62,239 bases of DNA, taken from positions 1 through 62,239 of IMG/VR virus record IMGVR_UViG_3300030202_000729; one strand, written 5' to 3'. Source of the stretch: a virus. Taxonomy: Duplodnaviria > Caudoviricetes. Below, one piece after another: positions 1-62,239 of this stretch. The notes under the pieces are model-generated. The model was not told where the DNA came from and did not search any database. It saw nothing but the letters and a program-made list of their open reading frames with translations. Position 1 is the first letter of the stretch. The number at the start of each line of letters is the position of its first letter. A program made the translations under genes and the position numbers.

Positions 1-173
1 GGATACGTACTTCGTATCTCTTTGTCTATAGCAGGTTGAAGATAATGGTTTACTACCGTTTCTTCGCTTGTTTCTGTGGATACTCTATGAACACCCATTG
101 GATTGAGTCCTGCATCTATGTGCAAGAATTTTAAATCTTTAGAACAAACGACTTTTACGATTTGTCTTTTCAT
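1..173 (-). CDS. hypothetical protein, truncated by window edge
   Basis: ATG at 173 and an open frame to position 1 (MKRQIVKVVCSKDLKFLHIDAG...), read manually; not in the ORF track. Confidence 0.4.
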   Translation of the reverse strand, partial: MKRQIVKVVCSKDLKFLHIDAGLNPMGVHRVSTETSEETVVNHYLQPAIDKEIRSTY

Positions 174-211
174 CACTGCTAAGTTAGGAGGTTACACTAC
201 AATTTCATAAT

Positions 212-403
212 TTACTTTTTAACACTGGTTTCGGTTAGGGTTAGAACGGGCATCGGTTGCTGGCTAAGCATCTGGCATATGTCACTTGAGTCTATGACTC
301 CATTCTCGTTGAAATCAAAGGGAGCTACTTGAGACCCCGGAGTAACGGGGTTGTTGAAATTTACCAACATCAACAAAAAATTCATTATCCATGTACTTGC
401 CAT
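212..403 (-). CDS. small protein with dockerin/EF-hand-like Ca-binding loop
   Basis: 63 aa; FDFNENGVIDSSD fits the DxNxxGxIxxxD loop; same strand as the module. Confidence 0.55.
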   Translation of the reverse strand: MASTWIMNFLLMLVNFNNPVTPGSQVAPFDFNENGVIDSSDICQMLSQQPMPVLTLTETSVKK

Positions 404-425
404 ATTATGTATACGGCATACACAG

Positions 426-441
426 ACAAAAGGTTACCCTT
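426..441 (-). terminator. small hairpin after the giant RNAP gene
   Basis: minus strand AAAAGG-GTAA-CCTTTT just downstream of the stop at 453. Confidence 0.35.
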
Positions 442-452
442 TTTACCGGGGA

Positions 453-3400
453 TTATTTTTCCAAGAACTTTATCTTCTCCTCCGGAGTCAAGGTCGACAT
501 AATACCATCAACGACTGGGAGCACTCGCTTGATCTTGTTTACAATCTTCCTGTCACCTTTCTCAGCAGTACCGGTACGTCTTTGGTAGAAGATATCTTCT
601 TCGTCCCCAACTCCTACTACGTATCCTAGTTCAGCAGCTCCTTGGTCAATAAGCCCAGTCCACTTTCTCAGCAGGTTAGCTGTAGCTGTAGGCGAGTCAA
701 TGATTCTCATCGCTTCTTTTGGATTAAGGAACTGTAGCATCTCTGTATTCAATCGCTTAGCTTGATACGCAAAGAACCTAAGAGCATAGCTGTCGTCATC
801 GTCATCACTCATCATACCGGCCAAAGCTCTACCGATTGCATACGTAGCTAGTATTACAGCAGTCTCAAAGAATGCACGGCGTATGTTCTGCTGGTCTGTC
901 TCTGAGTAATCGCTTATTGCAAACCTGCCCTGAGTAAACATGTTCTTCAGGTAATCAAGTGCTGACAAGTACATACCCCTAGTTACTGAACCCGCTTCTT
1001 GATCCACGTGGTATCCATCCCCATGACCAAATCTTTTACGGAGTTGTGGCTGCAAGTAGTTACGGAACAAAGTCAACACCTTACCTAGGGCTGATCTCTG
1101 GAAGTGTGACTTATCACGTCTACCTTTTATTTGGTTAGTTCTTTTCTGTACAGAGTTAAGCTTAGATACAAATTTAGCTTTGTCAAAGTTAGCAACACGT
1201 GGGTCTACCACAAGGAATCCTTTCTCGTCCATTACTAGAAGATCCCACAGATCAGCGGGCTTACCTTCTTTGTTGTTGATTACCTTACCATTCTTATCCT
1301 TCAGCTTACCCTCCATAGCTTTCATCAAAGCAATCATTCTTACACCAGAGGTCTGATGCTCTACTGCATGCTGCAGTACGAAGAATGAATCGGTAGACAT
1401 AGACTGCTTCATTTTACCACCGGTAATATTTCTACCTGCTCCGTCTGTCATTTCCACAAGTGCATCAAACATTTGCATAGCCTGTCCAAGCTTAGTTGTT
1501 GGGGCCATCTTACCCAGGTCTGCCATTGCTCCTCCTGAAGCTGCGTACTCTGCTATAGCTGATCTGTAGTTAGCGCGAGTAAAGAACTGTCCTGCCCATG
1601 CTTCTTCCCAAGTCATAAGGTTATCAAGAATTGCTTGGTTACCTGCTTGGAGTGTGTTAAACGATAGCGTGTTGAGTGCAGTCAATACAGACACTGATGA
1701 TGCTATCTTGTTTGCTTCACCAAGTCCTTTTATGTATTGCGGTATATCATACATACCATAGAAGTTGGCATCAACAAATGACTGCAGGTGCTTGAAGGTA
1801 TTAGAGTCTATACCCTTACCCTTTCTGTATACCTGAGCATCCCCTGGGGATAGCTTATTAAGAATCTTAGACCCCGTTGCTGGATCAGTTTCCAACACCT
1901 CTCTACGTGCATGTATGTCAAGCATAGTATTTACTAACCCCTGCATTTCAGCTTTAGCTTCAAACATGTTTGTCATGTGGTGGAACTGCATCAAGCTGGC
2001 TGCTATATCACGACTTACATTCTTAGCATCAACTCTGTTGGTGTACAAGATTGGTACACCTTTTTGTACTACCCCATCTACCTCTTGGAATACACCGTAC
2101 TCTATATCCGTAGCCTGTCTAGTCAAACTGTCTACCACTTGATCCTTAACGCCAGCAATAACTCCTTGCTCTTGTACCCTATCTGCACTATCCTTTCTAA
2201 TAGCAGGCATCTGATACGAGAACTTATCCCATGCATTGGTGTACAGATTAGACTTAGTACCCCTAGCCTGGTCAGCGTGGTATCTATTTACTATTGAATC
2301 GTAGTAAGCTTTCTTTGCAGGATCTGCTTGTATTGCTTCCCACTTTTTACTCTTGTATTCATTACTAGGCTTAGCAAGTGCACCTGAATAGGTCTGGTTA
2401 CTCTTGTTCCATCTAGCTTCATTGATCAACTCACCAAGTTCTTGCTTCAGTACTGAGGCTCTGTCCTGATCGAATGCTGACTCTGACCCCTCTAGCTCTG
2501 CTATCTTAGCTTTAAGCTCCTCCTGTCTTTTTATATTTTCATTGTAAAGACTATCAGCATTTTCTACGGGCTGAGTATTCTCTGCATACCAAGCTGCTCT
2601 ATCTCTATAGTACTGTCTTGCTGCAAGAGAACCTTTTCCTGTTTCATCCATAGACCACTGCTTGTATGCTTCACTATTCCTAGCTACAAACTTACCATTG
2701 TCATCTTTTGGCCACCCGTTGTTCTCCTTAAAACTATTCTCAGCATTGGTACGTGCAGTATAGAACTTATTCACGTCATACTCCTGTACCATGAATAACA
2801 ATTTCTGACCTCTAATATTGTTCTCCGTTAAGAAGGGTGCATTAAACTTGGCAACGTTGATACCTCCACCGGCAGACTCTCTAAATGCATCGTATACTTT
2901 TTGGAAATCAAAAATAGTTTTCCTAGTACCTTCATTTGCTTTAGTTACTTGATCAGTATAAGCAAGAGCAAACAACTGTAGGTTTTGTTCAGATGAGTAA
3001 ACGAAAGGATCCATGTAGAATGAGTACCCAGACTTATCTACATGCGCCTGAGTCATCTCTCTTATCAGCTGCTTCCTACCAAGCTTCTTATTGCTTAGCT
3101 GTTCGATTTTAAGATCAAGAAGTGCCTGTAGTCTTTGAGCATCATTAAGTTCTCCTCTACCGTGCTTGACCTGTATCAAGCTGTACTCAGGATCTCTCTT
3201 GTCAATACCACCTATGTCCTTCGTACGCTTAGTTGCAGCAATAACATTGTCAAGCTCTGCATTTACTTCCTCACTGCCGTAGTTAACAAGGGAGTCTGCT
3301 GCAAGTGGTATAGCTATCTTAAGATATTCATTGTCTAGCTCTTGAGCATCTATCAATGCGTCTTGTAGATCTGCAAGGATATCTTTCTTACGCTGCTCTG

Positions 3401-6400
3401 TACCTTCTTCCCCAACCACCTCACGTAGCAATACTTGTGTTTGTCTTACAAGACTACCACCACCATCTACTCCGTCAATAATTCTGCGTACAGCATCAAC
3501 TTGTTGCAGTACTCTTAGAGCTTCCTTCTTACCAACTGGTGCTTCTCTCTGAGATAGATTTCTCAGATCGTTCATCATAGCCTTGGCTCTGTCCACATTG
3601 AGTACGACATACTCTTGGATCTTCATGAATGCATCAATGTCATTCTTGTTCTCCTTCAGACGCTTAATGTTTTTCTTCAGCTCCTTAAGTCTACGTATCT
3701 GCTCGTTGTCTCTTGTAGCTTCAGGTATCATCTCAAGCTGACGTATCTCTGCATTGACGCTAATGGTAGCAGTCTTGTACAGGTTGTCAACTTCGTTCTG
3801 CATATCCCTAGATCGTTGGACCTTTGGATTGAATATACCAGACAACTGCAATCCACGTAGCTCTCCAGCAAACATCTTCTCAGCAAGAACTGAAGCTGCA
3901 TCAGGTTGTACCCCGAACAGCTTACCTATAGCTCTCATGATTCTGTTGATCAGTCTACGGAATGCACTAGGCTTGTTCTTTTCAATCTTAGCTCCTTCAA
4001 TACCTATAGCTGTTACAAGTATCTCCTTGCCCATCTCGAACTCACTCAGGTTGTCACCTGCATACGCATCTTCTACCTGCCTGACTAGATCTGGACGAAG
4101 CTTTCTCATCTGTGCTATGTATCCTTCTACCTGTGACTTAGGTAGCATGTCTACTATGATGTGCCCAAACTCGTGGTAAGCCGTATCGTCTGTCATCTGT
4201 GATGGATCAAACGTAATAACCTCCCCATCAATCTGACCTTTCACCCCTTTTTCCAGGGAGCCTTCTTCTACGATTACATCAATACCTGCATCTGCAAACG
4301 CAGCTTTCAGTTTAGAAATCTTAGCCTTAGGATCTGCATCACGGCTTAAGCTTGCATCAATCTCTCTACTCTTAGTTGCGTTGTTTTGTACGGGCTGTAT
4401 ACTTTCAGGAGCGGCGCTCTTGTTAGGGTACAGTATACTACGGTCGTTGCCTGCCTCGTTTAACATTCCTTCACGTCCCCTTGTTTCAGTTCTGTGGTAG
4501 GTTACTATGTTCTCACCTCCTGCTATTGTATTGGGAGTCTCTACTCTTTGGTATACGTAAGAGTTTCCAAACCCATCGGTACCTACTATATTGAATGGTT
4601 TTCTTTTCAGTATATCTTTAGTAAGCCTAAACTGTTCTAGCACTGGAGATGGGACACCTCGTACTGTAGTAACCACATTGTCTGCTACTGGGAACATATG
4701 CTTTTTACCAAGCTTCATGTGTCCATAGTCCTGCAGGAATCTAGCCTTAAGATCATTCAGTGCTGATGCGGTAGTCTCTACCTTAACCATCTCTTGTGCT
4801 AAGTATTCTCCTGCACCTACTTCTTTCATTACAGAGTTAGGCAGCATCCCAAACATAGAAGTGGGGGACGTTGCAAATCCTGTAGTAGATATTGAGTTGG
4901 TGATAAGGTCTTTGGCAAACTGTCTTATCTCGTTAGTGGTTTGTGCATCATACCCGAAAGACTCTGGTCTATTCAGCATACGCTCCCACTCTCTCTGCAT
5001 CTTGTTTTGCTCAGCCAGTGTTCTACCCTGAGCATTGTTAAACTCTAGGCTGAAGAACTTGTTTTCAGCATTGTACTGAGTCTCCTTAGGAGTAAGCTGC
5101 TTAACAATACTAAGGTTAGCTATCAATGGCAGCTGTCTCATATTACTCAGACCTGCTATGATGTTTTGATCCTTAGACAAGTGCACTATGCTTAGAGTAT
5201 CCTCGTTCAGGTAAGCAGACTCGCTGAGAGGAGACCCCTGCTTAGTAAGCAGGTGATGAGATATTACCCTATTCAAAGCTTTATGCTGCTCTATAGATAA
5301 GAATCCGTTGCCAGTCAGCTCTTTTACAAAGTTTTTAAATCCAGTAACTGACATCTGTGTGCCAATCATACCTGCTCTATTGGCAACTTCCATTGCTGTT
5401 TCCATAGCCGCATGATATGCAGCTTGGTATCTGTACAGATCTCCTGTCAGTACTCCGTCTACAAAAGATGCTCCTCCATAAGAATCAAGCTGTCCTTCTC
5501 TGATAGCCTCTATCTTATCGAAGTATGCCTGGTGTGCAGCAACACTGCCTGCACCATCTATGTTGTCCACAGACACTGCTGAGTATGTAGTCTGCAATGC
5601 ATTCGCTCCTTTGTACAGAGCTACTAACGAATCCTCTATTTCTCTTGTAGGGGTTTCTTCTGTAATATCTAGATTGGCTGTTGTATTCTTGTCTTTATTA
5701 GTTCCAAAGAATCCTGCCTGCTTAGGATTGTTTACATCCTTTCTTTGCATAGCTTCAGTAACCTTCCTTACATGTGGGTTAGTGAGGAACTTGATAGCTT
5801 GCTGTGGTGTAGCACCTATGCTTAGCAAGTATACTGTGAGCGGTGCTGTCTTAGAGTTATCATTGGCTGCGTTCTGCAGTGGATCTTTCACAGAGTCAAC
5901 AGCTGCAGATAGGTATTGCTTAAGGTAGTGGTCAGTAGGTCTGATGATACCGAATACATCTGGGAATGCTGAGTTCTGTTTTATAGCATTCAATTGTTTA
6001 CCATCAACAGTTACAGTCACAGGGCCTGTGATCTCTTGTCCTGTTGACGTCACTATGTTACGTCCAGCTATAGAGTTAGCGTATATGCCACGGAGTGACA
6101 TAGACAACATGTTCTCGTATGCAGCTGTGATATGCGTCATAGGGTTAAACAAGTCAACATCACCACGCTGTTCTTTACTCATACCTATAGCTTCTAGTCC
6201 TGCCTCAATATCTCGGATACCTTCTGGGTCTAGAACTTCCTGTGCGTGAATAGCATCTACAGCAACCGCCTCCATCACATCTAGTATGATGTTGTTTACT
6301 GCATCTGCTGGGTATGTTGAATCAAGTATCTGTGCCGGGTTAGCTTTGAGAGCATTGTAGTCTGGCATGATTCTACCAGTACCGTCCTTCTTTTGTGACG

Positions 6401-9400
6401 GCATCATCAAGAACATCTTGTCAATGTCAAAGTCAGAACCCATAGCTGTGGTGATCTGCGCTGGTACACGGACAGCAGACTGAGCTCCAGACTTGTTGAT
6501 TCTCTTAATCTTAAGAGTTACCATGAATGACTTACTCGCATTTGGTATACGGTATGCAATCATTCTTCTGTTCTCCTCTGCTACATCTGTAGTATCCAAG
6601 TCTACACCTACAGGCAGGTCAAGTCCAAAGGCTTTCATCTGTGCCTCTCCTATCTCTATCTCTGCATGTGTAACAAAGCCATCGTCATTTACATCCAAGA
6701 ACTTAAGCTCTCCTGTTTCTTTATGAGCTCCAAACTCTGCAAACTGAACCATCTCTAGTCCATTTACTTTCTGCTTGTACACGCCTTTGCGGAATGCACT
6801 AAACAATAGACTGTCAAATGTATTCTGGAATCCAGGGTAGCTAAGTGGCAAGCCAAACATTACGTTGCCTGCTTCATCCAACTCTAGCCTCATGCTTTCA
6901 ATAACATTCTCAGGAAGACCTCTTTCTTTGGCCATGTCCAAGAGTCTGTTACGCATAGTAACCATGAACTTGCTGTCTACGATCTGATCTTTGTTCTGCT
7001 CAAAGAACTCACTGGTAAATCCTAATGCGTTTTTAAGTTCGCTAAGATCATTCTGAACCTTACGCTCAATAGCATTGTGGTATATATCCAGCATTGTAGA
7101 GCCCTTGACTTTCGTAGCCTTACCGGTTCCTACGTTAAGAGTATAGCTGTGTGCACGATCAACGTTAGCTATTTGATTCTTCTTAGGCTGCTTACCAAGG
7201 TTTGTCTTGGTCTCTTCTTTGATACCTATGTCCTGTGGGAATCTTAGACCTCTAGTATCTAGGGTTACTACGTGCAGTTCCCCAAACTGGTTGACTCCGT
7301 TGTTGTCAATTGCGTATGGACGTATCTGCCCAAGCTTGGTAGCTGACTCTGTATTGATAACATTAATAGGAGCTTGCCCTGCGTATTGGTCTCTTGCTTC
7401 CATACGAGCAAGCATGTCCTCAAGAATAGGACGTCCTTCTGCAAGGGCCCTATCAAGAACCATGTAGGAGTTCTTATCCGATATAGGTATGTTTATATCA
7501 GAGAGAGTTCCTCCCATGTTATTCATCGTGTCATACTGAGGCTTCATAGGAACAAGTGGACTACGTGTTACATCCCAGGGTTGTCCTGCTTTGTATTCTT
7601 CGTATACCTCTTGATCAACAGGCATCCACTCTCCTTGCCCTTGCCTAATCTTCCTGTAGTGGTCTATGCTAATAAACGCCTGCGCATCTGTTCCGTTGGT
7701 CTCCTTATATTTTTTTACTGCATCCTCTGCAGCTTTCTTAGCATTCTCTGGAGTAGCACCACGACTTATCAATCCCTTCTCAATAGCAGCACCATACTTC
7801 TCTGCAAGTCCATTAAGATCGTCAGGTGTAATGTCTTTTACTGTTGCAGTAGTGAAGGTAGGATCAGCTCCGTATTGTCCTTGAGGAGTTACATTAAGCA
7901 TGCCACCTGGTGTGGTAACAAGGTTGGCTCTTTTGATAAATGTTCTTCCGTCCTGAGTCCAGTTGGTTGTACCATTGCGCAGCATCTGGTTAGACATTTT
8001 CTTACCTAGTACATCAGTCAAAATAAAGTCATCCAAAAAGTTGTCTAGGTTACCATAGTTAGAGAATATATCTGCACCGAGCTTTGACTTAAGAAGTCCT
8101 TCTAGATTTGGATTAGATTCTTTTATCTCTCCCTTCATTGTAGCTAGAGCATCACTCACATCTTTACCCAGCCTCTCTAGTATCTCAGCATCTATAGGAT
8201 CTTTTGTTTCCAAGTGATCGTAGATGGCTTGAGCTGTCTTCTCGTCGTACTTTAACCCAGGAAGGTTCATCCTTTTGAACCAATCCTTAGTATGGTAGCC
8301 CTCTATAAGTGGGTCGTTATTCTTCTTTGCTTTGTCTATGTACAGCTGTGCTTTGTATGCTCTGTGCATGTCAAGCATGATCTCGTTTTTGATAAGAGAT
8401 GTAGCCGTATCACCACTAAGTCCAAGCGCTTGAAGACCTTGTCTATTTCTGGTAGATACCTTAGGGAAGGTATGAAAGCTCATACGCTTTCTATCTGCCT
8501 GTGTGGTCAGTGCTACGTTAGATGTATTCTGTCCTGCATTGTGAAACTGTGATAGAACAACAACCATTACGTCTTCCTGGCTTAGCTCATCGTATGCTTT
8601 GTTCTGTTCTCCTTTTAGTATTCCAAGGTCTTTAAACTTGAACTTAGCTTTGAACTTAGGAGAGGTGAGAAGCTTTCCACTCATACCTACAACTTGTCCT
8701 TTGACGCTGACACCGTCGGTGCCCAACATATCTACCGCTTGAGTTCCATCCTTTATTCTGTTCTGCAGATTGTTTATCTCTGTACGAGCATTGATTGGGT
8801 AGATAAGCTTACCACCCATGTTGAATGAGGTAGCAGGAGCTGATTCAAAAGGTTCTACTAGGTCCCTTATGACTCTATTGATAGTTGTGCCCTCACTTTC
8901 GAAGATGTTTTCTTTCACCCCTTCACTTGACAACCTAGTAGCCATAGCTGTAAGCTGTGTTCTAGGAGCGCTAATAAGTCTAGATATATCCACCTTACCA
9001 CTAAGCACCTGAGACCTTACACGTTCTCTCGCTTCTTCTCTAGTAGGAGCTATACTCATACCCATGTCCATCAGGAGATCGGCGAGTGTATTAGCATTCT
9101 CTGCAGTGTTTGTACTGTCCTTCTTAAGCTTGGATATGCCTTCCTTTATAGTAGCTGCTTTTTCTTTACTGACACTTAGTACGTCATTGCCTAATGTATC
9201 TTGGGTAACCGTGTACAAGTTTTGATTTGCCTCAGACTTCCACTTCTTTTTAAAGAAAGATGTAGTGCTCTGCGAGTTGGCGTCAAAAGTTCTAGCGGAT
9301 CTTTCAGCTGTTTCAGTACTAAGAGCAGGGTCTATTATTACAAACTCAGTCAGTCCTAAGCTTCCAAAGTTGCTGAACAACAATGATTTTTGCTGATCAT

Positions 9401-12400
9401 TAAGAGAGCTAACGAACTGTGCTACTCCTGCAACTGGATGTGAAGAAGGTAGCTGTCTAAGCTTTTCTACCATCTCAACGCTGTTCTTAGAGTTGTAGGT
9501 AGCACCAAGCACTGCAGCATATATATCTGCTACAGGTACAAACGTATCATATCCAAACACTCCTGTGTTCTTAACGTCTGTGGATACAGGAATCCTACCA
9601 AGCAATCTCTTTACTTTCTCAGTCAGCTTATCGTACGGGTTCTCTTCTAGTCTACCCTTGTTGTATATCCGTTGGTATACTACACCTGCATCTTCTACAA
9701 GTATGTTGGTACCGCTCTTCTCTCGTACTGTATACCCAAACTCTTCAAGCCTGTCCAATACATCAGCTCGCATACCACGGTCTTGCTCCATGCCAGTAGC
9801 GTCGTATGTGCTAAACCACGTATCGTATACCTCTTGTAGATATGCTTTTCTTTGTGGGTCTTCTGTTTTAGCCGCTTCGTCTCTGAACCACTCAGCAATC
9901 ATAGATCCTTCACCTGCTGTGCCTTCTGTAGATTCAGGGTTTCCAAACAACATACCAGCATCTAACGGTTGGTTTTGTTCTACAAGTGCCTTAATTGTAT
10001 TAAGCGTCTTAGCTACTCCTACATCTCTAGCCTCTTCAAATACTCTAGCATTACCAACTCTGTCTAGTGCAGAGAGCTTTGTTTCTACTTGTGGTGCGGG
10101 CTCTGTTTCAATAGGATCACCTTCTACTATAGTAGGCAGTACTTCTATATCTGCTTCCTCTGTTGTCTCAGCTGGTACTGCGTCTTCTTCTATTGGTGCT
10201 GCAGGAGTCTCTTCGTTTACTGCTTCTCTGGTAGCTTCTTCAAGCTTACCATCAGTAGCATTGTACTCCATGGATATACCAGGGTCGTTAAAAAACTGAC
10301 CGTAGGTGCTGTCCATAGCTTTAAAGTCTACGGCCAAAGGACCTACTAGGCCATCGTTGTCCATGATTTTTGGATCAGACAAGTAGTCCAAGTAGCTATC
10401 GTATATAGTGCTGTTGTCTAGAGGTGATACAAACTGTCCCTCTTGGTTAACACTTTGAACACTTATTTGGAACTTGGATTCTCCCAGTCTTTGCTCAATC
10501 AGACTTCTTACACCAGCTGTGTCTAGACCCTGTAAGAACGTAACATCGTACAAGTCCTCGGCTTCTTCAGATACAGCTTCAAAGTTACCGTTGTCGTCAA
10601 ACGAACCTATCGTGTAGTTTATGTTCTCATCTGCAGACTTTGCAAATTGATCAGAGTATACACGATATACCATTTTATTCTCTGCCGTTACAAGCATATA
10701 GTTGTTGTCATTGGTGTCTCTACCAACTTGTAACTTACCTCCTAGTCCTAACAGATCTTTAAGTCTGGTTATAGAGTCAGCATCGTTATTTTGCAAGAGG
10801 CTTCTAGCCTGTTGCATTGCCTTTTTACTATTTTTTAGATCTCTAGTACTCGTAGTCAGTGCTCGATATTTACCGTTTGGTTGTTTTACCAACATGTAAA
10901 CCATACCAGGCTCGAAGGTTTCACCATTTATATTAGAGGCTAGCTCTTCTACTGGAAATGGATCTATCTTTCCGTCCTCTGTAATATTACCGGTATCCAT
11001 GTAGAACTCTCCCCTCTTGGTACCTCTAAGAATACCTATGATAGGCTCCTGATCAGCTTTTTCAAAAGCCTCATTTACAGATACAAACTTCTGATTACCT
11101 TGCTCATCAACCATGTTGTTTGGGTTGCCAAACTTTCTACCGGTAATCTCAGCTGTAACTTTTTCTCCTTTCTGCAGCTTTGCTAAAATCCTATTATAAT
11201 CAGGAGATCTAACATACTCGTCATTTCTTACATGTCCTATGTAGTCGTTACCAACCTTAATGGCAATGGTAGTGCCATTCTTCAGAAGTTCAAATGTAGC
11301 TGTCTTTCCTTCTAGACCAGGTCGGAATAAAGGTTCTCTGTTAAGTAAAACTCCATTTTCTTCGAACAACTTCTCGTCAAACTCTATTCTACCCTTAGTA
11401 GGATTGTTCTGGTCGTTTACTACAATTGTATACTTACCAGATCCTTTGGTTCTATCCATAGTAAAGTCACCAGCATTAATAACAACGCCTGCTTTCTCTT
11501 GAGAGTTGTCATTGCCCTGTTCTGCTTGAGCCGCAGATACTTCTGCGTCTGCAGCACGTTCGTCTGCATCCTTTTGAGCTTGGGCTGCTTCTGTTGCTTC
11601 TGCAGTCATCTCTGCTGCTTCTGCATCAGCTGCTCTTTCTTGTGACTGTGTCAAGTCCGTTGCTTCCCCTCTAACCGGTTCTAGTCTTGCTGTTGTTCTT
11701 CCTTCTTCCTTGGCTTTTTTAACCTCATCCTGCATAATTGATTTACGTACAGGGTCTTCTTCCTCTTTGAGAAGTTCTTCTATTGCAGCTGGAGTCATTG
11801 CCCCAACCTCTTGCCTCATCTTAGCCTCAGCTTCGTGTCGTTCACGCTTGATCTGTGCTATCTCTTCTTGCATAGCAGGAGACGCATTGGTTGTATCTAC
11901 GTCAGCAAGATCAGATTCTTTTACAGTCTCATTGATATCCTCTCTAATAGCTTGGTCTACCTTGTCTTGCTTTGCTTGTTCCGCTCTAGCTTTTTGTCTT
12001 TGCAGATACGCCTCCCTCATTTCAGGAACTGCACTAAGATTATTAAGAGCTCCTACTGCTTTCTTTCTGTCGCTAGCGAGCAGGATCAAGTCATCCATCT
12101 TCTCTTTAAGCTCTTGAGCAGCAACACCCCCTTCATTAACTGTTACTCTCTGTAAAGCATCATTTAGCTTTTCTCTAGTCTGTTCATCTAGTATAGGCGA
12201 CTCTACTGGCAATGATCTGTCTTCTACGTCTAATGTGCCCTCTACAGTTTGTATAGCCTCACGCACACTAGCTGCAGTAATACCAGCTTCAGGATCAGCT
12301 TTATTTATTTCTGCAACAAGATTATCTATTCTACCATCTATGTTCTTAAGACTGGATGTGTTGTTAAACAACATTCTTTTGTAAAAAGTCTCATCAGCAA

Positions 12401-14336
12401 TAATCTCTGCTTCTTCTCTCTTTTGCTCTTTGCTCATGAACAGTCTTGCTGCTCCCTCTGTGCGTTCAGTAGCTGGGAACTTAGACTCTATATTATCGTG
12501 GAGTGTCTGAAGGTCTTCTGCTTTTTTCTTCAGGGCATCAACCAAGGCATTCTTATCTTGTCCCATGAGAGATTCTCCCTCACCAAGATTGTCTTGGATA
12601 AACTGCTCCTCAGTCTTTTCCTTCTCCATCTCCAAGCGCTCAAGGAATACATCCATAGTACCCATCTCTGCATGCATAAGAGCTTCCGCTCTGAGTGCTT
12701 TAAACTGCGCATCAGCATAAGCCTTATGCTTACCTGGTCTGCCGGTAAATCTACCCTTCTCGTCTCGTGCTCTAGTTTGTAGAGCGGCATTCATATCTGC
12801 TACGTGACCTGCTATTTCATTAGCATGCTGTCCTCTCTCAATCATTTTCTGCATGAGAGGACTGTTGTTGATCATCTCAAGAGCTTTGTTTACCTGCTGG
12901 TCTTCTGCGGTTTGTCCTTTGTTTATAGCAGTTTGTACACTGCCCAGACCTCCAGTAAGCATACCGACCATAACACCTACTAGTGTATTGTCAAAACCTT
13001 CCTTGGTGTTGTACGTATCTCCGTAGCCTTTAGCAATTGCTTTAAACCAATCATTAGCATACTCTGGATCTGTAGCTCTGAGAGTTGCAGCTTCTGATAT
13101 TGCAAACTGTGTAGCTTCTTGGAATCCCTCAGATACACCACCTTCAATAGAAGGAGCTATGTATTTCTTAGCTATGTTAAACCATCTAGGATCTTTGGCT
13201 AGTTTGTCTACAGCTTTACCTGCAGCTTTGTCAAGTCCTACTCTAGCAAGAGGTCCTTTACTTCTTGGTATAAACTTAGGGAATAGATGTTGTCCAAATG
13301 TTATAAGGTTTGTACCTGTTAACACTGCCAAGTTCATACCAAACGTTGCATTACCTGCACTTGCAGCCTCACTTCTTAGCTGTGTTTGAATTTCTTTTGG
13401 TACTTGGTTAGGGCTCATACCTCTATCAGCAGCATACTTTGCAATCATAGTATCTGCTACACTGTTCATAGTCTCACGAGCTTCTACAGAAGACTCTGCC
13501 CAAGACATCATCATACCAATGTCCGCTGCTTTAGCGGCTGCCTTAAGGCCACTACTAATCTTTGCACCTGTTTTTACAGCATTTGCTACATCAGCTCCTG
13601 TATCTACTGCTCTAGCTGCAGCCAATGCTGCTTTTGAGTATCTACCTAGACCTGCTGCTTTTCCCGCTAGCTTAAGTCCTTTGCCTGCCCCACCTATAAG
13701 TCCTGTACCACCGGTCAGATATATAGTAGCAATAGAGCCCAGGGAGTATCCTAGACCATTAGCTGCCTTATCTGCCCAGAAGTTTGCAAATCCTAGGGCT
13801 GCAAGACCTTGAGCATTTTGCTCTTGCTGTGTGTAGTAGTTAGGCATAACCTCTTGCATGTAGTTATTGATTTTGTCAATCTTTCTACCTACAGAGTTAT
13901 CAAAGAATTTAGTACCATCCCAATTAACAGCAGCTTCTCCTATACCCACGACCATGCCGAGTGTGTTTTCTGCAACTGCACCTGCAGTGGTTACAAGAGC
14001 TTTTGTAAGACCCCTGCCCCACTTCTCCCCTGTGCTTTGTCTCATAGCTCTTTCCTGGTCAAGGTCTAAGTAGGGAGAAAGTGTAGCCCCATACTTGCCA
14101 TAAGATGCTAGATCGTCTCGAAGATTTACATTAAACTGCATCTTCCTGTTGACACCAAGACTTTTCTTGTTGGTGATATAAGCACTGCCAGTTAACGGGT
14201 TTACCATAGGATCACCTGATGGTGATTTTATAACTGGAGAACCTGTTAACGGATTTACATCTATTGAAGCAGATGTATTAGGTGTGTCTTCTACTGAAGT
14301 ACCAGTAGGTGCATTAGTTGTATTTTCTTCGGCCAT
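453..14336 (-). CDS. giant virion-packaged RNA polymerase polyprotein (cargo-like N-terminus, two-barrel RNAP, zincin-containing C-terminal region)
   Basis: 4627 aa; GSDFDIDK catalytic motif (DFDID at 6420-6434) preceded by YRIP, as in crAss-like/phi14:2 gp66 RNAPs; HEFGH at 4161-4175; Gly/Ala-rich hydrophobic helices in the first ~470 aa; last of the giant genes after the muzzle. Confidence 0.92.
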   Translation of the reverse strand: MAEENTTNAPTGTSVEDTPNTSASIDVNPLTGSPVIKSPSGDPMVNPLTGSAYITNKKSLGVNRKMQFNVNLRDDLASYGKYGATLSPYLDLDQERAMRQSTGEKWGRGLTKALVTTAGAVAENTLGMVVGIGEAAVNWDGTKFFDNSVGRKIDKINNYMQEVMPNYYTQQEQNAQGLAALGFANFWADKAANGLGYSLGSIATIYLTGGTGLIGGAGKGLKLAGKAAGLGRYSKAALAAARAVDTGADVANAVKTGAKISSGLKAAAKAADIGMMMSWAESSVEARETMNSVADTMIAKYAADRGMSPNQVPKEIQTQLRSEAASAGNATFGMNLAVLTGTNLITFGQHLFPKFIPRSKGPLARVGLDKAAGKAVDKLAKDPRWFNIAKKYIAPSIEGGVSEGFQEATQFAISEAATLRATDPEYANDWFKAIAKGYGDTYNTKEGFDNTLVGVMVGMLTGGLGSVQTAINKGQTAEDQQVNKALEMINNSPLMQKMIERGQHANEIAGHVADMNAALQTRARDEKGRFTGRPGKHKAYADAQFKALRAEALMHAEMGTMDVFLERLEMEKEKTEEQFIQDNLGEGESLMGQDKNALVDALKKKAEDLQTLHDNIESKFPATERTEGAARLFMSKEQKREEAEIIADETFYKRMLFNNTSSLKNIDGRIDNLVAEINKADPEAGITAASVREAIQTVEGTLDVEDRSLPVESPILDEQTREKLNDALQRVTVNEGGVAAQELKEKMDDLILLASDRKKAVGALNNLSAVPEMREAYLQRQKARAEQAKQDKVDQAIREDINETVKESDLADVDTTNASPAMQEEIAQIKRERHEAEAKMRQEVGAMTPAAIEELLKEEEDPVRKSIMQDEVKKAKEEGRTTARLEPVRGEATDLTQSQERAADAEAAEMTAEATEAAQAQKDADERAADAEVSAAQAEQGNDNSQEKAGVVINAGDFTMDRTKGSGKYTIVVNDQNNPTKGRIEFDEKLFEENGVLLNREPLFRPGLEGKTATFELLKNGTTIAIKVGNDYIGHVRNDEYVRSPDYNRILAKLQKGEKVTAEITGRKFGNPNNMVDEQGNQKFVSVNEAFEKADQEPIIGILRGTKRGEFYMDTGNITEDGKIDPFPVEELASNINGETFEPGMVYMLVKQPNGKYRALTTSTRDLKNSKKAMQQARSLLQNNDADSITRLKDLLGLGGKLQVGRDTNDNNYMLVTAENKMVYRVYSDQFAKSADENINYTIGSFDDNGNFEAVSEEAEDLYDVTFLQGLDTAGVRSLIEQRLGESKFQISVQSVNQEGQFVSPLDNSTIYDSYLDYLSDPKIMDNDGLVGPLAVDFKAMDSTYGQFFNDPGISMEYNATDGKLEEATREAVNEETPAAPIEEDAVPAETTEEADIEVLPTIVEGDPIETEPAPQVETKLSALDRVGNARVFEEARDVGVAKTLNTIKALVEQNQPLDAGMLFGNPESTEGTAGEGSMIAEWFRDEAAKTEDPQRKAYLQEVYDTWFSTYDATGMEQDRGMRADVLDRLEEFGYTVREKSGTNILVEDAGVVYQRIYNKGRLEENPYDKLTEKVKRLLGRIPVSTDVKNTGVFGYDTFVPVADIYAAVLGATYNSKNSVEMVEKLRQLPSSHPVAGVAQFVSSLNDQQKSLLFSNFGSLGLTEFVIIDPALSTETAERSARTFDANSQSTTSFFKKKWKSEANQNLYTVTQDTLGNDVLSVSKEKAATIKEGISKLKKDSTNTAENANTLADLLMDMGMSIAPTREEARERVRSQVLSGKVDISRLISAPRTQLTAMATRLSSEGVKENIFESEGTTINRVIRDLVEPFESAPATSFNMGGKLIYPINARTEINNLQNRIKDGTQAVDMLGTDGVSVKGQVVGMSGKLLTSPKFKAKFKFKDLGILKGEQNKAYDELSQEDVMVVVLSQFHNAGQNTSNVALTTQADRKRMSFHTFPKVSTRNRQGLQALGLSGDTATSLIKNEIMLDMHRAYKAQLYIDKAKKNNDPLIEGYHTKDWFKRMNLPGLKYDEKTAQAIYDHLETKDPIDAEILERLGKDVSDALATMKGEIKESNPNLEGLLKSKLGADIFSNYGNLDNFLDDFILTDVLGKKMSNQMLRNGTTNWTQDGRTFIKRANLVTTPGGMLNVTPQGQYGADPTFTTATVKDITPDDLNGLAEKYGAAIEKGLISRGATPENAKKAAEDAVKKYKETNGTDAQAFISIDHYRKIRQGQGEWMPVDQEVYEEYKAGQPWDVTRSPLVPMKPQYDTMNNMGGTLSDINIPISDKNSYMVLDRALAEGRPILEDMLARMEARDQYAGQAPINVINTESATKLGQIRPYAIDNNGVNQFGELHVVTLDTRGLRFPQDIGIKEETKTNLGKQPKKNQIANVDRAHSYTLNVGTGKATKVKGSTMLDIYHNAIERKVQNDLSELKNALGFTSEFFEQNKDQIVDSKFMVTMRNRLLDMAKERGLPENVIESMRLELDEAGNVMFGLPLSYPGFQNTFDSLLFSAFRKGVYKQKVNGLEMVQFAEFGAHKETGELKFLDVNDDGFVTHAEIEIGEAQMKAFGLDLPVGVDLDTTDVAEENRRMIAYRIPNASKSFMVTLKIKRINKSGAQSAVRVPAQITTAMGSDFDIDKMFLMMPSQKKDGTGRIMPDYNALKANPAQILDSTYPADAVNNIILDVMEAVAVDAIHAQEVLDPEGIRDIEAGLEAIGMSKEQRGDVDLFNPMTHITAAYENMLSMSLRGIYANSIAGRNIVTSTGQEITGPVTVTVDGKQLNAIKQNSAFPDVFGIIRPTDHYLKQYLSAAVDSVKDPLQNAANDNSKTAPLTVYLLSIGATPQQAIKFLTNPHVRKVTEAMQRKDVNNPKQAGFFGTNKDKNTTANLDITEETPTREIEDSLVALYKGANALQTTYSAVSVDNIDGAGSVAAHQAYFDKIEAIREGQLDSYGGASFVDGVLTGDLYRYQAAYHAAMETAMEVANRAGMIGTQMSVTGFKNFVKELTGNGFLSIEQHKALNRVISHHLLTKQGSPLSESAYLNEDTLSIVHLSKDQNIIAGLSNMRQLPLIANLSIVKQLTPKETQYNAENKFFSLEFNNAQGRTLAEQNKMQREWERMLNRPESFGYDAQTTNEIRQFAKDLITNSISTTGFATSPTSMFGMLPNSVMKEVGAGEYLAQEMVKVETTASALNDLKARFLQDYGHMKLGKKHMFPVADNVVTTVRGVPSPVLEQFRLTKDILKRKPFNIVGTDGFGNSYVYQRVETPNTIAGGENIVTYHRTETRGREGMLNEAGNDRSILYPNKSAAPESIQPVQNNATKSREIDASLSRDADPKAKISKLKAAFADAGIDVIVEEGSLEKGVKGQIDGEVITFDPSQMTDDTAYHEFGHIIVDMLPKSQVEGYIAQMRKLRPDLVRQVEDAYAGDNLSEFEMGKEILVTAIGIEGAKIEKNKPSAFRRLINRIMRAIGKLFGVQPDAASVLAEKMFAGELRGLQLSGIFNPKVQRSRDMQNEVDNLYKTATISVNAEIRQLEMIPEATRDNEQIRRLKELKKNIKRLKENKNDIDAFMKIQEYVVLNVDRAKAMMNDLRNLSQREAPVGKKEALRVLQQVDAVRRIIDGVDGGGSLVRQTQVLLREVVGEEGTEQRKKDILADLQDALIDAQELDNEYLKIAIPLAADSLVNYGSEEVNAELDNVIAATKRTKDIGGIDKRDPEYSLIQVKHGRGELNDAQRLQALLDLKIEQLSNKKLGRKQLIREMTQAHVDKSGYSFYMDPFVYSSEQNLQLFALAYTDQVTKANEGTRKTIFDFQKVYDAFRESAGGGINVAKFNAPFLTENNIRGQKLLFMVQEYDVNKFYTARTNAENSFKENNGWPKDDNGKFVARNSEAYKQWSMDETGKGSLAARQYYRDRAAWYAENTQPVENADSLYNENIKRQEELKAKIAELEGSESAFDQDRASVLKQELGELINEARWNKSNQTYSGALAKPSNEYKSKKWEAIQADPAKKAYYDSIVNRYHADQARGTKSNLYTNAWDKFSYQMPAIRKDSADRVQEQGVIAGVKDQVVDSLTRQATDIEYGVFQEVDGVVQKGVPILYTNRVDAKNVSRDIAASLMQFHHMTNMFEAKAEMQGLVNTMLDIHARREVLETDPATGSKILNKLSPGDAQVYRKGKGIDSNTFKHLQSFVDANFYGMYDIPQYIKGLGEANKIASSVSVLTALNTLSFNTLQAGNQAILDNLMTWEEAWAGQFFTRANYRSAIAEYAASGGAMADLGKMAPTTKLGQAMQMFDALVEMTDGAGRNITGGKMKQSMSTDSFFVLQHAVEHQTSGVRMIALMKAMEGKLKDKNGKVINNKEGKPADLWDLLVMDEKGFLVVDPRVANFDKAKFVSKLNSVQKRTNQIKGRRDKSHFQRSALGKVLTLFRNYLQPQLRKRFGHGDGYHVDQEAGSVTRGMYLSALDYLKNMFTQGRFAISDYSETDQQNIRRAFFETAVILATYAIGRALAGMMSDDDDDSYALRFFAYQAKRLNTEMLQFLNPKEAMRIIDSPTATANLLRKWTGLIDQGAAELGYVVGVGDEEDIFYQRRTGTAEKGDRKIVNKIKRVLPVVDGIMSTLTPEEKIKFLEK

Positions 14337-14337
14337 G

Positions 14338-16755
14338 TTAGTTTGCTACTATTCGATCTCCAGAGTTGTCTAAGTTAGCTATAAATCCTTTATCACCCAT
14401 AGCTGCATTTATATTCATAATTCTACCTTCTAATGCACCACCTTGTGGAATAATTGTATTGTTATCAAAGTCAACTGCTACTCTCAGTCTTTCACCATTT
14501 GCTTGTAGTATAGTTACTATTGGACGCTCAATGCCGTGGTTTCTTTGCATAGACGCTTGTCTTAAGAACTGATAAGAACTGCCACTAGTGTATTCATTTA
14601 TACTTGGAGCATCTACGTGGGAGAAAGGTACTTGTGCTGAAACTATTCGGTCCTTACCATCTACAGTTACTTTGTATGAGACTTGTACAGTGCCACCTCC
14701 GGCTCCAACATTAGCAGGATTGTATCTTATAATTCCTTCTTGTCTTGCTTCTGCTGCCGCCTCTTGAGATGATTCAGAAACTTTTCCAGTCTGCCATGGT
14801 GTCTCTCCCAGTTCTTCATCTAAGAGCTGGTCAAATCCAATTAGCTCTCCAGTCTTTCTTGATATAAATACACTACCGCTTTCTATAGGGGAGCTATCTT
14901 TATATAATCGGTCAATCTCAGATCTTTGTTTAGTTGTCATACCTGGTACAGATGTGTAGGTAGTTGGAGTAAACTCTCTAGTTCCTACTTCATTAAGGTA
15001 ATCATTTATTGTTTCGTCTGAGAGTTCTATAGCACCATTCATATCATCCAGGATATCATCTACATCTCTACCAGCAAACTGTCTATTTGCTAAATCCTTA
15101 GTGCTAACAACTGAGAGAGGTCCATCAAATAAACCTGGTCTAGTTCGTCCAAATCCTTCGGGATGATCTGCCAATTGCATCACTGCGTCCATGCTAATTT
15201 GATCTGCTCCTTCACCTATCTTACCGGTCATGTAGGCTTTTAGTACTCTCCACTGTTCTTCTTCGTTGGCCTCAGGGAATACTTTTTGAACTACGTCTAG
15301 CAGTTCTTCTCCTCCTGTTACCGCTCGCAGTGATTGCATTCTTGCGGCTGATGTTTGACCAGTAGCCTCCATTGTTTCAGCCATCAATCTATTCATAGCC
15401 TCCACTTCTCCTAATGCCTCTAGTTGAATATTCTTTTGTTGTCTAAAGATAGCAAGTTCTTCTGGCTGAGCTCCACCTCTCATTGCACTGAACTCCTCTT
15501 CAGTCATCTCGCTAAGAGTATCAAACGTTATCCCAGGTAGAGTATTTTCGTAGTAATCAGGCTCTTGCATAGCTTTAAGGACGTTTTCTCTACTCTCTAG
15601 ATACTGTGTCTTTTCATTATATGTAAGACCTGACTTAGCCAGATTCTGTTGCAAAGCACCACTCCTTCCAGCTCCAAGTGGGATTACACCATTGTCTTTG
15701 TTTAGGGCGAGCCATGCTTTGTCGTAATCAAGTAGTCTACTACCACCTGTTTGCTCAACTCCTGGGATTGCCATAGCTGTTTTGAACAATGGGGATTGGT
15801 TATCGTAGTATGTAGCTTCTTGAGCCATACCTCTAATAGCTGCTATATTAGCCCCCTCAGGGTTGTTTAGCTCTGCTTCCATTTTAGCAGCTTTTTCATT
15901 AAGATCTCTCTTCATGTTCTCATCCTCAGTTGCCTCAGCATCCTTTCTAAACTTAGCAGCAAAGTCAGTAGCTACTTTTGTTGCTGTCTCGTCATCCATT
16001 CTATTGACGCTGTACCTAGCGTCTTGTAGCATGAACTCTCTTACGTCAGGCTCGTCCATGATAGAGTTGAATGCTGCTTGTATATCTTCGGGTGGCACAT
16101 ACTTAGTAATGCCTTCTTTGGTCTTGTATGTGTACGTAGCTTCTGGATCATAGCCTACACCAAGCTGACCTGCACCACCTCTTGCTGCTATCTCTTGAGG
16201 AGACAGGTTAAGGTAGTTTACTTCAAACCCACCAACAGCATCTTTGTCAAGCTTCTTGATACGCTCAAAGATTCTCTCGTTTACGTTAACAAACTTAGAT
16301 ACTTGTCTTTCGTTGTATGAGCCTTGATTTGCTACACCACCAGTAGCTGCATAGTCAGCATCCATCTCTCTCATCGCATCATCGTACATACCTGCAGTAA
16401 GATCCCCTTTATCTCTACGAGCTTTGAGATTTTCTGCTATAGAAGCCCTTGCTGCAGCTTGCTGTTTAATAGGGTCGTACTCAGTTTTAAACTTACGTGC
16501 GTCTCTAACTATCTGCATGCCCATGTTTTCATAGTCACCCTTGTCCGCACGTTCATCTAGTATAGATCTGTACTTCTCTTCTAGTAAAGCCTTGGCTCCT
16601 TCGTCAGGGGTCAATGCTATCATGCTAGATATTGATTCAGAGAACTCATCGTCAGCGCTGAAGTTGTCTGCGAATCTAGTTCTCAACGTCTCGGATATCT
16701 TTACAGATCCTGGATCGACGTACGTGCTTTGGTATGGATTGAAATTTAACGGCAT
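14338..16755 (-). CDS. putative ejected internal virion (cargo) protein
   Basis: 805 aa, helical and acidic; lies between cargo and vRNAP genes as in crAss-like synteny. Confidence 0.65.
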   Translation of the reverse strand: MPLNFNPYQSTYVDPGSVKISETLRTRFADNFSADDEFSESISSMIALTPDEGAKALLEEKYRSILDERADKGDYENMGMQIVRDARKFKTEYDPIKQQAAARASIAENLKARRDKGDLTAGMYDDAMREMDADYAATGGVANQGSYNERQVSKFVNVNERIFERIKKLDKDAVGGFEVNYLNLSPQEIAARGGAGQLGVGYDPEATYTYKTKEGITKYVPPEDIQAAFNSIMDEPDVREFMLQDARYSVNRMDDETATKVATDFAAKFRKDAEATEDENMKRDLNEKAAKMEAELNNPEGANIAAIRGMAQEATYYDNQSPLFKTAMAIPGVEQTGGSRLLDYDKAWLALNKDNGVIPLGAGRSGALQQNLAKSGLTYNEKTQYLESRENVLKAMQEPDYYENTLPGITFDTLSEMTEEEFSAMRGGAQPEELAIFRQQKNIQLEALGEVEAMNRLMAETMEATGQTSAARMQSLRAVTGGEELLDVVQKVFPEANEEEQWRVLKAYMTGKIGEGADQISMDAVMQLADHPEGFGRTRPGLFDGPLSVVSTKDLANRQFAGRDVDDILDDMNGAIELSDETINDYLNEVGTREFTPTTYTSVPGMTTKQRSEIDRLYKDSSPIESGSVFISRKTGELIGFDQLLDEELGETPWQTGKVSESSQEAAAEARQEGIIRYNPANVGAGGGTVQVSYKVTVDGKDRIVSAQVPFSHVDAPSINEYTSGSSYQFLRQASMQRNHGIERPIVTILQANGERLRVAVDFDNNTIIPQGGALEGRIMNINAAMGDKGFIANLDNSGDRIVAN

Positions 16756-19700
16756 TATCTTTTTATTCTTCTGATTCCACCTCTTCTACGAGTGTAGCCT
16801 CCGTGTCTTGATTTTCTTGCATCTTTCAATGCTTGCTTAGCTGCTGTCTTCTGAGCTGCAGCTTCTGCCTGAGCGGCTTCAAATTCTTCTACAGTATCAT
16901 AACCAGCTTTCTTTGCCTTGTCTAGGGCTTTTTTATTTTTTTTAGCTGCTTTGTCTGACTCTTTTTGATCTTGCTTAGCCTGTCGTGCTTTAGCGGTAGC
17001 ATCGCTTAGCTCTTCCTGCATCTCTCTACGCTTTTCTATAGCTGCAATGTTTGCACGTTCAAGAGCATCTTTACCTTCTTTATCTAAGGTATTGGCTACA
17101 TTTGTTTTGGCAACTTTTTGATCAGACTTGTACTTCATTACGTCGCCGAGTGAGCCTGCTACACCTTGTCCCATGGCTTGCAGTGCACCAAACTTATTTG
17201 CAAACTCTTCTTGGTTTTGCATCAGAGCAAGGTTTCTCATGTACTCCTGTGCTCGTTGGTTCTGTGCTATGTTGAACTGTGATGCCTGAGTCTGCATCTG
17301 TGCTTCTCTTGCACCTAGCTGCATGTTAGCTTGCCTAGTCCTTTGATCGATTTGGCCTTTCTGTTGCTGAGCTTGACTCAAAAGATTGGTATAGTTTGCT
17401 GCTGCAGCAGGTCCCATTGCCTGTCCTTCCATACTAGCCAAGAGTGCAGACATATTTTGATCGACTCTATCTTTATCTGCTTCACCACTTACTCGTCCAA
17501 GCTTAGGTGCTTGATAAGATTGTGGTGCATATCCACCAACTCTAGGTGGCTTATTGGTAAGAGCATAGATAGGAGCTACTGCTTGTGCTGCCATAGCAGC
17601 TAGTGCTTCAGGTGGTACAGCTCTATTAGCTTTCTTAAGGTCTCTTAGGCTTTGCTTTAGTGCAGTAGTTTCCTCAACAGTTGATTCACTATCACCCGGT
17701 GTGCTAGCTTTTGCTGCTGCTTCAATTGCATCCTTCTCAGCTTGTACTTCCTCTTCCGTTTCTTTATCCTGTGTAGCTCCCTCAGGTATATCACCTGCTG
17801 CGATTGCATCTATTGCAGACTGTCCTGCAGTTGACTGTTCTTCATCATACGCTTGGTCAGATTGATCTACTTCAAACTCATCCCCAAACTCACCCCATGC
17901 TCTTCTAATGTATGCATTGTTATGTGAGCCTTCTGGGTCAAGATCAAGTCTCTGTGCATCCTCTGGCATATTGGTGTTCAGCCACTGTCTAAATGCATTA
18001 CCCTCCTCTGCATTAGCAAAAACATCAAACTTAGGCTTAGTTGAACTTGCAGTTGTAGGAGGTGTAGTATTAGCCTCTACAACTGCGTTAGTTTCAGATA
18101 CTGGTTGTTCTGTTACATTTCCCCCTCGATTAGTGCTCAGCACCTTAGTGCTAATTCCACTACCTATATTAGGAGAGCCTACAGTTAAACCACTAGTAGA
18201 CAAACCGGTAATAGGATCATTAAATGTTAATGCATTAGTCTCAGTAGATTGTGCTTTCATCTTAGTACCACCATATCTAGCCGCTGCCTTCTTAGCTACC
18301 TTCATAGCTCCTTCATCAACTCCTTCAAAAAAAACATTACTAAGCTTCTTACCTTTACTAAGAGGCTTTTTAGCAGAATATACTAGATTTCCTCCCTTAG
18401 TTGCTTTGGCTGCTTTTGCTGCTTTACCAGCTGCGCTAAGTCCCTTAGTTACTTTATCTCCAAGTATCGCAAGGTTTCCTGCATCTGCTGCAGCCCCTAC
18501 CCCAGGAAGAACTCCCAGAGCAGATCCCCCAGCAAGTGTGCCGTAGACACCAGCTCCAAGCTTATCACCTTTTAGATATTTAACCCCAGATCTTCCTGCA
18601 TACCCGAGAGTATTTAGTACACCAGCCCCCTGACTAATCACTGGTATCTCACTTGCAGCTACACCTTGAATACCAAGTTGAAGTGCATCAAGCTGTAACT
18701 CTGGGTTCTTAGCCATAAGAACAGCAGTATCTTTTATATTGTCCATGACCTTTTTCTCTCTCCTTTTATCCACCAGCCTTTCATTTCTTTTCATATCAGC
18801 CTCAGACATGCTAGTCAGCTTGTCATTCTTCTTAGGTATTGCAGAGGTATCTATGTTAGGACCTATACCTTGAGCTTGGAGCTGTGCTTGCATAGCTCTC
18901 ATAGCTGCCATAGGATCCGCTGGACTCTTGCCGTCTTGTGCCTTTAGCTTTGCAATGCTTTCCTTGAGTCCACCACCTCTCTTGATGTACTTAGAGCCTC
19001 TAGGACCGTATTGGTTTTTACCTTTTTTCTTCATATCGTCTTCTTGGTCTTTGGCTAGTTCTTGATAGTCTGCAACAATACCCCCCTCTTCCATCTTTCT
19101 ATGTATATCCGCGTATGATGTATTAGCTCCTACACCATACTTAGCCTGCATCTTCTTGTTAACCTTGTGGTGTTCACTGAAAATGTAGTCAATAGTCTTG
19201 CCGTCTCTAGCAACAATTGGTCGCTCTGTCTCACCCCCTTCTACCTCTATGTTGTCTCTCTTAAGATCGATGCCTCCTGACTCATGCTTCTTACCAATGT
19301 AATGTTTACCTCCGTCAGGAAGTGGTACTACTTGACCACCAGGTAGCTTCATACCACCTGCCCTAGCAGTAAAAGCTGCATTGGCTTTTAGTATGTCCCC
19401 ATATTGTCCAGCTTGTTCTTTTCTTAAGTTAGCCACAGATGCTACTCTCTCTTTTTCTGCTCTCTTTTTACCTCCAAAAGCACCTCCTACTGCACCAACA
19501 GCACCACCTATAACACCACCAAGTCCTGGAATAATCTTGTTACCTAGATCAAAGCCTTTACCTGCGCCCTTAATAGCTCCGCCTACAGCTGCTCCTGTAC
19601 GTTCTGTTTTATCGTTTCTAAGAGCATCATCAGCTGTACCAGACTTTTTATTTATAAGTGCCGTAGCACCTTTAGCTAAAAGATCTGTAGCTGCAGATAC

Positions 19701-20108
19701 ACCTATCTTACCACCTTTTATACCTTTAAGTAGGTCTTGTCCTTTACCCGCAAGCGACATACCTGCATCTTGGAGCATACCCCCTACATTCAATCCTCCT
19801 CCTGTAACTGCATCTGCTACACTAGCTCCTGGTACTTGTAATTGAGGCACCTGTAGATTCTGCTCAATAGCAGCTGGTTGTATACCTGGTGTCTGAAGCA
19901 TCCCGTCTTGAGCTTTCTTTTTGCTCCCGAGACCTCTCATATTCTCAGCAAATACAGCTTGCCTAACTAGCTTAGGATCTTCACTGGCTTTAGCTTTATC
20001 AATACAGCGTTGAGTTACTCTACCTCCACAGTATTCTGTAAAAGCACCAACAGTTCCTTTCTTTTTCATTTGCTTGTTAGCTTTTTGTATCCACTTTTTA
20101 TTTGCCAT
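16755..20108 (-). CDS. putative internal virion cargo/ejection protein
   Basis: 1117 aa; glycine-zipper hydrophobic segments (GLGGVIGGAVGAVGG), GKKHESGGI..IEVEGGE motif, Gln-rich coiled coil; directly follows the muzzle. Confidence 0.7.
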   Translation of the reverse strand: MANKKWIQKANKQMKKKGTVGAFTEYCGGRVTQRCIDKAKASEDPKLVRQAVFAENMRGLGSKKKAQDGMLQTPGIQPAAIEQNLQVPQLQVPGASVADAVTGGGLNVGGMLQDAGMSLAGKGQDLLKGIKGGKIGVSAATDLLAKGATALINKKSGTADDALRNDKTERTGAAVGGAIKGAGKGFDLGNKIIPGLGGVIGGAVGAVGGAFGGKKRAEKERVASVANLRKEQAGQYGDILKANAAFTARAGGMKLPGGQVVPLPDGGKHYIGKKHESGGIDLKRDNIEVEGGETERPIVARDGKTIDYIFSEHHKVNKKMQAKYGVGANTSYADIHRKMEEGGIVADYQELAKDQEDDMKKKGKNQYGPRGSKYIKRGGGLKESIAKLKAQDGKSPADPMAAMRAMQAQLQAQGIGPNIDTSAIPKKNDKLTSMSEADMKRNERLVDKRREKKVMDNIKDTAVLMAKNPELQLDALQLGIQGVAASEIPVISQGAGVLNTLGYAGRSGVKYLKGDKLGAGVYGTLAGGSALGVLPGVGAAADAGNLAILGDKVTKGLSAAGKAAKAAKATKGGNLVYSAKKPLSKGKKLSNVFFEGVDEGAMKVAKKAAARYGGTKMKAQSTETNALTFNDPITGLSTSGLTVGSPNIGSGISTKVLSTNRGGNVTEQPVSETNAVVEANTTPPTTASSTKPKFDVFANAEEGNAFRQWLNTNMPEDAQRLDLDPEGSHNNAYIRRAWGEFGDEFEVDQSDQAYDEEQSTAGQSAIDAIAAGDIPEGATQDKETEEEVQAEKDAIEAAAKASTPGDSESTVEETTALKQSLRDLKKANRAVPPEALAAMAAQAVAPIYALTNKPPRVGGYAPQSYQAPKLGRVSGEADKDRVDQNMSALLASMEGQAMGPAAAANYTNLLSQAQQQKGQIDQRTRQANMQLGAREAQMQTQASQFNIAQNQRAQEYMRNLALMQNQEEFANKFGALQAMGQGVAGSLGDVMKYKSDQKVAKTNVANTLDKEGKDALERANIAAIEKRREMQEELSDATAKARQAKQDQKESDKAAKKNKKALDKAKKAGYDTVEEFEAAQAEAAAQKTAAKQALKDARKSRHGGYTRRRGGIRRIKR

Positions 20109-23100
20109 TATCGTAATGATTGTCGGAACTTGGTACCCGCAGCATACAAATATAACAAATTTGTGCTAGAGTTGTCGTTACTAAGTCTTACACCCAGGTA
20201 GTGATCAACAAAACGTCGTCTTTCGTGCCATAGTTTTTCAGTGTCTACGTACGCACTATTCACTACTCCTTCAGATGTAAACATAGGCTCAGTCTCAGAA
20301 GTAGTTACTATTTCTTGAGTTATCTGGCCAACCACGTTGGGAGTCCCTGTGTTTATGTAGCTGTTCGTAACAGCTGCTGTTCTAGAGAAATCTCTGAATG
20401 AGTTAATATACCAAAATTTATCTACAAGTCTGGCATTACTCAAATAATTAATATTTGTTTTAGTACTTGATATTTGAGTACTGTTGTACGTATAAAAGGA
20501 TGTGAAACCAGGTATAGTTCTTGTTTCATATTCTGTTACATACGTACCATCTTTCTTTACTACATCTGCCCAGTATGCAATACTGCTAAACACTTTGGAG
20601 TTAGCTGCGGCAGAGTTGTCTATAAATTCAAACTCGAATGGGTATGTTGTTCCGTAGAAACTACCAGGAGCTGCATTGTTGCTATGCTCCCACATTGTTG
20701 TAGTATCAAAGCTGTAGAAGTTTTCTGGAGTACTTGCATACATCTTAGGCAAGTAACTGTGTCTACTGCCCCAAGTTTCTAGTTCGGGGTAATAAGACAG
20801 TGTCCATCCTCCAGGAACAAAGTAATCTGAGTTATCAAAAGATGCAATGTCAACAGGATTACCAGCAGAGTCGTATATTACAAATACTAGAACTCCTGTG
20901 TAAATAACATCCTCAGCTGTAAAGTTATCTTGCAAAAACTCTTTATCTGGTCTAACGGTTTGTACAAGACCATCACTGACATAGGACAAGAATAAATCTG
21001 TAGGCAGCATCTCCTTCTTAGTCACAAGGATTCGTTTGTACTTAGGGTCATAACCTGAAGTAAATCCAAACGGGGTATCAGAGGTTGGTGCATCTAGCTG
21101 TATGTTAGTGTCCTCTAGATTAATTCCATACTGCTCTACTTGGTAAGGCATGTTTTCCCTGAACCAAGACTCCATTCCCATAGATATCTCCTTAACTCCT
21201 CCTTGGAACATGTAGCATTTAAAGTCTCTTTGAGAGACCCAGAACCTACCAAATGGAGTGCTAATACCAGACAAGATAGATTTAGTTCCACCATGCCCAA
21301 GAGCTGTTTCTAGAGCTTCTCCTGGATCTTGCGTAAAGATATTACCGCTACCCACAAATGCTGTAGCAGCACTAATCTGCAACTCTTCTTTACCTCTTGT
21401 CATAAACAGAGATCGTTCTGTGTGAAGAATCAACTGACCATTCTGCGTGTATATATCCCAGATATCTCCTCTGTTCTTAGGTATATCTCTGAAATCATTT
21501 GCCAAGAACTCTCTATACTTATCTCCAATGAACAGCCCAGTAGGCTTAGATCTTATTACTCTTGTAGCAAACTCGTATATGTTTTCATCTCCAGGCTTTC
21601 TCTTAGGATAAGCTCTAGCTACTTTCTTTTCATTTAGAAGAGAGTAATCATCATTGTATAGCAAGTTGTCTTGCTCTGTATGATCATTAGTAGGTGGATC
21701 AAAAAGAACTTCACTTGCTGTATCCCTGTCAAAGTATTTAACATCCACACCTTTCTCCTTGTCTTCCCCGTGTCTAAATCCAATGTTTATATCAGACTCA
21801 CAAAGGAATGAAAAAACTGTGCTTACTGGATCTACTGTTCCCTGCACAAAGTTATCACCGTTATCCAACAAAGACCGAGTAACTTTATTTCTGTCACCGG
21901 AAGTATTTACTACGTCTAGGTTCGCATTCTGATTACTAGATGTACCCCCAAACCACACGTTCATGTCGTTGGTTTTACCCCACCTTCCAGATGACAATGA
22001 TTGCTTGGTATTTCTTTCGTTAGGAATATCTCCCTGGAATCTTCTTCTAGTACCTTCTGCTAGATGGAAAGCATTCTTATTTTTAATACCACCACTTCCA
22101 GAAGTAGTAAGATCCCCCCCTAAACTAGCGCCATGTTCATTTCCTGGATCTCCTAGACCTGTAGATCCCCTAAAGAAGGTATGACCATAGCCTTGAGAAG
22201 TAGTTCTAAATCCATACCTAGTTATAAATGTATCACCTCCAAAGACAAATCCACTAGTGGCTGTACCATCATAGTAGTTATTAGTGTCTGGATTTGACAT
22301 ATCGTTAGAATCTAAATCAGTTACTATACCAGTATCTAGATCTACACTTTCTATTTCTTTGTAGTATCCTGTCCACACCAACTCTTGCCTATCTAATGGG
22401 TTAAATACATCTGTTTTTATTGCATTGATATTAACCATCCAAGACATAGGCAGGCCGTGGAATTGGTTATTAGGTTCTAGTCCATACCTAAGTCCTCTAA
22501 ACGCTTCAGCTGTAGCTGTATTAAGAGTATTTGGGAAGTTATCTACTGAATTTGCCTCTGCAAAGATATGAGAAGGTATTGTTGTTGTAGGTATTTTAGG
22601 GGCGTCTGGGAATAAGTAGTGATTATCCTCACTCCATTGTACTATGTCTTTTGAAAGCTTCTCCCAATTATCTTGGCTCATACCCTGCAAGAACCCATAA
22701 TCACCCCCGTCTGTATTGGATATGGATGCACGTACACCTTTAAGGTGAGGCAACCCACTAACCAATCCAATAGCTAATGAAGATTCTCCTCCTCTGTTAT
22801 AAAGGATAGAAGCTCCTTGGAAAGAAGAAGAGTCTGGGACTGTGTTGTTTACTTTACCACGTACGTATTTTTTACTGCCTGGATCAATTGCATACATCCA
22901 GAAGTTTTCACGTTGATAGTCACCTCCACTCCATGTCCAATCTCCTCTTATTGAAGTAAAAGAAAAAGAAGAAGCACCATCCCCAAACGCAGAGCCTTTA
23001 GTGCTGCCTCCTTTTATAACAGAAGGAGCTCCCATAGCAACTCCCGGAGGTAGATATCCAGAAGCTATGTTGACTTGGCCTTTAAAAGCTCTAACCATGA

Positions 23101-25990
23101 ACTCGTTGGCTCTAACATCGTTCGAATTATCTGCTATCTTTCTCTGCGAACCCCTCTTTCTTTTATTATCAGTTGCCTCAGTCTGACTAGAAAATCCATA
23201 AGGATTTGTTATATCCTCTGTCTGATCTATTACTTGATCTGTAATGTCATAGACTTCTCCATCTACATTAAAATTAGTAGTATTGCCAAGATCAGGATGT
23301 ACCCAACCTAATGAAGGGAAAGCTGTAACCCTAGTAGCAGTTCCATACTGTTTTCCTGAATCATACAGATTGCTGTTGTCTCCAAACAAACTATTTGTTC
23401 CATCTAAGTCTGCAGTCTTAGCATAAACGCCTGGCCCTCCTTGAAATGCTCTATAGAAAGTAGCATATTGACACGTTATGTGTGTAGCTGCTGTAAGGTC
23501 TGGCTTGTCTCTTAGTAGTTGGAAATCGTGAAATGTAAACACGGGGTCACCAACATATAAACCGTCTGCGGCTGAACCAGCTTGAGTATCTCTATATTCT
23601 TTTGCAGAGCTATAGACAGACATATGGTTGTCATCTGTATGAGTCAGCCCTCCATACAAGTAAAACCCATTCTTATAAGGGCCTTGCTTAGCAATCAACC
23701 TACTTTGTACATCTACAGATGCATATCTAGGTTGAGCAGGAATAGCCATACTTTGTCCGAGTATAGTCTTATCCTCTTGTTTTCTCTTAGCGTAGTACAC
23801 CTTATACCCCCTAACTTGAGATAGTATGGTTTTTGGTATACGAATATTATCTAACCTTACACCTAGAATTCTAGCCTTATCTCTGTTGACTATGTCCCTA
23901 GTTCGATAATCAGCCTGCAAGCCAGGTTTCTCTAGATCTGACCCCCCATCTTCTAGTGGGTTATCAATTAAATCTTGATTGCCTTTAAAACTATTATAAC
24001 CACTCCCGTCAGTCATTTCATCTGCAGTCTCCACAAAACTAAACTCACCTAGGTTAGATGGCATTTTATGGTGTCTAACATTTTGACCTCTAAGATCCTC
24101 TGTCGCACTTGTCTCACTTCCACTGGTAGAAACCCCTTCTGAATGAAAAACAGATTTATTTTTAAAGTCAAGATTAAACGGGTACTTTTCATTTTCGTTT
24201 TCCCAATACCCCATCTTACCTCCTGACAATGATTGCACCAATGGAGATAAGGATGTGTCTGCAAATTGATACACCTTAACTCCAGGACCATATATACCTG
24301 CAAGTTCAGAAGGATATGCTCCTTCAAATGCTCCCTCTATTCGTTGCCATTGCGAAGCATTGTTATTTATTGTAGCGTCTTCGCATATCTCAGTATCAAG
24401 ATCCGCTCGTCCAGAAACTCTAGCACCAAAGTCTGGACACACTGGAGCTCTACCAGGTATGTGGTAAGCGAATGTCTCAGACCCATCTTTGAGTATAAAC
24501 GAGATGTAAAAGGCATATACCTCCCCTCTTCTATAAGACTTGTGTTTCCAATTTAGTCTATAGTTTTTATGCCCCCTAGAAACTTTACCCCCAAGGTTGT
24601 AGTCATCTTGAAAAGAGCCTGAATCTGCTATAAAATCAGCTGAGGTTCCTAAGAGGGCATTACTAGTTTGGTGAACAAGGTGCTCTCTTAGTTGCTCAAA
24701 GAACGTTCGTCGTATAACTCCTTCAACTACACTAGCATCTTGTCTTGCTCCGTCGTTGTATGTTTCTATAGTGAAAGTTTGTTTTCTTGCATAAGTTTGA
24801 CCAATGGTTTTACCAAAAGCTTGAAGCATAGCTGCATATCCCTGGTTTAGAGAGTTTATGTTAAAAACTCGGTTGTCAAACTTAAGTACGGCTTTTTGGA
24901 TAGGCTCAATCTTAATCTCATTGGCAAACCTCTGATATCCTATATCCTTACGGCTACGTAGGTTAGCTAGGTATAGTCTATTGTCTAGCTGCGATAATGA
25001 TTTAGCTGTATCATACTTTACCTTATCTATCAAGATGTCCTCTACTGCAGCAGGAGTTGCATCTTCTAGTCCTGTATAGCTTACCTGTATTACACCACCA
25101 TTTGCAGTAAGTCTCTTAGTCCTTTCTAACTTTACGGCAGTAGTAGATCCTCCAACAGTCTTTATGATTGCAGGTTGTAGAAATGTATAGTTGTTATTTG
25201 TAAAACACTGTACATCGAATACAATAGATTTATTGGTAGGTGTACCAGCAGGTGCTCCTGTAACGGAGTCTACAGGCAACGCTTCCTCAAACTGGGGAAC
25301 TATGTACACTGCATTAGATACTACAAAGTAGTCAGTTTCTAGGAAGTTTTCATCTGAGTAAGCCAGTGCTAGTTGATATGCTCCTGTAGGCAACGCACCA
25401 CCTGCTTTTATATTTACCTGACTTATAATAGAATGTCTCCCAACCTCAGGAAATACATTCAACTTGTTTACATCAAAACTAAAGTCTGCATCGTACAGAA
25501 TCTCACTGTTGCCTTGAGTCTCTATGTGATCTACTTGTCTACTAACATTAAATGCTCTAGGAGGATTAAACGTAGGACCAGCTGCAATACTTTGAGCAAC
25601 AGAGGGTTCTGGTTGTATATGGTAGTTGTCTGTGAAGTATACTATAGTATCGTTCTTGGCATCTACACGAAACTCTCCTGTTATGGGGTACTCTTTTTGA
25701 AAGTTCATTGCAGCATTCCTGTATAGGACCTGCATAACATTACGTTTTGTAAATACCAAAATAATAGTAGACACATCAGCTACTAGAGCAAAAAGGAGTA
25801 TTTGGTTATCCAATAGGGTGATAGAACCAATTACGTCCATACCCACTCCCCCAATCATGCTGTTACCTTCTTCATTGGTAATAGCTCCCTTAGTATAGTA
25901 CAAGTTTGCATTCAATGCATCCCTGTAAGTATTGGGCGGCTGATCGACTCTACCAGAGTCCTTATGCATTCCTTTTACAAACTTCTTCAT
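20108..25990 (-). CDS. muzzle / tail stabilization protein (P22 gp10-like, crAss type)
   Basis: 1960 aa; N-terminal FVKGMHKD..DQPPNTYRDALNA and C-terminal GYDPKYKRIL..WTLSY..WGSRHSY motifs typical of crAss muzzle proteins; follows a ring gene. Confidence 0.8.
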   Translation of the reverse strand: MKKFVKGMHKDSGRVDQPPNTYRDALNANLYYTKGAITNEEGNSMIGGVGMDVIGSITLLDNQILLFALVADVSTIILVFTKRNVMQVLYRNAAMNFQKEYPITGEFRVDAKNDTIVYFTDNYHIQPEPSVAQSIAAGPTFNPPRAFNVSRQVDHIETQGNSEILYDADFSFDVNKLNVFPEVGRHSIISQVNIKAGGALPTGAYQLALAYSDENFLETDYFVVSNAVYIVPQFEEALPVDSVTGAPAGTPTNKSIVFDVQCFTNNNYTFLQPAIIKTVGGSTTAVKLERTKRLTANGGVIQVSYTGLEDATPAAVEDILIDKVKYDTAKSLSQLDNRLYLANLRSRKDIGYQRFANEIKIEPIQKAVLKFDNRVFNINSLNQGYAAMLQAFGKTIGQTYARKQTFTIETYNDGARQDASVVEGVIRRTFFEQLREHLVHQTSNALLGTSADFIADSGSFQDDYNLGGKVSRGHKNYRLNWKHKSYRRGEVYAFYISFILKDGSETFAYHIPGRAPVCPDFGARVSGRADLDTEICEDATINNNASQWQRIEGAFEGAYPSELAGIYGPGVKVYQFADTSLSPLVQSLSGGKMGYWENENEKYPFNLDFKNKSVFHSEGVSTSGSETSATEDLRGQNVRHHKMPSNLGEFSFVETADEMTDGSGYNSFKGNQDLIDNPLEDGGSDLEKPGLQADYRTRDIVNRDKARILGVRLDNIRIPKTILSQVRGYKVYYAKRKQEDKTILGQSMAIPAQPRYASVDVQSRLIAKQGPYKNGFYLYGGLTHTDDNHMSVYSSAKEYRDTQAGSAADGLYVGDPVFTFHDFQLLRDKPDLTAATHITCQYATFYRAFQGGPGVYAKTADLDGTNSLFGDNSNLYDSGKQYGTATRVTAFPSLGWVHPDLGNTTNFNVDGEVYDITDQVIDQTEDITNPYGFSSQTEATDNKRKRGSQRKIADNSNDVRANEFMVRAFKGQVNIASGYLPPGVAMGAPSVIKGGSTKGSAFGDGASSFSFTSIRGDWTWSGGDYQRENFWMYAIDPGSKKYVRGKVNNTVPDSSSFQGASILYNRGGESSLAIGLVSGLPHLKGVRASISNTDGGDYGFLQGMSQDNWEKLSKDIVQWSEDNHYLFPDAPKIPTTTIPSHIFAEANSVDNFPNTLNTATAEAFRGLRYGLEPNNQFHGLPMSWMVNINAIKTDVFNPLDRQELVWTGYYKEIESVDLDTGIVTDLDSNDMSNPDTNNYYDGTATSGFVFGGDTFITRYGFRTTSQGYGHTFFRGSTGLGDPGNEHGASLGGDLTTSGSGGIKNKNAFHLAEGTRRRFQGDIPNERNTKQSLSSGRWGKTNDMNVWFGGTSSNQNANLDVVNTSGDRNKVTRSLLDNGDNFVQGTVDPVSTVFSFLCESDINIGFRHGEDKEKGVDVKYFDRDTASEVLFDPPTNDHTEQDNLLYNDDYSLLNEKKVARAYPKRKPGDENIYEFATRVIRSKPTGLFIGDKYREFLANDFRDIPKNRGDIWDIYTQNGQLILHTERSLFMTRGKEELQISAATAFVGSGNIFTQDPGEALETALGHGGTKSILSGISTPFGRFWVSQRDFKCYMFQGGVKEISMGMESWFRENMPYQVEQYGINLEDTNIQLDAPTSDTPFGFTSGYDPKYKRILVTKKEMLPTDLFLSYVSDGLVQTVRPDKEFLQDNFTAEDVIYTGVLVFVIYDSAGNPVDIASFDNSDYFVPGGWTLSYYPELETWGSRHSYLPKMYASTPENFYSFDTTTMWEHSNNAAPGSFYGTTYPFEFEFIDNSAAANSKVFSSIAYWADVVKKDGTYVTEYETRTIPGFTSFYTYNSTQISSTKTNINYLSNARLVDKFWYINSFRDFSRTAAVTNSYINTGTPNVVGQITQEIVTTSETEPMFTSEGVVNSAYVDTEKLWHERRRFVDHYLGVRLSNDNSSTNLLYLYAAGTKFRQSLR
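20147..20154 (-). promoter_or_regulatory. Bacteroidota -7 promoter element (TATATTTG)
   Basis: TAnnTTTG match ~40 nt upstream of the cargo gene start at 20108. Confidence 0.45.
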
Positions 25991-26988
25991 AGGATGTCAG
26001 TCTTTGTGTTCATAGTAGCAAAGTTTGGAGCTCTGTCAAGACTTTCTCTTTCTGCAAGATTCTCAAACCCATTTGCGTATCTATTGATATTGGGTACAAG
26101 CCTAACCCATTGATTCATCCAGTTCTCCATTCTTTCAATGTCTGGGTACACAGCTGCATTACGTGCTTGTGTGCAGTAGTACTTCCACTTGTTGTCAGCA
26201 AAGTCATATGCAATACCATTAGTAGTCTGCATACCTCCAAGCAACATCTTCTTGTATATGTACCAGAACATAGCTTCTTTGTAGCTAATGTCGTCTGGCA
26301 CTAGCGGGAAGCAATCTGCGTCTGTAGGCATAGCCTTGTAAGACAGACATACTTTACCCTCTGCAAATGAAGTCTTGATTCTATCTGCTTCTACCAAGTA
26401 GCACTCTGATGAAGCATGGTAATTCTGTGTACAGTCTTCACAGTGTATTGCCTCTGGAAAATTACCTGTGCAATATCTAAGTGGCTGCAGGTTACCTGTG
26501 CTAGGAGACATGTATTGATTGTACAACACGTAGGAGTTTGCTAACAACTTGTTAAGCGTTTGGTCTGAGGTCTTATTCAACGTATCGAGATCAACCAAAG
26601 TCGCCTTAGCCAATGAGCTACTTATAGTACCATCTGCAAGTTTATTAAGTGTAGCAGAGATAAAATCCTTACTAAACTTGTACGTGCTAGACAGATCTTG
26701 AATATCTTTATTGACTTGATTTATCTGACTAGACACACTAACAGCATCTTGTGACTCATTTATAGACACCTGATTAATGTAGTATAGATCTGCAGGCAAA
26801 GGTCCTTTATGGTCCTTAATGTCAACTATACACGTTCTAGACTCTAGCTGTGCACTAGCCCCTATATGTTCAAGAGCTTCACCAATCCATTCTATTCCGT
26901 CATCAAGCCAGTCAGCGCCCTCAGGATTGAGGTCACGCATAACCTTTCTTAGTATTACTTGTGCGGATGTTGTTTTATATATTGCCAT
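25987..26988 (-). CDS. tail ring / tubular protein (P22 gp4-like)
   Basis: 333 aa; IEWIGEALEHIG and SYKAMPTD..FPLVPDD..EAMFWYI motifs; directly upstream of the muzzle. Confidence 0.75.
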   Translation of the reverse strand: MAIYKTTSAQVILRKVMRDLNPEGADWLDDGIEWIGEALEHIGASAQLESRTCIVDIKDHKGPLPADLYYINQVSINESQDAVSVSSQINQVNKDIQDLSSTYKFSKDFISATLNKLADGTISSSLAKATLVDLDTLNKTSDQTLNKLLANSYVLYNQYMSPSTGNLQPLRYCTGNFPEAIHCEDCTQNYHASSECYLVEADRIKTSFAEGKVCLSYKAMPTDADCFPLVPDDISYKEAMFWYIYKKMLLGGMQTTNGIAYDFADNKWKYYCTQARNAAVYPDIERMENWMNQWVRLVPNINRYANGFENLAERESLDRAPNFATMNTKTDIL

Positions 26989-27457
26989 GCTTCTTAAATC
27001 TTAGGTATGCTAGCTCATCTTCTTTGAGCAGCTTGGTTAGCTTCTCTTTGTTCCCCTTTATGCCTCTGGTGGGGGTAAACCTATAGGCAGTCTTATTAGG
27101 TATTCTACACTTAGACTTCTGCCAATAGTACTTACAATACCAAGGATCTGTGTAGTAAATAAACCACTTAGATCCTTTTCCAGTCTCAACGTCATATAAG
27201 TCCTCACCTTGAGCTATAAGCTCTTGTTTGTACTTATTACTTTCCCACCAATCAATAGTGGGCTTTGTAGGATTTCTTTCTATTCTGTGTATAGACACAG
27301 ACGAAAGATTGTTTCCCATCTTAAACTCCTTGCCCTCTAACATTTCTTCAACCACTAACATGTTGAATTCCTCACAGAGCTGTTTGAATAAACTAGACTC
27401 TATGGGGTCTTCAACATGTTCTTTGTAGTCTTTATAAATGTTCTTAAGTGTATGCAC
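26975..27457 (-). CDS. crAss-type IHF-like DNA-binding protein
   Basis: 160 aa, GTG start; conserved position upstream of the ring gene; IDWWES..K motif. Confidence 0.6.
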   Translation of the reverse strand: MHTLKNIYKDYKEHVEDPIESSLFKQLCEEFNMLVVEEMLEGKEFKMGNNLSSVSIHRIERNPTKPTIDWWESNKYKQELIAQGEDLYDVETGKGSKWFIYYTDPWYCKYYWQKSKCRIPNKTAYRFTPTRGIKGNKEKLTKLLKEDELAYLRFKKHGNI

Positions 27458-27625
27458 TTATTTCTTTTTACTCTTACCGTAGTTGTCGATACCAACTTTA
27501 CGACACTTTACAAGTCTACCAGAAGCGTAAGCTGAGGGCCATACTTTGGCAGACGCTTTTACTCTATGATAGCAAGCATCTTTTTTAGCACCTCCAGATT
27601 TATAGTCAAGTTTGGGATATTTCAT
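27458..27625 (-). CDS. small basic Cys-containing protein (WPSAYASG family seen in marine phages)
   Basis: 55 aa read manually: MKYPKLDYKSGGAKKDACYHRVKASAKVWPSAYASGRLVKCRKVGIDNYGKSKRK; fills the gap exactly. Confidence 0.75.
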   Translation of the reverse strand: MKYPKLDYKSGGAKKDACYHRVKASAKVWPSAYASGRLVKCRKVGIDNYGKSKKK

Positions 27626-27627
27626 GA

Positions 27628-29151
27628 TTATTTCTTTTTACGACCAGCTGCTCTCATTGTCTTCTTACCTCCATACATCTTCTTCTTTGCTTTCTTCTTA
27701 GGAGAGAAGCCGTATCTAGCTGCTGCACTTGCATCTGGTTGAGGTTGCTCTTGTCCTCCCATGGGGTTAGAGTTACCAAATGCTCCGCCCTTAAAGCCTT
27801 GCATAGCACCTTGGATACCACCGCCTCCCATAGCACCTTTAACAGCTCCAGCTGCTCTACCAAGCATTCCACCACCAAGTGCTCCTTTAGCAGCACCCAT
27901 GAGCTTCTTACCAAATCCTCCTTCAGCTCCTTTAGCTCCAGCAATAGCTCCTGCTATCTTTCCAAGTCCAAACTGAGCTTTCTTCTTATGGTCGTACCCT
28001 TTCTTCTTAAGACTTAGGTGCTTTTCATAAGTATTTGCTTTTATACCTTTCCCTGTCTTAGGGTCATACATCATATGAGGTTTAAAGTCTTTGGCACCTC
28101 CAGCTCTCTTGTAGCCCATCTTGTTACGGACATTAGTAGAAAGCTTACTCAAGCCCTTACCCTTGCTGCCTTCTGGTACGTCCTTAAGTCCACCAGCTGT
28201 CATTTTACGAGCATCTTTAAGCTTCTGCTTAGCGCTTTTAATTTTATCTCTTTTTACACCACGTGCAGCTTTCTTGTTTTGTCTTTTAGCCCTTCTATCT
28301 GGAGTGGCTGATGGTGCAGGAGTAGATTTTAAATCAGCAATCTTATCTTTTTCTCTTTGTACTCCTCCCATTCCTGATCCTGCTCCTGTATTAGCTCTAG
28401 GTGTAGATTTAGGTTTTGGAGCTGGTGCTGTCTTCTTAGTTTGAAGTCCAGGTCTTTTTACTCCTGAATCAACTGGTCCTGCTTTTTTTGCTTCAACCTT
28501 TTTCATAGATTCGTCTCGTCGTGGTCCTTTTCCATAAGCAGCATTAATTTGATTCTGGACACGATTGTACTCAGATGTACCTTTCTCCAGATTCTTTCTA
28601 CGGCTAATTAGTTTATCCAAATTAGGATTCTTCTTTTTAGCTTTTTCATAAGGACTCAGCTCCTTCTTTGCAGGTCCGGGCATATTACTAAGCTCATCAA
28701 GCTTTTGATTTACTTTTTTAGAATCAGTATTACTTCCGCTCTTCCCCGTTCTATTTGCTCCAGTACCTTGTGGGGTATTTTGCTTTTCTTCTCTAGATGG
28801 ACCTCTTCTGTCTGCTGTTGCTGCATCTTTACTTTTCTTTTGGTCCGCTTTAAATTTAGCTCGTTTTGTAGCTTGTAATGTATACGCACTATCTGCTTTC
28901 ATATATTCTGCAGATCCTTGTATTACAACTTTACCACTAGGAAGCATATATGCGGGTACACCTCCTTTACGAATTTTACCAATTAAGCCTGCTTTTTGTC
29001 CTGGAGTTTTCTTTCCAGCGTCTTGCATCTTTTTAGAAGGCCCACCAAACATGAGTTCTTTAGAGGGCTCCATGTAGCTGCCCCCCATACCCATTTTCTT
29101 TTTACCTGCGGCTCTCATGGTTTTTTTGCCGCCGTACATTTTCTTTTTCAT
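27628..29151 (-). CDS. Lys/Gly-rich modular basic protein
   Basis: 507 aa; KKKMYGGKKTMRAAG at both termini; DFKPHMMYDPKTG module. Confidence 0.75.
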   Translation of the reverse strand: MKKKMYGGKKTMRAAGKKKMGMGGSYMEPSKELMFGGPSKKMQDAGKKTPGQKAGLIGKIRKGGVPAYMLPSGKVVIQGSAEYMKADSAYTLQATKRAKFKADQKKSKDAATADRRGPSREEKQNTPQGTGANRTGKSGSNTDSKKVNQKLDELSNMPGPAKKELSPYEKAKKKNPNLDKLISRRKNLEKGTSEYNRVQNQINAAYGKGPRRDESMKKVEAKKAGPVDSGVKRPGLQTKKTAPAPKPKSTPRANTGAGSGMGGVQREKDKIADLKSTPAPSATPDRRAKRQNKKAARGVKRDKIKSAKQKLKDARKMTAGGLKDVPEGSKGKGLSKLSTNVRNKMGYKRAGGAKDFKPHMMYDPKTGKGIKANTYEKHLSLKKKGYDHKKKAQFGLGKIAGAIAGAKGAEGGFGKKLMGAAKGALGGGMLGRAAGAVKGAMGGGGIQGAMQGFKGGAFGNSNPMGGQEQPQPDASAAARYGFSPKKKAKKKMYGGKKTMRAAGRKKK

Positions 29152-29375
29152 GATTTTTTATTTTTCCAAGATACCCGTTTACTTGATTGTTTTTTACGCA
29201 TACCTGATCTGGTACATGCGCTGAGTGTTGGACGACAAGCCGGGTATCCCGTCTTCCTTTTCTCGGATGTAGATTTTCTACCACAGGGCACAAATTTACC
29301 AGCGGCTTTGGATGCTTTACAATCCACCCAGCCCCTTCCAGAGTTTTGTTTAAACCAACTGCGTAGGTTAGACAT
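29148..29375 (-). CDS. small basic Cys-containing protein
   Basis: likely start MSNLRSWFK at 29375 (TAATG overlap with upstream stop); WVDC..PCGR..YPACRP pattern. Confidence 0.7.
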   Translation of the reverse strand: MSNLRSWFKQNSGRGWVDCKASKAAGKFVPCGRKSTSEKRKTGYPACRPTLSACTRSGMRKKQSSKRVSWKNKKS

Positions 29376-29743
29376 TATCCTTTTGCCCAGTATCCATACT
29401 CTATGATACAAGAAGATGTATCAGCTCTTGCTTCTACCCCTGCCCCATCGTTTACAGGAAAGAATGCAAACTCTCCTGGACCAAGTCTAGCATACTGTAC
29501 ACTAGCAGTGGTTTGAAGAATGATAAAGTTAGTAGAGTCTAGATTCTTTGCATAAAAATAAAATACTCCGCTAACTGCCTCATCCAAAATTTCTTGGTTA
29601 TCAGAGGTTGTTATTGTTTCTCTTGAGAGTCCCTTTGAGGGTCCTGCTGCCGCAGTTGTAAGTATATCTGTAACAGATATGTTAAGTCTGTTTGACGAGA
29701 TGTCGGTTGATGACAGTGTCAAAGTTGCATTTAAAGTTGCCAT
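29375..29743 (-). CDS. small beta-rich putative virion accessory protein; paralog of 37967-38368
   Basis: 122 aa; YFYAKN..YARLGPGEFAFFP..IIEY aligns by eye with the 133-aa ORF. Confidence 0.6.
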   Translation of the reverse strand: MATLNATLTLSSTDISSNRLNISVTDILTTAAAGPSKGLSRETITTSDNQEILDEAVSGVFYFYAKNLDSTNFIILQTTASVQYARLGPGEFAFFPVNDGAGVEARADTSSCIIEYGYWAKG

Positions 29744-29778
29744 TTTCGGTCTTTTTAATTAATGTTATTATTGTGATG

Positions 29779-29786
29779 CAAAGGTA
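29779..29786 (-). promoter_or_regulatory. Bacteroidota -7 promoter element (TACCTTTG)
   Basis: TACCTTTGCA in an intergenic gap ~35 nt upstream of ATG 29743. Confidence 0.65.
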
Positions 29787-29790
29787 GTAA

Positions 29791-30156
29791 TTAAAATGAG
29801 CTCATTATAATTTCATCTACTACTTCTTGAACGTCTTTTTTTGTTGCTTCAAGCTGCATCATAATATTAGCTTGAAAACGTTCTACTTCTTCTCCTTCAT
29901 TAAATACAATAATAGTTGGAACTACAACTATCTTGTGTTCTATCTGCATGCTGGGGTCAGAAGCTATATCAATCCTACGAGCACTGCAATCACTTATCTT
30001 ATCGATCCATGCGACGCCGTTAGCAGCATTAAAGCTGGCATTGAATTCTACAACGCAGATTCCTGAATTATCAATTTCAGGGTCTTCTACCGGTACGGAT
30101 ATATATACTGCTGTAGACAGTAGAACCGTAGATAATATTGCTAGTGTTATTTTCAT
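29791..30156 (-). CDS. exported or membrane-anchored thioredoxin-fold protein lacking CxxC
   Basis: 121 aa; N-terminal hydrophobic segment; VVEFNASFN in place of VDFxAxWC; IVVVPTIIVFNEGEEVERF cis-Pro loop. Confidence 0.7.
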   Translation of the reverse strand: MKITLAILSTVLLSTAVYISVPVEDPEIDNSGICVVEFNASFNAANGVAWIDKISDCSARRIDIASDPSMQIEHKIVVVPTIIVFNEGEEVERFQANIMMQLEATKKDVQEVVDEIIMSSF

Positions 30157-30440
30157 TATTTCAATTTATCGATCTTTTCTTCTATGCGGTCAAGATCTTC
30201 TTTTAGTTCTTTAACATCTTCTTGCGTAGTCATGATTGTTTGACGGACCAGCTGATCCTTCATGTCAAACTCCATGCGTGTGATCTCTGGTAGGGGAGGT
30301 TCAGGTAGTTCTTTAGCTAGAGCTATATCAGCTTGTAGCGTAAAGTACATACCAATTAAAGCAGCCAACCCCGCTGCTGCCATCCCTATTGTTTTAAGAT
30401 CTAATGTTACTTTAGTATCTTCTCCTATTTGCTTTGCCAT
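30156..30440 (-). CDS. single-pass membrane protein with C-terminal coiled coil
   Basis: 94 aa; IGMAAAGLAALIGMYFTL TM; QEDVKELKEDLDRIEEKIDKL heptads. Confidence 0.75.
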   Translation of the reverse strand: MAKQIGEDTKVTLDLKTIGMAAAGLAALIGMYFTLQADIALAKELPEPPLPEITRMEFDMKDQLVRQTIMTTQEDVKELKEDLDRIEEKIDKLK

Positions 30441-30441
30441 C

Positions 30442-31488
30442 TTATAGTAGTATATAATTTATCCCCACAGAGAAGTCGTGCCACTCTCTATTCCAATATC
30501 TGTTATATTTTCCCTCTAGGAACACGCCGAGGCTTTTTGTAATCTTTGTACCAAACACCAATCCTGCTCCAAAGTCAACCCATTGATCGCTGTTGACAAA
30601 GTTGTGGTATGAGTATTCCCCATCTGTATTCAAATGGTAAGGCATCATGTTACCCCAACTATGTACCCAGAAGTCTTTGCTGTAGTGGTAGTAGTCAAAG
30701 CCTATAACAACTGAGTGTACCCATTGGTCTTGAAGCTCTGATCTCTTAGACGCTACGTAATCATCTAGAACTTGAGGTATTATTACCTGTTCCCAAATTA
30801 CAGCATCGTTAGCTACAAGCTCACCCTGAGGGTTAAAGAACTCTTCTGTATTTACATCAATGCTGTACCCTTCTTGCAACGCAAGTGAAGTGTAGTGTAT
30901 TTGATCATTGTCAAGTACCCACTCCTGCAATGGATCGTATCCATAAGGCTCAGAGATTCTTTGCATTACACCTACATTGACTGAGAACTTCTTACCAATC
31001 TTAGCTCGTAGTCTTTGTGATCCCTCGAAGTAACTAATGTCAGCAAAGCCGTCCTGCAGGTATTCTGCTTTTACAACCCACCAATCATCTATGTATCGTA
31101 TGAAGTAATCTTGATCTAGGAAGTTGCGTCCTTGTTGTCTTCTCCAATCTGCTTCTGCAAGGAACTCAAGTCCGTTGAATTTTCCAACTGTTGCTGCGTC
31201 CCCGTACGTTTTCTCAGTGCCATCATAGAATACATTAGCTCTGTTCTCATAGCCAAAACGCGCAATCTTTCGGACCCCAAGCGTAAGAGAGTAGTCAAAG
31301 GGTGTTTCAATAACCCCGGTTGTAAGTGCTCCGGTAGTGACAGAATATACGTCATCATCAGATACCGAGTTGCCGCCATTAGCCGCTGCGTAGAACGTCG
31401 CTCTTCTAAGCACTTTCTTGTAGAAGTCTCCTTGTGCATAGTTTGTAAGTGGGAGTAAAGCCAGTAATATGATTAGTAGGTACCTCAT
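30442..31488 (-). CDS. putative outer-membrane beta-barrel protein
   Basis: 348 aa; Sec signal ending NYA|Q; alternating aromatic beta-strands; C-terminal DFSVGINY beta-signal-like strand. Confidence 0.7.
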   Translation of the reverse strand: MRYLLIILLALLPLTNYAQGDFYKKVLRRATFYAAANGGNSVSDDDVYSVTTGALTTGVIETPFDYSLTLGVRKIARFGYENRANVFYDGTEKTYGDAATVGKFNGLEFLAEADWRRQQGRNFLDQDYFIRYIDDWWVVKAEYLQDGFADISYFEGSQRLRAKIGKKFSVNVGVMQRISEPYGYDPLQEWVLDNDQIHYTSLALQEGYSIDVNTEEFFNPQGELVANDAVIWEQVIIPQVLDDYVASKRSELQDQWVHSVVIGFDYYHYSKDFWVHSWGNMMPYHLNTDGEYSYHNFVNSDQWVDFGAGLVFGTKITKSLGVFLEGKYNRYWNREWHDFSVGINYILL

Positions 31489-33542
31489 TGCTTTACGATT
31501 GTTTGTTTAAATACTCTGTTCTTGTAATTGATTACTACAGTGTAAACACCTGCAGCTGGTAGCTCTATTTGGGTATCAGCAGTCATCAGTACTTTCTGTC
31601 CTGTAGAACTATACACTGTAGTAAGTGTACCTTCTGGGGCTTGTACATTAATGTAGTCTCTCGTAGGATTAGGATATACTCTTACCTGATCCATATGTGT
31701 AGGTACATTTGTTATTCCGTCGCCGCAGTAGCCGTACATCTCTACACACACCTCATCCCAACCTACTTCACAGCAGTAAGGATCTACAGAGATTACCCAT
31801 GCATAGCACTGGTCATTCAACCAATATGGTTCTCCTGGTCCTGTAATGCATCCTGCATCATAGAAACAATCAGTAGATGTATTGGCCTCTTCGTTGTAGT
31901 TGTATGCGTCTAGGTCCATACATCCTTCTACTATAGCTACACAGCTGTTGTTATCTACGTTAGCTTCAGGCTCGTAGTTTAATGCATCTTGATTAGTGCA
32001 CCCAAAGACTGCTAGTGTTTGACAGCTGCCATCATCGTAGTCAGCTTCAAAGCCTTGCGTATAGTATTCTAGGTAGCCTGCTTGATCACACCCTGGGTTG
32101 TAGTAGCATGTTCCGTCTTCGCTATTTACATCAGGGTTAAAGTTAAATGCTAGGCTATCTGTACACCCGTATGAGAATGGGATACAGCTAGTTCCGCAGT
32201 AGGGAGTAAAGCTGTATACATTCCACTCAGGGTTCTTGAATGGTTGAAGCGCTCCCTGACCATTGTCAAAAAACGGGTTGAGTCCTTCTACCATTAGTGT
32301 GTCTTCAAGCTCGTTTGTTACGAGTATAGAGTTGTGGAGTGTTTGAAACTCCGTCTCTTGGGGAGGCTGTTGGGGGCTGCCTATTTCAAAGTAGTATACG
32401 TCAACCTTTTCGTCAGAGTCAAGAACTAGGTCCCACGACTGAGAGAACTGTCCAGGACCCATGGTAAAGATCCACTGTAGATCACCTTGTTTTACGCCTA
32501 TATGTGAGTTACCCCACCCATCTCCAGCTGCGTCTCCAATTCTTATAGTTGTAAGGCACGGGCTGTTTAGGTCTGAGATTGTAGCAATTGAATCATAGTT
32601 GAATGCTGTTGAATCCATGCAGCCCCATGTATGAAGCACTTCACATGTGTCTTGTGCTGTAGCCAGGGGATTGTAGTCTACGTAGTCATCATTCATACAT
32701 CCGACTATAACGCTATCAGCAGCACAAGGCTCTACGAATACAGGACCAGAGTAGTGGACCATACCATCATTTTCTGAGTAAGCTAAGTCTTCTAGCTCCC
32801 AAACAATTTCTTCATCGCAGGCAGTAATAACTACACCGCCATCCTGCCCACCACTTGAAGAGCCATTAAGACCATCTCCGTATGTATCTGTAAGTATAAG
32901 CTCAAATCCTAGAGCTACACAGAAGTCATAGGTATATGTAGCGAGTTGATCACCAAAGTTAAATCCGCCTGGGAGTACTTGTTCGTAGAATTGACCAACA
33001 GCTAAATCAACAAGAGTGAATCCTGTTTCGTTAGGCCAGTTGTCTAGCGTCAACTCCATGGATACAAATGCTTGACCTTCTGGACACTCACTAACATTGC
33101 AGGTTCCGTTGTCTACCGTAGCCCATGGATTGTAGTTGTTGGATTCATCATTTGTACATCCAGGCACGGGAAGAGCACAAGGCTCTAACATAAAAGGAAC
33201 TGTTATCTGTGCAGTGTTGAAGTCAAATACTGACAAGTCAAGACCACAGTCATTGTTTAGTTTAAACCAACCTTCTCCAAACTGACAGCAAATACCGTCA
33301 CCGAACTGATCGTTCACTACAAGATTGTACTCACCTGATGGTAAGGGTATAAGCTGTTCTGTATAAGACGAGTCAGCATATGGACCTCCAGATGCAAACG
33401 CACTGTCAGATCCAACCATGTATATCTCCCAAGTACTTTCACTTCCGTATGAGTCGGTCTGAAACTCTAGGTTAACCCAGCTTGGTTGTGCTGCTATGAT
33501 ATTAGACAGCCCTATAAATAGTATTGTAAGTAATTGTTTCAT
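31485..33542 (-). CDS. secreted Cys-repeat protein with type IX secretion (T9SS type A) C-terminal sorting domain
   Basis: probable start MKQLL at 33542 (ATGA overlap); signal peptide ending IAA|Q; seven GCx[DN]..[ND][YF]-type repeats; C-terminus VRVYPNPTRDYINV..VYSSTGQKV..LPAAGVYTV..KQTIVKQ. Confidence 0.85.
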   Translation of the reverse strand: MKQLLTILFIGLSNIIAAQPSWVNLEFQTDSYGSESTWEIYMVGSDSAFASGGPYADSSYTEQLIPLPSGEYNLVVNDQFGDGICCQFGEGWFKLNNDCGLDLSVFDFNTAQITVPFMLEPCALPVPGCTNDESNNYNPWATVDNGTCNVSECPEGQAFVSMELTLDNWPNETGFTLVDLAVGQFYEQVLPGGFNFGDQLATYTYDFCVALGFELILTDTYGDGLNGSSSGGQDGGVVITACDEEIVWELEDLAYSENDGMVHYSGPVFVEPCAADSVIVGCMNDDYVDYNPLATAQDTCEVLHTWGCMDSTAFNYDSIATISDLNSPCLTTIRIGDAAGDGWGNSHIGVKQGDLQWIFTMGPGQFSQSWDLVLDSDEKVDVYYFEIGSPQQPPQETEFQTLHNSILVTNELEDTLMVEGLNPFFDNGQGALQPFKNPEWNVYSFTPYCGTSCIPFSYGCTDSLAFNFNPDVNSEDGTCYYNPGCDQAGYLEYYTQGFEADYDDGSCQTLAVFGCTNQDALNYEPEANVDNNSCVAIVEGCMDLDAYNYNEEANTSTDCFYDAGCITGPGEPYWLNDQCYAWVISVDPYCCEVGWDEVCVEMYGYCGDGITNVPTHMDQVRVYPNPTRDYINVQAPEGTLTTVYSSTGQKVLMTADTQIELPAAGVYTVVINYKNRVFKQTIVKQ

Positions 33543-33814
33543 TTGCATCTGCATCTCCACTTTCTAAGTGCTTTGTTAATACGTGAGTTAGGATCTCTTT
33601 TTCCCTTAGATCCTGTTCGTCTTTTCTTCATACCGCACATACGAGCACAGAATGATTTACGTCTAGACTTTTTCTTGCCTTTGGGGTTCTTCTCAGTAAC
33701 CGCCATAGATAACTTACTGCCTGGATTGGCTTTACGATAAGAAGCAATGCCTTTGCGGTTTAGTCCGCCAGACTTGCTTTTACCCTCTTTCCGTGTCCAT
33801 GCTGCCGTTGCCAT
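33539..33814 (-). CDS. small highly basic protein (KSFCARM..NSRINKALRKWRC family)
   Basis: 91 aa, Lys/Arg-rich; pattern recurrent in aquatic phages. Confidence 0.75.
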   Translation of the reverse strand: MATAAWTRKEGKSKSGGLNRKGIASYRKANPGSKLSMAVTEKNPKGKKKSRRKSFCARMCGMKKRRTGSKGKRDPNSRINKALRKWRCRCK

Positions 33815-34041
33815 TACCTAGGATCTGTATTGTCAGACCAGTCGTCTCCTTTAAGGATAGTACTTATCTCTTCATATGTGTACTCAGTTGTTCCGTCAAG
33901 GAACGAGGGTTTATCTCCAATGTACTTGATAACAACTTGTTGCCCATCCAAAGCATGTCTAAGTTTACTTAAGTTAGTAAACGGTAGTTGAGAAAAGTCT
34001 AATGACTCTGCCGTTGATTTATCTATTATTGTCCAGCCCAT
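33814..34041 (-). CDS. hypothetical protein, companion of the LamG-domain gene
   Basis: 75 aa; coupled to the next gene by TAATG overlap. Confidence 0.7.
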   Translation of the reverse strand: MGWTIIDKSTAESLDFSQLPFTNLSKLRHALDGQQVVIKYIGDKPSFLDGTTEYTYEEISTILKGDDWSDNTDPR

Positions 34042-34052
34042 TTTAATTTATT

Positions 34053-34862
34053 TTAACTTGGTACACTAGTACTAGCTGTTGGATTTCCTTCCATTGTCAA
34101 TGATACTCCATTAAGACCACGGTCTTCTGAAAGATCACTTTGAGTACTTCCTACAAATCTGTAGTAACGGTTTAATCTATTTGAATTATCATAATTACCA
34201 TTATCTTCTGTAAGATCAAATGGTACTCCTGAGTTATATATAGCTGCTACTGAATCTGAATCAATAGGAATACTAAATATAGCAATCTCATCCATACTTC
34301 CAGTAAAGTGTTGGGACGCAACTCCATTAGAGTCATCTGCTCCAAAAAGCAAACCTCGTCCACTAGTCACTGTTGTAGCCTCTTGAAAGTTTTTTGTTTT
34401 AGTAGCACCAGTACCTACTTGCGATCCATTTATATAAAGAGTATGAGTACCGTTAGTTGAGTCGTCTGCTCCTCTGGCTATTACATACGCCAAATGCGTC
34501 CAAGTGTCATTAGTGTCTGTAAAACTTGGATTGATTAATTGTATAGTTGCACCAGTTGCACCTCCTAATTTTATAAACATTGAAAATACATCAACAGATG
34601 CATTAAGATATTGATACATACACTCAAATCCTCCCGCAAGAACGTTACCCGTATCACTATAACCAAATAGATTAAAGGTGCTGTCGTACGTTGTTTTAAA
34701 CCAAAAAGAAATACTAAGGCCCGTTCCCCTTATCAAAGTTTGAAGATCAGCTTCGGCAAAAATATCTAGAGCATCGCCTGTACCGTCAAACTCAAGTGAC
34801 TGTAAGTTCTCATATCCTCCTAGAACGGAGTACGATGATATTGATGTTCCTAGACCTAACAT
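34053..34862 (-). CDS. LamG / concanavalin A-like lectin domain protein (putative fibre/receptor binding)
   Basis: SLEFDGTGD, SISFWFK, WTHLAY, LYING, FTGSMDEIAIF motifs. Confidence 0.8.
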   Translation of the reverse strand: MLGLGTSISSYSVLGGYENLQSLEFDGTGDALDIFAEADLQTLIRGTGLSISFWFKTTYDSTFNLFGYSDTGNVLAGGFECMYQYLNASVDVFSMFIKLGGATGATIQLINPSFTDTNDTWTHLAYVIARGADDSTNGTHTLYINGSQVGTGATKTKNFQEATTVTSGRGLLFGADDSNGVASQHFTGSMDEIAIFSIPIDSDSVAAIYNSGVPFDLTEDNGNYDNSNRLNRYYRFVGSTQSDLSEDRGLNGVSLTMEGNPTASTSVPS

Positions 34863-34863
34863 G

Positions 34864-35310
34864 TTATGATCCTGCTACTGATACTGTTACACCTGCTGCT
34901 GCGTATCCTATCATCTTACCACTATCAAGTTCCACAACTCCAAAGTTGCCGTAGATAGTCATACCCTTAGGTATAGTAAGAGTCCCAGACAAGTCTTGTA
35001 TTGATCCAGAATCATCACTTTCTGTAATGTTGGTATCACCTTCACTTGCATCAATTACTGAATCCTCCAACGCACTGAGTGCATAGAAAGGTCCTGTAAA
35101 AGCTTTAGTGCCGCTTAGCAGGACTGTAGATGTAGGAGCCGAAACTCGGTCCATTCTTTCATCAATAGTATCAAGTACAGCATCAATTGCAGTTAGCAAA
35201 GTATTTGCTGAATCTTGAGCTGTTTTGGTTTCTTCTGTAGCTTTTTGGGTTGCTACAGAGGCCTTTCTTTGTTTGTCGAGAAGTCTTTCTCGTGTTGTAT
35301 TAAGTGCCAT
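34864..35310 (-). CDS. putative virion structural protein
   Basis: 148 aa; N-terminal coiled coil, C-terminal TIPKGMTIYGNF beta domain. Confidence 0.55.
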   Translation of the reverse strand: MALNTTRERLLDKQRKASVATQKATEETKTAQDSANTLLTAIDAVLDTIDERMDRVSAPTSTVLLSGTKAFTGPFYALSALEDSVIDASEGDTNITESDDSGSIQDLSGTLTIPKGMTIYGNFGVVELDSGKMIGYAAAGVTVSVAGS

Positions 35311-35312
35311 AA

Positions 35313-35975
35313 TTAGTTTTGTTGTCTATCGTTAGAAGTATCATTTTGTCCAGTGGACATCAAGGTTAGTTCTCCTGTAGCTATGCCGTTAGTGATAATA
35401 CTAACCATATCCATAGGAAGCGGGTAAGGGGACTGGTCATCATAACATTGTCCATCTTCACATGTAGCAAACTCTGCTACTGTTCTAGGGTCTTCAAATA
35501 CCCCTCTTACATTTACCGCCTCAAGTCCTTTAGGGTTGTAGATGTATATGTATTCATCTATAACGTAGAACTTGGTTTGGCCCGCTGTGTATTTATCATA
35601 GGGTATGTATTCAACCTCATAAGGTTCAACTCGTGGGATTGTGCCTGTACCATTGGGCTTACCTATGAATGTAAAGGCGTCTCTAAAGTTAAATCTAACT
35701 GTTCGAGGCAACCTCTCTGACGTCCTATACACAGGACAGTCTTGTGGTAAGTTACAACATTTAGATGCATCTACCTTGATAATATCAAGACATCCTAAAT
35801 CTTGTTCAAGCGAATTAGAGACATAGCCATTTCTAGCATAGTCTCTACGTATAAACATAGCACGGTAGTGCTGTATGTTGAACTTGATCTGGTCTAGCGA
35901 TATGATTTCATCATTACTAGATCTACCAGCCCTAACAAGGTTTAGGATATTGTATGCGATCTCATCTAAAGTCAT
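35313..35975 (-). CDS. tail ring protein (crAss type)
   Basis: 220 aa; MTLDEIAYNI..IKFNI..YR and VRGVFEDP..YPLP motifs. Confidence 0.7.
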   Translation of the reverse strand: MTLDEIAYNILNLVRAGRSSNDEIISLDQIKFNIQHYRAMFIRRDYARNGYVSNSLEQDLGCLDIIKVDASKCCNLPQDCPVYRTSERLPRTVRFNFRDAFTFIGKPNGTGTIPRVEPYEVEYIPYDKYTAGQTKFYVIDEYIYIYNPKGLEAVNVRGVFEDPRTVAEFATCEDGQCYDDQSPYPLPMDMVSIITNGIATGELTLMSTGQNDTSNDRQQN

Positions 35976-36258
35976 CTAACTTGTCTTTAGCACTGATTAG
36001 CTCAGCACATTTTTCGTATTCTTCACTTTCTTCAAAGTACTTAATCATATCTTCCACAACAAGCTTAAACGTGGACGGATCACTTGGGTCAAAGGGCAAG
36101 AATATCATATCAGGACTTCTATCAAGAAGCTCTGATACTGACATTTTACCAGTTGCCACATCAAAAGCATTTCTGTATGCTTCATCTAAGATCTCCAACT
36201 CCTCTTCAACTGAAGAAGAGAAGTCGTAATCGTCGTCTATGTCGTCAAATTCTAACAT
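35962..36258 (-). CDS. acidic protein with UvrB/C-like EEYEKCA helical motif
   Basis: likely start MLEFDD at 36258; the longer track ORF overlaps the phosphoesterase gene. Confidence 0.6.
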   Translation of the reverse strand: MLEFDDIDDDYDFSSSVEEELEILDEAYRNAFDVATGKMSVSELLDRSPDMIFLPFDPSDPSTFKLVVEDMIKYFEESEEYEKCAELISAKDKLDDFR

Positions 36259-37384
36259 TTGTTTGTAGATAACCTTCAAGTCCTCTTTGCTTATTCCATA
36301 TATATGCCTGCCCTGTTCGTTTAGCCTCGTACCCCATCTGCTTGTGCCATTCATCGTTAGGACAAATAGATGGTAGAAACCTAACTTTGATACCTCTGTA
36401 CTCATTGACCATTTCTTTGTGGAGGTGCCCACAATGAACTTCACGGTGTTTTGTTCTTGCAAACATCTCCGGGTTTTCAGTAGCCATTATTAGTGGCATA
36501 TCAGCCGGTTTCTCTTTATCTCCGTGTGTAAACAATAACATGTTCTCTCCGTACTCATAGTACTTACGAGAGCTGTAGTTGTTGTCTACATTCACGTTGG
36601 CATCGTTTCTGAACCATCCTGCGAGTACATCTCCTGCATAGAACATGCGCTCGTAATCGTGGTTACCAGATATCACTAGTACATCAACAGGAGCGATAGT
36701 AGTTAGATAAGTTATAGTTCTTACCATTAACTGGCAGTATCCTCTAAACGTATCTTTCCATCCACCGTTGTCTTGTTGTGGTGTTCCTTTGGTAGTTGAC
36801 ATACGAAGTCCTTCGGAGTTCATACCATCATTACCTATTGGTAGTAGAATCTTTTCTATCTGTAGTCCCCTTGCTTTATGTATAAGGTCTCCTACAACGG
36901 CTAGATATTCTTCTTCTACCTCACGTAGTGATAGATTGTGGAGTTTTCCGTAGTGTATATCTGGTAGTGATACCTCATATACTACAGGGTCAGAGTACTT
37001 TTCATACTCGACCTTTGCAGCTTTCGGGCTGTATTCAGCTGCAAACTCTTCAATCTCCTGTTTGATTGCATCCATGCTCATCGATTCCCCCTTTGTTACT
37101 ACGGAGAATCGTTGGTGTCCTGATACCGTTTGCCAGAACTTTACGCTAGATACATCACCAGGTGCGATGCCATTCTTGTCAAGGAACGTTTGGAACTCAC
37201 TGATAACACTTTCATTATTGTTGGCGTTATCATCAGGCTGTTCCTTAGCCTTTTTTCTTGATTCGTAGAGCGCTGTCTCACAAAGTTCAACATCACACTC
37301 TAGTCTTCCTGAGAGTACTTCCGCACTCTTTTTCAAATACCCAGGCTTCCCCGTTAGGAAGTCTTTGATTTCATTTATAGTCAT
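36245..37384 (-). CDS. calcineurin-like metallophosphoesterase
   Basis: DIHYG, GND, GNHD, HGD and GHLH motifs in canonical order. Confidence 0.88.
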   Translation of the reverse strand: MTINEIKDFLTGKPGYLKKSAEVLSGRLECDVELCETALYESRKKAKEQPDDNANNNESVISEFQTFLDKNGIAPGDVSSVKFWQTVSGHQRFSVVTKGESMSMDAIKQEIEEFAAEYSPKAAKVEYEKYSDPVVYEVSLPDIHYGKLHNLSLREVEEEYLAVVGDLIHKARGLQIEKILLPIGNDGMNSEGLRMSTTKGTPQQDNGGWKDTFRGYCQLMVRTITYLTTIAPVDVLVISGNHDYERMFYAGDVLAGWFRNDANVNVDNNYSSRKYYEYGENMLLFTHGDKEKPADMPLIMATENPEMFARTKHREVHCGHLHKEMVNEYRGIKVRFLPSICPNDEWHKQMGYEAKRTGQAYIWNKQRGLEGYLQTNVRI

Positions 37385-37396
37385 GTGTTTGGTTTA

Positions 37397-37528
37397 TTAT
37401 GACCCACAATTTTCACACTCCTCGGGATTTTCTATGTTACACGTTATCTCACCAGATTTAATTTTATCTTCTTGCTTCTTCAGCTTATCCTGATCTAAAA
37501 AGCTAATGTCATCGAATTCATCTTCCAT
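37397..37528 (-). CDS. 43-aa acidic peptide ending CNIENPEECENCGS
   Basis: read manually; TAATG overlap with the holin stop; fills the gap. Confidence 0.7.
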   Translation of the reverse strand: MEDEFDDISFLDQDKLKKQEDKIKSGEITCNIENPEECENCGS

Positions 37529-37965
37529 TACTTCTTTGCCTTCTTCTCGATAGTTCTACCAGCAAAGTAGGCACCAAATGCTGTAAGCATCAGTAGCTCG
37601 AGTAGAGATACGTAGGAGTCTTTTACGTTGAATGCTACGTTGTCCATGCTGTCTATAAACATAGTTACCATAAACATCCCCATAAGGCATATAAGCGTGA
37701 CAGGACGTATCAGCTTTGCAAGCTTAACATCACTGCCCATATCGGCCTTCCAACGCTCTGTAACGTTCTCCTGGAATCTAACCTCAGCATCAATTACACG
37801 CTGAGCTTCTGCAGGATCTACACCAGGTTCGTTGTCCAAAAGGTTTTTGACTACACCTAGTGCACCACTGTCTGGTAGAAGGTCTCCTACTACACCTAGT
37901 ACTTTCGGTGCTTTGCTTGCTAGCCAAGCTCCTAGCTTTGTATCTTTTATCTTACCCTTACTCAT
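37528..37965 (-). CDS. putative holin
   Basis: 145 aa; VTERWKADM.SD..LAKLIRP, two TM helices, GAYFAGRTIEK basic tail (GTA/3TM holin-like). Confidence 0.7.
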   Translation of the reverse strand: MSKGKIKDTKLGAWLASKAPKVLGVVGDLLPDSGALGVVKNLLDNEPGVDPAEAQRVIDAEVRFQENVTERWKADMGSDVKLAKLIRPVTLICLMGMFMVTMFIDSMDNVAFNVKDSYVSLLELLMLTAFGAYFAGRTIEKKAKK

Positions 37966-37966
37966 A

Positions 37967-38368
37967 TCAACTAGTCATTTTTGCTGCGAAGTACTCTGCC
38001 CTCACACCATTAGTTGAATCGTTAGAATAGATCTTAACATCATTACTTCCGCTCATTACATGCCAAGGAAGCAAGATGTACTCGTTGGGCTTAAGACGAG
38101 CTATGATTTGTGATCCTATTAGGATAAACAAATTCTTATTAGCTGTACTTGTAGCATTCTTTACAAACACAAACAAAGTTATGTCTGTATCTGTATAGTA
38201 ATCAGATGCATCTACCAGGATAGCTGGTGCCCCTGATGCTTCTTTAATAGTTTTGATGCGTCTGTCCGCATCGCTGCTAACGGCAAAAGACTTATCGTGT
38301 CTTGCACCAATAGCATTGCTGAAAAGGTTTCTAGATCTTACACTTAGTCTTGTCGTAATACTTGCCAT
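37967..38368 (-). CDS. small beta-rich putative virion accessory protein; paralog of 29375-29743
   Basis: 133 aa; FVFVKN..IARLKPNEYILLP..RAEY. Confidence 0.6.
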   Translation of the reverse strand: MASITTRLSVRSRNLFSNAIGARHDKSFAVSSDADRRIKTIKEASGAPAILVDASDYYTDTDITLFVFVKNATSTANKNLFILIGSQIIARLKPNEYILLPWHVMSGSNDVKIYSNDSTNGVRAEYFAAKMTS

Positions 38369-38779
38369 TTATTGGATTATTGTAAGGAGTCTCTCTATGT
38401 GCTCACCGGTAATTTCTTCGGGGAGTTGAGACTCTTTAATCATATGCAGGTAAGCCTCTGTAGGCTCATCCAACATATCTTCTACAGCTTGTAGCTGTGC
38501 TTTCCTTTCTTCAATCAAGGTTTCATTATCCTTCTCGAGCTTCTCCATTGCGTCTGCGTCTTGCGCTTCTACAAGTGATTGCATCTTTACGGACACCTCT
38601 TGAAATTCAAAAGTAGGCTCAGCTGCTTTCTCAAGCGGCTCTAGCTTATGTCTCAACTCTTTCAAGTTCTTACCAACGAGAACACTAAAACGTGCTCCTT
38701 TGATTTGTTTAACTGACTCAAGACCTCTGAAGACCTCAAGCAACTCTCTGTTTGTAGCTTCTATTTTAGTAGTTGCCAT
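38369..38779 (-). CDS. helical hypothetical protein (possible fibre chaperone)
   Basis: 136 aa acidic coiled coil immediately after the fibre gene. Confidence 0.55.
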   Translation of the reverse strand: MATTKIEATNRELLEVFRGLESVKQIKGARFSVLVGKNLKELRHKLEPLEKAAEPTFEFQEVSVKMQSLVEAQDADAMEKLEKDNETLIEERKAQLQAVEDMLDEPTEAYLHMIKESQLPEEITGEHIERLLTIIQ

Positions 38780-38806
38780 TTTAATTGTGTTTTATGGTTT
38801 ACAATA

Positions 38807-38814
38807 CAAATATA
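38807..38814 (-). promoter_or_regulatory. Bacteroidota -7 promoter element (TATATTTG)
   Basis: intergenic, ~28 nt upstream of ATG 38779. Confidence 0.6.
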
Positions 38815-38819
38815 TGAAA

Positions 38820-40370
38820 TTAGGCTATTCTATACACACTAACTGCTGAAGAACCTGTACGTCTAATTCTAAATCGTCCAACTCCTGAAGTAAATGCATC
38901 TTCTGCTGCGTCCTGTGCTGATATAACTGCAGCACCTACTAGTGTTACGCCAGTACCTGCAGTCAAGGTTACAAAAGATGTACCATCTGTTGCTAAGTTT
39001 ATTAAGCTAAAGTCAAAAGCGTCGTCATCTGCTGTCAACCCAAGAGTGCTGATGTAGTTGGCTGCAGTGTCTGTAGCCTTACTTCTATCAGCTGTTGGGG
39101 TACATGTTACAATACCAGTCAGCACGTTGGCTGCAGATACTACTGTAGTACCGTCATCTGTTGTAGCAGGAGTATTCTGATGCAATACAACGCCTGCATC
39201 ACCTCTTTGGATAACACCAGCAGCGAATGTCACATTCTGTGAGTTGTCCACAGTTACAGCAGTTGTAGCGGTGCCTGAAGATCCTGTCTTAATTACAACT
39301 GAACCGTCTGTACCAGATCCCGCTCTAAGACCACCATGTATTTCTGTGTCGCCTCCGTTGCCGTTAGTATCACCTGCACCAGCTTGTACAACTACTTTAC
39401 CTCCTGCATTTCCAGTGCCTGATGCACTAGAACCTGATATAGTCAATGCGGGGCTTGATCCTGATGTACATGCATTCATAGCTATTGCCTGAGCTGTACT
39501 TCCATTAGAAGGTCCCAGAGATATGCCAGAGTTGATGTTCAGGTCACTTGTAAAGTAGGGTGTAGGTGTAGAACTGCCTATAAAGACTTTTCCCGTACTG
39601 TCCAGTCTGATACCTTCTGCACTACCATCACCTGACAGGAATCCTGTACCAAGGTCAATAGTGTTGTTAGCCATATCTAGTGAACTTGATATAGTACCAA
39701 TTGCAGATGCAATACTAATACCTCCATCAGAGTTGGTAATAGTAATGTTTGTACCTGCGGTTAGTGTACCTACTGCAGGACCACTGCTTCCCCCAATAAG
39801 AACTTGCCCGTTTGTAGACATTGCTACAGCAGCAAGTGTATCAGTTCCTGAGTCCTGTGTTATGATTACAGACTTATCTGCAAACGCAGTAGCCCCAGTA
39901 CCTCCATTCGCTACTTTCAATGTTCCAGTTACGTGTGCTGAATTGCTGAGTGTAGCTTGTGAAAGGAATGCTGAGCTGGTATTGTTACATGCACTTAGAT
40001 CAAGTTGTGCTTGATTGATGTCCAATACCAAGTTTGTCTTTGTCAGGTCTGAGCTTAGGGTCTCATTCTTAATTTCAAGTACAGTATCATTAGATCTGAT
40101 TCCTTTGAAAATAAGAGTGTTCTTTTCATTACCTGTTATAGTATTACCAAAACCTCCTCCTACAAATAGAGGTGTTAGGGTAGATGTACCCAGTGCGCTG
40201 CCTAGACTCTTAGTACCTGAGGTAGTACTGCCATCTTGTAGCACAGGAAACACATCCTCTAGCTTGTAAGCAGACGACTCTGATGTTTTGCTGTTTTGTA
40301 TAACTAGCCTCTCATTTGATACAGAGGCACTTTTGGATTTTAATCCAAGATCTACGATTCTTTTTGCCAT
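38820..40370 (-). CDS. tail fibre protein
   Basis: 516 aa Gly/Ser/Thr-rich; VTGTLKVANGGTGAT and LTAGTNITITN fibre motifs. Confidence 0.75.
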   Translation of the reverse strand: MAKRIVDLGLKSKSASVSNERLVIQNSKTSESSAYKLEDVFPVLQDGSTTSGTKSLGSALGTSTLTPLFVGGGFGNTITGNEKNTLIFKGIRSNDTVLEIKNETLSSDLTKTNLVLDINQAQLDLSACNNTSSAFLSQATLSNSAHVTGTLKVANGGTGATAFADKSVIITQDSGTDTLAAVAMSTNGQVLIGGSSGPAVGTLTAGTNITITNSDGGISIASAIGTISSSLDMANNTIDLGTGFLSGDGSAEGIRLDSTGKVFIGSSTPTPYFTSDLNINSGISLGPSNGSTAQAIAMNACTSGSSPALTISGSSASGTGNAGGKVVVQAGAGDTNGNGGDTEIHGGLRAGSGTDGSVVIKTGSSGTATTAVTVDNSQNVTFAAGVIQRGDAGVVLHQNTPATTDDGTTVVSAANVLTGIVTCTPTADRSKATDTAANYISTLGLTADDDAFDFSLINLATDGTSFVTLTAGTGVTLVGAAVISAQDAAEDAFTSGVGRFRIRRTGSSAVSVYRIA

Positions 40371-40371
40371 T

Positions 40372-43300
40372 TTAGAATATTATTTCGTTGTCATCAGATC
40401 CAATAATGCCTGTATTAGATTGAATAGGTTTAGTATTGTTTCGGTCTGGTAAACTCGGACCAGGGTCATTAACTATAGTGCAGTTCTGACAGAACTTTAT
40501 CATAAACTCATATAGAGTTCTTAGATAAGTCTGCCCAGACTCATTGTTTATTTTTTGTCCCCGTATGGTCTTACACCTAACCCAGAATTCATTGCTCGTG
40601 GTTTTAGTTGTAGGACTTATTTGTTGTGCTGGTACATCTCTCTTAGCGATGTGGTAAGATGATTTAGTAAGACCTCTTACATTTCTTACTACCCTCACTG
40701 TCTCTCCAGCACTGTATGTGCTCTTTGGTGTCCATCTCTTAGATCCTCCTCTTATCCAGTCTGTTCTACAATCTCTTTCTTGGTACTTGTTCCTAAGAGT
40801 TTTATTATCGTACTCACAACTGTACAAGCAAGACAAATCTAATCCCTGATTGAATAGGTAGTTTATTAGAGTAAGTTTGATTAGATCGTGTTCGCTAGCA
40901 TTCTTTACTCCAGATCTTAGCTTAAACAACATCTTACTTCCTTCTGTTGCAGAGCAAGTCATAGCTTCAGTTCTCCATACGTCAAAAGTTTGACCGTTGA
41001 ACATAGGATCGCATGATATCTCTAAGGTTTCTACCTCCTCTATAATTACGTTTGGATCTTTTATTGGCGGCTCATCAGGGCAATTTCCAAGTTGTATACA
41101 ATCTGGAACAGGGGGTTCAGGACAATCTGCGTCTTCAGGACAAGGATTTATAACAACTGTGTCACAGTCAGGATTGGTAGGATCTGGACACTCTGGGGTA
41201 TCGCAATCTGGATCTACATTACCAAATTCGTCTTCACACTCATCATCATCATTGTTCTCTACGCAAAGTTCTGAATCAGGAGCACAGCTACAATACTCGC
41301 AGTCGCCAGGTACAAATACCTGAGCATCTGGATTATAATTGCATGCTTCTGGATCTCCGCACCCTTCTTCATTACCAAAGGTCTCATCACATATCTTAAG
41401 TCCCCCAGTCTCCTCATCCTCGCACTCTTGGCATTCTGGAAGTTCTGGGTTTGTTATACATGTTTCAGTACCATCGTAATTGCAGTTACCTGCATCGAAG
41501 TTTGCAGCTGGATCGTAGTTAGTAGCTGACTCATCTGTACATCCAGGATTAAAGTCATCACAATCCTGAGGGTTTAACACTTCATTGCACGGCTCATTAC
41601 AACTTCCATTAGGGATGTTGGTTGTATTAAGATCTATAGTGAACGTTTGAAGTTGGTCCAAGAATTGAACCAGCTGGTCCAAACAATCAACTAGAGTTAA
41701 ATCTACAAGAGTTGCTACTGAATGAGGTATACAAACTACAAGGTAGTTACCTGCATACATTCCGTTAGTAGAAAACATCCCTTCGGGAACTGTTGTAACA
41801 TTTGTGGCTAGGAACCCTCCTACTACAACACCGCCTTGTCCAGCTACGATAGGTGGGTCAGTAGCCTCAGAAGCAAGAATAGAATCAGATTGTTGAGAGT
41901 AAAGAGTAAGCAGTGTTTCACTACCAACACTCTGATTTCCATTTATCATAGAAACAATGCCTATGTTAAAATCAGGTGATATCCCATTACCGTCAGGGTC
42001 AGTATCAACTGTAAAGCTAGCTCCCCCTACTGCAGTATCCTGCAAGAAATTTTCTTCAGTAAGATTGCCTTGCCCATCGTCAACAGGCTCTGTTGCACAC
42101 TCTGCTTCACTATGTGTTATTGATATGGCGGTTACAACTGTTGCCTCAAATACGTTAGTACAGTCTTCATATATACATGTGTCATTGTACAAATCAAAGG
42201 GTGTACCGTCATTGTACTCAGTGGTAGCATTTGGGTCGTAGTTAGTTGCTTCTTCGTCATTACACCCTGCAATAAACTCTGGACAGTCTTCTCCTATACC
42301 AACACTCACCAAGCCACCATCTGATCCATCTGGAGTAATACTACTACATAGAGGTAGAGTAGGATCTTGTGATGGGAATGGACTTCCTAATTGAGTTAGA
42401 TAAACGTAGTATTGCCCTTGAGGTATATTGTCAAATAGAATATTTACTGCATTCAGGTTTTGAGGTTCTACACCTCCACTCAACTCCATGTAATCTGCTA
42501 TGCTAAGTACTTGTATAGAGCCCACTGACGCTCCTCCCTCTGCAGGGAATATCTCAATCTCAAATTGGAACAGCTGTCCCTGTGTTACAAGTGCGTACTC
42601 TTGACCAGATATGTCTGATCCTGTGTACACCCCGAATACATTTACAGCAATTTGTCCTGAACCTACGTTTGTAAATCCAGTTGTAACATCTCCTATAAGG
42701 TCACATTCAAAGGAAGTGCTCGTTATACAGAAGTCTATAAAGTTAGTACAGTCTACAAAATCCGGAGGGAAAACACATAGTCCATCTTTGTCATTGGTCC
42801 CTTTAGACTTTTTCCATGTTCTGCTGCTAAGTATACTAGACTGACAGAAAGCGTAAGGATCTTGTGAATATCCTGCAGGGAAAGCGTTAGTGTTGCTCCA
42901 AGGATAACTGAAATCATCCCCCGCCCAGTTATCTGCACTAAATACATCACAGTCGCAGTACAGCACCCAGAAGTTGTAAGGCAAGTAATAAGTAATATTA
43001 CATTGCTTTGGGTTGATAGCCAATACAGCTAGGTATTGTTTGCCTGCTTGAAGTCCAAGTGTTGTATTTCCTAGATCGCCTGGGAAGTTTGTACCAAAAG
43101 ATAAATTCTGCGCTGTCCCATTATTTAAAAGTACATTGACTGTGCTGTAGCCCTCATTGATGGGAAGTGTTGTGTAAACATTACCTCCTACTCCCTGATT
43201 ACCCCACGCATATTGATCGTAGTCAAAAGCATCTATATCATAAATTAGCAGACTATAAGCACCTGCATCAACGTTATTGTTCCAATAGTTCAACCACTCA

Positions 43301-46300
43301 GACGGATCAATTGTAGTCCCCTCACCGTTAGCTGCTGATATAATAGCATTAGTGTTTACCCCTGCTTGAAATTGGAATGAAGTGAACTGTGCAGTACCTC
43401 CTGGGTTATCCCCTGCTATACCTTCGTCTGGTGGTGAGTAGTTTACTGCATTTCCTATGTTACCTACAAGCCACTCTTCATTGGCTACATTTAATCCTCC
43501 ATAAGCAGAACCATTTCCTACTGGGGGTGCATCTATAACGGATGCATTTACCCCGTAAGGTATGAAGTTGTGTGGGTCTACAGCCCCTGCAGGCAAAGTG
43601 TCTTTGCAGTATATACAGCTTCCATCATCTACGGTAGCCAGTTCATCAAAGTTTTGTGCATTTGCGTCTGTACATCCAGGCACCTCTTCAACAACTATTG
43701 GATCTTCGTACTCGGTTTGACCGAATACTACAAACTCATACTCTCTGCTCCAGTCTCCAATACCTGCAGCTCCTGATGTAATACCCCCAATATGATCTAC
43801 TGTTTTAGAAATCTTAATAGAACTAACTGCATTAAATACTACACCATTGTCATTCTGTAGGTTAAATTGCTCTACTGCTATATCTTCTACATCAAGATCT
43901 ATGAAAGGTCTATCAGTGGTAGTATCATTAATTTCTCCCAGCAATCTAAATTCTGTCTCCTGTACGGTAGTTTGGTTAAACAGTATTGTTGTAGTATTAA
44001 AATCCGCAAGACCTATTACTTCATTGTCTGTAGTATTATCTGTATTTATAGGATAGAGAGATCCGTCCAGCAAGTGCCTGCCTGGGGTGTATTTCCAATC
44101 GTATATGTTATACGCATTATCGTCTACAGGTAAAGAACTGCCTGTAACTACACCTGCAGCACTGAGATTGGTTTGAAATTGAATAGTATTTCCCCCAAAA
44201 TCAGTAGAAGTATCAACTCCGTCTATACTTATTGATGATAGAGTTGCACTTGCGTTGTATATATTGGTTTGCAAAAATGTCAACTCTGGATTAGCTGCTT
44301 CTACTCCTGCGGGATTTGTCAAAGTACTCTTTGGGTACAGAGTAATGAACGTTCTCATATTTGACAGAGAGGTTCTTCCTGCTGCATAGCTTAGATCACC
44401 TGTATTGTATACAGAGTTTACTCTTCCCCAAGGCTGCCTAGTATCTCTATCATATCCTACAGTGTGGATGTTTTGAGAAGAGCTGTAGCCGTCTGAGTGT
44501 GTATTATCTATCGTTAATGTAGTATTTGGATCTAGATTAACATGAGTAGGGCTGTAACTAAAAGGAACTTCGCTAAAACCACCTACATTGAAAAGGGTAG
44601 GAATAGAGTTTACTACTACGTTGTTAGCGTTTTTATACTGCTTACTAGTTACATAATCACTTACTCCTTGTGCTGGGGCAAACTCTGTTAAAACGTTTGA
44701 TTGAAAAAGTGTCCCATCTTCATCACCATTAACTCCTGGATATGCTGTCTTGTTTAGTACAGGGAAATCTATGTGAGAGTAAAAGGGCACAAGTGTAACA
44801 GCTACATTTGTTACCAAGTACTCTCCTAGGTTAGTAGGTTCTAGGTTTGATTCAACCCCAAAAGCATGGTCAGCTTCTGCAAAACTCAGCGCTTTGTTGT
44901 ACGGCAGTATAAGCCCAAACTCATCAAAACTTCCATTACCTTCTACATTAAGTATTTGATCGGTGTATGTTTGTTTGTTTCCTTCAGAAGTATTGCCTGC
45001 GTACTTCTTACCCATACAAGCTGCAAATGCTTGATTTTGTATAGTACTTATTCCAGCAGATTGGGTAGTTGCATTCCTAAAGAATTTATCCCTCTTGCCT
45101 ATTAGTAGGTTTACAAAGACATCTCTTGAGCCCCCTGCGTGTCCTTCATCAGCAGAATTATGTGATATATTGATGCCGTTTGCGCCATTATTAAACAAAG
45201 CACTATTTATACCGATAGAATCAGATGGAGGTATTATTCCTCCATTGTAGGGTCCTAGATTAGTCTCTGTTTCCTGCAGGTACTGACCTTTATACAAAGC
45301 TCTTAAGCCAAGTGTAATTTGTTTTACGTCTCTTTCTCCTTCTTGTTGTGAAGTTGGTCCAAGAGACTGGTAAAGATTTTCTCCATTAAGGCTCAAAACC
45401 TTTATGCACATTCCATCATGCATTATAGAAGTTCCTATTCCTGCACCGTACTGGGAGTTTATAGGACTAAATCTATTAGAAGGGTATTGGGAGTAAGTAT
45501 TACTGCCTTCAGCACTATTAAATTTTCCTAGCGCATTGACTTTACACCAATTTATACTTCCGCTATTAAGATTACCATCAGCTAATACTCCTTGGTTATT
45601 GTACTTTACTCCACTAACTGTGTCATATAAAGCAGAGCCTACTGCTGTATTAGCTGCTGAATACGTAAAGCCGTCTGCCCCTGTTTTTCTTGCAAAACTA
45701 TTTGAGAGTGTAGGGTTGTTTCTTCTATTCCAATCCCACATAAACTCACTAATCGCATCTATTCCTTCCCCTATATCCCCGCAGTTGTCTGGATATGTAT
45801 CGTATGTTTGCTGATGAAATACACCAGATAACTTTCCAAAGCTTAAGGGTTTATCATCTACTCTCCAGAACTCATGTTTCAGACCTTGAGATGAAACTCC
45901 TCCTTTAGAGTTACTTCTTATCCAAGCCCCTGCAGATATAAAAATATGCCTATCTCTAGCGTTTATTGGACCTTTTACGTCCCATGAAAGTCCATGCGCT
46001 CCATAATTTGAATCTTTTTCCAAAGGTTTAAATAAAGGATCGCTGTCTTGCGTCCTTAGTGGTATCTTCTCCGCTACTCTATTGTGTACTATGTATTGGA
46101 AAATCTCTTTGTGAGACCCGTCTGAAAATAGTACATTGAATCTTATGCTATATAAATCTTCTCTCCAGCTGCCGCTCTCCCCAATCTCGTATTGTATACT
46201 AATGATTTTATGCCCCCCTGGTCTGTAATCGTAGGTTACACTACGAATCTTGTTTAACAGAGCATCTCCTGTTATTATCTCATCTGAGCCGGCTTTAAGT

Positions 46301-46692
46301 ATACCTGTAGGCAGTATTCCCACTACCTCTGCAAATCCTTGTGTTCTTAAAAACAGGCCATCATTAACATCATTAGATATACTCCCATCAGGATTAGCTG
46401 CTGGACCTATAGATCCCAAATAGGTTCTATATGGAGCTATGATAGCAGTATTTGCATGATAATCATTAGTCCTAGAAGATATTGGGGTGACGTAGAAGTG
46501 CTTGGACGGCTTGTAGTTGACATTAATAGATTCGTCTTTAATGTTAACATCAGCTGCCTTCGCAGCTACAGATACAGAAGTAGAACCCCCTCCAGTTCCA
46601 CCACCACCTGTACCGGATGTGGTTTTAACTGTGGTAGTCTTAGTTGTTGTACTACTTTTAGTAGTCTTTGACGCTTTTGAGTATTTAGACAT
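40372..46692 (-). CDS. very large Cys-rich putative tail appendage / hub-fused adhesin
   Basis: 2106 aa; four GCxD..A.N[YF] repeats, an acidic Cys/Pro stretch, a CBM5/12-like WTPKSTYSAGETV segment; no signal peptide. Confidence 0.6.
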   Translation of the reverse strand: MSKYSKASKTTKSSTTTKTTTVKTTSGTGGGGTGGGSTSVSVAAKAADVNIKDESINVNYKPSKHFYVTPISSRTNDYHANTAIIAPYRTYLGSIGPAANPDGSISNDVNDGLFLRTQGFAEVVGILPTGILKAGSDEIITGDALLNKIRSVTYDYRPGGHKIISIQYEIGESGSWREDLYSIRFNVLFSDGSHKEIFQYIVHNRVAEKIPLRTQDSDPLFKPLEKDSNYGAHGLSWDVKGPINARDRHIFISAGAWIRSNSKGGVSSQGLKHEFWRVDDKPLSFGKLSGVFHQQTYDTYPDNCGDIGEGIDAISEFMWDWNRRNNPTLSNSFARKTGADGFTYSAANTAVGSALYDTVSGVKYNNQGVLADGNLNSGSINWCKVNALGKFNSAEGSNTYSQYPSNRFSPINSQYGAGIGTSIMHDGMCIKVLSLNGENLYQSLGPTSQQEGERDVKQITLGLRALYKGQYLQETETNLGPYNGGIIPPSDSIGINSALFNNGANGINISHNSADEGHAGGSRDVFVNLLIGKRDKFFRNATTQSAGISTIQNQAFAACMGKKYAGNTSEGNKQTYTDQILNVEGNGSFDEFGLILPYNKALSFAEADHAFGVESNLEPTNLGEYLVTNVAVTLVPFYSHIDFPVLNKTAYPGVNGDEDGTLFQSNVLTEFAPAQGVSDYVTSKQYKNANNVVVNSIPTLFNVGGFSEVPFSYSPTHVNLDPNTTLTIDNTHSDGYSSSQNIHTVGYDRDTRQPWGRVNSVYNTGDLSYAAGRTSLSNMRTFITLYPKSTLTNPAGVEAANPELTFLQTNIYNASATLSSISIDGVDTSTDFGGNTIQFQTNLSAAGVVTGSSLPVDDNAYNIYDWKYTPGRHLLDGSLYPINTDNTTDNEVIGLADFNTTTILFNQTTVQETEFRLLGEINDTTTDRPFIDLDVEDIAVEQFNLQNDNGVVFNAVSSIKISKTVDHIGGITSGAAGIGDWSREYEFVVFGQTEYEDPIVVEEVPGCTDANAQNFDELATVDDGSCIYCKDTLPAGAVDPHNFIPYGVNASVIDAPPVGNGSAYGGLNVANEEWLVGNIGNAVNYSPPDEGIAGDNPGGTAQFTSFQFQAGVNTNAIISAANGEGTTIDPSEWLNYWNNNVDAGAYSLLIYDIDAFDYDQYAWGNQGVGGNVYTTLPINEGYSTVNVLLNNGTAQNLSFGTNFPGDLGNTTLGLQAGKQYLAVLAINPKQCNITYYLPYNFWVLYCDCDVFSADNWAGDDFSYPWSNTNAFPAGYSQDPYAFCQSSILSSRTWKKSKGTNDKDGLCVFPPDFVDCTNFIDFCITSTSFECDLIGDVTTGFTNVGSGQIAVNVFGVYTGSDISGQEYALVTQGQLFQFEIEIFPAEGGASVGSIQVLSIADYMELSGGVEPQNLNAVNILFDNIPQGQYYVYLTQLGSPFPSQDPTLPLCSSITPDGSDGGLVSVGIGEDCPEFIAGCNDEEATNYDPNATTEYNDGTPFDLYNDTCIYEDCTNVFEATVVTAISITHSEAECATEPVDDGQGNLTEENFLQDTAVGGASFTVDTDPDGNGISPDFNIGIVSMINGNQSVGSETLLTLYSQQSDSILASEATDPPIVAGQGGVVVGGFLATNVTTVPEGMFSTNGMYAGNYLVVCIPHSVATLVDLTLVDCLDQLVQFLDQLQTFTIDLNTTNIPNGSCNEPCNEVLNPQDCDDFNPGCTDESATNYDPAANFDAGNCNYDGTETCITNPELPECQECEDEETGGLKICDETFGNEEGCGDPEACNYNPDAQVFVPGDCEYCSCAPDSELCVENNDDDECEDEFGNVDPDCDTPECPDPTNPDCDTVVINPCPEDADCPEPPVPDCIQLGNCPDEPPIKDPNVIIEEVETLEISCDPMFNGQTFDVWRTEAMTCSATEGSKMLFKLRSGVKNASEHDLIKLTLINYLFNQGLDLSCLYSCEYDNKTLRNKYQERDCRTDWIRGGSKRWTPKSTYSAGETVRVVRNVRGLTKSSYHIAKRDVPAQQISPTTKTTSNEFWVRCKTIRGQKINNESGQTYLRTLYEFMIKFCQNCTIVNDPGPSLPDRNNTKPIQSNTGIIGSDDNEIIF

Positions 46693-46703
46693 CTATATTC
46701 GTA

Positions 46704-47168
46704 TTAACATCCGCAGGCGCAGACTTCCGTACAAAGTTCTTTAGCTTTTAATACCTTGGCATTTGCCAATTCACCTGCACCCAATACTTGTGCTTCATGT
46801 TTTGCAGACTGTAACAATAGATGTATAGTCTGTGCTCTTTTTAAATCTTCAACACACTTGTTGCATTTACACGTACAGTTTATAGCGTCGTGTACGAGTT
46901 TAGCTATGCAACAGTCTATTTCTGCAGTAGAGACTGTATAGTTGTCTTTAACTATTACTCCTTTGCTATCTCGAATTACAGTACGAACAACACCAGTTGT
47001 TTTTAGTTTTACAGTCTTAGTGAAAGTTCCTTTACGTGAATTTTCAGAAAAAGTAGTAGAAGTACCTGTAGAAAGGTCTGTTACCTCAATGGTGTACCTA
47101 GTTCTTGGTTTAAGCTTAGAAGCTTTAACTCTTATTTTGGTGTCGTTATATACTGCTCGTGATGCCAT
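46704..47168 (-). CDS. putative tail hub protein
   Basis: 154 aa; CC, CxCxCxxC and terminal CxxxCxCxC clusters; position after the auxiliary capsid gene. Confidence 0.5.
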   Translation of the reverse strand: MASRAVYNDTKIRVKASKLKPRTRYTIEVTDLSTGTSTTFSENSRKGTFTKTVKLKTTGVVRTVIRDSKGVIVKDNYTVSTAEIDCCIAKLVHDAINCTCKCNKCVEDLKRAQTIHLLLQSAKHEAQVLGAGELANAKVLKAKELCTEVCACGC

Positions 47169-47185
47169 GATTTAAAAGTATTAAA

Positions 47186-47207
47186 GGGGGTGCCCAATTG
47201 CACCCCC
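47186..47207 (-). terminator. intrinsic terminator
   Basis: GGGGGTGC/GCACCCCC 8-bp stem followed by a T-rich tract on the minus strand. Confidence 0.75.
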
Positions 47208-47227
47208 ATTAATTTATAGATTAATTA

Positions 47228-48442
47228 TTACCAGCAGTACTCAACTGCAGCAGCAGCTGCGTCAGCGTTAAGTCTGCTAAGACCCCATACATCCTCGAAT
47301 GCAAGACCTGTAGCCTCAGCTGCGAATGATACATCGTTTGGAACGTACATAGTAGCTGTGCTAGTGTTGCCTTGTCCGTTGAATCCAGGCATTCCAGCGT
47401 TCTTATTGATGTACTCAATAACGAGTCTGTCATACCCAGTACCAGCAGAACCAGGAGCAGTGCTTGCACTAGTTACCCCACCTGTTGGGAGGTACATTCT
47501 GTTGAAGAACCCTTGAGAGTACTGTGCTTTCTTTTCAGCAGAAAGAACTTCTGCAAAAGATCCAACACCCATCTCTGGAGCAGTAGTCTCACCACAAGTG
47601 TGGCTCTTGTTACCATTAACAACAACAAATGCATCAATGATCTGTCCTTGGAACTTAGCTTCAAGTACCAAATCATTACTGCTTATAGTAGTAGTAATGA
47701 AGTCACTGAAGGAGTTCTTACCACTAGCGTTATCAGCAATTACCAAATCAGCAAAAGCATTGTGCATATCAGCTTCAACATCAGTTGTGCAAACAAACTC
47801 AGAAGATCTGTAGATACGCTTAGGGTTGTCAAATGCAGCAGACAATGCCGGTGTTACGTTAGTCACAGCACCGCTTGGGTTAATCTGTGCTTCGTAGCGA
47901 GCAACATCTCCAGGAAATCTTGTTACCAAAATCAACTGTAGAGTATCACCTGATACAACAGCAGTTGTCAAACCAGAAGCTGCTGCAGTAATCTTGTGCA
48001 ACACTGGTGCATTAAATGGATCCCAACGAAGTCTTTTAACTTGACTAGTGTGGATGATTGGTGAAGCAACTGGCTGACCACTAGGCATAGCCTGAACAAT
48101 TTGGAACGCTTGGTTCAACCACTGCGGGCTAGTAGGTTGAGCTGTAATAACGTGTTGATCTGCTGCAACGTTGCCAGCTTCCCCAATACTATCAGTTGCC
48201 CAAGCGCCATCAGCAGCTGTAATCTTAGCTACGTTGTCTGGTTGTATAAGTGACAATGCTGCCGTTGTTCCGTCTAGGAACTGTTGGCCGTAAGGGTCCC
48301 ATATCCCACACATAGCGGTCTCGTGAACATCACCTCCTGCTGTAACGTGAGCAAGGTTAGACCAATCTTGCTTGGTGCTCCCACTACTTTCAATATTAGC
48401 TATAATAGGTGTAAGAGTGTTCGAAATAAAAACTTGATTCAT
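47228..48442 (-). CDS. putative auxiliary capsid (decoration) protein
   Basis: 404 aa; GVGSFAEV..EKKAQYSQGFFNRMYLP motif; followed by a terminator; crAss synteny. Confidence 0.6.
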   Translation of the reverse strand: MNQVFISNTLTPIIANIESSGSTKQDWSNLAHVTAGGDVHETAMCGIWDPYGQQFLDGTTAALSLIQPDNVAKITAADGAWATDSIGEAGNVAADQHVITAQPTSPQWLNQAFQIVQAMPSGQPVASPIIHTSQVKRLRWDPFNAPVLHKITAAASGLTTAVVSGDTLQLILVTRFPGDVARYEAQINPSGAVTNVTPALSAAFDNPKRIYRSSEFVCTTDVEADMHNAFADLVIADNASGKNSFSDFITTTISSNDLVLEAKFQGQIIDAFVVVNGNKSHTCGETTAPEMGVGSFAEVLSAEKKAQYSQGFFNRMYLPTGGVTSASTAPGSAGTGYDRLVIEYINKNAGMPGFNGQGNTSTATMYVPNDVSFAAEATGLAFEDVWGLSRLNADAAAAAVEYCW

Positions 48443-48472
48443 GATTATTTATTTTTTCATGATTAAACAAAA

Positions 48473-49654
48473 TTATTCACTTTCTAGGACCTCCCCAGAT
48501 TGTGATTGATATCTAGGAGATTCAATAGCCTCCAAGATGCTTTTAATTGCCATCTCAACTACCTCATCATGGGTATGTTCTGGCAACTCGGAACCAGAAC
48601 CTGTTGCTCTGCGCATAAGGGCTGGTCTCCGTAAATATTTTATTACTGTCGTAGTTGGCAAGAACATTATGTTCGAATACAAATCTACGAAATTTTCCTG
48701 CATTGTATACAAAGGAGATGAAGCTTTTGTCGTTGAAAATGGATCATCTAACACTTTGTATATATCATCTTGCTGAACGTACTTACAAAGTGTGCGTTTA
48801 GTCAAGAACTTAGTGTCGTTTGCAGAGTGCGTTCTTGTCTGGTTAACAAGACTAATAGGGGGCTGCATTACATTTATCGTTTCTTCATTGCCCGCTCTAT
48901 CTTTAAATATCAAGATAGCATAAGCTCCTGCATGTGTTGCATCTTTACCATCTGCACTCATTGAAAAGAATCCTCCATCTTCTGAAGATTCAGCTTCATT
49001 CCTTTTTAGAAATATTTCATTAGCATCTGCAGGTGGAGAATCTGAAGACTTTCTATTGCTAGTCAGATCACTGAATGTGTCATTGGGAGAAAGACTGGGC
49101 TCTATACCAAATGGGTACGTGTCTTCTCTGAGATCATCTATGGTTAATCCATTTTGATTGCTCCTAATTGTATCCGCTCCTCCTTCTTCGTTTGCTATCT
49201 GTATCTCTACTAGATAGTACCCCTGTAGGTTCAGTGTTGTAGGTATTCTTAGGTAATGGTCTGTACTGTTGGTTACAGATATCTGTATTGGCTTATTGCA
49301 TCCATCCTTTACCTCACTACGCACACTGAGTAGATGCATGTAATCTAGCGGCAGCTTGTACCTATCTACGAAGATGTCTCCTCTAGAACTCGATGTATAC
49401 ACCGGTCCCATATAAAAATTTTCGTAAGCAGTAAAGTCCTCCACTAAGTTCCTAAGATCGTCAAGTCTTTTTTGAGACTGTTCAAATCCTTGTTGCTTAG
49501 CATTGGACGTGCTAGAATATCTCTGCTTGATGAAACGACGCTGAGCTAAATTAAGCTCGTGGTCTATCTCTTCAGGCAAGAGATTGTCAACCTGGAAAGA
49601 CCCAATTTTTTGGACTCCCAGGTTGACTGCTATATGCATCTCTTCTATTGTCAC
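48473..49654 (-). CDS. tail ring / neck protein
   Basis: 393 aa; PEEIDHELNLAQ..GFEQSQKRLDDLRNL and YLRRP..ELPEHTHDEVVEMA motifs. Confidence 0.7.
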   Translation of the reverse strand: MTIEEMHIAVNLGVQKIGSFQVDNLLPEEIDHELNLAQRRFIKQRYSSTSNAKQQGFEQSQKRLDDLRNLVEDFTAYENFYMGPVYTSSSRGDIFVDRYKLPLDYMHLLSVRSEVKDGCNKPIQISVTNSTDHYLRIPTTLNLQGYYLVEIQIANEEGGADTIRSNQNGLTIDDLREDTYPFGIEPSLSPNDTFSDLTSNRKSSDSPPADANEIFLKRNEAESSEDGGFFSMSADGKDATHAGAYAILIFKDRAGNEETINVMQPPISLVNQTRTHSANDTKFLTKRTLCKYVQQDDIYKVLDDPFSTTKASSPLYTMQENFVDLYSNIMFLPTTTVIKYLRRPALMRRATGSGSELPEHTHDEVVEMAIKSILEAIESPRYQSQSGEVLESE

Positions 49655-50454
49655 TTGACTTCTTTGAGTTTTGCCCTCAGTGCATTTATTGCTCCTGAGT
49701 TCTTTTTATTCTTAAAGTATACGATAGTATCAGTTAAATCTTCTCCTATTGTCTCATCACCGTGGATATGCTGGTTGCCTATCTTACGAATGATGTCCTG
49801 TTGTATCATCTCAGCAATCTCGTCTTTAAGATCAAGATCTTTATCTACGGCTGCTTTATGAAACTTAGCAGGTGATTTAGTTTTCAAATCGTACAAACTA
49901 TTCTCAACTTCCAAATCTGTAAGCTTGTCAGGGTTTGTATCTGTCAACACCCTCAACAATCTCTTCATTCTTGAAACATCTGAAGAAGCTTTAATAAACT
50001 CCTTATCTGCTTGTTTTGCAATTTTAACTCTTGCGTTCTTTTTGATCAAATCCTTTTGAGGATCGTATATGTAGAATCTAGCACCTTGAGTAGTAGCCAA
50101 CTCTTCTTTAGTCTCAACTACCTGTCTGTGTTTCATACACCACTTGTAAGTAATGTAATCTTCAACATTTATAGGACTACCATCTTCGTGGGTACTAATA
50201 TCAAGTTCTTTTCCCTCAAACGGGACCTTGACTCTTAAACTTGCCCAGTAGTCTTTTTCCCGTGAAGGAAAGTCTGGGTGATCATACGGTAGGCCTACAA
50301 GACCTGGTAGGTACTTTTTAGCCTCTTCTCCTTCCACTCCTCTGAGTGGTTGTCGTCCTACAAATATAGAACCAATTGTGACGCGAGCTCCTACTCGGAC
50401 CTCTTTTGGAAGGTAACTTGATGTTTCCTTACGTCGAATATAAATTTTTCTCAT
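49651..50454 (-). CDS. conserved crAss-like protein downstream of MCP
   Basis: 267 aa; synteny. Confidence 0.6.
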   Translation of the reverse strand: MRKIYIRRKETSSYLPKEVRVGARVTIGSIFVGRQPLRGVEGEEAKKYLPGLVGLPYDHPDFPSREKDYWASLRVKVPFEGKELDISTHEDGSPINVEDYITYKWCMKHRQVVETKEELATTQGARFYIYDPQKDLIKKNARVKIAKQADKEFIKASSDVSRMKRLLRVLTDTNPDKLTDLEVENSLYDLKTKSPAKFHKAAVDKDLDLKDEIAEMIQQDIIRKIGNQHIHGDETIGEDLTDTIVYFKNKKNSGAINALRAKLKEVK

Positions 50455-50542
50455 GTTCTTTTAAAGTTTAGAAAGAATAACTAAGTTGTTCTTTAGTCAA
50501 AGAATAACTCAATTGCTTGGTTTACAAATTTGGCTGCAATCA

Positions 50543-50577
50543 GGGGGACCGCCGTTGCAGTCCCCCCTATGCAAACC
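50543..50577 (-). terminator. GC-rich hairpin after MCP (terminator or stabiliser)
   Basis: minus strand GGGGGACTGC-AACG-GCGGTCCCCC ~10 nt after the MCP stop. Confidence 0.7.
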
Positions 50578-50586
50578 AAACACAAA

Positions 50587-52038
50587 TTACGATGCAGTGC
50601 ACTGTAGATCAAGCGAAGTATCGAATCTGCGAAGCAGGATACCAGCTGTTTTCAACATATGCACAGAAGCACCGTCTATATCACTAGCGCGAGTGTCAGA
50701 TCCTGTGAAGCCCTTAGGCACAACAGAACCAGCAACAGCCCAACGCAGCATTTCACGACCCTTCTTGTTAATCATCTGGAGGTTGTTTTCTCCATCATAA
50801 GTAGACTGATCGACGAATGTCATTCTGTACGACTCAATTGGCAATCCGCTTTCTGGATGCTTACGAGAAGCCTGAGCAACAGGACCGTGGTCAAACAAAG
50901 GAACTTTAACTACGTTCACTGTATGCCCATCAATGTGGTCATAAGAGTTAAAGTAACCAGTAACACCAAGGCTACGTCCGCTACCTGTGATGAACTTAGA
51001 CTCTGAAGTCTGCAAGTATCCTCTAGTTGCGCCAGGAGATGATGCACTGCCTGAGCTAGAACCGTAGTAGTTACGCAAAGCCTTATCAAACTCACGTGCT
51101 CCACCGATACCTGTGAACAATGTCACTTGCTTATCAGTAGCGTCAGTCATTCCGTAGAACAAGTCACCAATGACGTCCTCAATCTTCTGCTGTGTAAGCG
51201 TAGAGTAAGTGTCTTTGTTGATGATCTGCTCGAACAAACCAGGACCAGAAACAACTGGCTGGCCATTCTCGTCCACCATGTTAGTTCTACCAGTAGAGTC
51301 ATGAGTCTTCTGGCCATACCAGTAGTACATCTCACACTCTTCCTTGAACTTCAACATATGGCGATACTCTTCATAGTCCATCCACAACTTAGTTGTAGAG
51401 CCCTCCTTCAATGGGAGTTCGAACTCAGCAACGTAGTCTTTTGCATTACCAGAGAACTGGTAAGACTTACGGATAGTACCAATCTTAGATCTCACCAAGC
51501 CGGGTGCACTCCAGTTAGAAGCGTTTCCACGAGAGAAGTCGATTCCAACATTTGCATACAACTGACCCCACATTGCGCCTTCTTCAAGGTCTCCTGTAGA
51601 AGACAAAGCTGCAGCATCAGGAGATACGAGCTTCATTGTGTACTCAAATCCGTCAGCTTTCTGACGAGGCTCTTCCATAATACGTGCAAGAACACCGCTC
51701 TCAGAAACCAACGTGTATGGGAATACAAACCAGCGATCCGGGAAAGTAATAGTAAAAGTTGATCCACTAACTCCTGTTCCACTTGCAGAAACCACGGGAC
51801 GAACGTTTACCTCATGAGTTTTCACTCGGTACTCGTATTCGAAACGATCGATAGATTTAGTGTTACCTACTCCCTCTGTCATGAAAGACAATGGGAATTT
51901 CTTTTCTTCACGACCTGCGAGGTGCGTGATAATTGGAGACAGCTCTTCTGGCTTCTCCATCAACGCATTGACCAACGAATTGGTGTCAGTCATCTGCGAA
52001 TCATTGTAGTACGTTTTCAGTACGTTAGTCAATGCCAT
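50587..52038 (-). CDS. major capsid protein (crAss-type HK97 fold)
   Basis: 483 aa; IRKSY..SGN, E.E...WYG, GPGLFEQI, TGIGG..EFD, DGHTV.V...PLFD motifs; follows portal and scaffold. Confidence 0.9.
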   Translation of the reverse strand: MALTNVLKTYYNDSQMTDTNSLVNALMEKPEELSPIITHLAGREEKKFPLSFMTEGVGNTKSIDRFEYEYRVKTHEVNVRPVVSASGTGVSGSTFTITFPDRWFVFPYTLVSESGVLARIMEEPRQKADGFEYTMKLVSPDAAALSSTGDLEEGAMWGQLYANVGIDFSRGNASNWSAPGLVRSKIGTIRKSYQFSGNAKDYVAEFELPLKEGSTTKLWMDYEEYRHMLKFKEECEMYYWYGQKTHDSTGRTNMVDENGQPVVSGPGLFEQIINKDTYSTLTQQKIEDVIGDLFYGMTDATDKQVTLFTGIGGAREFDKALRNYYGSSSGSASSPGATRGYLQTSESKFITGSGRSLGVTGYFNSYDHIDGHTVNVVKVPLFDHGPVAQASRKHPESGLPIESYRMTFVDQSTYDGENNLQMINKKGREMLRWAVAGSVVPKGFTGSDTRASDIDGASVHMLKTAGILLRRFDTSLDLQCTAS

Positions 52039-52070
52039 GATTATTTATTTAAATAGATTAATTGCTTGTT

Positions 52071-53180
52071 TTAAAAAAGCGCGTTTATGTCCAGCTGATC
52101 TGGATCAAATGATTTAGGTTGGGTACGTTGAGCTCGTTTAGAATTTTTAACTTGCCCCTCGTTCCTAACAATTCGGTCTCTAAGTCCCTGAACACTCTTT
52201 GTTCTGGCCTTAGTGTCAATTATTTCGTCTAGCTTAAAACCACCATACATTAGGTAGTCTATTGCTAGTTTTACATTCATATCTGCCTCAGAGTAATCGA
52301 TATCTCTCTGAGTTCTGCCTGACTCATCTGCCGGAGCAGAGATGTAGTCAAAGAAGTCGGACTTGTCTGCATCTGGGATTCGTATCCCTGCAAACTCGTT
52401 ACCGCCTTCAATAGTTTCAGCAACTCCTTCCCAGAATTCTTCTTGCTGGGCCTCTAGTTCCTGATACTCTTGTTGTTGTTGTTCCAACATAGACGATCTT
52501 TGTGCTTCTTGAGCTTGTCCAAGAGCTTGTCTAGCTGCCTCTGCTTTAGAGTATAGCTTTCCGCTGTCTTGGTAGTCTTCAAGAAGTTCTTGAATGAACT
52601 CTGGTTCGTGTCCTTTAGCTTGGAAGTACTGTGAAAGTACCGCTGCTTGGACTCCAGTATCACTCTCGTTTATCTGGAAACTACTGTAATCCAAATTAGG
52701 ATTGTATGCTTCAAAGAACTTTTCTGAATCACCTCCTGCAAGGACGTAATCCAAATGCTGTTGTACTAGAGGGAACTGCTGAAACAGATCTTCAATCTGA
52801 TCTTCTGCTACTTCCTGAGATACGTCTCTAACAAACTCTGTCAAGCCCTCTACGGTATCAGCGTAGTTGCTCTCCATTTCAACTCCAAGGGTGTCAGCAA
52901 TTTCTACTGCTACCGAAGAGTCTAGATCATTGTCAGAGTCTTCAACTGTAAGGTCTTCGTCGTCGTCGTTGTATTCTTCGTCGACTCCGTCTTCACGGTC
53001 TTCATCTCCGTAGTCTTCTTGTACGTCCTCAACGTCTTGGTCAAGTTCATTACTAGAAGGCTCCTCTGTGGGATTCTCAACTTCTTGAGTCTCCTCTGCT
53101 AGGTCTAAACCTTGTGCTCCATCACCTACGACACTGTCGAAAGAGATAGCGCTAAAGTCTAATTTTTTTTCATCACTCAT
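52071..53180 (-). CDS. acidic scaffold-like protein
   Basis: 369 aa, very Asp/Glu-rich, directly upstream of MCP. Confidence 0.7.
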   Translation of the reverse strand: MSDEKKLDFSAISFDSVVGDGAQGLDLAEETQEVENPTEEPSSNELDQDVEDVQEDYGDEDREDGVDEEYNDDDEDLTVEDSDNDLDSSVAVEIADTLGVEMESNYADTVEGLTEFVRDVSQEVAEDQIEDLFQQFPLVQQHLDYVLAGGDSEKFFEAYNPNLDYSSFQINESDTGVQAAVLSQYFQAKGHEPEFIQELLEDYQDSGKLYSKAEAARQALGQAQEAQRSSMLEQQQQEYQELEAQQEEFWEGVAETIEGGNEFAGIRIPDADKSDFFDYISAPADESGRTQRDIDYSEADMNVKLAIDYLMYGGFKLDEIIDTKARTKSVQGLRDRIVRNEGQVKNSKRAQRTQPKSFDPDQLDINALF

Positions 53181-53242
53181 TGCAAAAATATTTGTTTGGT
53201 TTTAAACTTTTGGTATAAAATTATTTTTTATACTCACTATTA

Positions 53243-53683
53243 CTATATATCACTTAGGAATCCACCAAGCCTTGCATAACGTGCTGGGGTTTCCACTACT
53301 GTAGTTGCTCTAGGTCCCATTGGTAGGGATTTAACACCAGGCGGGACAGACTCGTATGACTTCACTAAATGACCTCGGTCATCATAGCCTTTCACGTCCA
53401 GGTTTGCTTTCAAACCTTTATTCGCAGTTGTCATTGTCGCGTTAGGACCGATCTTTGGGAAAACCATACTTTGGTCTGTCCTACCTGCCTGATGAGCGGG
53501 GCCAAGTCCTGCTTGCTGCTGCGACGGGGTGACAGCAATATTCCCCTGCTTTTGTGCTTCAAACTCGGCTATTACGTCCCTACCCTTACGATGTCCTTCA
53601 TAAACATCTATAATAGAACCTGAGTATCCCGAAGCCCTCGCTCTATCTAAGAGCTCCCGTCTTTCTTTATTATTGAGCGTCAT
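53243..53683 (-). CDS. hypothetical protein between portal and scaffold
   Basis: 146 aa; overlaps the portal end; ends YARLGGFLSDI. Confidence 0.65.
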   Translation of the reverse strand: MTLNNKERRELLDRARASGYSGSIIDVYEGHRKGRDVIAEFEAQKQGNIAVTPSQQQAGLGPAHQAGRTDQSMVFPKIGPNATMTTANKGLKANLDVKGYDDRGHLVKSYESVPPGVKSLPMGPRATTVVETPARYARLGGFLSDI

Positions 53684-55856
53684 TCTTTCTATCTAGTTCT
53701 TTCTCCTTTATAGAGAGTTCACGCTGCTTTACTTCATGTTGCTTCAACATCTTCTCGAGGTCTAGGTTTAGTTTACCTGTGGTATCCTGTGCCTCTGCTT
53801 GGATGAGAGCTGTTTCGATCTGTACCTGCCTGTCTTTGTCTTTCTCCAACTGCTCTTGTTGCAATGCCTGTTGCTTGAGTTGCAACTCTTGCTGCTGCTG
53901 TTGCTGTTGAGCTTGTTGCTGCTGTTGCTCCAGTTGTTCTCTAGCTTTTTCAGCGGTTTTGATCTTAGCTTTGATTCCTGTGAAGTTTTCAGTATCAAAC
54001 AAGTTGAGTACATCTGATGTCTTCATACCATTCTGAATCATTGCCTGTGACAACTGCTTAGCTTGGTCCAGCTTCTCAAGGTCTCTGCCTGCATCAGATA
54101 CAAAGATGCCATACTCGCTTTCCATGTGATCTTCTGCCTCAAGGTCGAACATATCGATCTGGTTGTCTGGCATCACATACATAGCTTTCTTTCCACTTAC
54201 CCAAGCTTCTTTAGAGTAGTCAAGTAGACCTTGCATTTCACGTTGCTCAAACCTATTGAACTTACGGAACAAGTCTTCTGTAATATGTGACGATTGCATG
54301 ATGGCCTGTTGTGAAGATGCTTTGCCTTCATAGGGGCCTACCATACCCTGTCTTTGTCTGTTTACCCCAGATATCCTTTCCCACTCGGAGAAGATTGATT
54401 CTAGGAGCTGTATATACTGTCCTACGGTCTTAATAGACATGTCCAGTACTGACTGATGTTGTGGTGAGAGTTGTATACCCTCTTTGTTGTAATCAACCCA
54501 AGCTATACCTGTGCCCTCTACGTAGTACATAAACTTGTCCAAGTCCCACTTCTTGGGGATCATGTTGATGTCGAACTGTGCTATGATGTCCTTACTACGT
54601 GCAAGTGCAAGCTCCATACGGTACTTGAAAATGTTGTAGTTGAGTTGGAATGGTATACCTAGAGATACTAGGGATATGTTCTCTGAGTTTATGTCAGAGT
54701 ATCTTCTACCGTTAATAGGCAGCTTACACAGTGAGGGGTTGTCTAGTGATGTACGCTGGTTTGGGATAGGGTTAATGTTCACGTAGAATCTCCCATCGAT
54801 ACGTGTACCTTCCCATACCTCGTTCACCCACTCGTATCTAACTTTTGCCCCAGTTGCTTTGAGCTCAGCAGGCATACGGAAACCGTCTACAACCTCCATC
54901 TCTTCTTCCATACCGGTTGTTGGGTCGGTGTATGTCAAGAATCCTATACGCTTTCTACTCTTCCAGTATACGGTTATAACCTCTATTGTTCTGTTACGTG
55001 ATACGTTTGCGTCGCCCCCAGATGCTTCTGATCTGTAGAGCAAGTATGTATCTACTGAGGAATGCCTTGGGTTCTCCAGCTCAAGTATCTGTTCGTCTGT
55101 AAGGTATTCTCCGTAATGATCTATAATAGTAGAAGCGTGAGCAAATCTTCTAACCATGGCCCAATCCCCGTCTTCTACAAACTCTAGGTCTGGGTCTTTA
55201 TCATAATCTACGTCTAGTGGATTAATGACATCATAGAAAGGTTCGCTTCTGCGTACTCCCTTGTGTGAGTATGTCTCACCTGCAACGAGGTAGTGGAAGA
55301 ATGCTTTCTGGAATTTATCTGTTAGCTCTTCGTTTTGAACAATATAGTTCAAAGCGTTCTGTCCTTGTATTGCTCGTCTGTCTACATAAGACGCCTCAAA
55401 TTGCTCAGCTACTTTTTCAGGTAGCCCTGTATCTGTTTTGTCTGATCCCTCCAACTCTTCTGCAAAAATCTTGACCATGGCGCCCATGATCTTCTTCTTC
55501 TTCTCTTCTTCTTTCTTACTTATAGCATCTCCATTCTTTACTGTTACTGTAAAGTTAAGTGGTCGCTTAGATTTCTCCCCAGCAAGCAGATCAATGATAG
55601 GCTTGATGATGGGGTAGTTCTTTAGTTTAGAAGGGAAGTTCTCTCTTCTCTTGCCGTACGGCTTAAGTACGTGCTTATAGTCTGTCTCGTCTATTACTCC
55701 GTTGTAGTAGTCATACAAGGACTTGAGAAAACTTTTTCTTTCAGATAGCCCAAATCTTGAGATATCTATAAATGATTCTACACACTGCTCTCTCCACTTT
55801 TTACTTTTCCTAGACAGCGGTAGTCGTTGCTGAGGGATTTTATGAGATCCATACAT
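53670..55856 (-). CDS. portal protein
   Basis: 728 aa; NYPIIKPIIDLL.GE, VYWKS, WVNEVWEG, ISGVNRQRQG motifs; Gln-rich C-terminal barrel. Confidence 0.9.
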   Translation of the reverse strand: MYGSHKIPQQRLPLSRKSKKWREQCVESFIDISRFGLSERKSFLKSLYDYYNGVIDETDYKHVLKPYGKRRENFPSKLKNYPIIKPIIDLLAGEKSKRPLNFTVTVKNGDAISKKEEEKKKKIMGAMVKIFAEELEGSDKTDTGLPEKVAEQFEASYVDRRAIQGQNALNYIVQNEELTDKFQKAFFHYLVAGETYSHKGVRRSEPFYDVINPLDVDYDKDPDLEFVEDGDWAMVRRFAHASTIIDHYGEYLTDEQILELENPRHSSVDTYLLYRSEASGGDANVSRNRTIEVITVYWKSRKRIGFLTYTDPTTGMEEEMEVVDGFRMPAELKATGAKVRYEWVNEVWEGTRIDGRFYVNINPIPNQRTSLDNPSLCKLPINGRRYSDINSENISLVSLGIPFQLNYNIFKYRMELALARSKDIIAQFDINMIPKKWDLDKFMYYVEGTGIAWVDYNKEGIQLSPQHQSVLDMSIKTVGQYIQLLESIFSEWERISGVNRQRQGMVGPYEGKASSQQAIMQSSHITEDLFRKFNRFEQREMQGLLDYSKEAWVSGKKAMYVMPDNQIDMFDLEAEDHMESEYGIFVSDAGRDLEKLDQAKQLSQAMIQNGMKTSDVLNLFDTENFTGIKAKIKTAEKAREQLEQQQQQAQQQQQQQELQLKQQALQQEQLEKDKDRQVQIETALIQAEAQDTTGKLNLDLEKMLKQHEVKQRELSIKEKELDRKNDAQ

Positions 55857-55866
55857 TGTTACAAAA

Positions 55867-57819
55867 TTAGTTATAATTGCGCTCGAACCAATCGTCCTGT
55901 GATCTGTCAGATAAAATTTCTACCACCTCTCTATTATATAACTCTCGCGTATGGTACATCCCTACCATAAACGCCATAACTCGGTCAAAGTTGCCTTTGT
56001 GATTGAACTTCATTAGTTCTTGCAAAAGCGCTGGGTCGTAGATTTTATGCAGGTTTAGAGTAGTATTCCCATCTTCGTCTGTGTGTCTTGGTGTCACCAA
56101 CCAGTCTCTGATGTACAACTCTCCCTGTCTTTTACGTTGTTCGGTCATATGCATACCGTACTGACGTCTTACATTTCTGGATCGTAGTTCTCTTTTATCC
56201 AGCATTTCAAACTCTTCTTGTAGCTTATGTAGCTTGCGATATCTCTTTGCGTAAGCAATAAGCTCGCCACGGTCGTTCTCGAATCCGATTTTTGCGTTGT
56301 AGTATTCTGCCAACATAAATAGATTCCGGTTGTATTCATCCTGTGTTTTAGGGCGTCCAACATAGCTTGCTACAATTAAATCATCCGGCTTGGATAGGTT
56401 ATTAGGTCTTTTAATTACGTATGCTGCACCAAGTGACTCATTGGTTGTTGAGCTTGATTGTGCATACGGGTCGTGGCACACAATATACAAATTATGTGGT
56501 ACTTCTTGTTGCTCAGTTAAAAATGGTGATTGATATATAACTACAGAGCCTTCTGTCTTGTCCCCTTTTCTATGTGGGAACTTGTATACAGGGTTGCAGG
56601 TATCACTAGGTCTAAAGGAAGACTTACCACTTTTATCATAGTACATTATACCTGCGGTTCCTTCAACCTCAAGTCCGTGAGCCTTAATCTTGTTATACTG
56701 CTCTTTAAGAGAAGTAACATCAAATAGATTTGCCGTGACCTGGAGCGTCGCCTCCTGCGGTGTGAACGGGTGCTCCGCCGTGTACTGGTCGAGGGCTTTA
56801 GGATCATTTGCCCCCTTCTTTTTCTCCCTTTGTGTTTCCTCATGAGCCCTTGCTTCTTCTTTGAGTGAGTTCCCGTCTTCATCTATAAATCCGTCTAAGT
56901 TTTGTTGTATAGGTACAAAGTATCCGCATGTAGTTCCCATTGCTCCAGCGTCCCAGTCATTGTCAAAGGCCATGCAGTCATAGGAGTCGGGGTGATAGAA
57001 TAGTTCTTCCATGCCGTCAAACCCACTACCTTCCTCACCACCCGTACCAAATGCAATCATAGTACCAAGTGTCTTGGAACCTTGACGCATAGTAGGCATG
57101 GCTACCTCCCAGGCTTTGAGTAGTCCCCCGAATGAACCTGCCTCCTCAAAGAATATCAGATCACCGGCTTTACCACGAACCTTGTCTGGGTTGTCTTTTA
57201 GAGATACCCCAATGATTTGTGATTTCATACCGAGTTCTACATCTGCTCCGTTAACATTCTTCTTGTACCCTGATTGTTTGTGCATCTCACGGTCACGTAG
57301 TCTTGGTTGTGTCCAGGCCGTATTGTCATCGATGAAGGATAGAAAGTCCCATGCTTTGGAGAGTAGGCCGTCCCCGATGAGGTATTCTTTCTGTGAGGCG
57401 AATACGTAGTTCTTAGAGTTACGCATCAAGAAGTAGTTACGTGCTAACATAGCACCAGCCTTATAGGAGAAGCCTTTACGTCTAGCCTTAAGTACGACTA
57501 AATGTTTGTTTGTTTTTCGAGCGGTATCTACGGCAGTGAAGTACTCGTGGTCTCCGTCGTAGAAGGCAGGAAATGTGCGCTCTCTTCTTGCGATCTTGGT
57601 ACCATCGGCCAGGAAGTCGTCCACTACCCGGTCGATTGGGCAGAAGTTTAGATAAAAATAATGATAGCCCGTTAAGTCCTTGTATCCCTTTGTGCACCTT
57701 GTTTTTTGTTCGTCCCAGTAATCATAGTATTCTCTTGTCCCAGGTATAGCATCTGTGTAAAACCCATACTCAAGATAGTGGCTAGCTGCAGGCGAGTACT
57801 TAATACTGTTCTTAAACAT
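55867..57819 (-). CDS. terL: terminase large subunit
   Basis: LKARRKGFSY Walker A, LIFFEEAG Walker B, GTGG coupling motif, HDPY nuclease motif, NFDRVMA. Confidence 0.95.
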   Translation of the reverse strand: MFKNSIKYSPAASHYLEYGFYTDAIPGTREYYDYWDEQKTRCTKGYKDLTGYHYFYLNFCPIDRVVDDFLADGTKIARRERTFPAFYDGDHEYFTAVDTARKTNKHLVVLKARRKGFSYKAGAMLARNYFLMRNSKNYVFASQKEYLIGDGLLSKAWDFLSFIDDNTAWTQPRLRDREMHKQSGYKKNVNGADVELGMKSQIIGVSLKDNPDKVRGKAGDLIFFEEAGSFGGLLKAWEVAMPTMRQGSKTLGTMIAFGTGGEEGSGFDGMEELFYHPDSYDCMAFDNDWDAGAMGTTCGYFVPIQQNLDGFIDEDGNSLKEEARAHEETQREKKKGANDPKALDQYTAEHPFTPQEATLQVTANLFDVTSLKEQYNKIKAHGLEVEGTAGIMYYDKSGKSSFRPSDTCNPVYKFPHRKGDKTEGSVVIYQSPFLTEQQEVPHNLYIVCHDPYAQSSSTTNESLGAAYVIKRPNNLSKPDDLIVASYVGRPKTQDEYNRNLFMLAEYYNAKIGFENDRGELIAYAKRYRKLHKLQEEFEMLDKRELRSRNVRRQYGMHMTEQRKRQGELYIRDWLVTPRHTDEDGNTTLNLHKIYDPALLQELMKFNHKGNFDRVMAFMVGMYHTRELYNREVVEILSDRSQDDWFERNYN

Positions 57820-58316
57820 TACTGTGAGTACTTATTGGTAACAACCCCACCACGGTTAGGATTATCTTTCTGCTCATGCTTTTGTACAATAGCCTCAAGC
57901 TCATCAAGTCCATTTACTACTTTACCCATGTTGGCTAGATTCCCTATGAGGTCCTTAGCGTGGTAGATCGGCTTCCCGTTGTCATCCAGTACGTTCAGGT
58001 TTATAGTAGCAAAGTATCTCTCTAGTTTGGTTATTGAGTTACGTGCAGATTTAAGAAGTTTTATGGCTGATGTTTCTGAGAGTTCCTTATACTTGTCTAC
58101 TCCCCCCATTACTTTAGGGGTGAACTTAACCTTCAGATCTTGACTAATCTTAGCCATTCTGTCTTCTTCTTCATACACAGCGTAGGGGGAACGGTGGTCC
58201 GTATAGAAGTATATGGCACCCAGTTCGCCGGCTTTCAGACCCTTAAATTCATTAATGGTCAATGCGTAGGCGCTTGGGACAACTACATTGTTACTTACTG
58301 TTATCAGATCCCTCAT
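57819..58316 (-). CDS. conserved protein upstream of TerL (possible small terminase)
   Basis: 165 aa, helical, coupled to terL by TAATG overlap. Confidence 0.55.
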   Translation of the reverse strand: MRDLITVSNNVVVPSAYALTINEFKGLKAGELGAIYFYTDHRSPYAVYEEEDRMAKISQDLKVKFTPKVMGGVDKYKELSETSAIKLLKSARNSITKLERYFATINLNVLDDNGKPIYHAKDLIGNLANMGKVVNGLDELEAIVQKHEQKDNPNRGGVVTNKYSQ

Positions 58317-58509
58317 TGCGTTTCTGTAGATACTTAAGTCTTCCGGGCTTTACATGGAACTTACCTAAAAAGGGTAGCCGTACAGCTTCAAATGCACCTG
58401 CTTTAATTACCTGTGAGGTGTACTTAAATTGGTGCATAACTGCTTCTTCTACTCTTGTTAGTGGTAAGTCATGCCTTGTCGCCAGTTTTTGTATTATTGG
58501 TTTGTGCAC
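58291..58509 (-). CDS. HU/IHF-family DNA-binding protein
   Basis: IIQKLA..L..VEEAV..VRLPFLGKFHVK. Confidence 0.75.
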   Translation of the reverse strand: MHKPIIQKLATRHDLPLTRVEEAVMHQFKYTSQVIKAGAFEAVRLPFLGKFHVKPGRLKYLQKRNEGSDNSK

Positions 58510-58822
58510 TTTGTCTTTGCTTTTTAGCAGCTCCTCTGCCTACTTTAACTTTCTTACCATCTTTGCCTATTAATACTTGTGGCCACTTCTTTTTGGGACA
58601 ATTGGATGTAGCCCACTTTGCTTTGTGTTCTACAAGGCATCCACATTCTCCACACCTCATGGCTTCTTTCCTGAGGTATTCACATTCATCACAGGTCTTT
58701 AGTCTATAATTGTATTGTTTTTCTGATACGTGCGGTGCCCCTGCCTTTGCATACTCTGCTACATCTTTAGCAAAATTCTTCAGCATCTGGCCCATCGACG
58801 GTAGTTTCTTCTGTTCGCTCAT
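58469..58822 (-). CDS. Zn-binding Cys-rich protein
   Basis: RLKTCDECE..RCGECGC..K..CPKKKW. Confidence 0.7.
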   Translation of the reverse strand: MSEQKKLPSMGQMLKNFAKDVAEYAKAGAPHVSEKQYNYRLKTCDECEYLRKEAMRCGECGCLVEHKAKWATSNCPKKKWPQVLIGKDGKKVKVGRGAAKKQRQSAQTNNTKTGDKA

Positions 58823-58911
58823 CGTATATAGTTATTACCAAGAACTCGCCCACGCTACTTTGCATTATACTTATGTAGTAAGGATCAAAGTAGTAACGGG
58901 TTTGTACTATT

Positions 58912-59223
58912 TCATCTAGTGATCTCAATTGTTACTTTATTACTGGGTACTAGTATCTGTGCCAGTTTGTATCCAGCTTTTCCTTTTACTATTGCTCCCT
59001 TGTCCTTAAGTCTCTTTACGTAATTGTTTAGAGTATTTGGATCAAGTATCCCAATTTCATTGGCCACTATCTTCTTAGAATCTGCAGAACAAAATCCATG
59101 TTCAGCATTGTCTACAAATTTAGAAAGCACAAGGAGTTCTTTGTCCGTAAGCTCTAGTATTCCATTAAAGACTTGTAGGAACCTAAAGGTGCTGTCAGCT
59201 TTTATCTTTATAGTTCTACTCAT
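58912..59223 (-). CDS. winged-helix DNA-binding protein
   Basis: LTDKEL.VL..VANEIGI..NTLNNYVKRLKDKGAI. Confidence 0.7.
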   Translation of the reverse strand: MSRTIKIKADSTFRFLQVFNGILELTDKELLVLSKFVDNAEHGFCSADSKKIVANEIGILDPNTLNNYVKRLKDKGAIVKGKAGYKLAQILVPSNKVTIEITR

Positions 59224-59455
59224 TATTGAAAATAATTTTAGCCCTACCGTTCTCTAACTCGATGGTAGAGTTCTTTGATTGTCTGTTGAACTCTTCTACG
59301 AGGGGCTCCAAGTTTTGCCTTGTACACACAAAAGAGAGGAATACTTCCAGTTCCTTAGTGGCCTGGAGTACCCTCTCTTGTTGTTTCCCTGCTATTGCAG
59401 TAGAGTCTCGGAGTTTATCAAACTCCTTAAGTGGTATGGTTACCGTGCCGGTCAT
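59216..59455 (-). CDS. hypothetical protein
   Basis: 79 aa; overlaps both neighbours. Confidence 0.65.
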   Translation of the reverse strand: MTGTVTIPLKEFDKLRDSTAIAGKQQERVLQATKELEVFLSFVCTRQNLEPLVEEFNRQSKNSTIELENGRAKIIFNNE

Positions 59456-59736
59456 TCTTCATCAGGAATTACTCCACAGATAGAGAATTCATTTACCATG
59501 ATGCATTCTATGTCATCAATAGTAACAAGGAGTCCTTCGGTATTGGGGTGTACCATAACGGTATCATCCTCTTTGACCATGATACATTCTGGTCCGGCAG
59601 CAAGTACCTTAAGAATGTTTGACTGTAGGGACTTCTTTTGCGAGTCCGGTAGAATAATGCCTGCGTCTGTTTGGTCCTTTGATATCAGAGGTAGAACAAT
59701 CCAATCGCGGGTTGGGATGAAGTTTAGATTTGCCAT
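59452..59736 (-). CDS. groES: co-chaperonin GroES (Cpn10)
   Basis: PTRDWIVL..TDAGIILPDS mobile loop..VLAAGP..VKEDDTV..VNEFSICG. Confidence 0.85.
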   Translation of the reverse strand: MANLNFIPTRDWIVLPLISKDQTDAGIILPDSQKKSLQSNILKVLAAGPECIMVKEDDTVMVHPNTEGLLVTIDDIECIMVNEFSICGVIPDEE

Positions 59737-59752
59737 AATGTTTGGTTTATGA

Positions 59753-59760
59753 CAAATATA
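59753..59760 (-). promoter_or_regulatory. Bacteroidota -7 promoter element (TATATTTG)
   Basis: intergenic, ~16 nt upstream of the groES ATG. Confidence 0.65.
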
Positions 59761-59789
59761 TAAAACTTTACCTTATATACCCAAATAGG

Positions 59790-60209
59790 TTACAATATAT
59801 CTGCAAACTTTTCTGATACTGTAAAACTAGGGCATGCCTTTGAACTGAATTCATTGTGCCCGTGGATGGTGATGTTCTTATCCTGCACGATACGCAAAGC
59901 GAATATGATCTCTCTCATAGACTTCTCCTGTTCTGCAGTCATCGTATCCTTAGGTGTCTTACCATCCTCTTCTACTCCCCCAACATAGCAGATCCCAATA
60001 GAATCTTTGTTGTGGCCTTTACAGTGAGCTCCTACCTTGTCGATAGAACGCCCAGTTTCTAGATCGCCGTTCAGTCGTATAAGGTAGTGATAGCCAATAT
60101 CTGACCATCCTCTCCCGTTTACATGCCAATCTCTGATTGTTTCTACATCAAAGTCCTGGCCCTCACGGGTAGCAGAACAATGGATTATAATCTTATTAAT
60201 ATCTCTCAT
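59790..60209 (-). CDS. N-acetylmuramoyl-L-alanine amidase (T7 lysozyme type endolysin)
   Basis: IIIHCSAT, GWSDIGYHY, GAHCKGHN, SIGICYVGG, GHNEF..KACP; start set at MRDINK (60209). Confidence 0.93.
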   Translation of the reverse strand: MRDINKIIIHCSATREGQDFDVETIRDWHVNGRGWSDIGYHYLIRLNGDLETGRSIDKVGAHCKGHNKDSIGICYVGGVEEDGKTPKDTMTAEQEKSMREIIFALRIVQDKNITIHGHNEFSSKACPSFTVSEKFADIL

Positions 60210-60441
60210 AACTATATAATTTTCCCCCTTGGGTTTTGTGTCTAACGCTGGATTTCCACTCGCCGTGTCTAGCCTGTGTGGGGGCATTTCTGTCAGCCTA
60301 TAGCCTTGTTCCCACCCGAGTTTTATACCAACGCACTTTTTGAAACTACCGGGGACGACGTTCACTGACTATGTTGACAGCTAATAGAACCCGATGTCTA
60401 GGCCCCTTTTTGGTTACCGAGGGCCGGTCACAGAAGTGGTT
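60210..60441. ncRNA. candidate structured non-coding element / long leader
   Basis: ~230-nt GC-richer gap with several complementary stems and three TGTCTA copies; no family recognised. Confidence 0.4.
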
Positions 60442-60447
60442 TCGTTG

Positions 60448-60455
60448 CAAATATA
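60448..60455 (-). promoter_or_regulatory. Bacteroidota -7 promoter element (TATATTTG)
   Basis: TATATTTGCA directly upstream of the structured gap. Confidence 0.6.
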
Positions 60456-60467
60456 GTCAAACTCTTT

Positions 60468-60602
60468 TTATCTACCTTGTCCTCGATACTTCTTTTTGTA
60501 GTTCTTAGATTTTTTATTGGTGGAATGTCTAGTCTTTGCATGCACTCCAGGACGAGATACGTTGTGCTTAACGTACAAGTTGTTGTTGGTTTTATTTGCC
60601 AT
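60468..60602 (-). CDS. 44-aa basic peptide (..RPGVHAK..KNYKKKYRGQGR)
   Basis: read manually; TAAATTTG element at 60607-60614 just upstream. Confidence 0.7.
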   Translation of the reverse strand: MANKTNNNLYVKHNVSRPGVHAKTRHSTNKKSKNYKKKYRGQGR

Positions 60603-60638
60603 GTTGCAAATTTACAACATCTTCTTTATATTTACCCT

Positions 60639-60890
60639 ATGGCTCGTGACTACAAAAAAGAATATCTACGTTTCCAGAAAGACAAGTCTGGCTATAGAGC
60701 TGCTCTTAATAAGAAGAACAGGGAAAATGGTACCTACGGAAATGGGGATGGGAAGGATGTAAGTCACCAATCTGATGGGAGTACGAAGAGTGAACCTGAA
60801 AGTAAAAATAGAGGCCGTAAAGAAAAGAGCCGTAAAAAGGGTAGTAAAAGAAGATTGTTTGGACTATGGGACAGAAGAAAGAAAAAGTGA
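60639..60890 (+). CDS. small basic degenerate HNH-like protein
   Basis: start MARDYKKEY at 60639; GDGKDVSH...KNR pattern. Confidence 0.6.
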   Translation: MARDYKKEYLRFQKDKSGYRAALNKKNRENGTYGNGDGKDVSHQSDGSTKSEPESKNRGRKEKSRKKGSKRRLFGLWDRRKKK

Positions 60891-61033
60891 GGGATACAAA
60901 TAAGTGGCAAACTAAGGTCCAGAATAATGCCCCTGAGTTGTTCAAGGTTATGAGCAGGGTTAGATACCTGAATCAAACTATGGACATCCATATAGATTTA
61001 CCAGATCACCATTGGACTAAACTTCCTCGCTAG
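60887..61033 (+). CDS. hypothetical 48-aa protein
   Basis: GTGA overlap with the previous stop; ends in a terminator. Confidence 0.4.
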   Translation: MRDTNKWQTKVQNNAPELFKVMSRVRYLNQTMDIHIDLPDHHWTKLPR

Positions 61034-61050
61034 TAGCGGGGATTTTTTTT
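61024..61050 (+). terminator. intrinsic terminator
   Basis: TCCTCGCT-AGT-AGCGGGGA followed by T8. Confidence 0.7.
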
Positions 61051-61172
61051 GAGAAAAATTTTTTGAAAATTGGGTAGTTTGTGAGAGTGTTACCCAACTC
61101 AATCCAAGACCCCACCTACAATGCGTGATTAGGGGGTCCCCCCCTATGTCTATAACATAACACCCAGAACTA

Positions 61173-61382
61173 ATGGAACCTATGACAGCCCAGATGCCTG
61201 ACACCACCTTGTGGTTCATCTGCATCATCGCCTTCGTGTGCATGGCACACTTCATCTACACTGCTACTATGAGCGAAGAAGCACAGAGCGCACGTGCTCT
61301 TAGAAAGCTGCGACGAGACATCAATCGAAGACGTAGCTTCCAAGACAAGTACTTGGATAAGCTCAGTGACACAGAGATATGA
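61173..61382 (+). CDS. small membrane protein (putative early gene)
   Basis: 69 aa; one TM plus a basic tail. Confidence 0.6.
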   Translation: MEPMTAQMPDTTLWFICIIAFVCMAHFIYTATMSEEAQSARALRKLRRDINRRRSFQDKYLDKLSDTEI

Positions 61383-61481
61383 GAGCCGTGCCCTAACGGG
61401 CACTCTCTCACTATCACACTCAATCAATAACCCTTTCCTTAATGCGTGTGTAGGCTAACCTCTCCTGCACACAACTACGTT

Positions 61482-61739
61482 ATGCGTACATTTCTAGCGG
61501 TGCTCAAAGAGCGCCATCCCAACGCTGTCTCTGCACAGCCTGTCGTCGGACCTAACGGTGCCTTCGTATCTGTTTCTCTCGCTGACGGCAATAAGCTAAC
61601 CTTCCCTATCGGGAAGAAAAGCTACACGCTTGGTGAGCCCATCGACCTGAAGAGCCTGAACGCTCTGATTGCAGAAGATGGTCAGCTCATCGCTACAGCC
61701 AACGTCTACTCTGACGCAGGTGTAGCTGTCAGCCTGTAA
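61482..61739 (+). CDS. hypothetical protein (putative early gene)
   Basis: start MRTFLAVLK at 61482; followed by a hairpin. Confidence 0.65.
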   Translation: MRTFLAVLKERHPNAVSAQPVVGPNGAFVSVSLADGNKLTFPIGKKSYTLGEPIDLKSLNALIAEDGQLIATANVYSDAGVAVSL

Positions 61740-61746
61740 GTCTGAT

Positions 61747-61774
61747 GGGGAGGGGCAAAGTGCCTCTCCCCTTT
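61747..61774 (+). terminator. intrinsic terminator-like hairpin
   Basis: GGGGAGGGGCA-AAG-TGCCTCTCCCC then TTT. Confidence 0.65.
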
Positions 61775-61793
61775 CATCTTAAAACCTCATATC

Positions 61794-62006
61794 ATGGCAT
61801 TCAAAGGACCTGACTATTACAACTACCGGCAGTGGGACAACGCAACAATCATGCGTCAAGCACGTGAGATTACAGAGCTTCATCATGAAGCTGCGAAGCA
61901 AGTAGCAAGTCAAAGTGAAGAGCTCAAGAGAGCCTATCAACGAATTCACGAGTTGGAGCAAGACGTCGAGAAGCTCGTGCTCGGCAAGAACAGGGAGGGG
62001 AGCTAA
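61794..62006 (+). CDS. small coiled-coil protein (putative early gene)
   Basis: 70 aa with a heptad pattern. Confidence 0.6.
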   Translation: MAFKGPDYYNYRQWDNATIMRQAREITELHHEAAKQVASQSEELKRAYQRIHELEQDVEKLVLGKNREGS

Positions 62007-62239
62007 CGCTTCTCTCACCTCTAGGGCCGTTCCCGAATCAAGTAAGAAGCTTAATGCTTCTGCTTGAAGAGGTAACACACTCAATCAACAACAATAACAT
62101 TCACTATCACCGGTTCAGGTATTCGTTATTGTCTACTACTCTTTACACTCAATCAATGACCCTTCCTTTGGTTGGTGTATTAGTCCCAAGGTGATAGCTG
62201 TGGACTCATTATACAGACAAGTGTGTGTGTATGGCAACC

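What the first reader, a model, noticed from the sequence alone, without database searches (positions are those of the whole stretch)
29791..33542. Phage-encoded cell-envelope cassette that appears to use the host type IX secretion system
Seen: four tightly coupled genes (ATGA overlap, 1-nt gap, TAATG overlap), all with export or membrane signals. They encode (1) a ~685-aa acidic Cys-repeat protein with a signal peptide and a YPNP..G.Y..K T9SS C-terminal domain, (2) a 348-aa beta-barrel-like protein, (3) a single-TM coiled-coil protein and (4) an exported thioredoxin-fold protein without CxxC. Both signal peptides cleave before Gln. Known: type A CTDs route cargo through the Bacteroidota T9SS to the cell surface, and Gln at +1 is typical of Bacteroidota secreted proteins. 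Inference: a trans-envelope module by which a lytic-type phage remodels the infected cell surface, for superinfection exclusion, receptor masking, adhesion or grazing defence. I know of no characterised equivalent in phages.
Basis: partly seen in the sequence, partly recalled or inferred. Interest (0 to 1): 0.85.

Follow-up and report, generated by a model that had tools for sequence, protein, structure and literature searches.

The report
Phage envelope cassette beside lysis genes
An uncultured marine crAss-like phage carries four coupled genes for exported envelope proteins, one with a host type IX secretion tag, and in related phages this set lies among the cell-bursting genes, so it may be a new way for phages to breach the outer membrane.

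Summary
Four translationally coupled minus-strand genes (29791-33542) of a marine crAss-like phage encode:
- P1: a 30-Cys, pI 4 protein with a signal peptide, ending in a T9SS type A sorting domain (TIGR04183 above cut-off; fold match to a solved T9SS substrate CTD);
- P2: a 12-stranded outer-membrane beta-barrel;
- P3: a single-TM protein with heptad repeats;
- P4: an exported thioredoxin-fold protein without CxxC.

The set is phage-restricted, under purifying selection, and syntenic in 75-77 of 80 related viral loci.

The interpretation needs revision. The conserved core is P2 + P3 + P4. A branch whose barrels are about 31% identical keeps these three (65-79 of 80 loci). There the T9SS protein is replaced by a small 9-Cys secreted protein with no detectable CTD.

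In both branches the set sits among lysis genes. A holin lies directly upstream in 16 of 65 loci. An Amidase_2 or Peptidase_M15 endolysin lies directly downstream in 7 of 77 and 27 of 60 loci. One complete, otherwise nearly unrelated phage genome shares essentially only holin + cassette.

I read it as a lysis-linked envelope module, possibly a spanin substitute for Bacteroidota hosts, with T9SS export of one lineage-specific part. Surface remodelling remains a live rival. No function was tested, and no GenBank phage record carries it.

The parts
31485..33542 (-). P1: 685-aa exported, very acidic, 30-Cys modular protein. Signal peptide is about residues 1-19, and three beta-sandwich D.[YFA]GDG modules are joined by C..NY..C knots.
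   Evidence: 2974 homologues at E <= 0.001 among the 8000 candidates scored
31488..31679 (-). T9SS type A C-terminal sorting domain of P1 (residues 622-685)
   Evidence: TIGR04183 28.3 bits against cut-off 23; 33.6 bits; Foldseek match to 8glk_D, TM 0.72, rmsd 2.4 A
30442..31488 (-). P2: 348-aa outer-membrane beta-barrel of about 12 strands. It has a signal peptide (..YAQ|G), a conserved low-confidence segment at 75-105 on the inferred periplasmic side, and a 75-residue insert (180-254) in the inferred surface loop 4.
30156..30440 (-). P3: 94-aa protein with one TM segment (17-35), a Pro-rich linker and a C-terminal heptad helix. It is the best-conserved member (mean column identity 72%).
29791..30156 (-). 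P4: 121-aa exported thioredoxin-fold protein with the CxxC loop deleted. Its gene overlaps P3 (TAATG).
33539..33814 (-). DUF6321 basic 91-aa protein. Its stop overlaps the P1 start (ATGA), and it is a frequent neighbour of the cassette elsewhere.
   Evidence: Pfam PF19846 5.5e-17; found in 22 of 80 loci; junction
37528..37965 (-). Holin (phrog_3427), 4 kb upstream of P1 here but directly abutting P1 in relatives. It is 89% identical to the holin next to the cassette in the otherwise nearly unrelated genome G003.
59790..60365 (-). Amidase_2 endolysin of this phage. Its homologues lie directly downstream of P4 in 7 related loci.
   Evidence: Pfam PF01510 4.9e-13

Best explanation
This is a phage-specific envelope module whose conserved core is an outer-membrane beta-barrel (P2), an inner-membrane-anchored coiled-coil protein (P3) and a redox-dead periplasmic thioredoxin-like protein (P4). 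The core is paired with a secreted, acidic, Cys-rich partner. In this lineage that partner is P1, which carries a T9SS type A sorting domain.

Shown by computation: the folds and signals of the four products, their co-conservation, and their placement among lysis genes in relatives.

Inferred route:
- All four products leave the cytoplasm by Sec, using Bacteroidota-style signal peptides (Gln after the cleavage site).
- P2 is inserted into the outer membrane by BAM.
- P3 stays in the inner membrane with its helix in the periplasm (N-in/C-out, from flank charges).
- P4 is periplasmic.
- P1 crosses the outer membrane through the host T9SS and sits at or near the large surface loop of P2.

Inferred function: the set acts late, together with holin and endolysin, to carry out or control the outer-membrane step of lysis. 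In that role it would replace the missing i-spanin/o-spanin pair.
For: 1. Core versus accessory. In 80 loci found through a barrel 31% identical to P2, my profiles detect P2 in 79, P3 in 70 and P4 in 65. The P1-CTD profile hits 0 and the full P1 profile hits 5. In that branch a 166-305-aa signal-peptide protein with 9 Cys follows the barrel in 76 of 80 loci. It has no TIGR04183 hit.

2. Lysis context. Peptidase_M15_3 (E 3.7e-16, 1.3e-11, 3.3e-18) follows P4 directly in L157, L134 and L131, and a holin comes next. An M15 gene lies within 300 nt of P4 in 27 of the 60 branch-B loci that have room for one. The architecture 'P2 P1b tm2 P3 P4 M15 hol' occurs in 15 loci, and the same without tm2 in 10. 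In the window's own branch a phrog_3427 holin lies directly upstream of P1 in 16 of 65 loci, and an Amidase_2 homologue of the window's endolysin lies directly downstream of P4 in 7 of 77.

3. Shared module. G003 is a complete 62-kb genome with terminal repeats and no crAss capsid hit. It shares with the window holin (89% identity), P1, P2, P3, P4 and DUF6321 in one block, plus only five other weak matches.

4. Spanin logic. P3 has the layout of an i-spanin (N-terminal TM plus a periplasmic helix), and P2 is an outer-membrane protein. No lipobox ORF was found on the coding strand of the window, and only P1-P4 carry N-terminal export signals there.

5. Selection and range. dN/dS is 0.04-0.17 where dS is not saturated. 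There are 3619 P2 homologues. Species-representative genomes gave only 6 hits, all MAG contigs with mutually inconsistent taxonomy labels.
Against: - In the window itself the cassette is not next to lysis genes. The holin is 4 kb away and the endolysin 26 kb away. The cassette sits between tail ring proteins 2 and 1.
- Most loci show no recognised lysis gene directly adjacent: 49 of 65 upstream and 70 of 77 downstream in branch A, and 33 of 60 downstream in branch B.
- The loci are related, so these counts are not independent events.
- Accessory outer-membrane genes are known to sit beside lysis cassettes without a lysis role (lambda bor; recalled).
- No o-spanin feature is present. P4 has no consistent lipobox, and P2 is an integral barrel.
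- The P3 periplasmic part is about 57 residues, short for spanning a periplasm.
- No partner contacts were shown.
- G003 has a separate lipoprotein-like ORF (4876-5136) that could be a conventional spanin part.
- The window is only about 73% of a genome, so missing spanins could lie off-record.
Confidence: 0.42

Rival explanations
1. Surface remodelling of the infected cell. P1 is exported by the T9SS and displayed on the P2 barrel. It masks receptors or coats the cell and its debris, so that superinfecting phages or released progeny are not adsorbed. P3 and P4 act as assembly helpers.
For: - The CTD is genuine and conserved: 104 of the 120 listed P1 homologues carry PF18962.
- The P1 gene overlaps P2, and the substitute 9-Cys protein also abuts P2 in the other branch.
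- P2 has a 75-residue insert in what the strand order implies is a surface loop.
- P1 is modular and varies strongly (32-84% identity, 654-1056 aa) while P2 and P3 stay conserved. That is expected of a surface-exposed part under diversifying pressure.
- Acting at the time of release would also explain a position beside lysis genes.
Against: - The core P2-P3-P4 persists without any CTD protein.
- There is no match to known defence or exclusion families in PADLOC.
- The model gives no role to an inner-membrane coiled-coil protein that is the most conserved member.
- The genes lie in a late structural/lysis context, which suits exclusion of superinfection poorly.
Confidence: 0.27
2. Lysis-timing control rather than membrane rupture. 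P3 (single TM plus a periplasmic domain) and P4 (a weakly hydrophobic N-terminal anchor plus a periplasmic domain) act like the T4 holin periplasmic domain and the RI antiholin, sensing the periplasm and tuning the holin. P2 and P1 provide input from the outer membrane or surface.
For: - The P3 and P4 genes always overlap and sit next to holins. A 2-TM protein is inserted just before P3 in 52 of 80 branch-B loci.
- The N-terminal hydrophobic stretch of the window's P4 is rich in Ser/Thr/Ala, and 56 of 128 P4 homologues lack a small-Gln cleavage motif.
- The T4 comparison itself is recalled, not tested.
Against: No sequence or fold relation to T4 T, RI or RIII was found: P3 has no PDB hit below E 0.43, and P4 is thioredoxin-like. 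The model does not explain a BAM-dependent barrel.
Confidence: 0.1
3. An accessory ('moron'-like) cassette unrelated to lysis, for example an outer-membrane channel plus secreted binding protein that alters nutrient uptake, adhesion or grazing resistance of the infected cell. It would sit near lysis genes only because that is a permissive insertion site.
For: - Flanks vary widely, and ring and muzzle genes are detectable near the cassette in only 3 of 80 loci.
- The block is shared between unrelated backbones.
- P2's nearest folds include substrate channels (NanC, KdgM, Tsx).
Against: - The block that moves includes the holin.
- The triad is retained across barrels only 31% identical, with strong purifying selection in the window's branch. 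That is unusual for a dispensable moron in lytic-type phages.
- No enzyme or transporter family was detected.
Confidence: 0.15
4. Virion (tail) proteins whose N-termini only look like signal peptides, given the position between tail ring proteins.
For: The cassette lies between CrAss_Ring_2 and CrAss_Ring_1. The gene after P4 has a weak 'minor tail' PHROG hit.
Against: - P2 is a membrane beta-barrel, and many homologues end in an aromatic beta-signal.
- The signal peptide plus Gln motif is conserved in 149 of 149 P2 and 58 of 62 P1 homologues.
- The CTD matches a secretion substrate.
- There are no PHROG structural hits for P1, P2 or P4.
Confidence: 0.03

Closest known systems
Two-component spanins (lambda Rz/Rz1; Kongari et al. 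2018, PMC6139136, passages read)
   Same: The parts list matches in outline: an inner-membrane protein with an N-terminal TM segment and a periplasmic helical or coiled-coil domain, plus an outer-membrane partner. The genes overlap and lie in a lysis cassette (in relatives). The proposed job is also the same, the outer-membrane step of lysis.
   Different: - The outer-membrane part is an integral 12-stranded barrel, not a Pro-rich lipoprotein.
- There are extra thioredoxin-like and secreted Cys-rich parts.
- P3 has no Cys for the disulfide links typical of spanins.
- P3 is short (94 aa).
- No sequence relation was found.
T9SS type A cargo proteins of Bacteroidota (TIGR04183/PF18962; solved substrate complex 8glk)
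   Same: P1 has a Sec signal peptide, a C-terminal beta-sandwich sorting domain at the extreme C-terminus, an HMM score above cut-off and a fold match.
   Different: P1 is encoded by a phage, and no cellular homologues of its passenger were seen in the top hits. The passenger has no known enzyme or adhesin family. Dependence on a host T9SS is untested and the host is unknown.
Type B CTD cargo with cognate PorP/SprF-like barrel (e.g. SprB-SprF; recalled)
   Same: A secreted protein gene immediately adjacent to a gene for an outer-membrane barrel of about 350 aa.
   Different: P1's CTD is type A, not type B. P2 gives no PorP/SprF HMM hit. The barrel persists where the neighbour has no CTD.
Phage-encoded outer-membrane proteins lambda Lom/Bor and T5 Llp (recalled)
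   Same: Phage genes for host outer-membrane proteins. Bor sits beside the lysis cassette, and Llp masks the receptor.
   Different: Those are single genes (an 8-stranded barrel or lipoproteins) of temperate or T5-like coliphages. Here there is a four-part, envelope-spanning, strictly co-conserved set.
phiKT gp28 'disruptin' (bioRxiv 10.1101/515445, abstract read)
   Same: Precedent that phages lacking spanins use a different device for the outer membrane. The abstract states that about 15% of phages lack spanins.
   Different: gp28 is a single cationic peptide. This module is acidic, multi-protein and membrane-integrated.

Membership tests
T9SS type A sorting-domain cargo (TIGR04183 / PF18962) | HMM match above the curated cut-off, at the extreme C-terminus | tested here: met
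   TIGR04183 28.3 bits against 23, residues 622-685 of 685; 33.6 bits. Pfam gives 24.5 against 27 for the window protein, but 32.8 and 44.7 for homologues.
T9SS type A sorting-domain cargo (TIGR04183 / PF18962) | N-terminal Sec signal peptide | tested here: met
   Hydrophobic core then AQ|P. The small-Gln motif occurs in 58 of 62 full-length homologues. This is a heuristic; no SignalP was available.
T9SS type A sorting-domain cargo (TIGR04183 / PF18962) | CTD beta-sandwich fold like solved substrates | tested here: met
   8glk_D (NucA CTD in the translocon): prob 1.00, TM 0.72, rmsd 2.4 A over 73 columns. Model pLDDT in this region is 76-89.
T9SS type A sorting-domain cargo (TIGR04183 / PF18962) | Secretion depends on a host T9SS | not testable with these tools
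   The host is unknown and no cultured phage carries the genes.
Two-component spanin | i-spanin: N-terminal TM segment, N-in/C-out, periplasmic helical or coiled-coil domain | tested here: inconclusive
   P3 has one TM segment (17-35) and a heptad pattern at 76-93 (and the sequence). Topology is inferred only from flank charges. The periplasmic part is about 57 aa, with no Cys.
Two-component spanin | o-spanin: small outer-membrane lipoprotein with a lipobox, gene embedded in, overlapping or following the i-spanin gene | tested here: not met
   P4 overlaps P3 but is thioredoxin-like and has no consistent lipobox. No lipobox ORF was found on the coding strand.
Two-component spanin | Located in the lysis cassette | tested here: inconclusive
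   Met in relatives but not in the window (holin 4 kb away, endolysin 26 kb away).
Thioredoxin superfamily (P4) | Sequence or fold homology to thioredoxin | tested here: met
   Family profile against the PDB: 2vim_A E 2.1e-8, 176 sequences at E <= 1. The single sequence scores below family cut-offs.
Thioredoxin superfamily (P4) | CxxC active site | tested here: not met
   The WCGPC position reads FNASFNAAN with a 5-residue gap in the HMM alignment. No CxxC appears in any sequence printed.
Outer-membrane beta-barrel protein (P2) | Signal peptide, even-stranded antiparallel barrel, C-terminal beta-signal | tested here: met
   Signal peptide in 149 of 149 homologues; 12 strands; OM barrels fill the top of both structure searches. 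The C-terminus is G.NY..[FILY]: the window ends ..NYILL, and many homologues end in F.
Autotransporter translocator domain | 12-stranded barrel fused to a passenger through a lumen-spanning linker | tested here: not met
   The fold resembles EstA and NalP (Z 13.6 and 12.6), but P2 is a stand-alone 348-aa protein with its own signal peptide and no Autotransporter Pfam hit.
PorP/SprF family T9SS membrane protein | Match to the family HMM | tested here: not met
   No PorP/SprF family appears among Pfam or NCBIfam hits at E <= 1. Fold-level relation is inconclusive: no T9SS barrel appears in the listed structure matches.
Crassvirales (the carrier phage) | crAss major capsid and tail ring proteins | tested here: met
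   Crass_capsid 1.2e-75, CrAss_Ring_1 9.3e-54, CrAss_Ring_2 5.4e-42.

The most novel reading that the evidence does not exclude
Bacteroidota phages possess a fourth kind of outer-membrane lysis device, alongside two-component spanins, unimolecular spanins and disruptin. It would be a BAM-inserted beta-barrel tied through a thioredoxin-like adaptor to an inner-membrane coiled-coil protein. It would be armed with a very acidic, probably Ca2+-binding, Cys-rich protein that the phage has the host T9SS deliver to the cell surface, where it weakens the cation-bridged LPS layer at the moment the wall is degraded.
Probability: 0.2. Interest if true: 0.9.

Novelty: categorically new. Interest (0 to 1): 0.72.

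Why it matters
- Phage lysis of Gram-negative cells is taught as holin, endolysin and spanin. In one survey, 91 of 677 phages had no recognisable spanin (PMC6139136, passage read). How phages of Bacteroidota, the main marine and gut polymer degraders, breach the outer membrane is largely unstudied.
- This module is abundant: 3619 barrel homologues at 90% clustering. It is confined to uncultured viral sequence and moves together with a holin between unrelated phages. It is therefore a concrete, testable candidate for that missing step.
- Independently of its function, P1 is a strong bioinformatic case of a virus addressing a protein to the host type IX secretion system. My literature searches found no published example.
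- That would add T9SS to the host machines phages exploit, and it gives a host-phylum marker (CTD plus Gln-rule signal peptides) for orphan marine phages.

Tried and rejected
- Complex prediction on mature P2 + P4 + the P3 periplasmic part (partner P3) returned 'no answer' (score 0.01). It is not used either way.
- Profile of P2 against PDB sequences: 0 hits. Profile of P3: nothing below E 0.43.
- PHROGs gave nothing for P1, P2 or P4, and only E 0.01-0.05 hits for P3, including a 'hemolysin'/XhlA-like family. I do not rely on these.
- The Pfam SH3_5 hit in P2 (E 8.6e-4, 19.8 bits, below cut-off 22) overlaps a barrel strand and was set aside.
- PADLOC: 0 families for 8 proteins.
- hhalign of the 9-Cys protein family against the P1 C-terminus gave probability 1.4%, and TIGR04183 gave none. 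I therefore dropped the idea that the small protein keeps a cryptic CTD, despite its ...YNLNGQ.I..GIYI.NGK ending.
- BLAST 'P1b' hits in branch A fell on antisense ORFs and were discarded as artefacts.
- Viral scan with the most distant barrel (P0196): no relatives. The first genome contigs attempt with A1 failed for lack of conserved columns and was redone with A2.
- tblastn of P2 and P4 against 50,697 GenBank phage records: no match.
- Amidase_2 and Peptidase_M15_3 were sought in five carrier records. They were found only in G004 (M15), so the endolysins of G001-G003 and G005 remain unidentified.
- The protein upstream of P2 in 10 branch-B loci (L088 6210-6707) has no PDB relative.
- The ESM Atlas placed P2 near OM-barrel families (0.92-0.93) and P3 near nothing above 0.87. 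These are leads only.
No supplementary files were consulted.

Full report
**What the window is.** The 62,239-base window is a whole IMG/VR virus record, linear, with CheckV completeness about 73%. All long ORFs are on the minus strand.

Pfam identifies the following:
- a crAss major capsid protein (50587-52038, E 1.2e-75);
- tail ring protein 1 (25987-26988, 9.3e-54) and ring protein 2 (35313-35975, 5.4e-42), plus a weak muzzle C-terminal hit in the 1960-aa ORF;
- a weak ring 3/4 hit;
- an Amidase_2 endolysin at 59790-60365 (4.9e-13).

The carrier is therefore a crAss-like phage. The cassette lies in its late structural region, between ring 2 and ring 1.

**The observation.** The upstream DUF6321 gene is coupled to P1 in the same way.
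- P1 is a 685-aa protein, pI 4.05, with 30 Cys. TIGR04183 passes its cut-off over the last 64 residues (28.3 against 23; 33.6 in the six-frame search; 0 of 14 control genomes ring). Pfam's model falls just short for this copy (24.5 against 27) but passes in homologues. It is recorded for 104 of the 120 listed homologues.
- An AF2 model of P1 (pLDDT 72.0, pTM 0.30) shows strings of small beta-sandwiches. Its C-terminal domain superposes on the NucA substrate CTD seen in a solved T9SS translocon (8glk_D). The other Foldseek hits are generic multi-sandwich proteins and say nothing specific.
- P2 folds as a barrel of about 12 strands (pLDDT 74.5). Its best matches are NanC, KdgM, Tsx, OpcA and autotransporter translocators. 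Homologues end in a G.NY..F type beta-signal.
- P4's family profile finds thioredoxins (E 2.1e-8), with the CGPC loop deleted.
- P3 has one TM segment and a C-terminal heptad pattern.
- Signal peptides followed by a small residue and Gln are near-universal in P1, P2 and the substitute protein, and are present in 72 of 128 P4 homologues. This fits the 'Bacteroidetes Q-rule' that a P. gingivalis phage paper also notes for phage genes (PMC10367356, passage read).

**Range and conservation.**
- P2 has 3619 homologues at E <= 0.001 in the 90%-clustered collection, none with a Pfam domain or an informative name. It has 305 representative clusters in the 50% library.
- Of 80 viral loci retrieved through P2, tblastn finds P1 in 77, P3 in 77 and P4 in 75, almost always in the same order. 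Ring and muzzle genes are detectable in only 3.
- Species-representative genomes gave only 6 hits. All are MAG contigs labelled with mutually inconsistent taxa (Nitrosopelagicus, Parvibaculum, Sphingobacteriales, Flavobacteriales, Rickettsiales). I take these to be mis-binned phage contigs.
- No GenBank phage record matches P2 or P4.
- dN/dS against close relatives is 0.04-0.17 wherever dS is not saturated.

**The turn in interpretation.** A barrel only 31% identical to P2 (P0139) led to 80 further viral loci.
- Profiles built from my alignments find P2 in 79, P3 in 70 and P4 in 65 of these. The P1-CTD profile finds nothing, and the full P1 profile hits only 5 large upstream ORFs.
- In this branch the barrel gene is followed by a 166-305-aa protein with a signal peptide, 9 Cys and acidic alternating repeats (76 of 80 loci). 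It has no CTD by TIGR04183 or by hhalign.
- The durable unit is therefore P2 + P3 + P4 plus 'a secreted acidic Cys-rich neighbour of the barrel'. The T9SS address is specific to the window's branch.

**Lysis context.**
- In the second branch, P4 is followed directly by a Peptidase_M15_3 endolysin (E 3.7e-16, 1.3e-11 and 3.3e-18 in the three loci checked). Next comes a holin (phrog_3427, E 1.6e-18 to 3.7e-29; Pfam GTA_holin_3TM 7.2e-5, just under cut-off).
- An M15 gene lies within 300 nt of P4 in 27 of the 60 loci with enough downstream sequence. The contiguous architecture P2-P1b-(2-TM protein)-P3-P4-M15-holin accounts for 25 loci.
- In the window's own branch the same holin family abuts the start of P1 in 16 of 65 loci. 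Homologues of the window's Amidase_2 (62-72% identical) follow P4 in 7 of 77.
- The window has this holin at 37528-37965 (E 4.1e-23), 4 kb upstream of P1.
- G003 is a complete 62-kb genome with terminal repeats and no crAss capsid match. It shares with the window a block of holin (89% identity), P1 (34%), P2 (66%), P3 (84%), P4 (60%) and DUF6321 (68%), plus only five other weak matches. Holin and cassette thus travel together between unrelated backbones.
- Three different lysis genes, in three arrangements, flank the set. That is hard to ascribe to chance, although the loci are related and the counts are not independent.

**Mechanism.** I commit to a lysis-linked envelope module (confidence about 0.42).
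- Shown by computation: folds, signals, synteny and selection.
- Inferred: Sec export of all four products; BAM insertion of P2; N-in/C-out topology of P3 (N-flank net charge about 0, C-flank about -3); a periplasmic P4; T9SS passage of P1.
- Strand order places the 75-residue P2 insert (180-254) on the cell surface. It places the most conserved, low-confidence P2 segment (residues 71-92: G.RK.A.F.YE....FY.G.E) in the periplasm. These are plausible docking sites for P1 and for P3/P4 respectively.
- The layout (inner-membrane helix plus outer-membrane protein) is that of a spanin (PMC6139136, passages read). The window shows no lipobox ORF on its coding strand.
- It is not a spanin family member: there is no lipoprotein and no sequence relation.

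**Against this reading.**
- The cassette is not adjacent to lysis genes in the window.
- Most loci show no recognised lysis gene immediately beside it.
- The P3 periplasmic part is short.
- G003 has a separate lipoprotein-like ORF.
- No contact between the proteins was demonstrated.

**Rivals.** The rivals, with my odds, are listed separately. They are surface remodelling or receptor masking (0.27), lysis-timing control (0.10), an unrelated accessory cassette (0.15) and virion parts (0.03).

**Literature.** Searches for phage-encoded T9SS cargo and for barrel-type lysis components found nothing describing such a module. The library holds only open-access papers and preprints, and no supplements were read. 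Three sources were used:
- Kongari et al. 2018 (PMC6139136, passages): the definition of spanins, and 91 of 677 phages with none found.
- bioRxiv 10.1101/515445 (abstract): about 15% of phages lack spanins; phiKT gp28.
- PMC8776804 (passages): lysis gene inventories of flavobacterial phages.

**Verdict.** The feature is real, abundant, phage-specific and without a characterised equivalent. Its most likely role has shifted from surface remodelling to the outer-membrane stage of lysis, with T9SS use as a lineage-specific refinement.

Noticed in passing
window 33556-33667 (within the DUF6321 gene 33539-33814): This is the only DNA-level similarity to GenBank phages within the query stretch 29000-36900: 74% over 112 nt to a hypothetical gene of Prochlorococcus phage P-SSM7 and to two marine single-cell virus records. 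The encoded 91-aa protein is very basic and matches Pfam DUF6321.
   Followed up: partly
L131 9572-9757; L088 3865-4047; G003 48697-48882 and others: A family of ORFs of about 60 aa (MINWINSW...CPC..C...) recurs within 3 kb of the cassette in 41 of 86 branch-A and 38 of 80 branch-B loci. It sits between endolysin and holin in L131 and between P1 and P2 in G003. It is absent from the window.
   Followed up: partly
proteins P0391 and P0392: P0391 (217 aa, one 701-nt contig) is a read-through fusion of P3 and P4. If real, it would challenge the N-in/C-out topology of P3. P0392 joins a P4-like domain to an HATPase_c segment on a 1-kb contig and is possibly a chimeric assembly.
   Followed up: no
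window 453-14336, 40372-46692, 20108-25990, 16755-20108: Giant ORFs of 4627, 2106, 1960 and 1117 aa have no Pfam hit at E <= 0.001, and only a weak muzzle C-terminal hit at the 0.01 limit (the 1960-aa ORF, E 0.0072). They are presumably crAss-type tail or cargo proteins.
   Followed up: partly
window 27628-29151: A 507-aa Lys/Gly-rich protein whose N- and C-termini repeat the same motif (KKKMYGGKKTMRAAG.KKK). No family hit was found.
   Followed up: no
window 36245-37384 and 34053-34862: A metallophosphatase or DNA-repair exonuclease gene (phrog_704, 3.5e-56) and a Laminin_G_3 lectin-fold gene (8.8e-15) sit inside the tail-gene region, between the holin and the cassette.
   Followed up: no
G003 (L168-L171), 4876-5136: An 86-aa ORF with a clear lipoprotein-type signal (..LLVGC) lies in the complete genome that shares the holin-cassette block. 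It could be a conventional spanin part or an exclusion lipoprotein.
   Followed up: no
L088 6210-6707, G003 6048-6590: A family of about 165-180 aa (MELEVIR...HCGN...GC) lies just upstream of the barrel in 10 branch-B loci. It has no PDB relative by sequence, and its function is unknown.
   Followed up: partly
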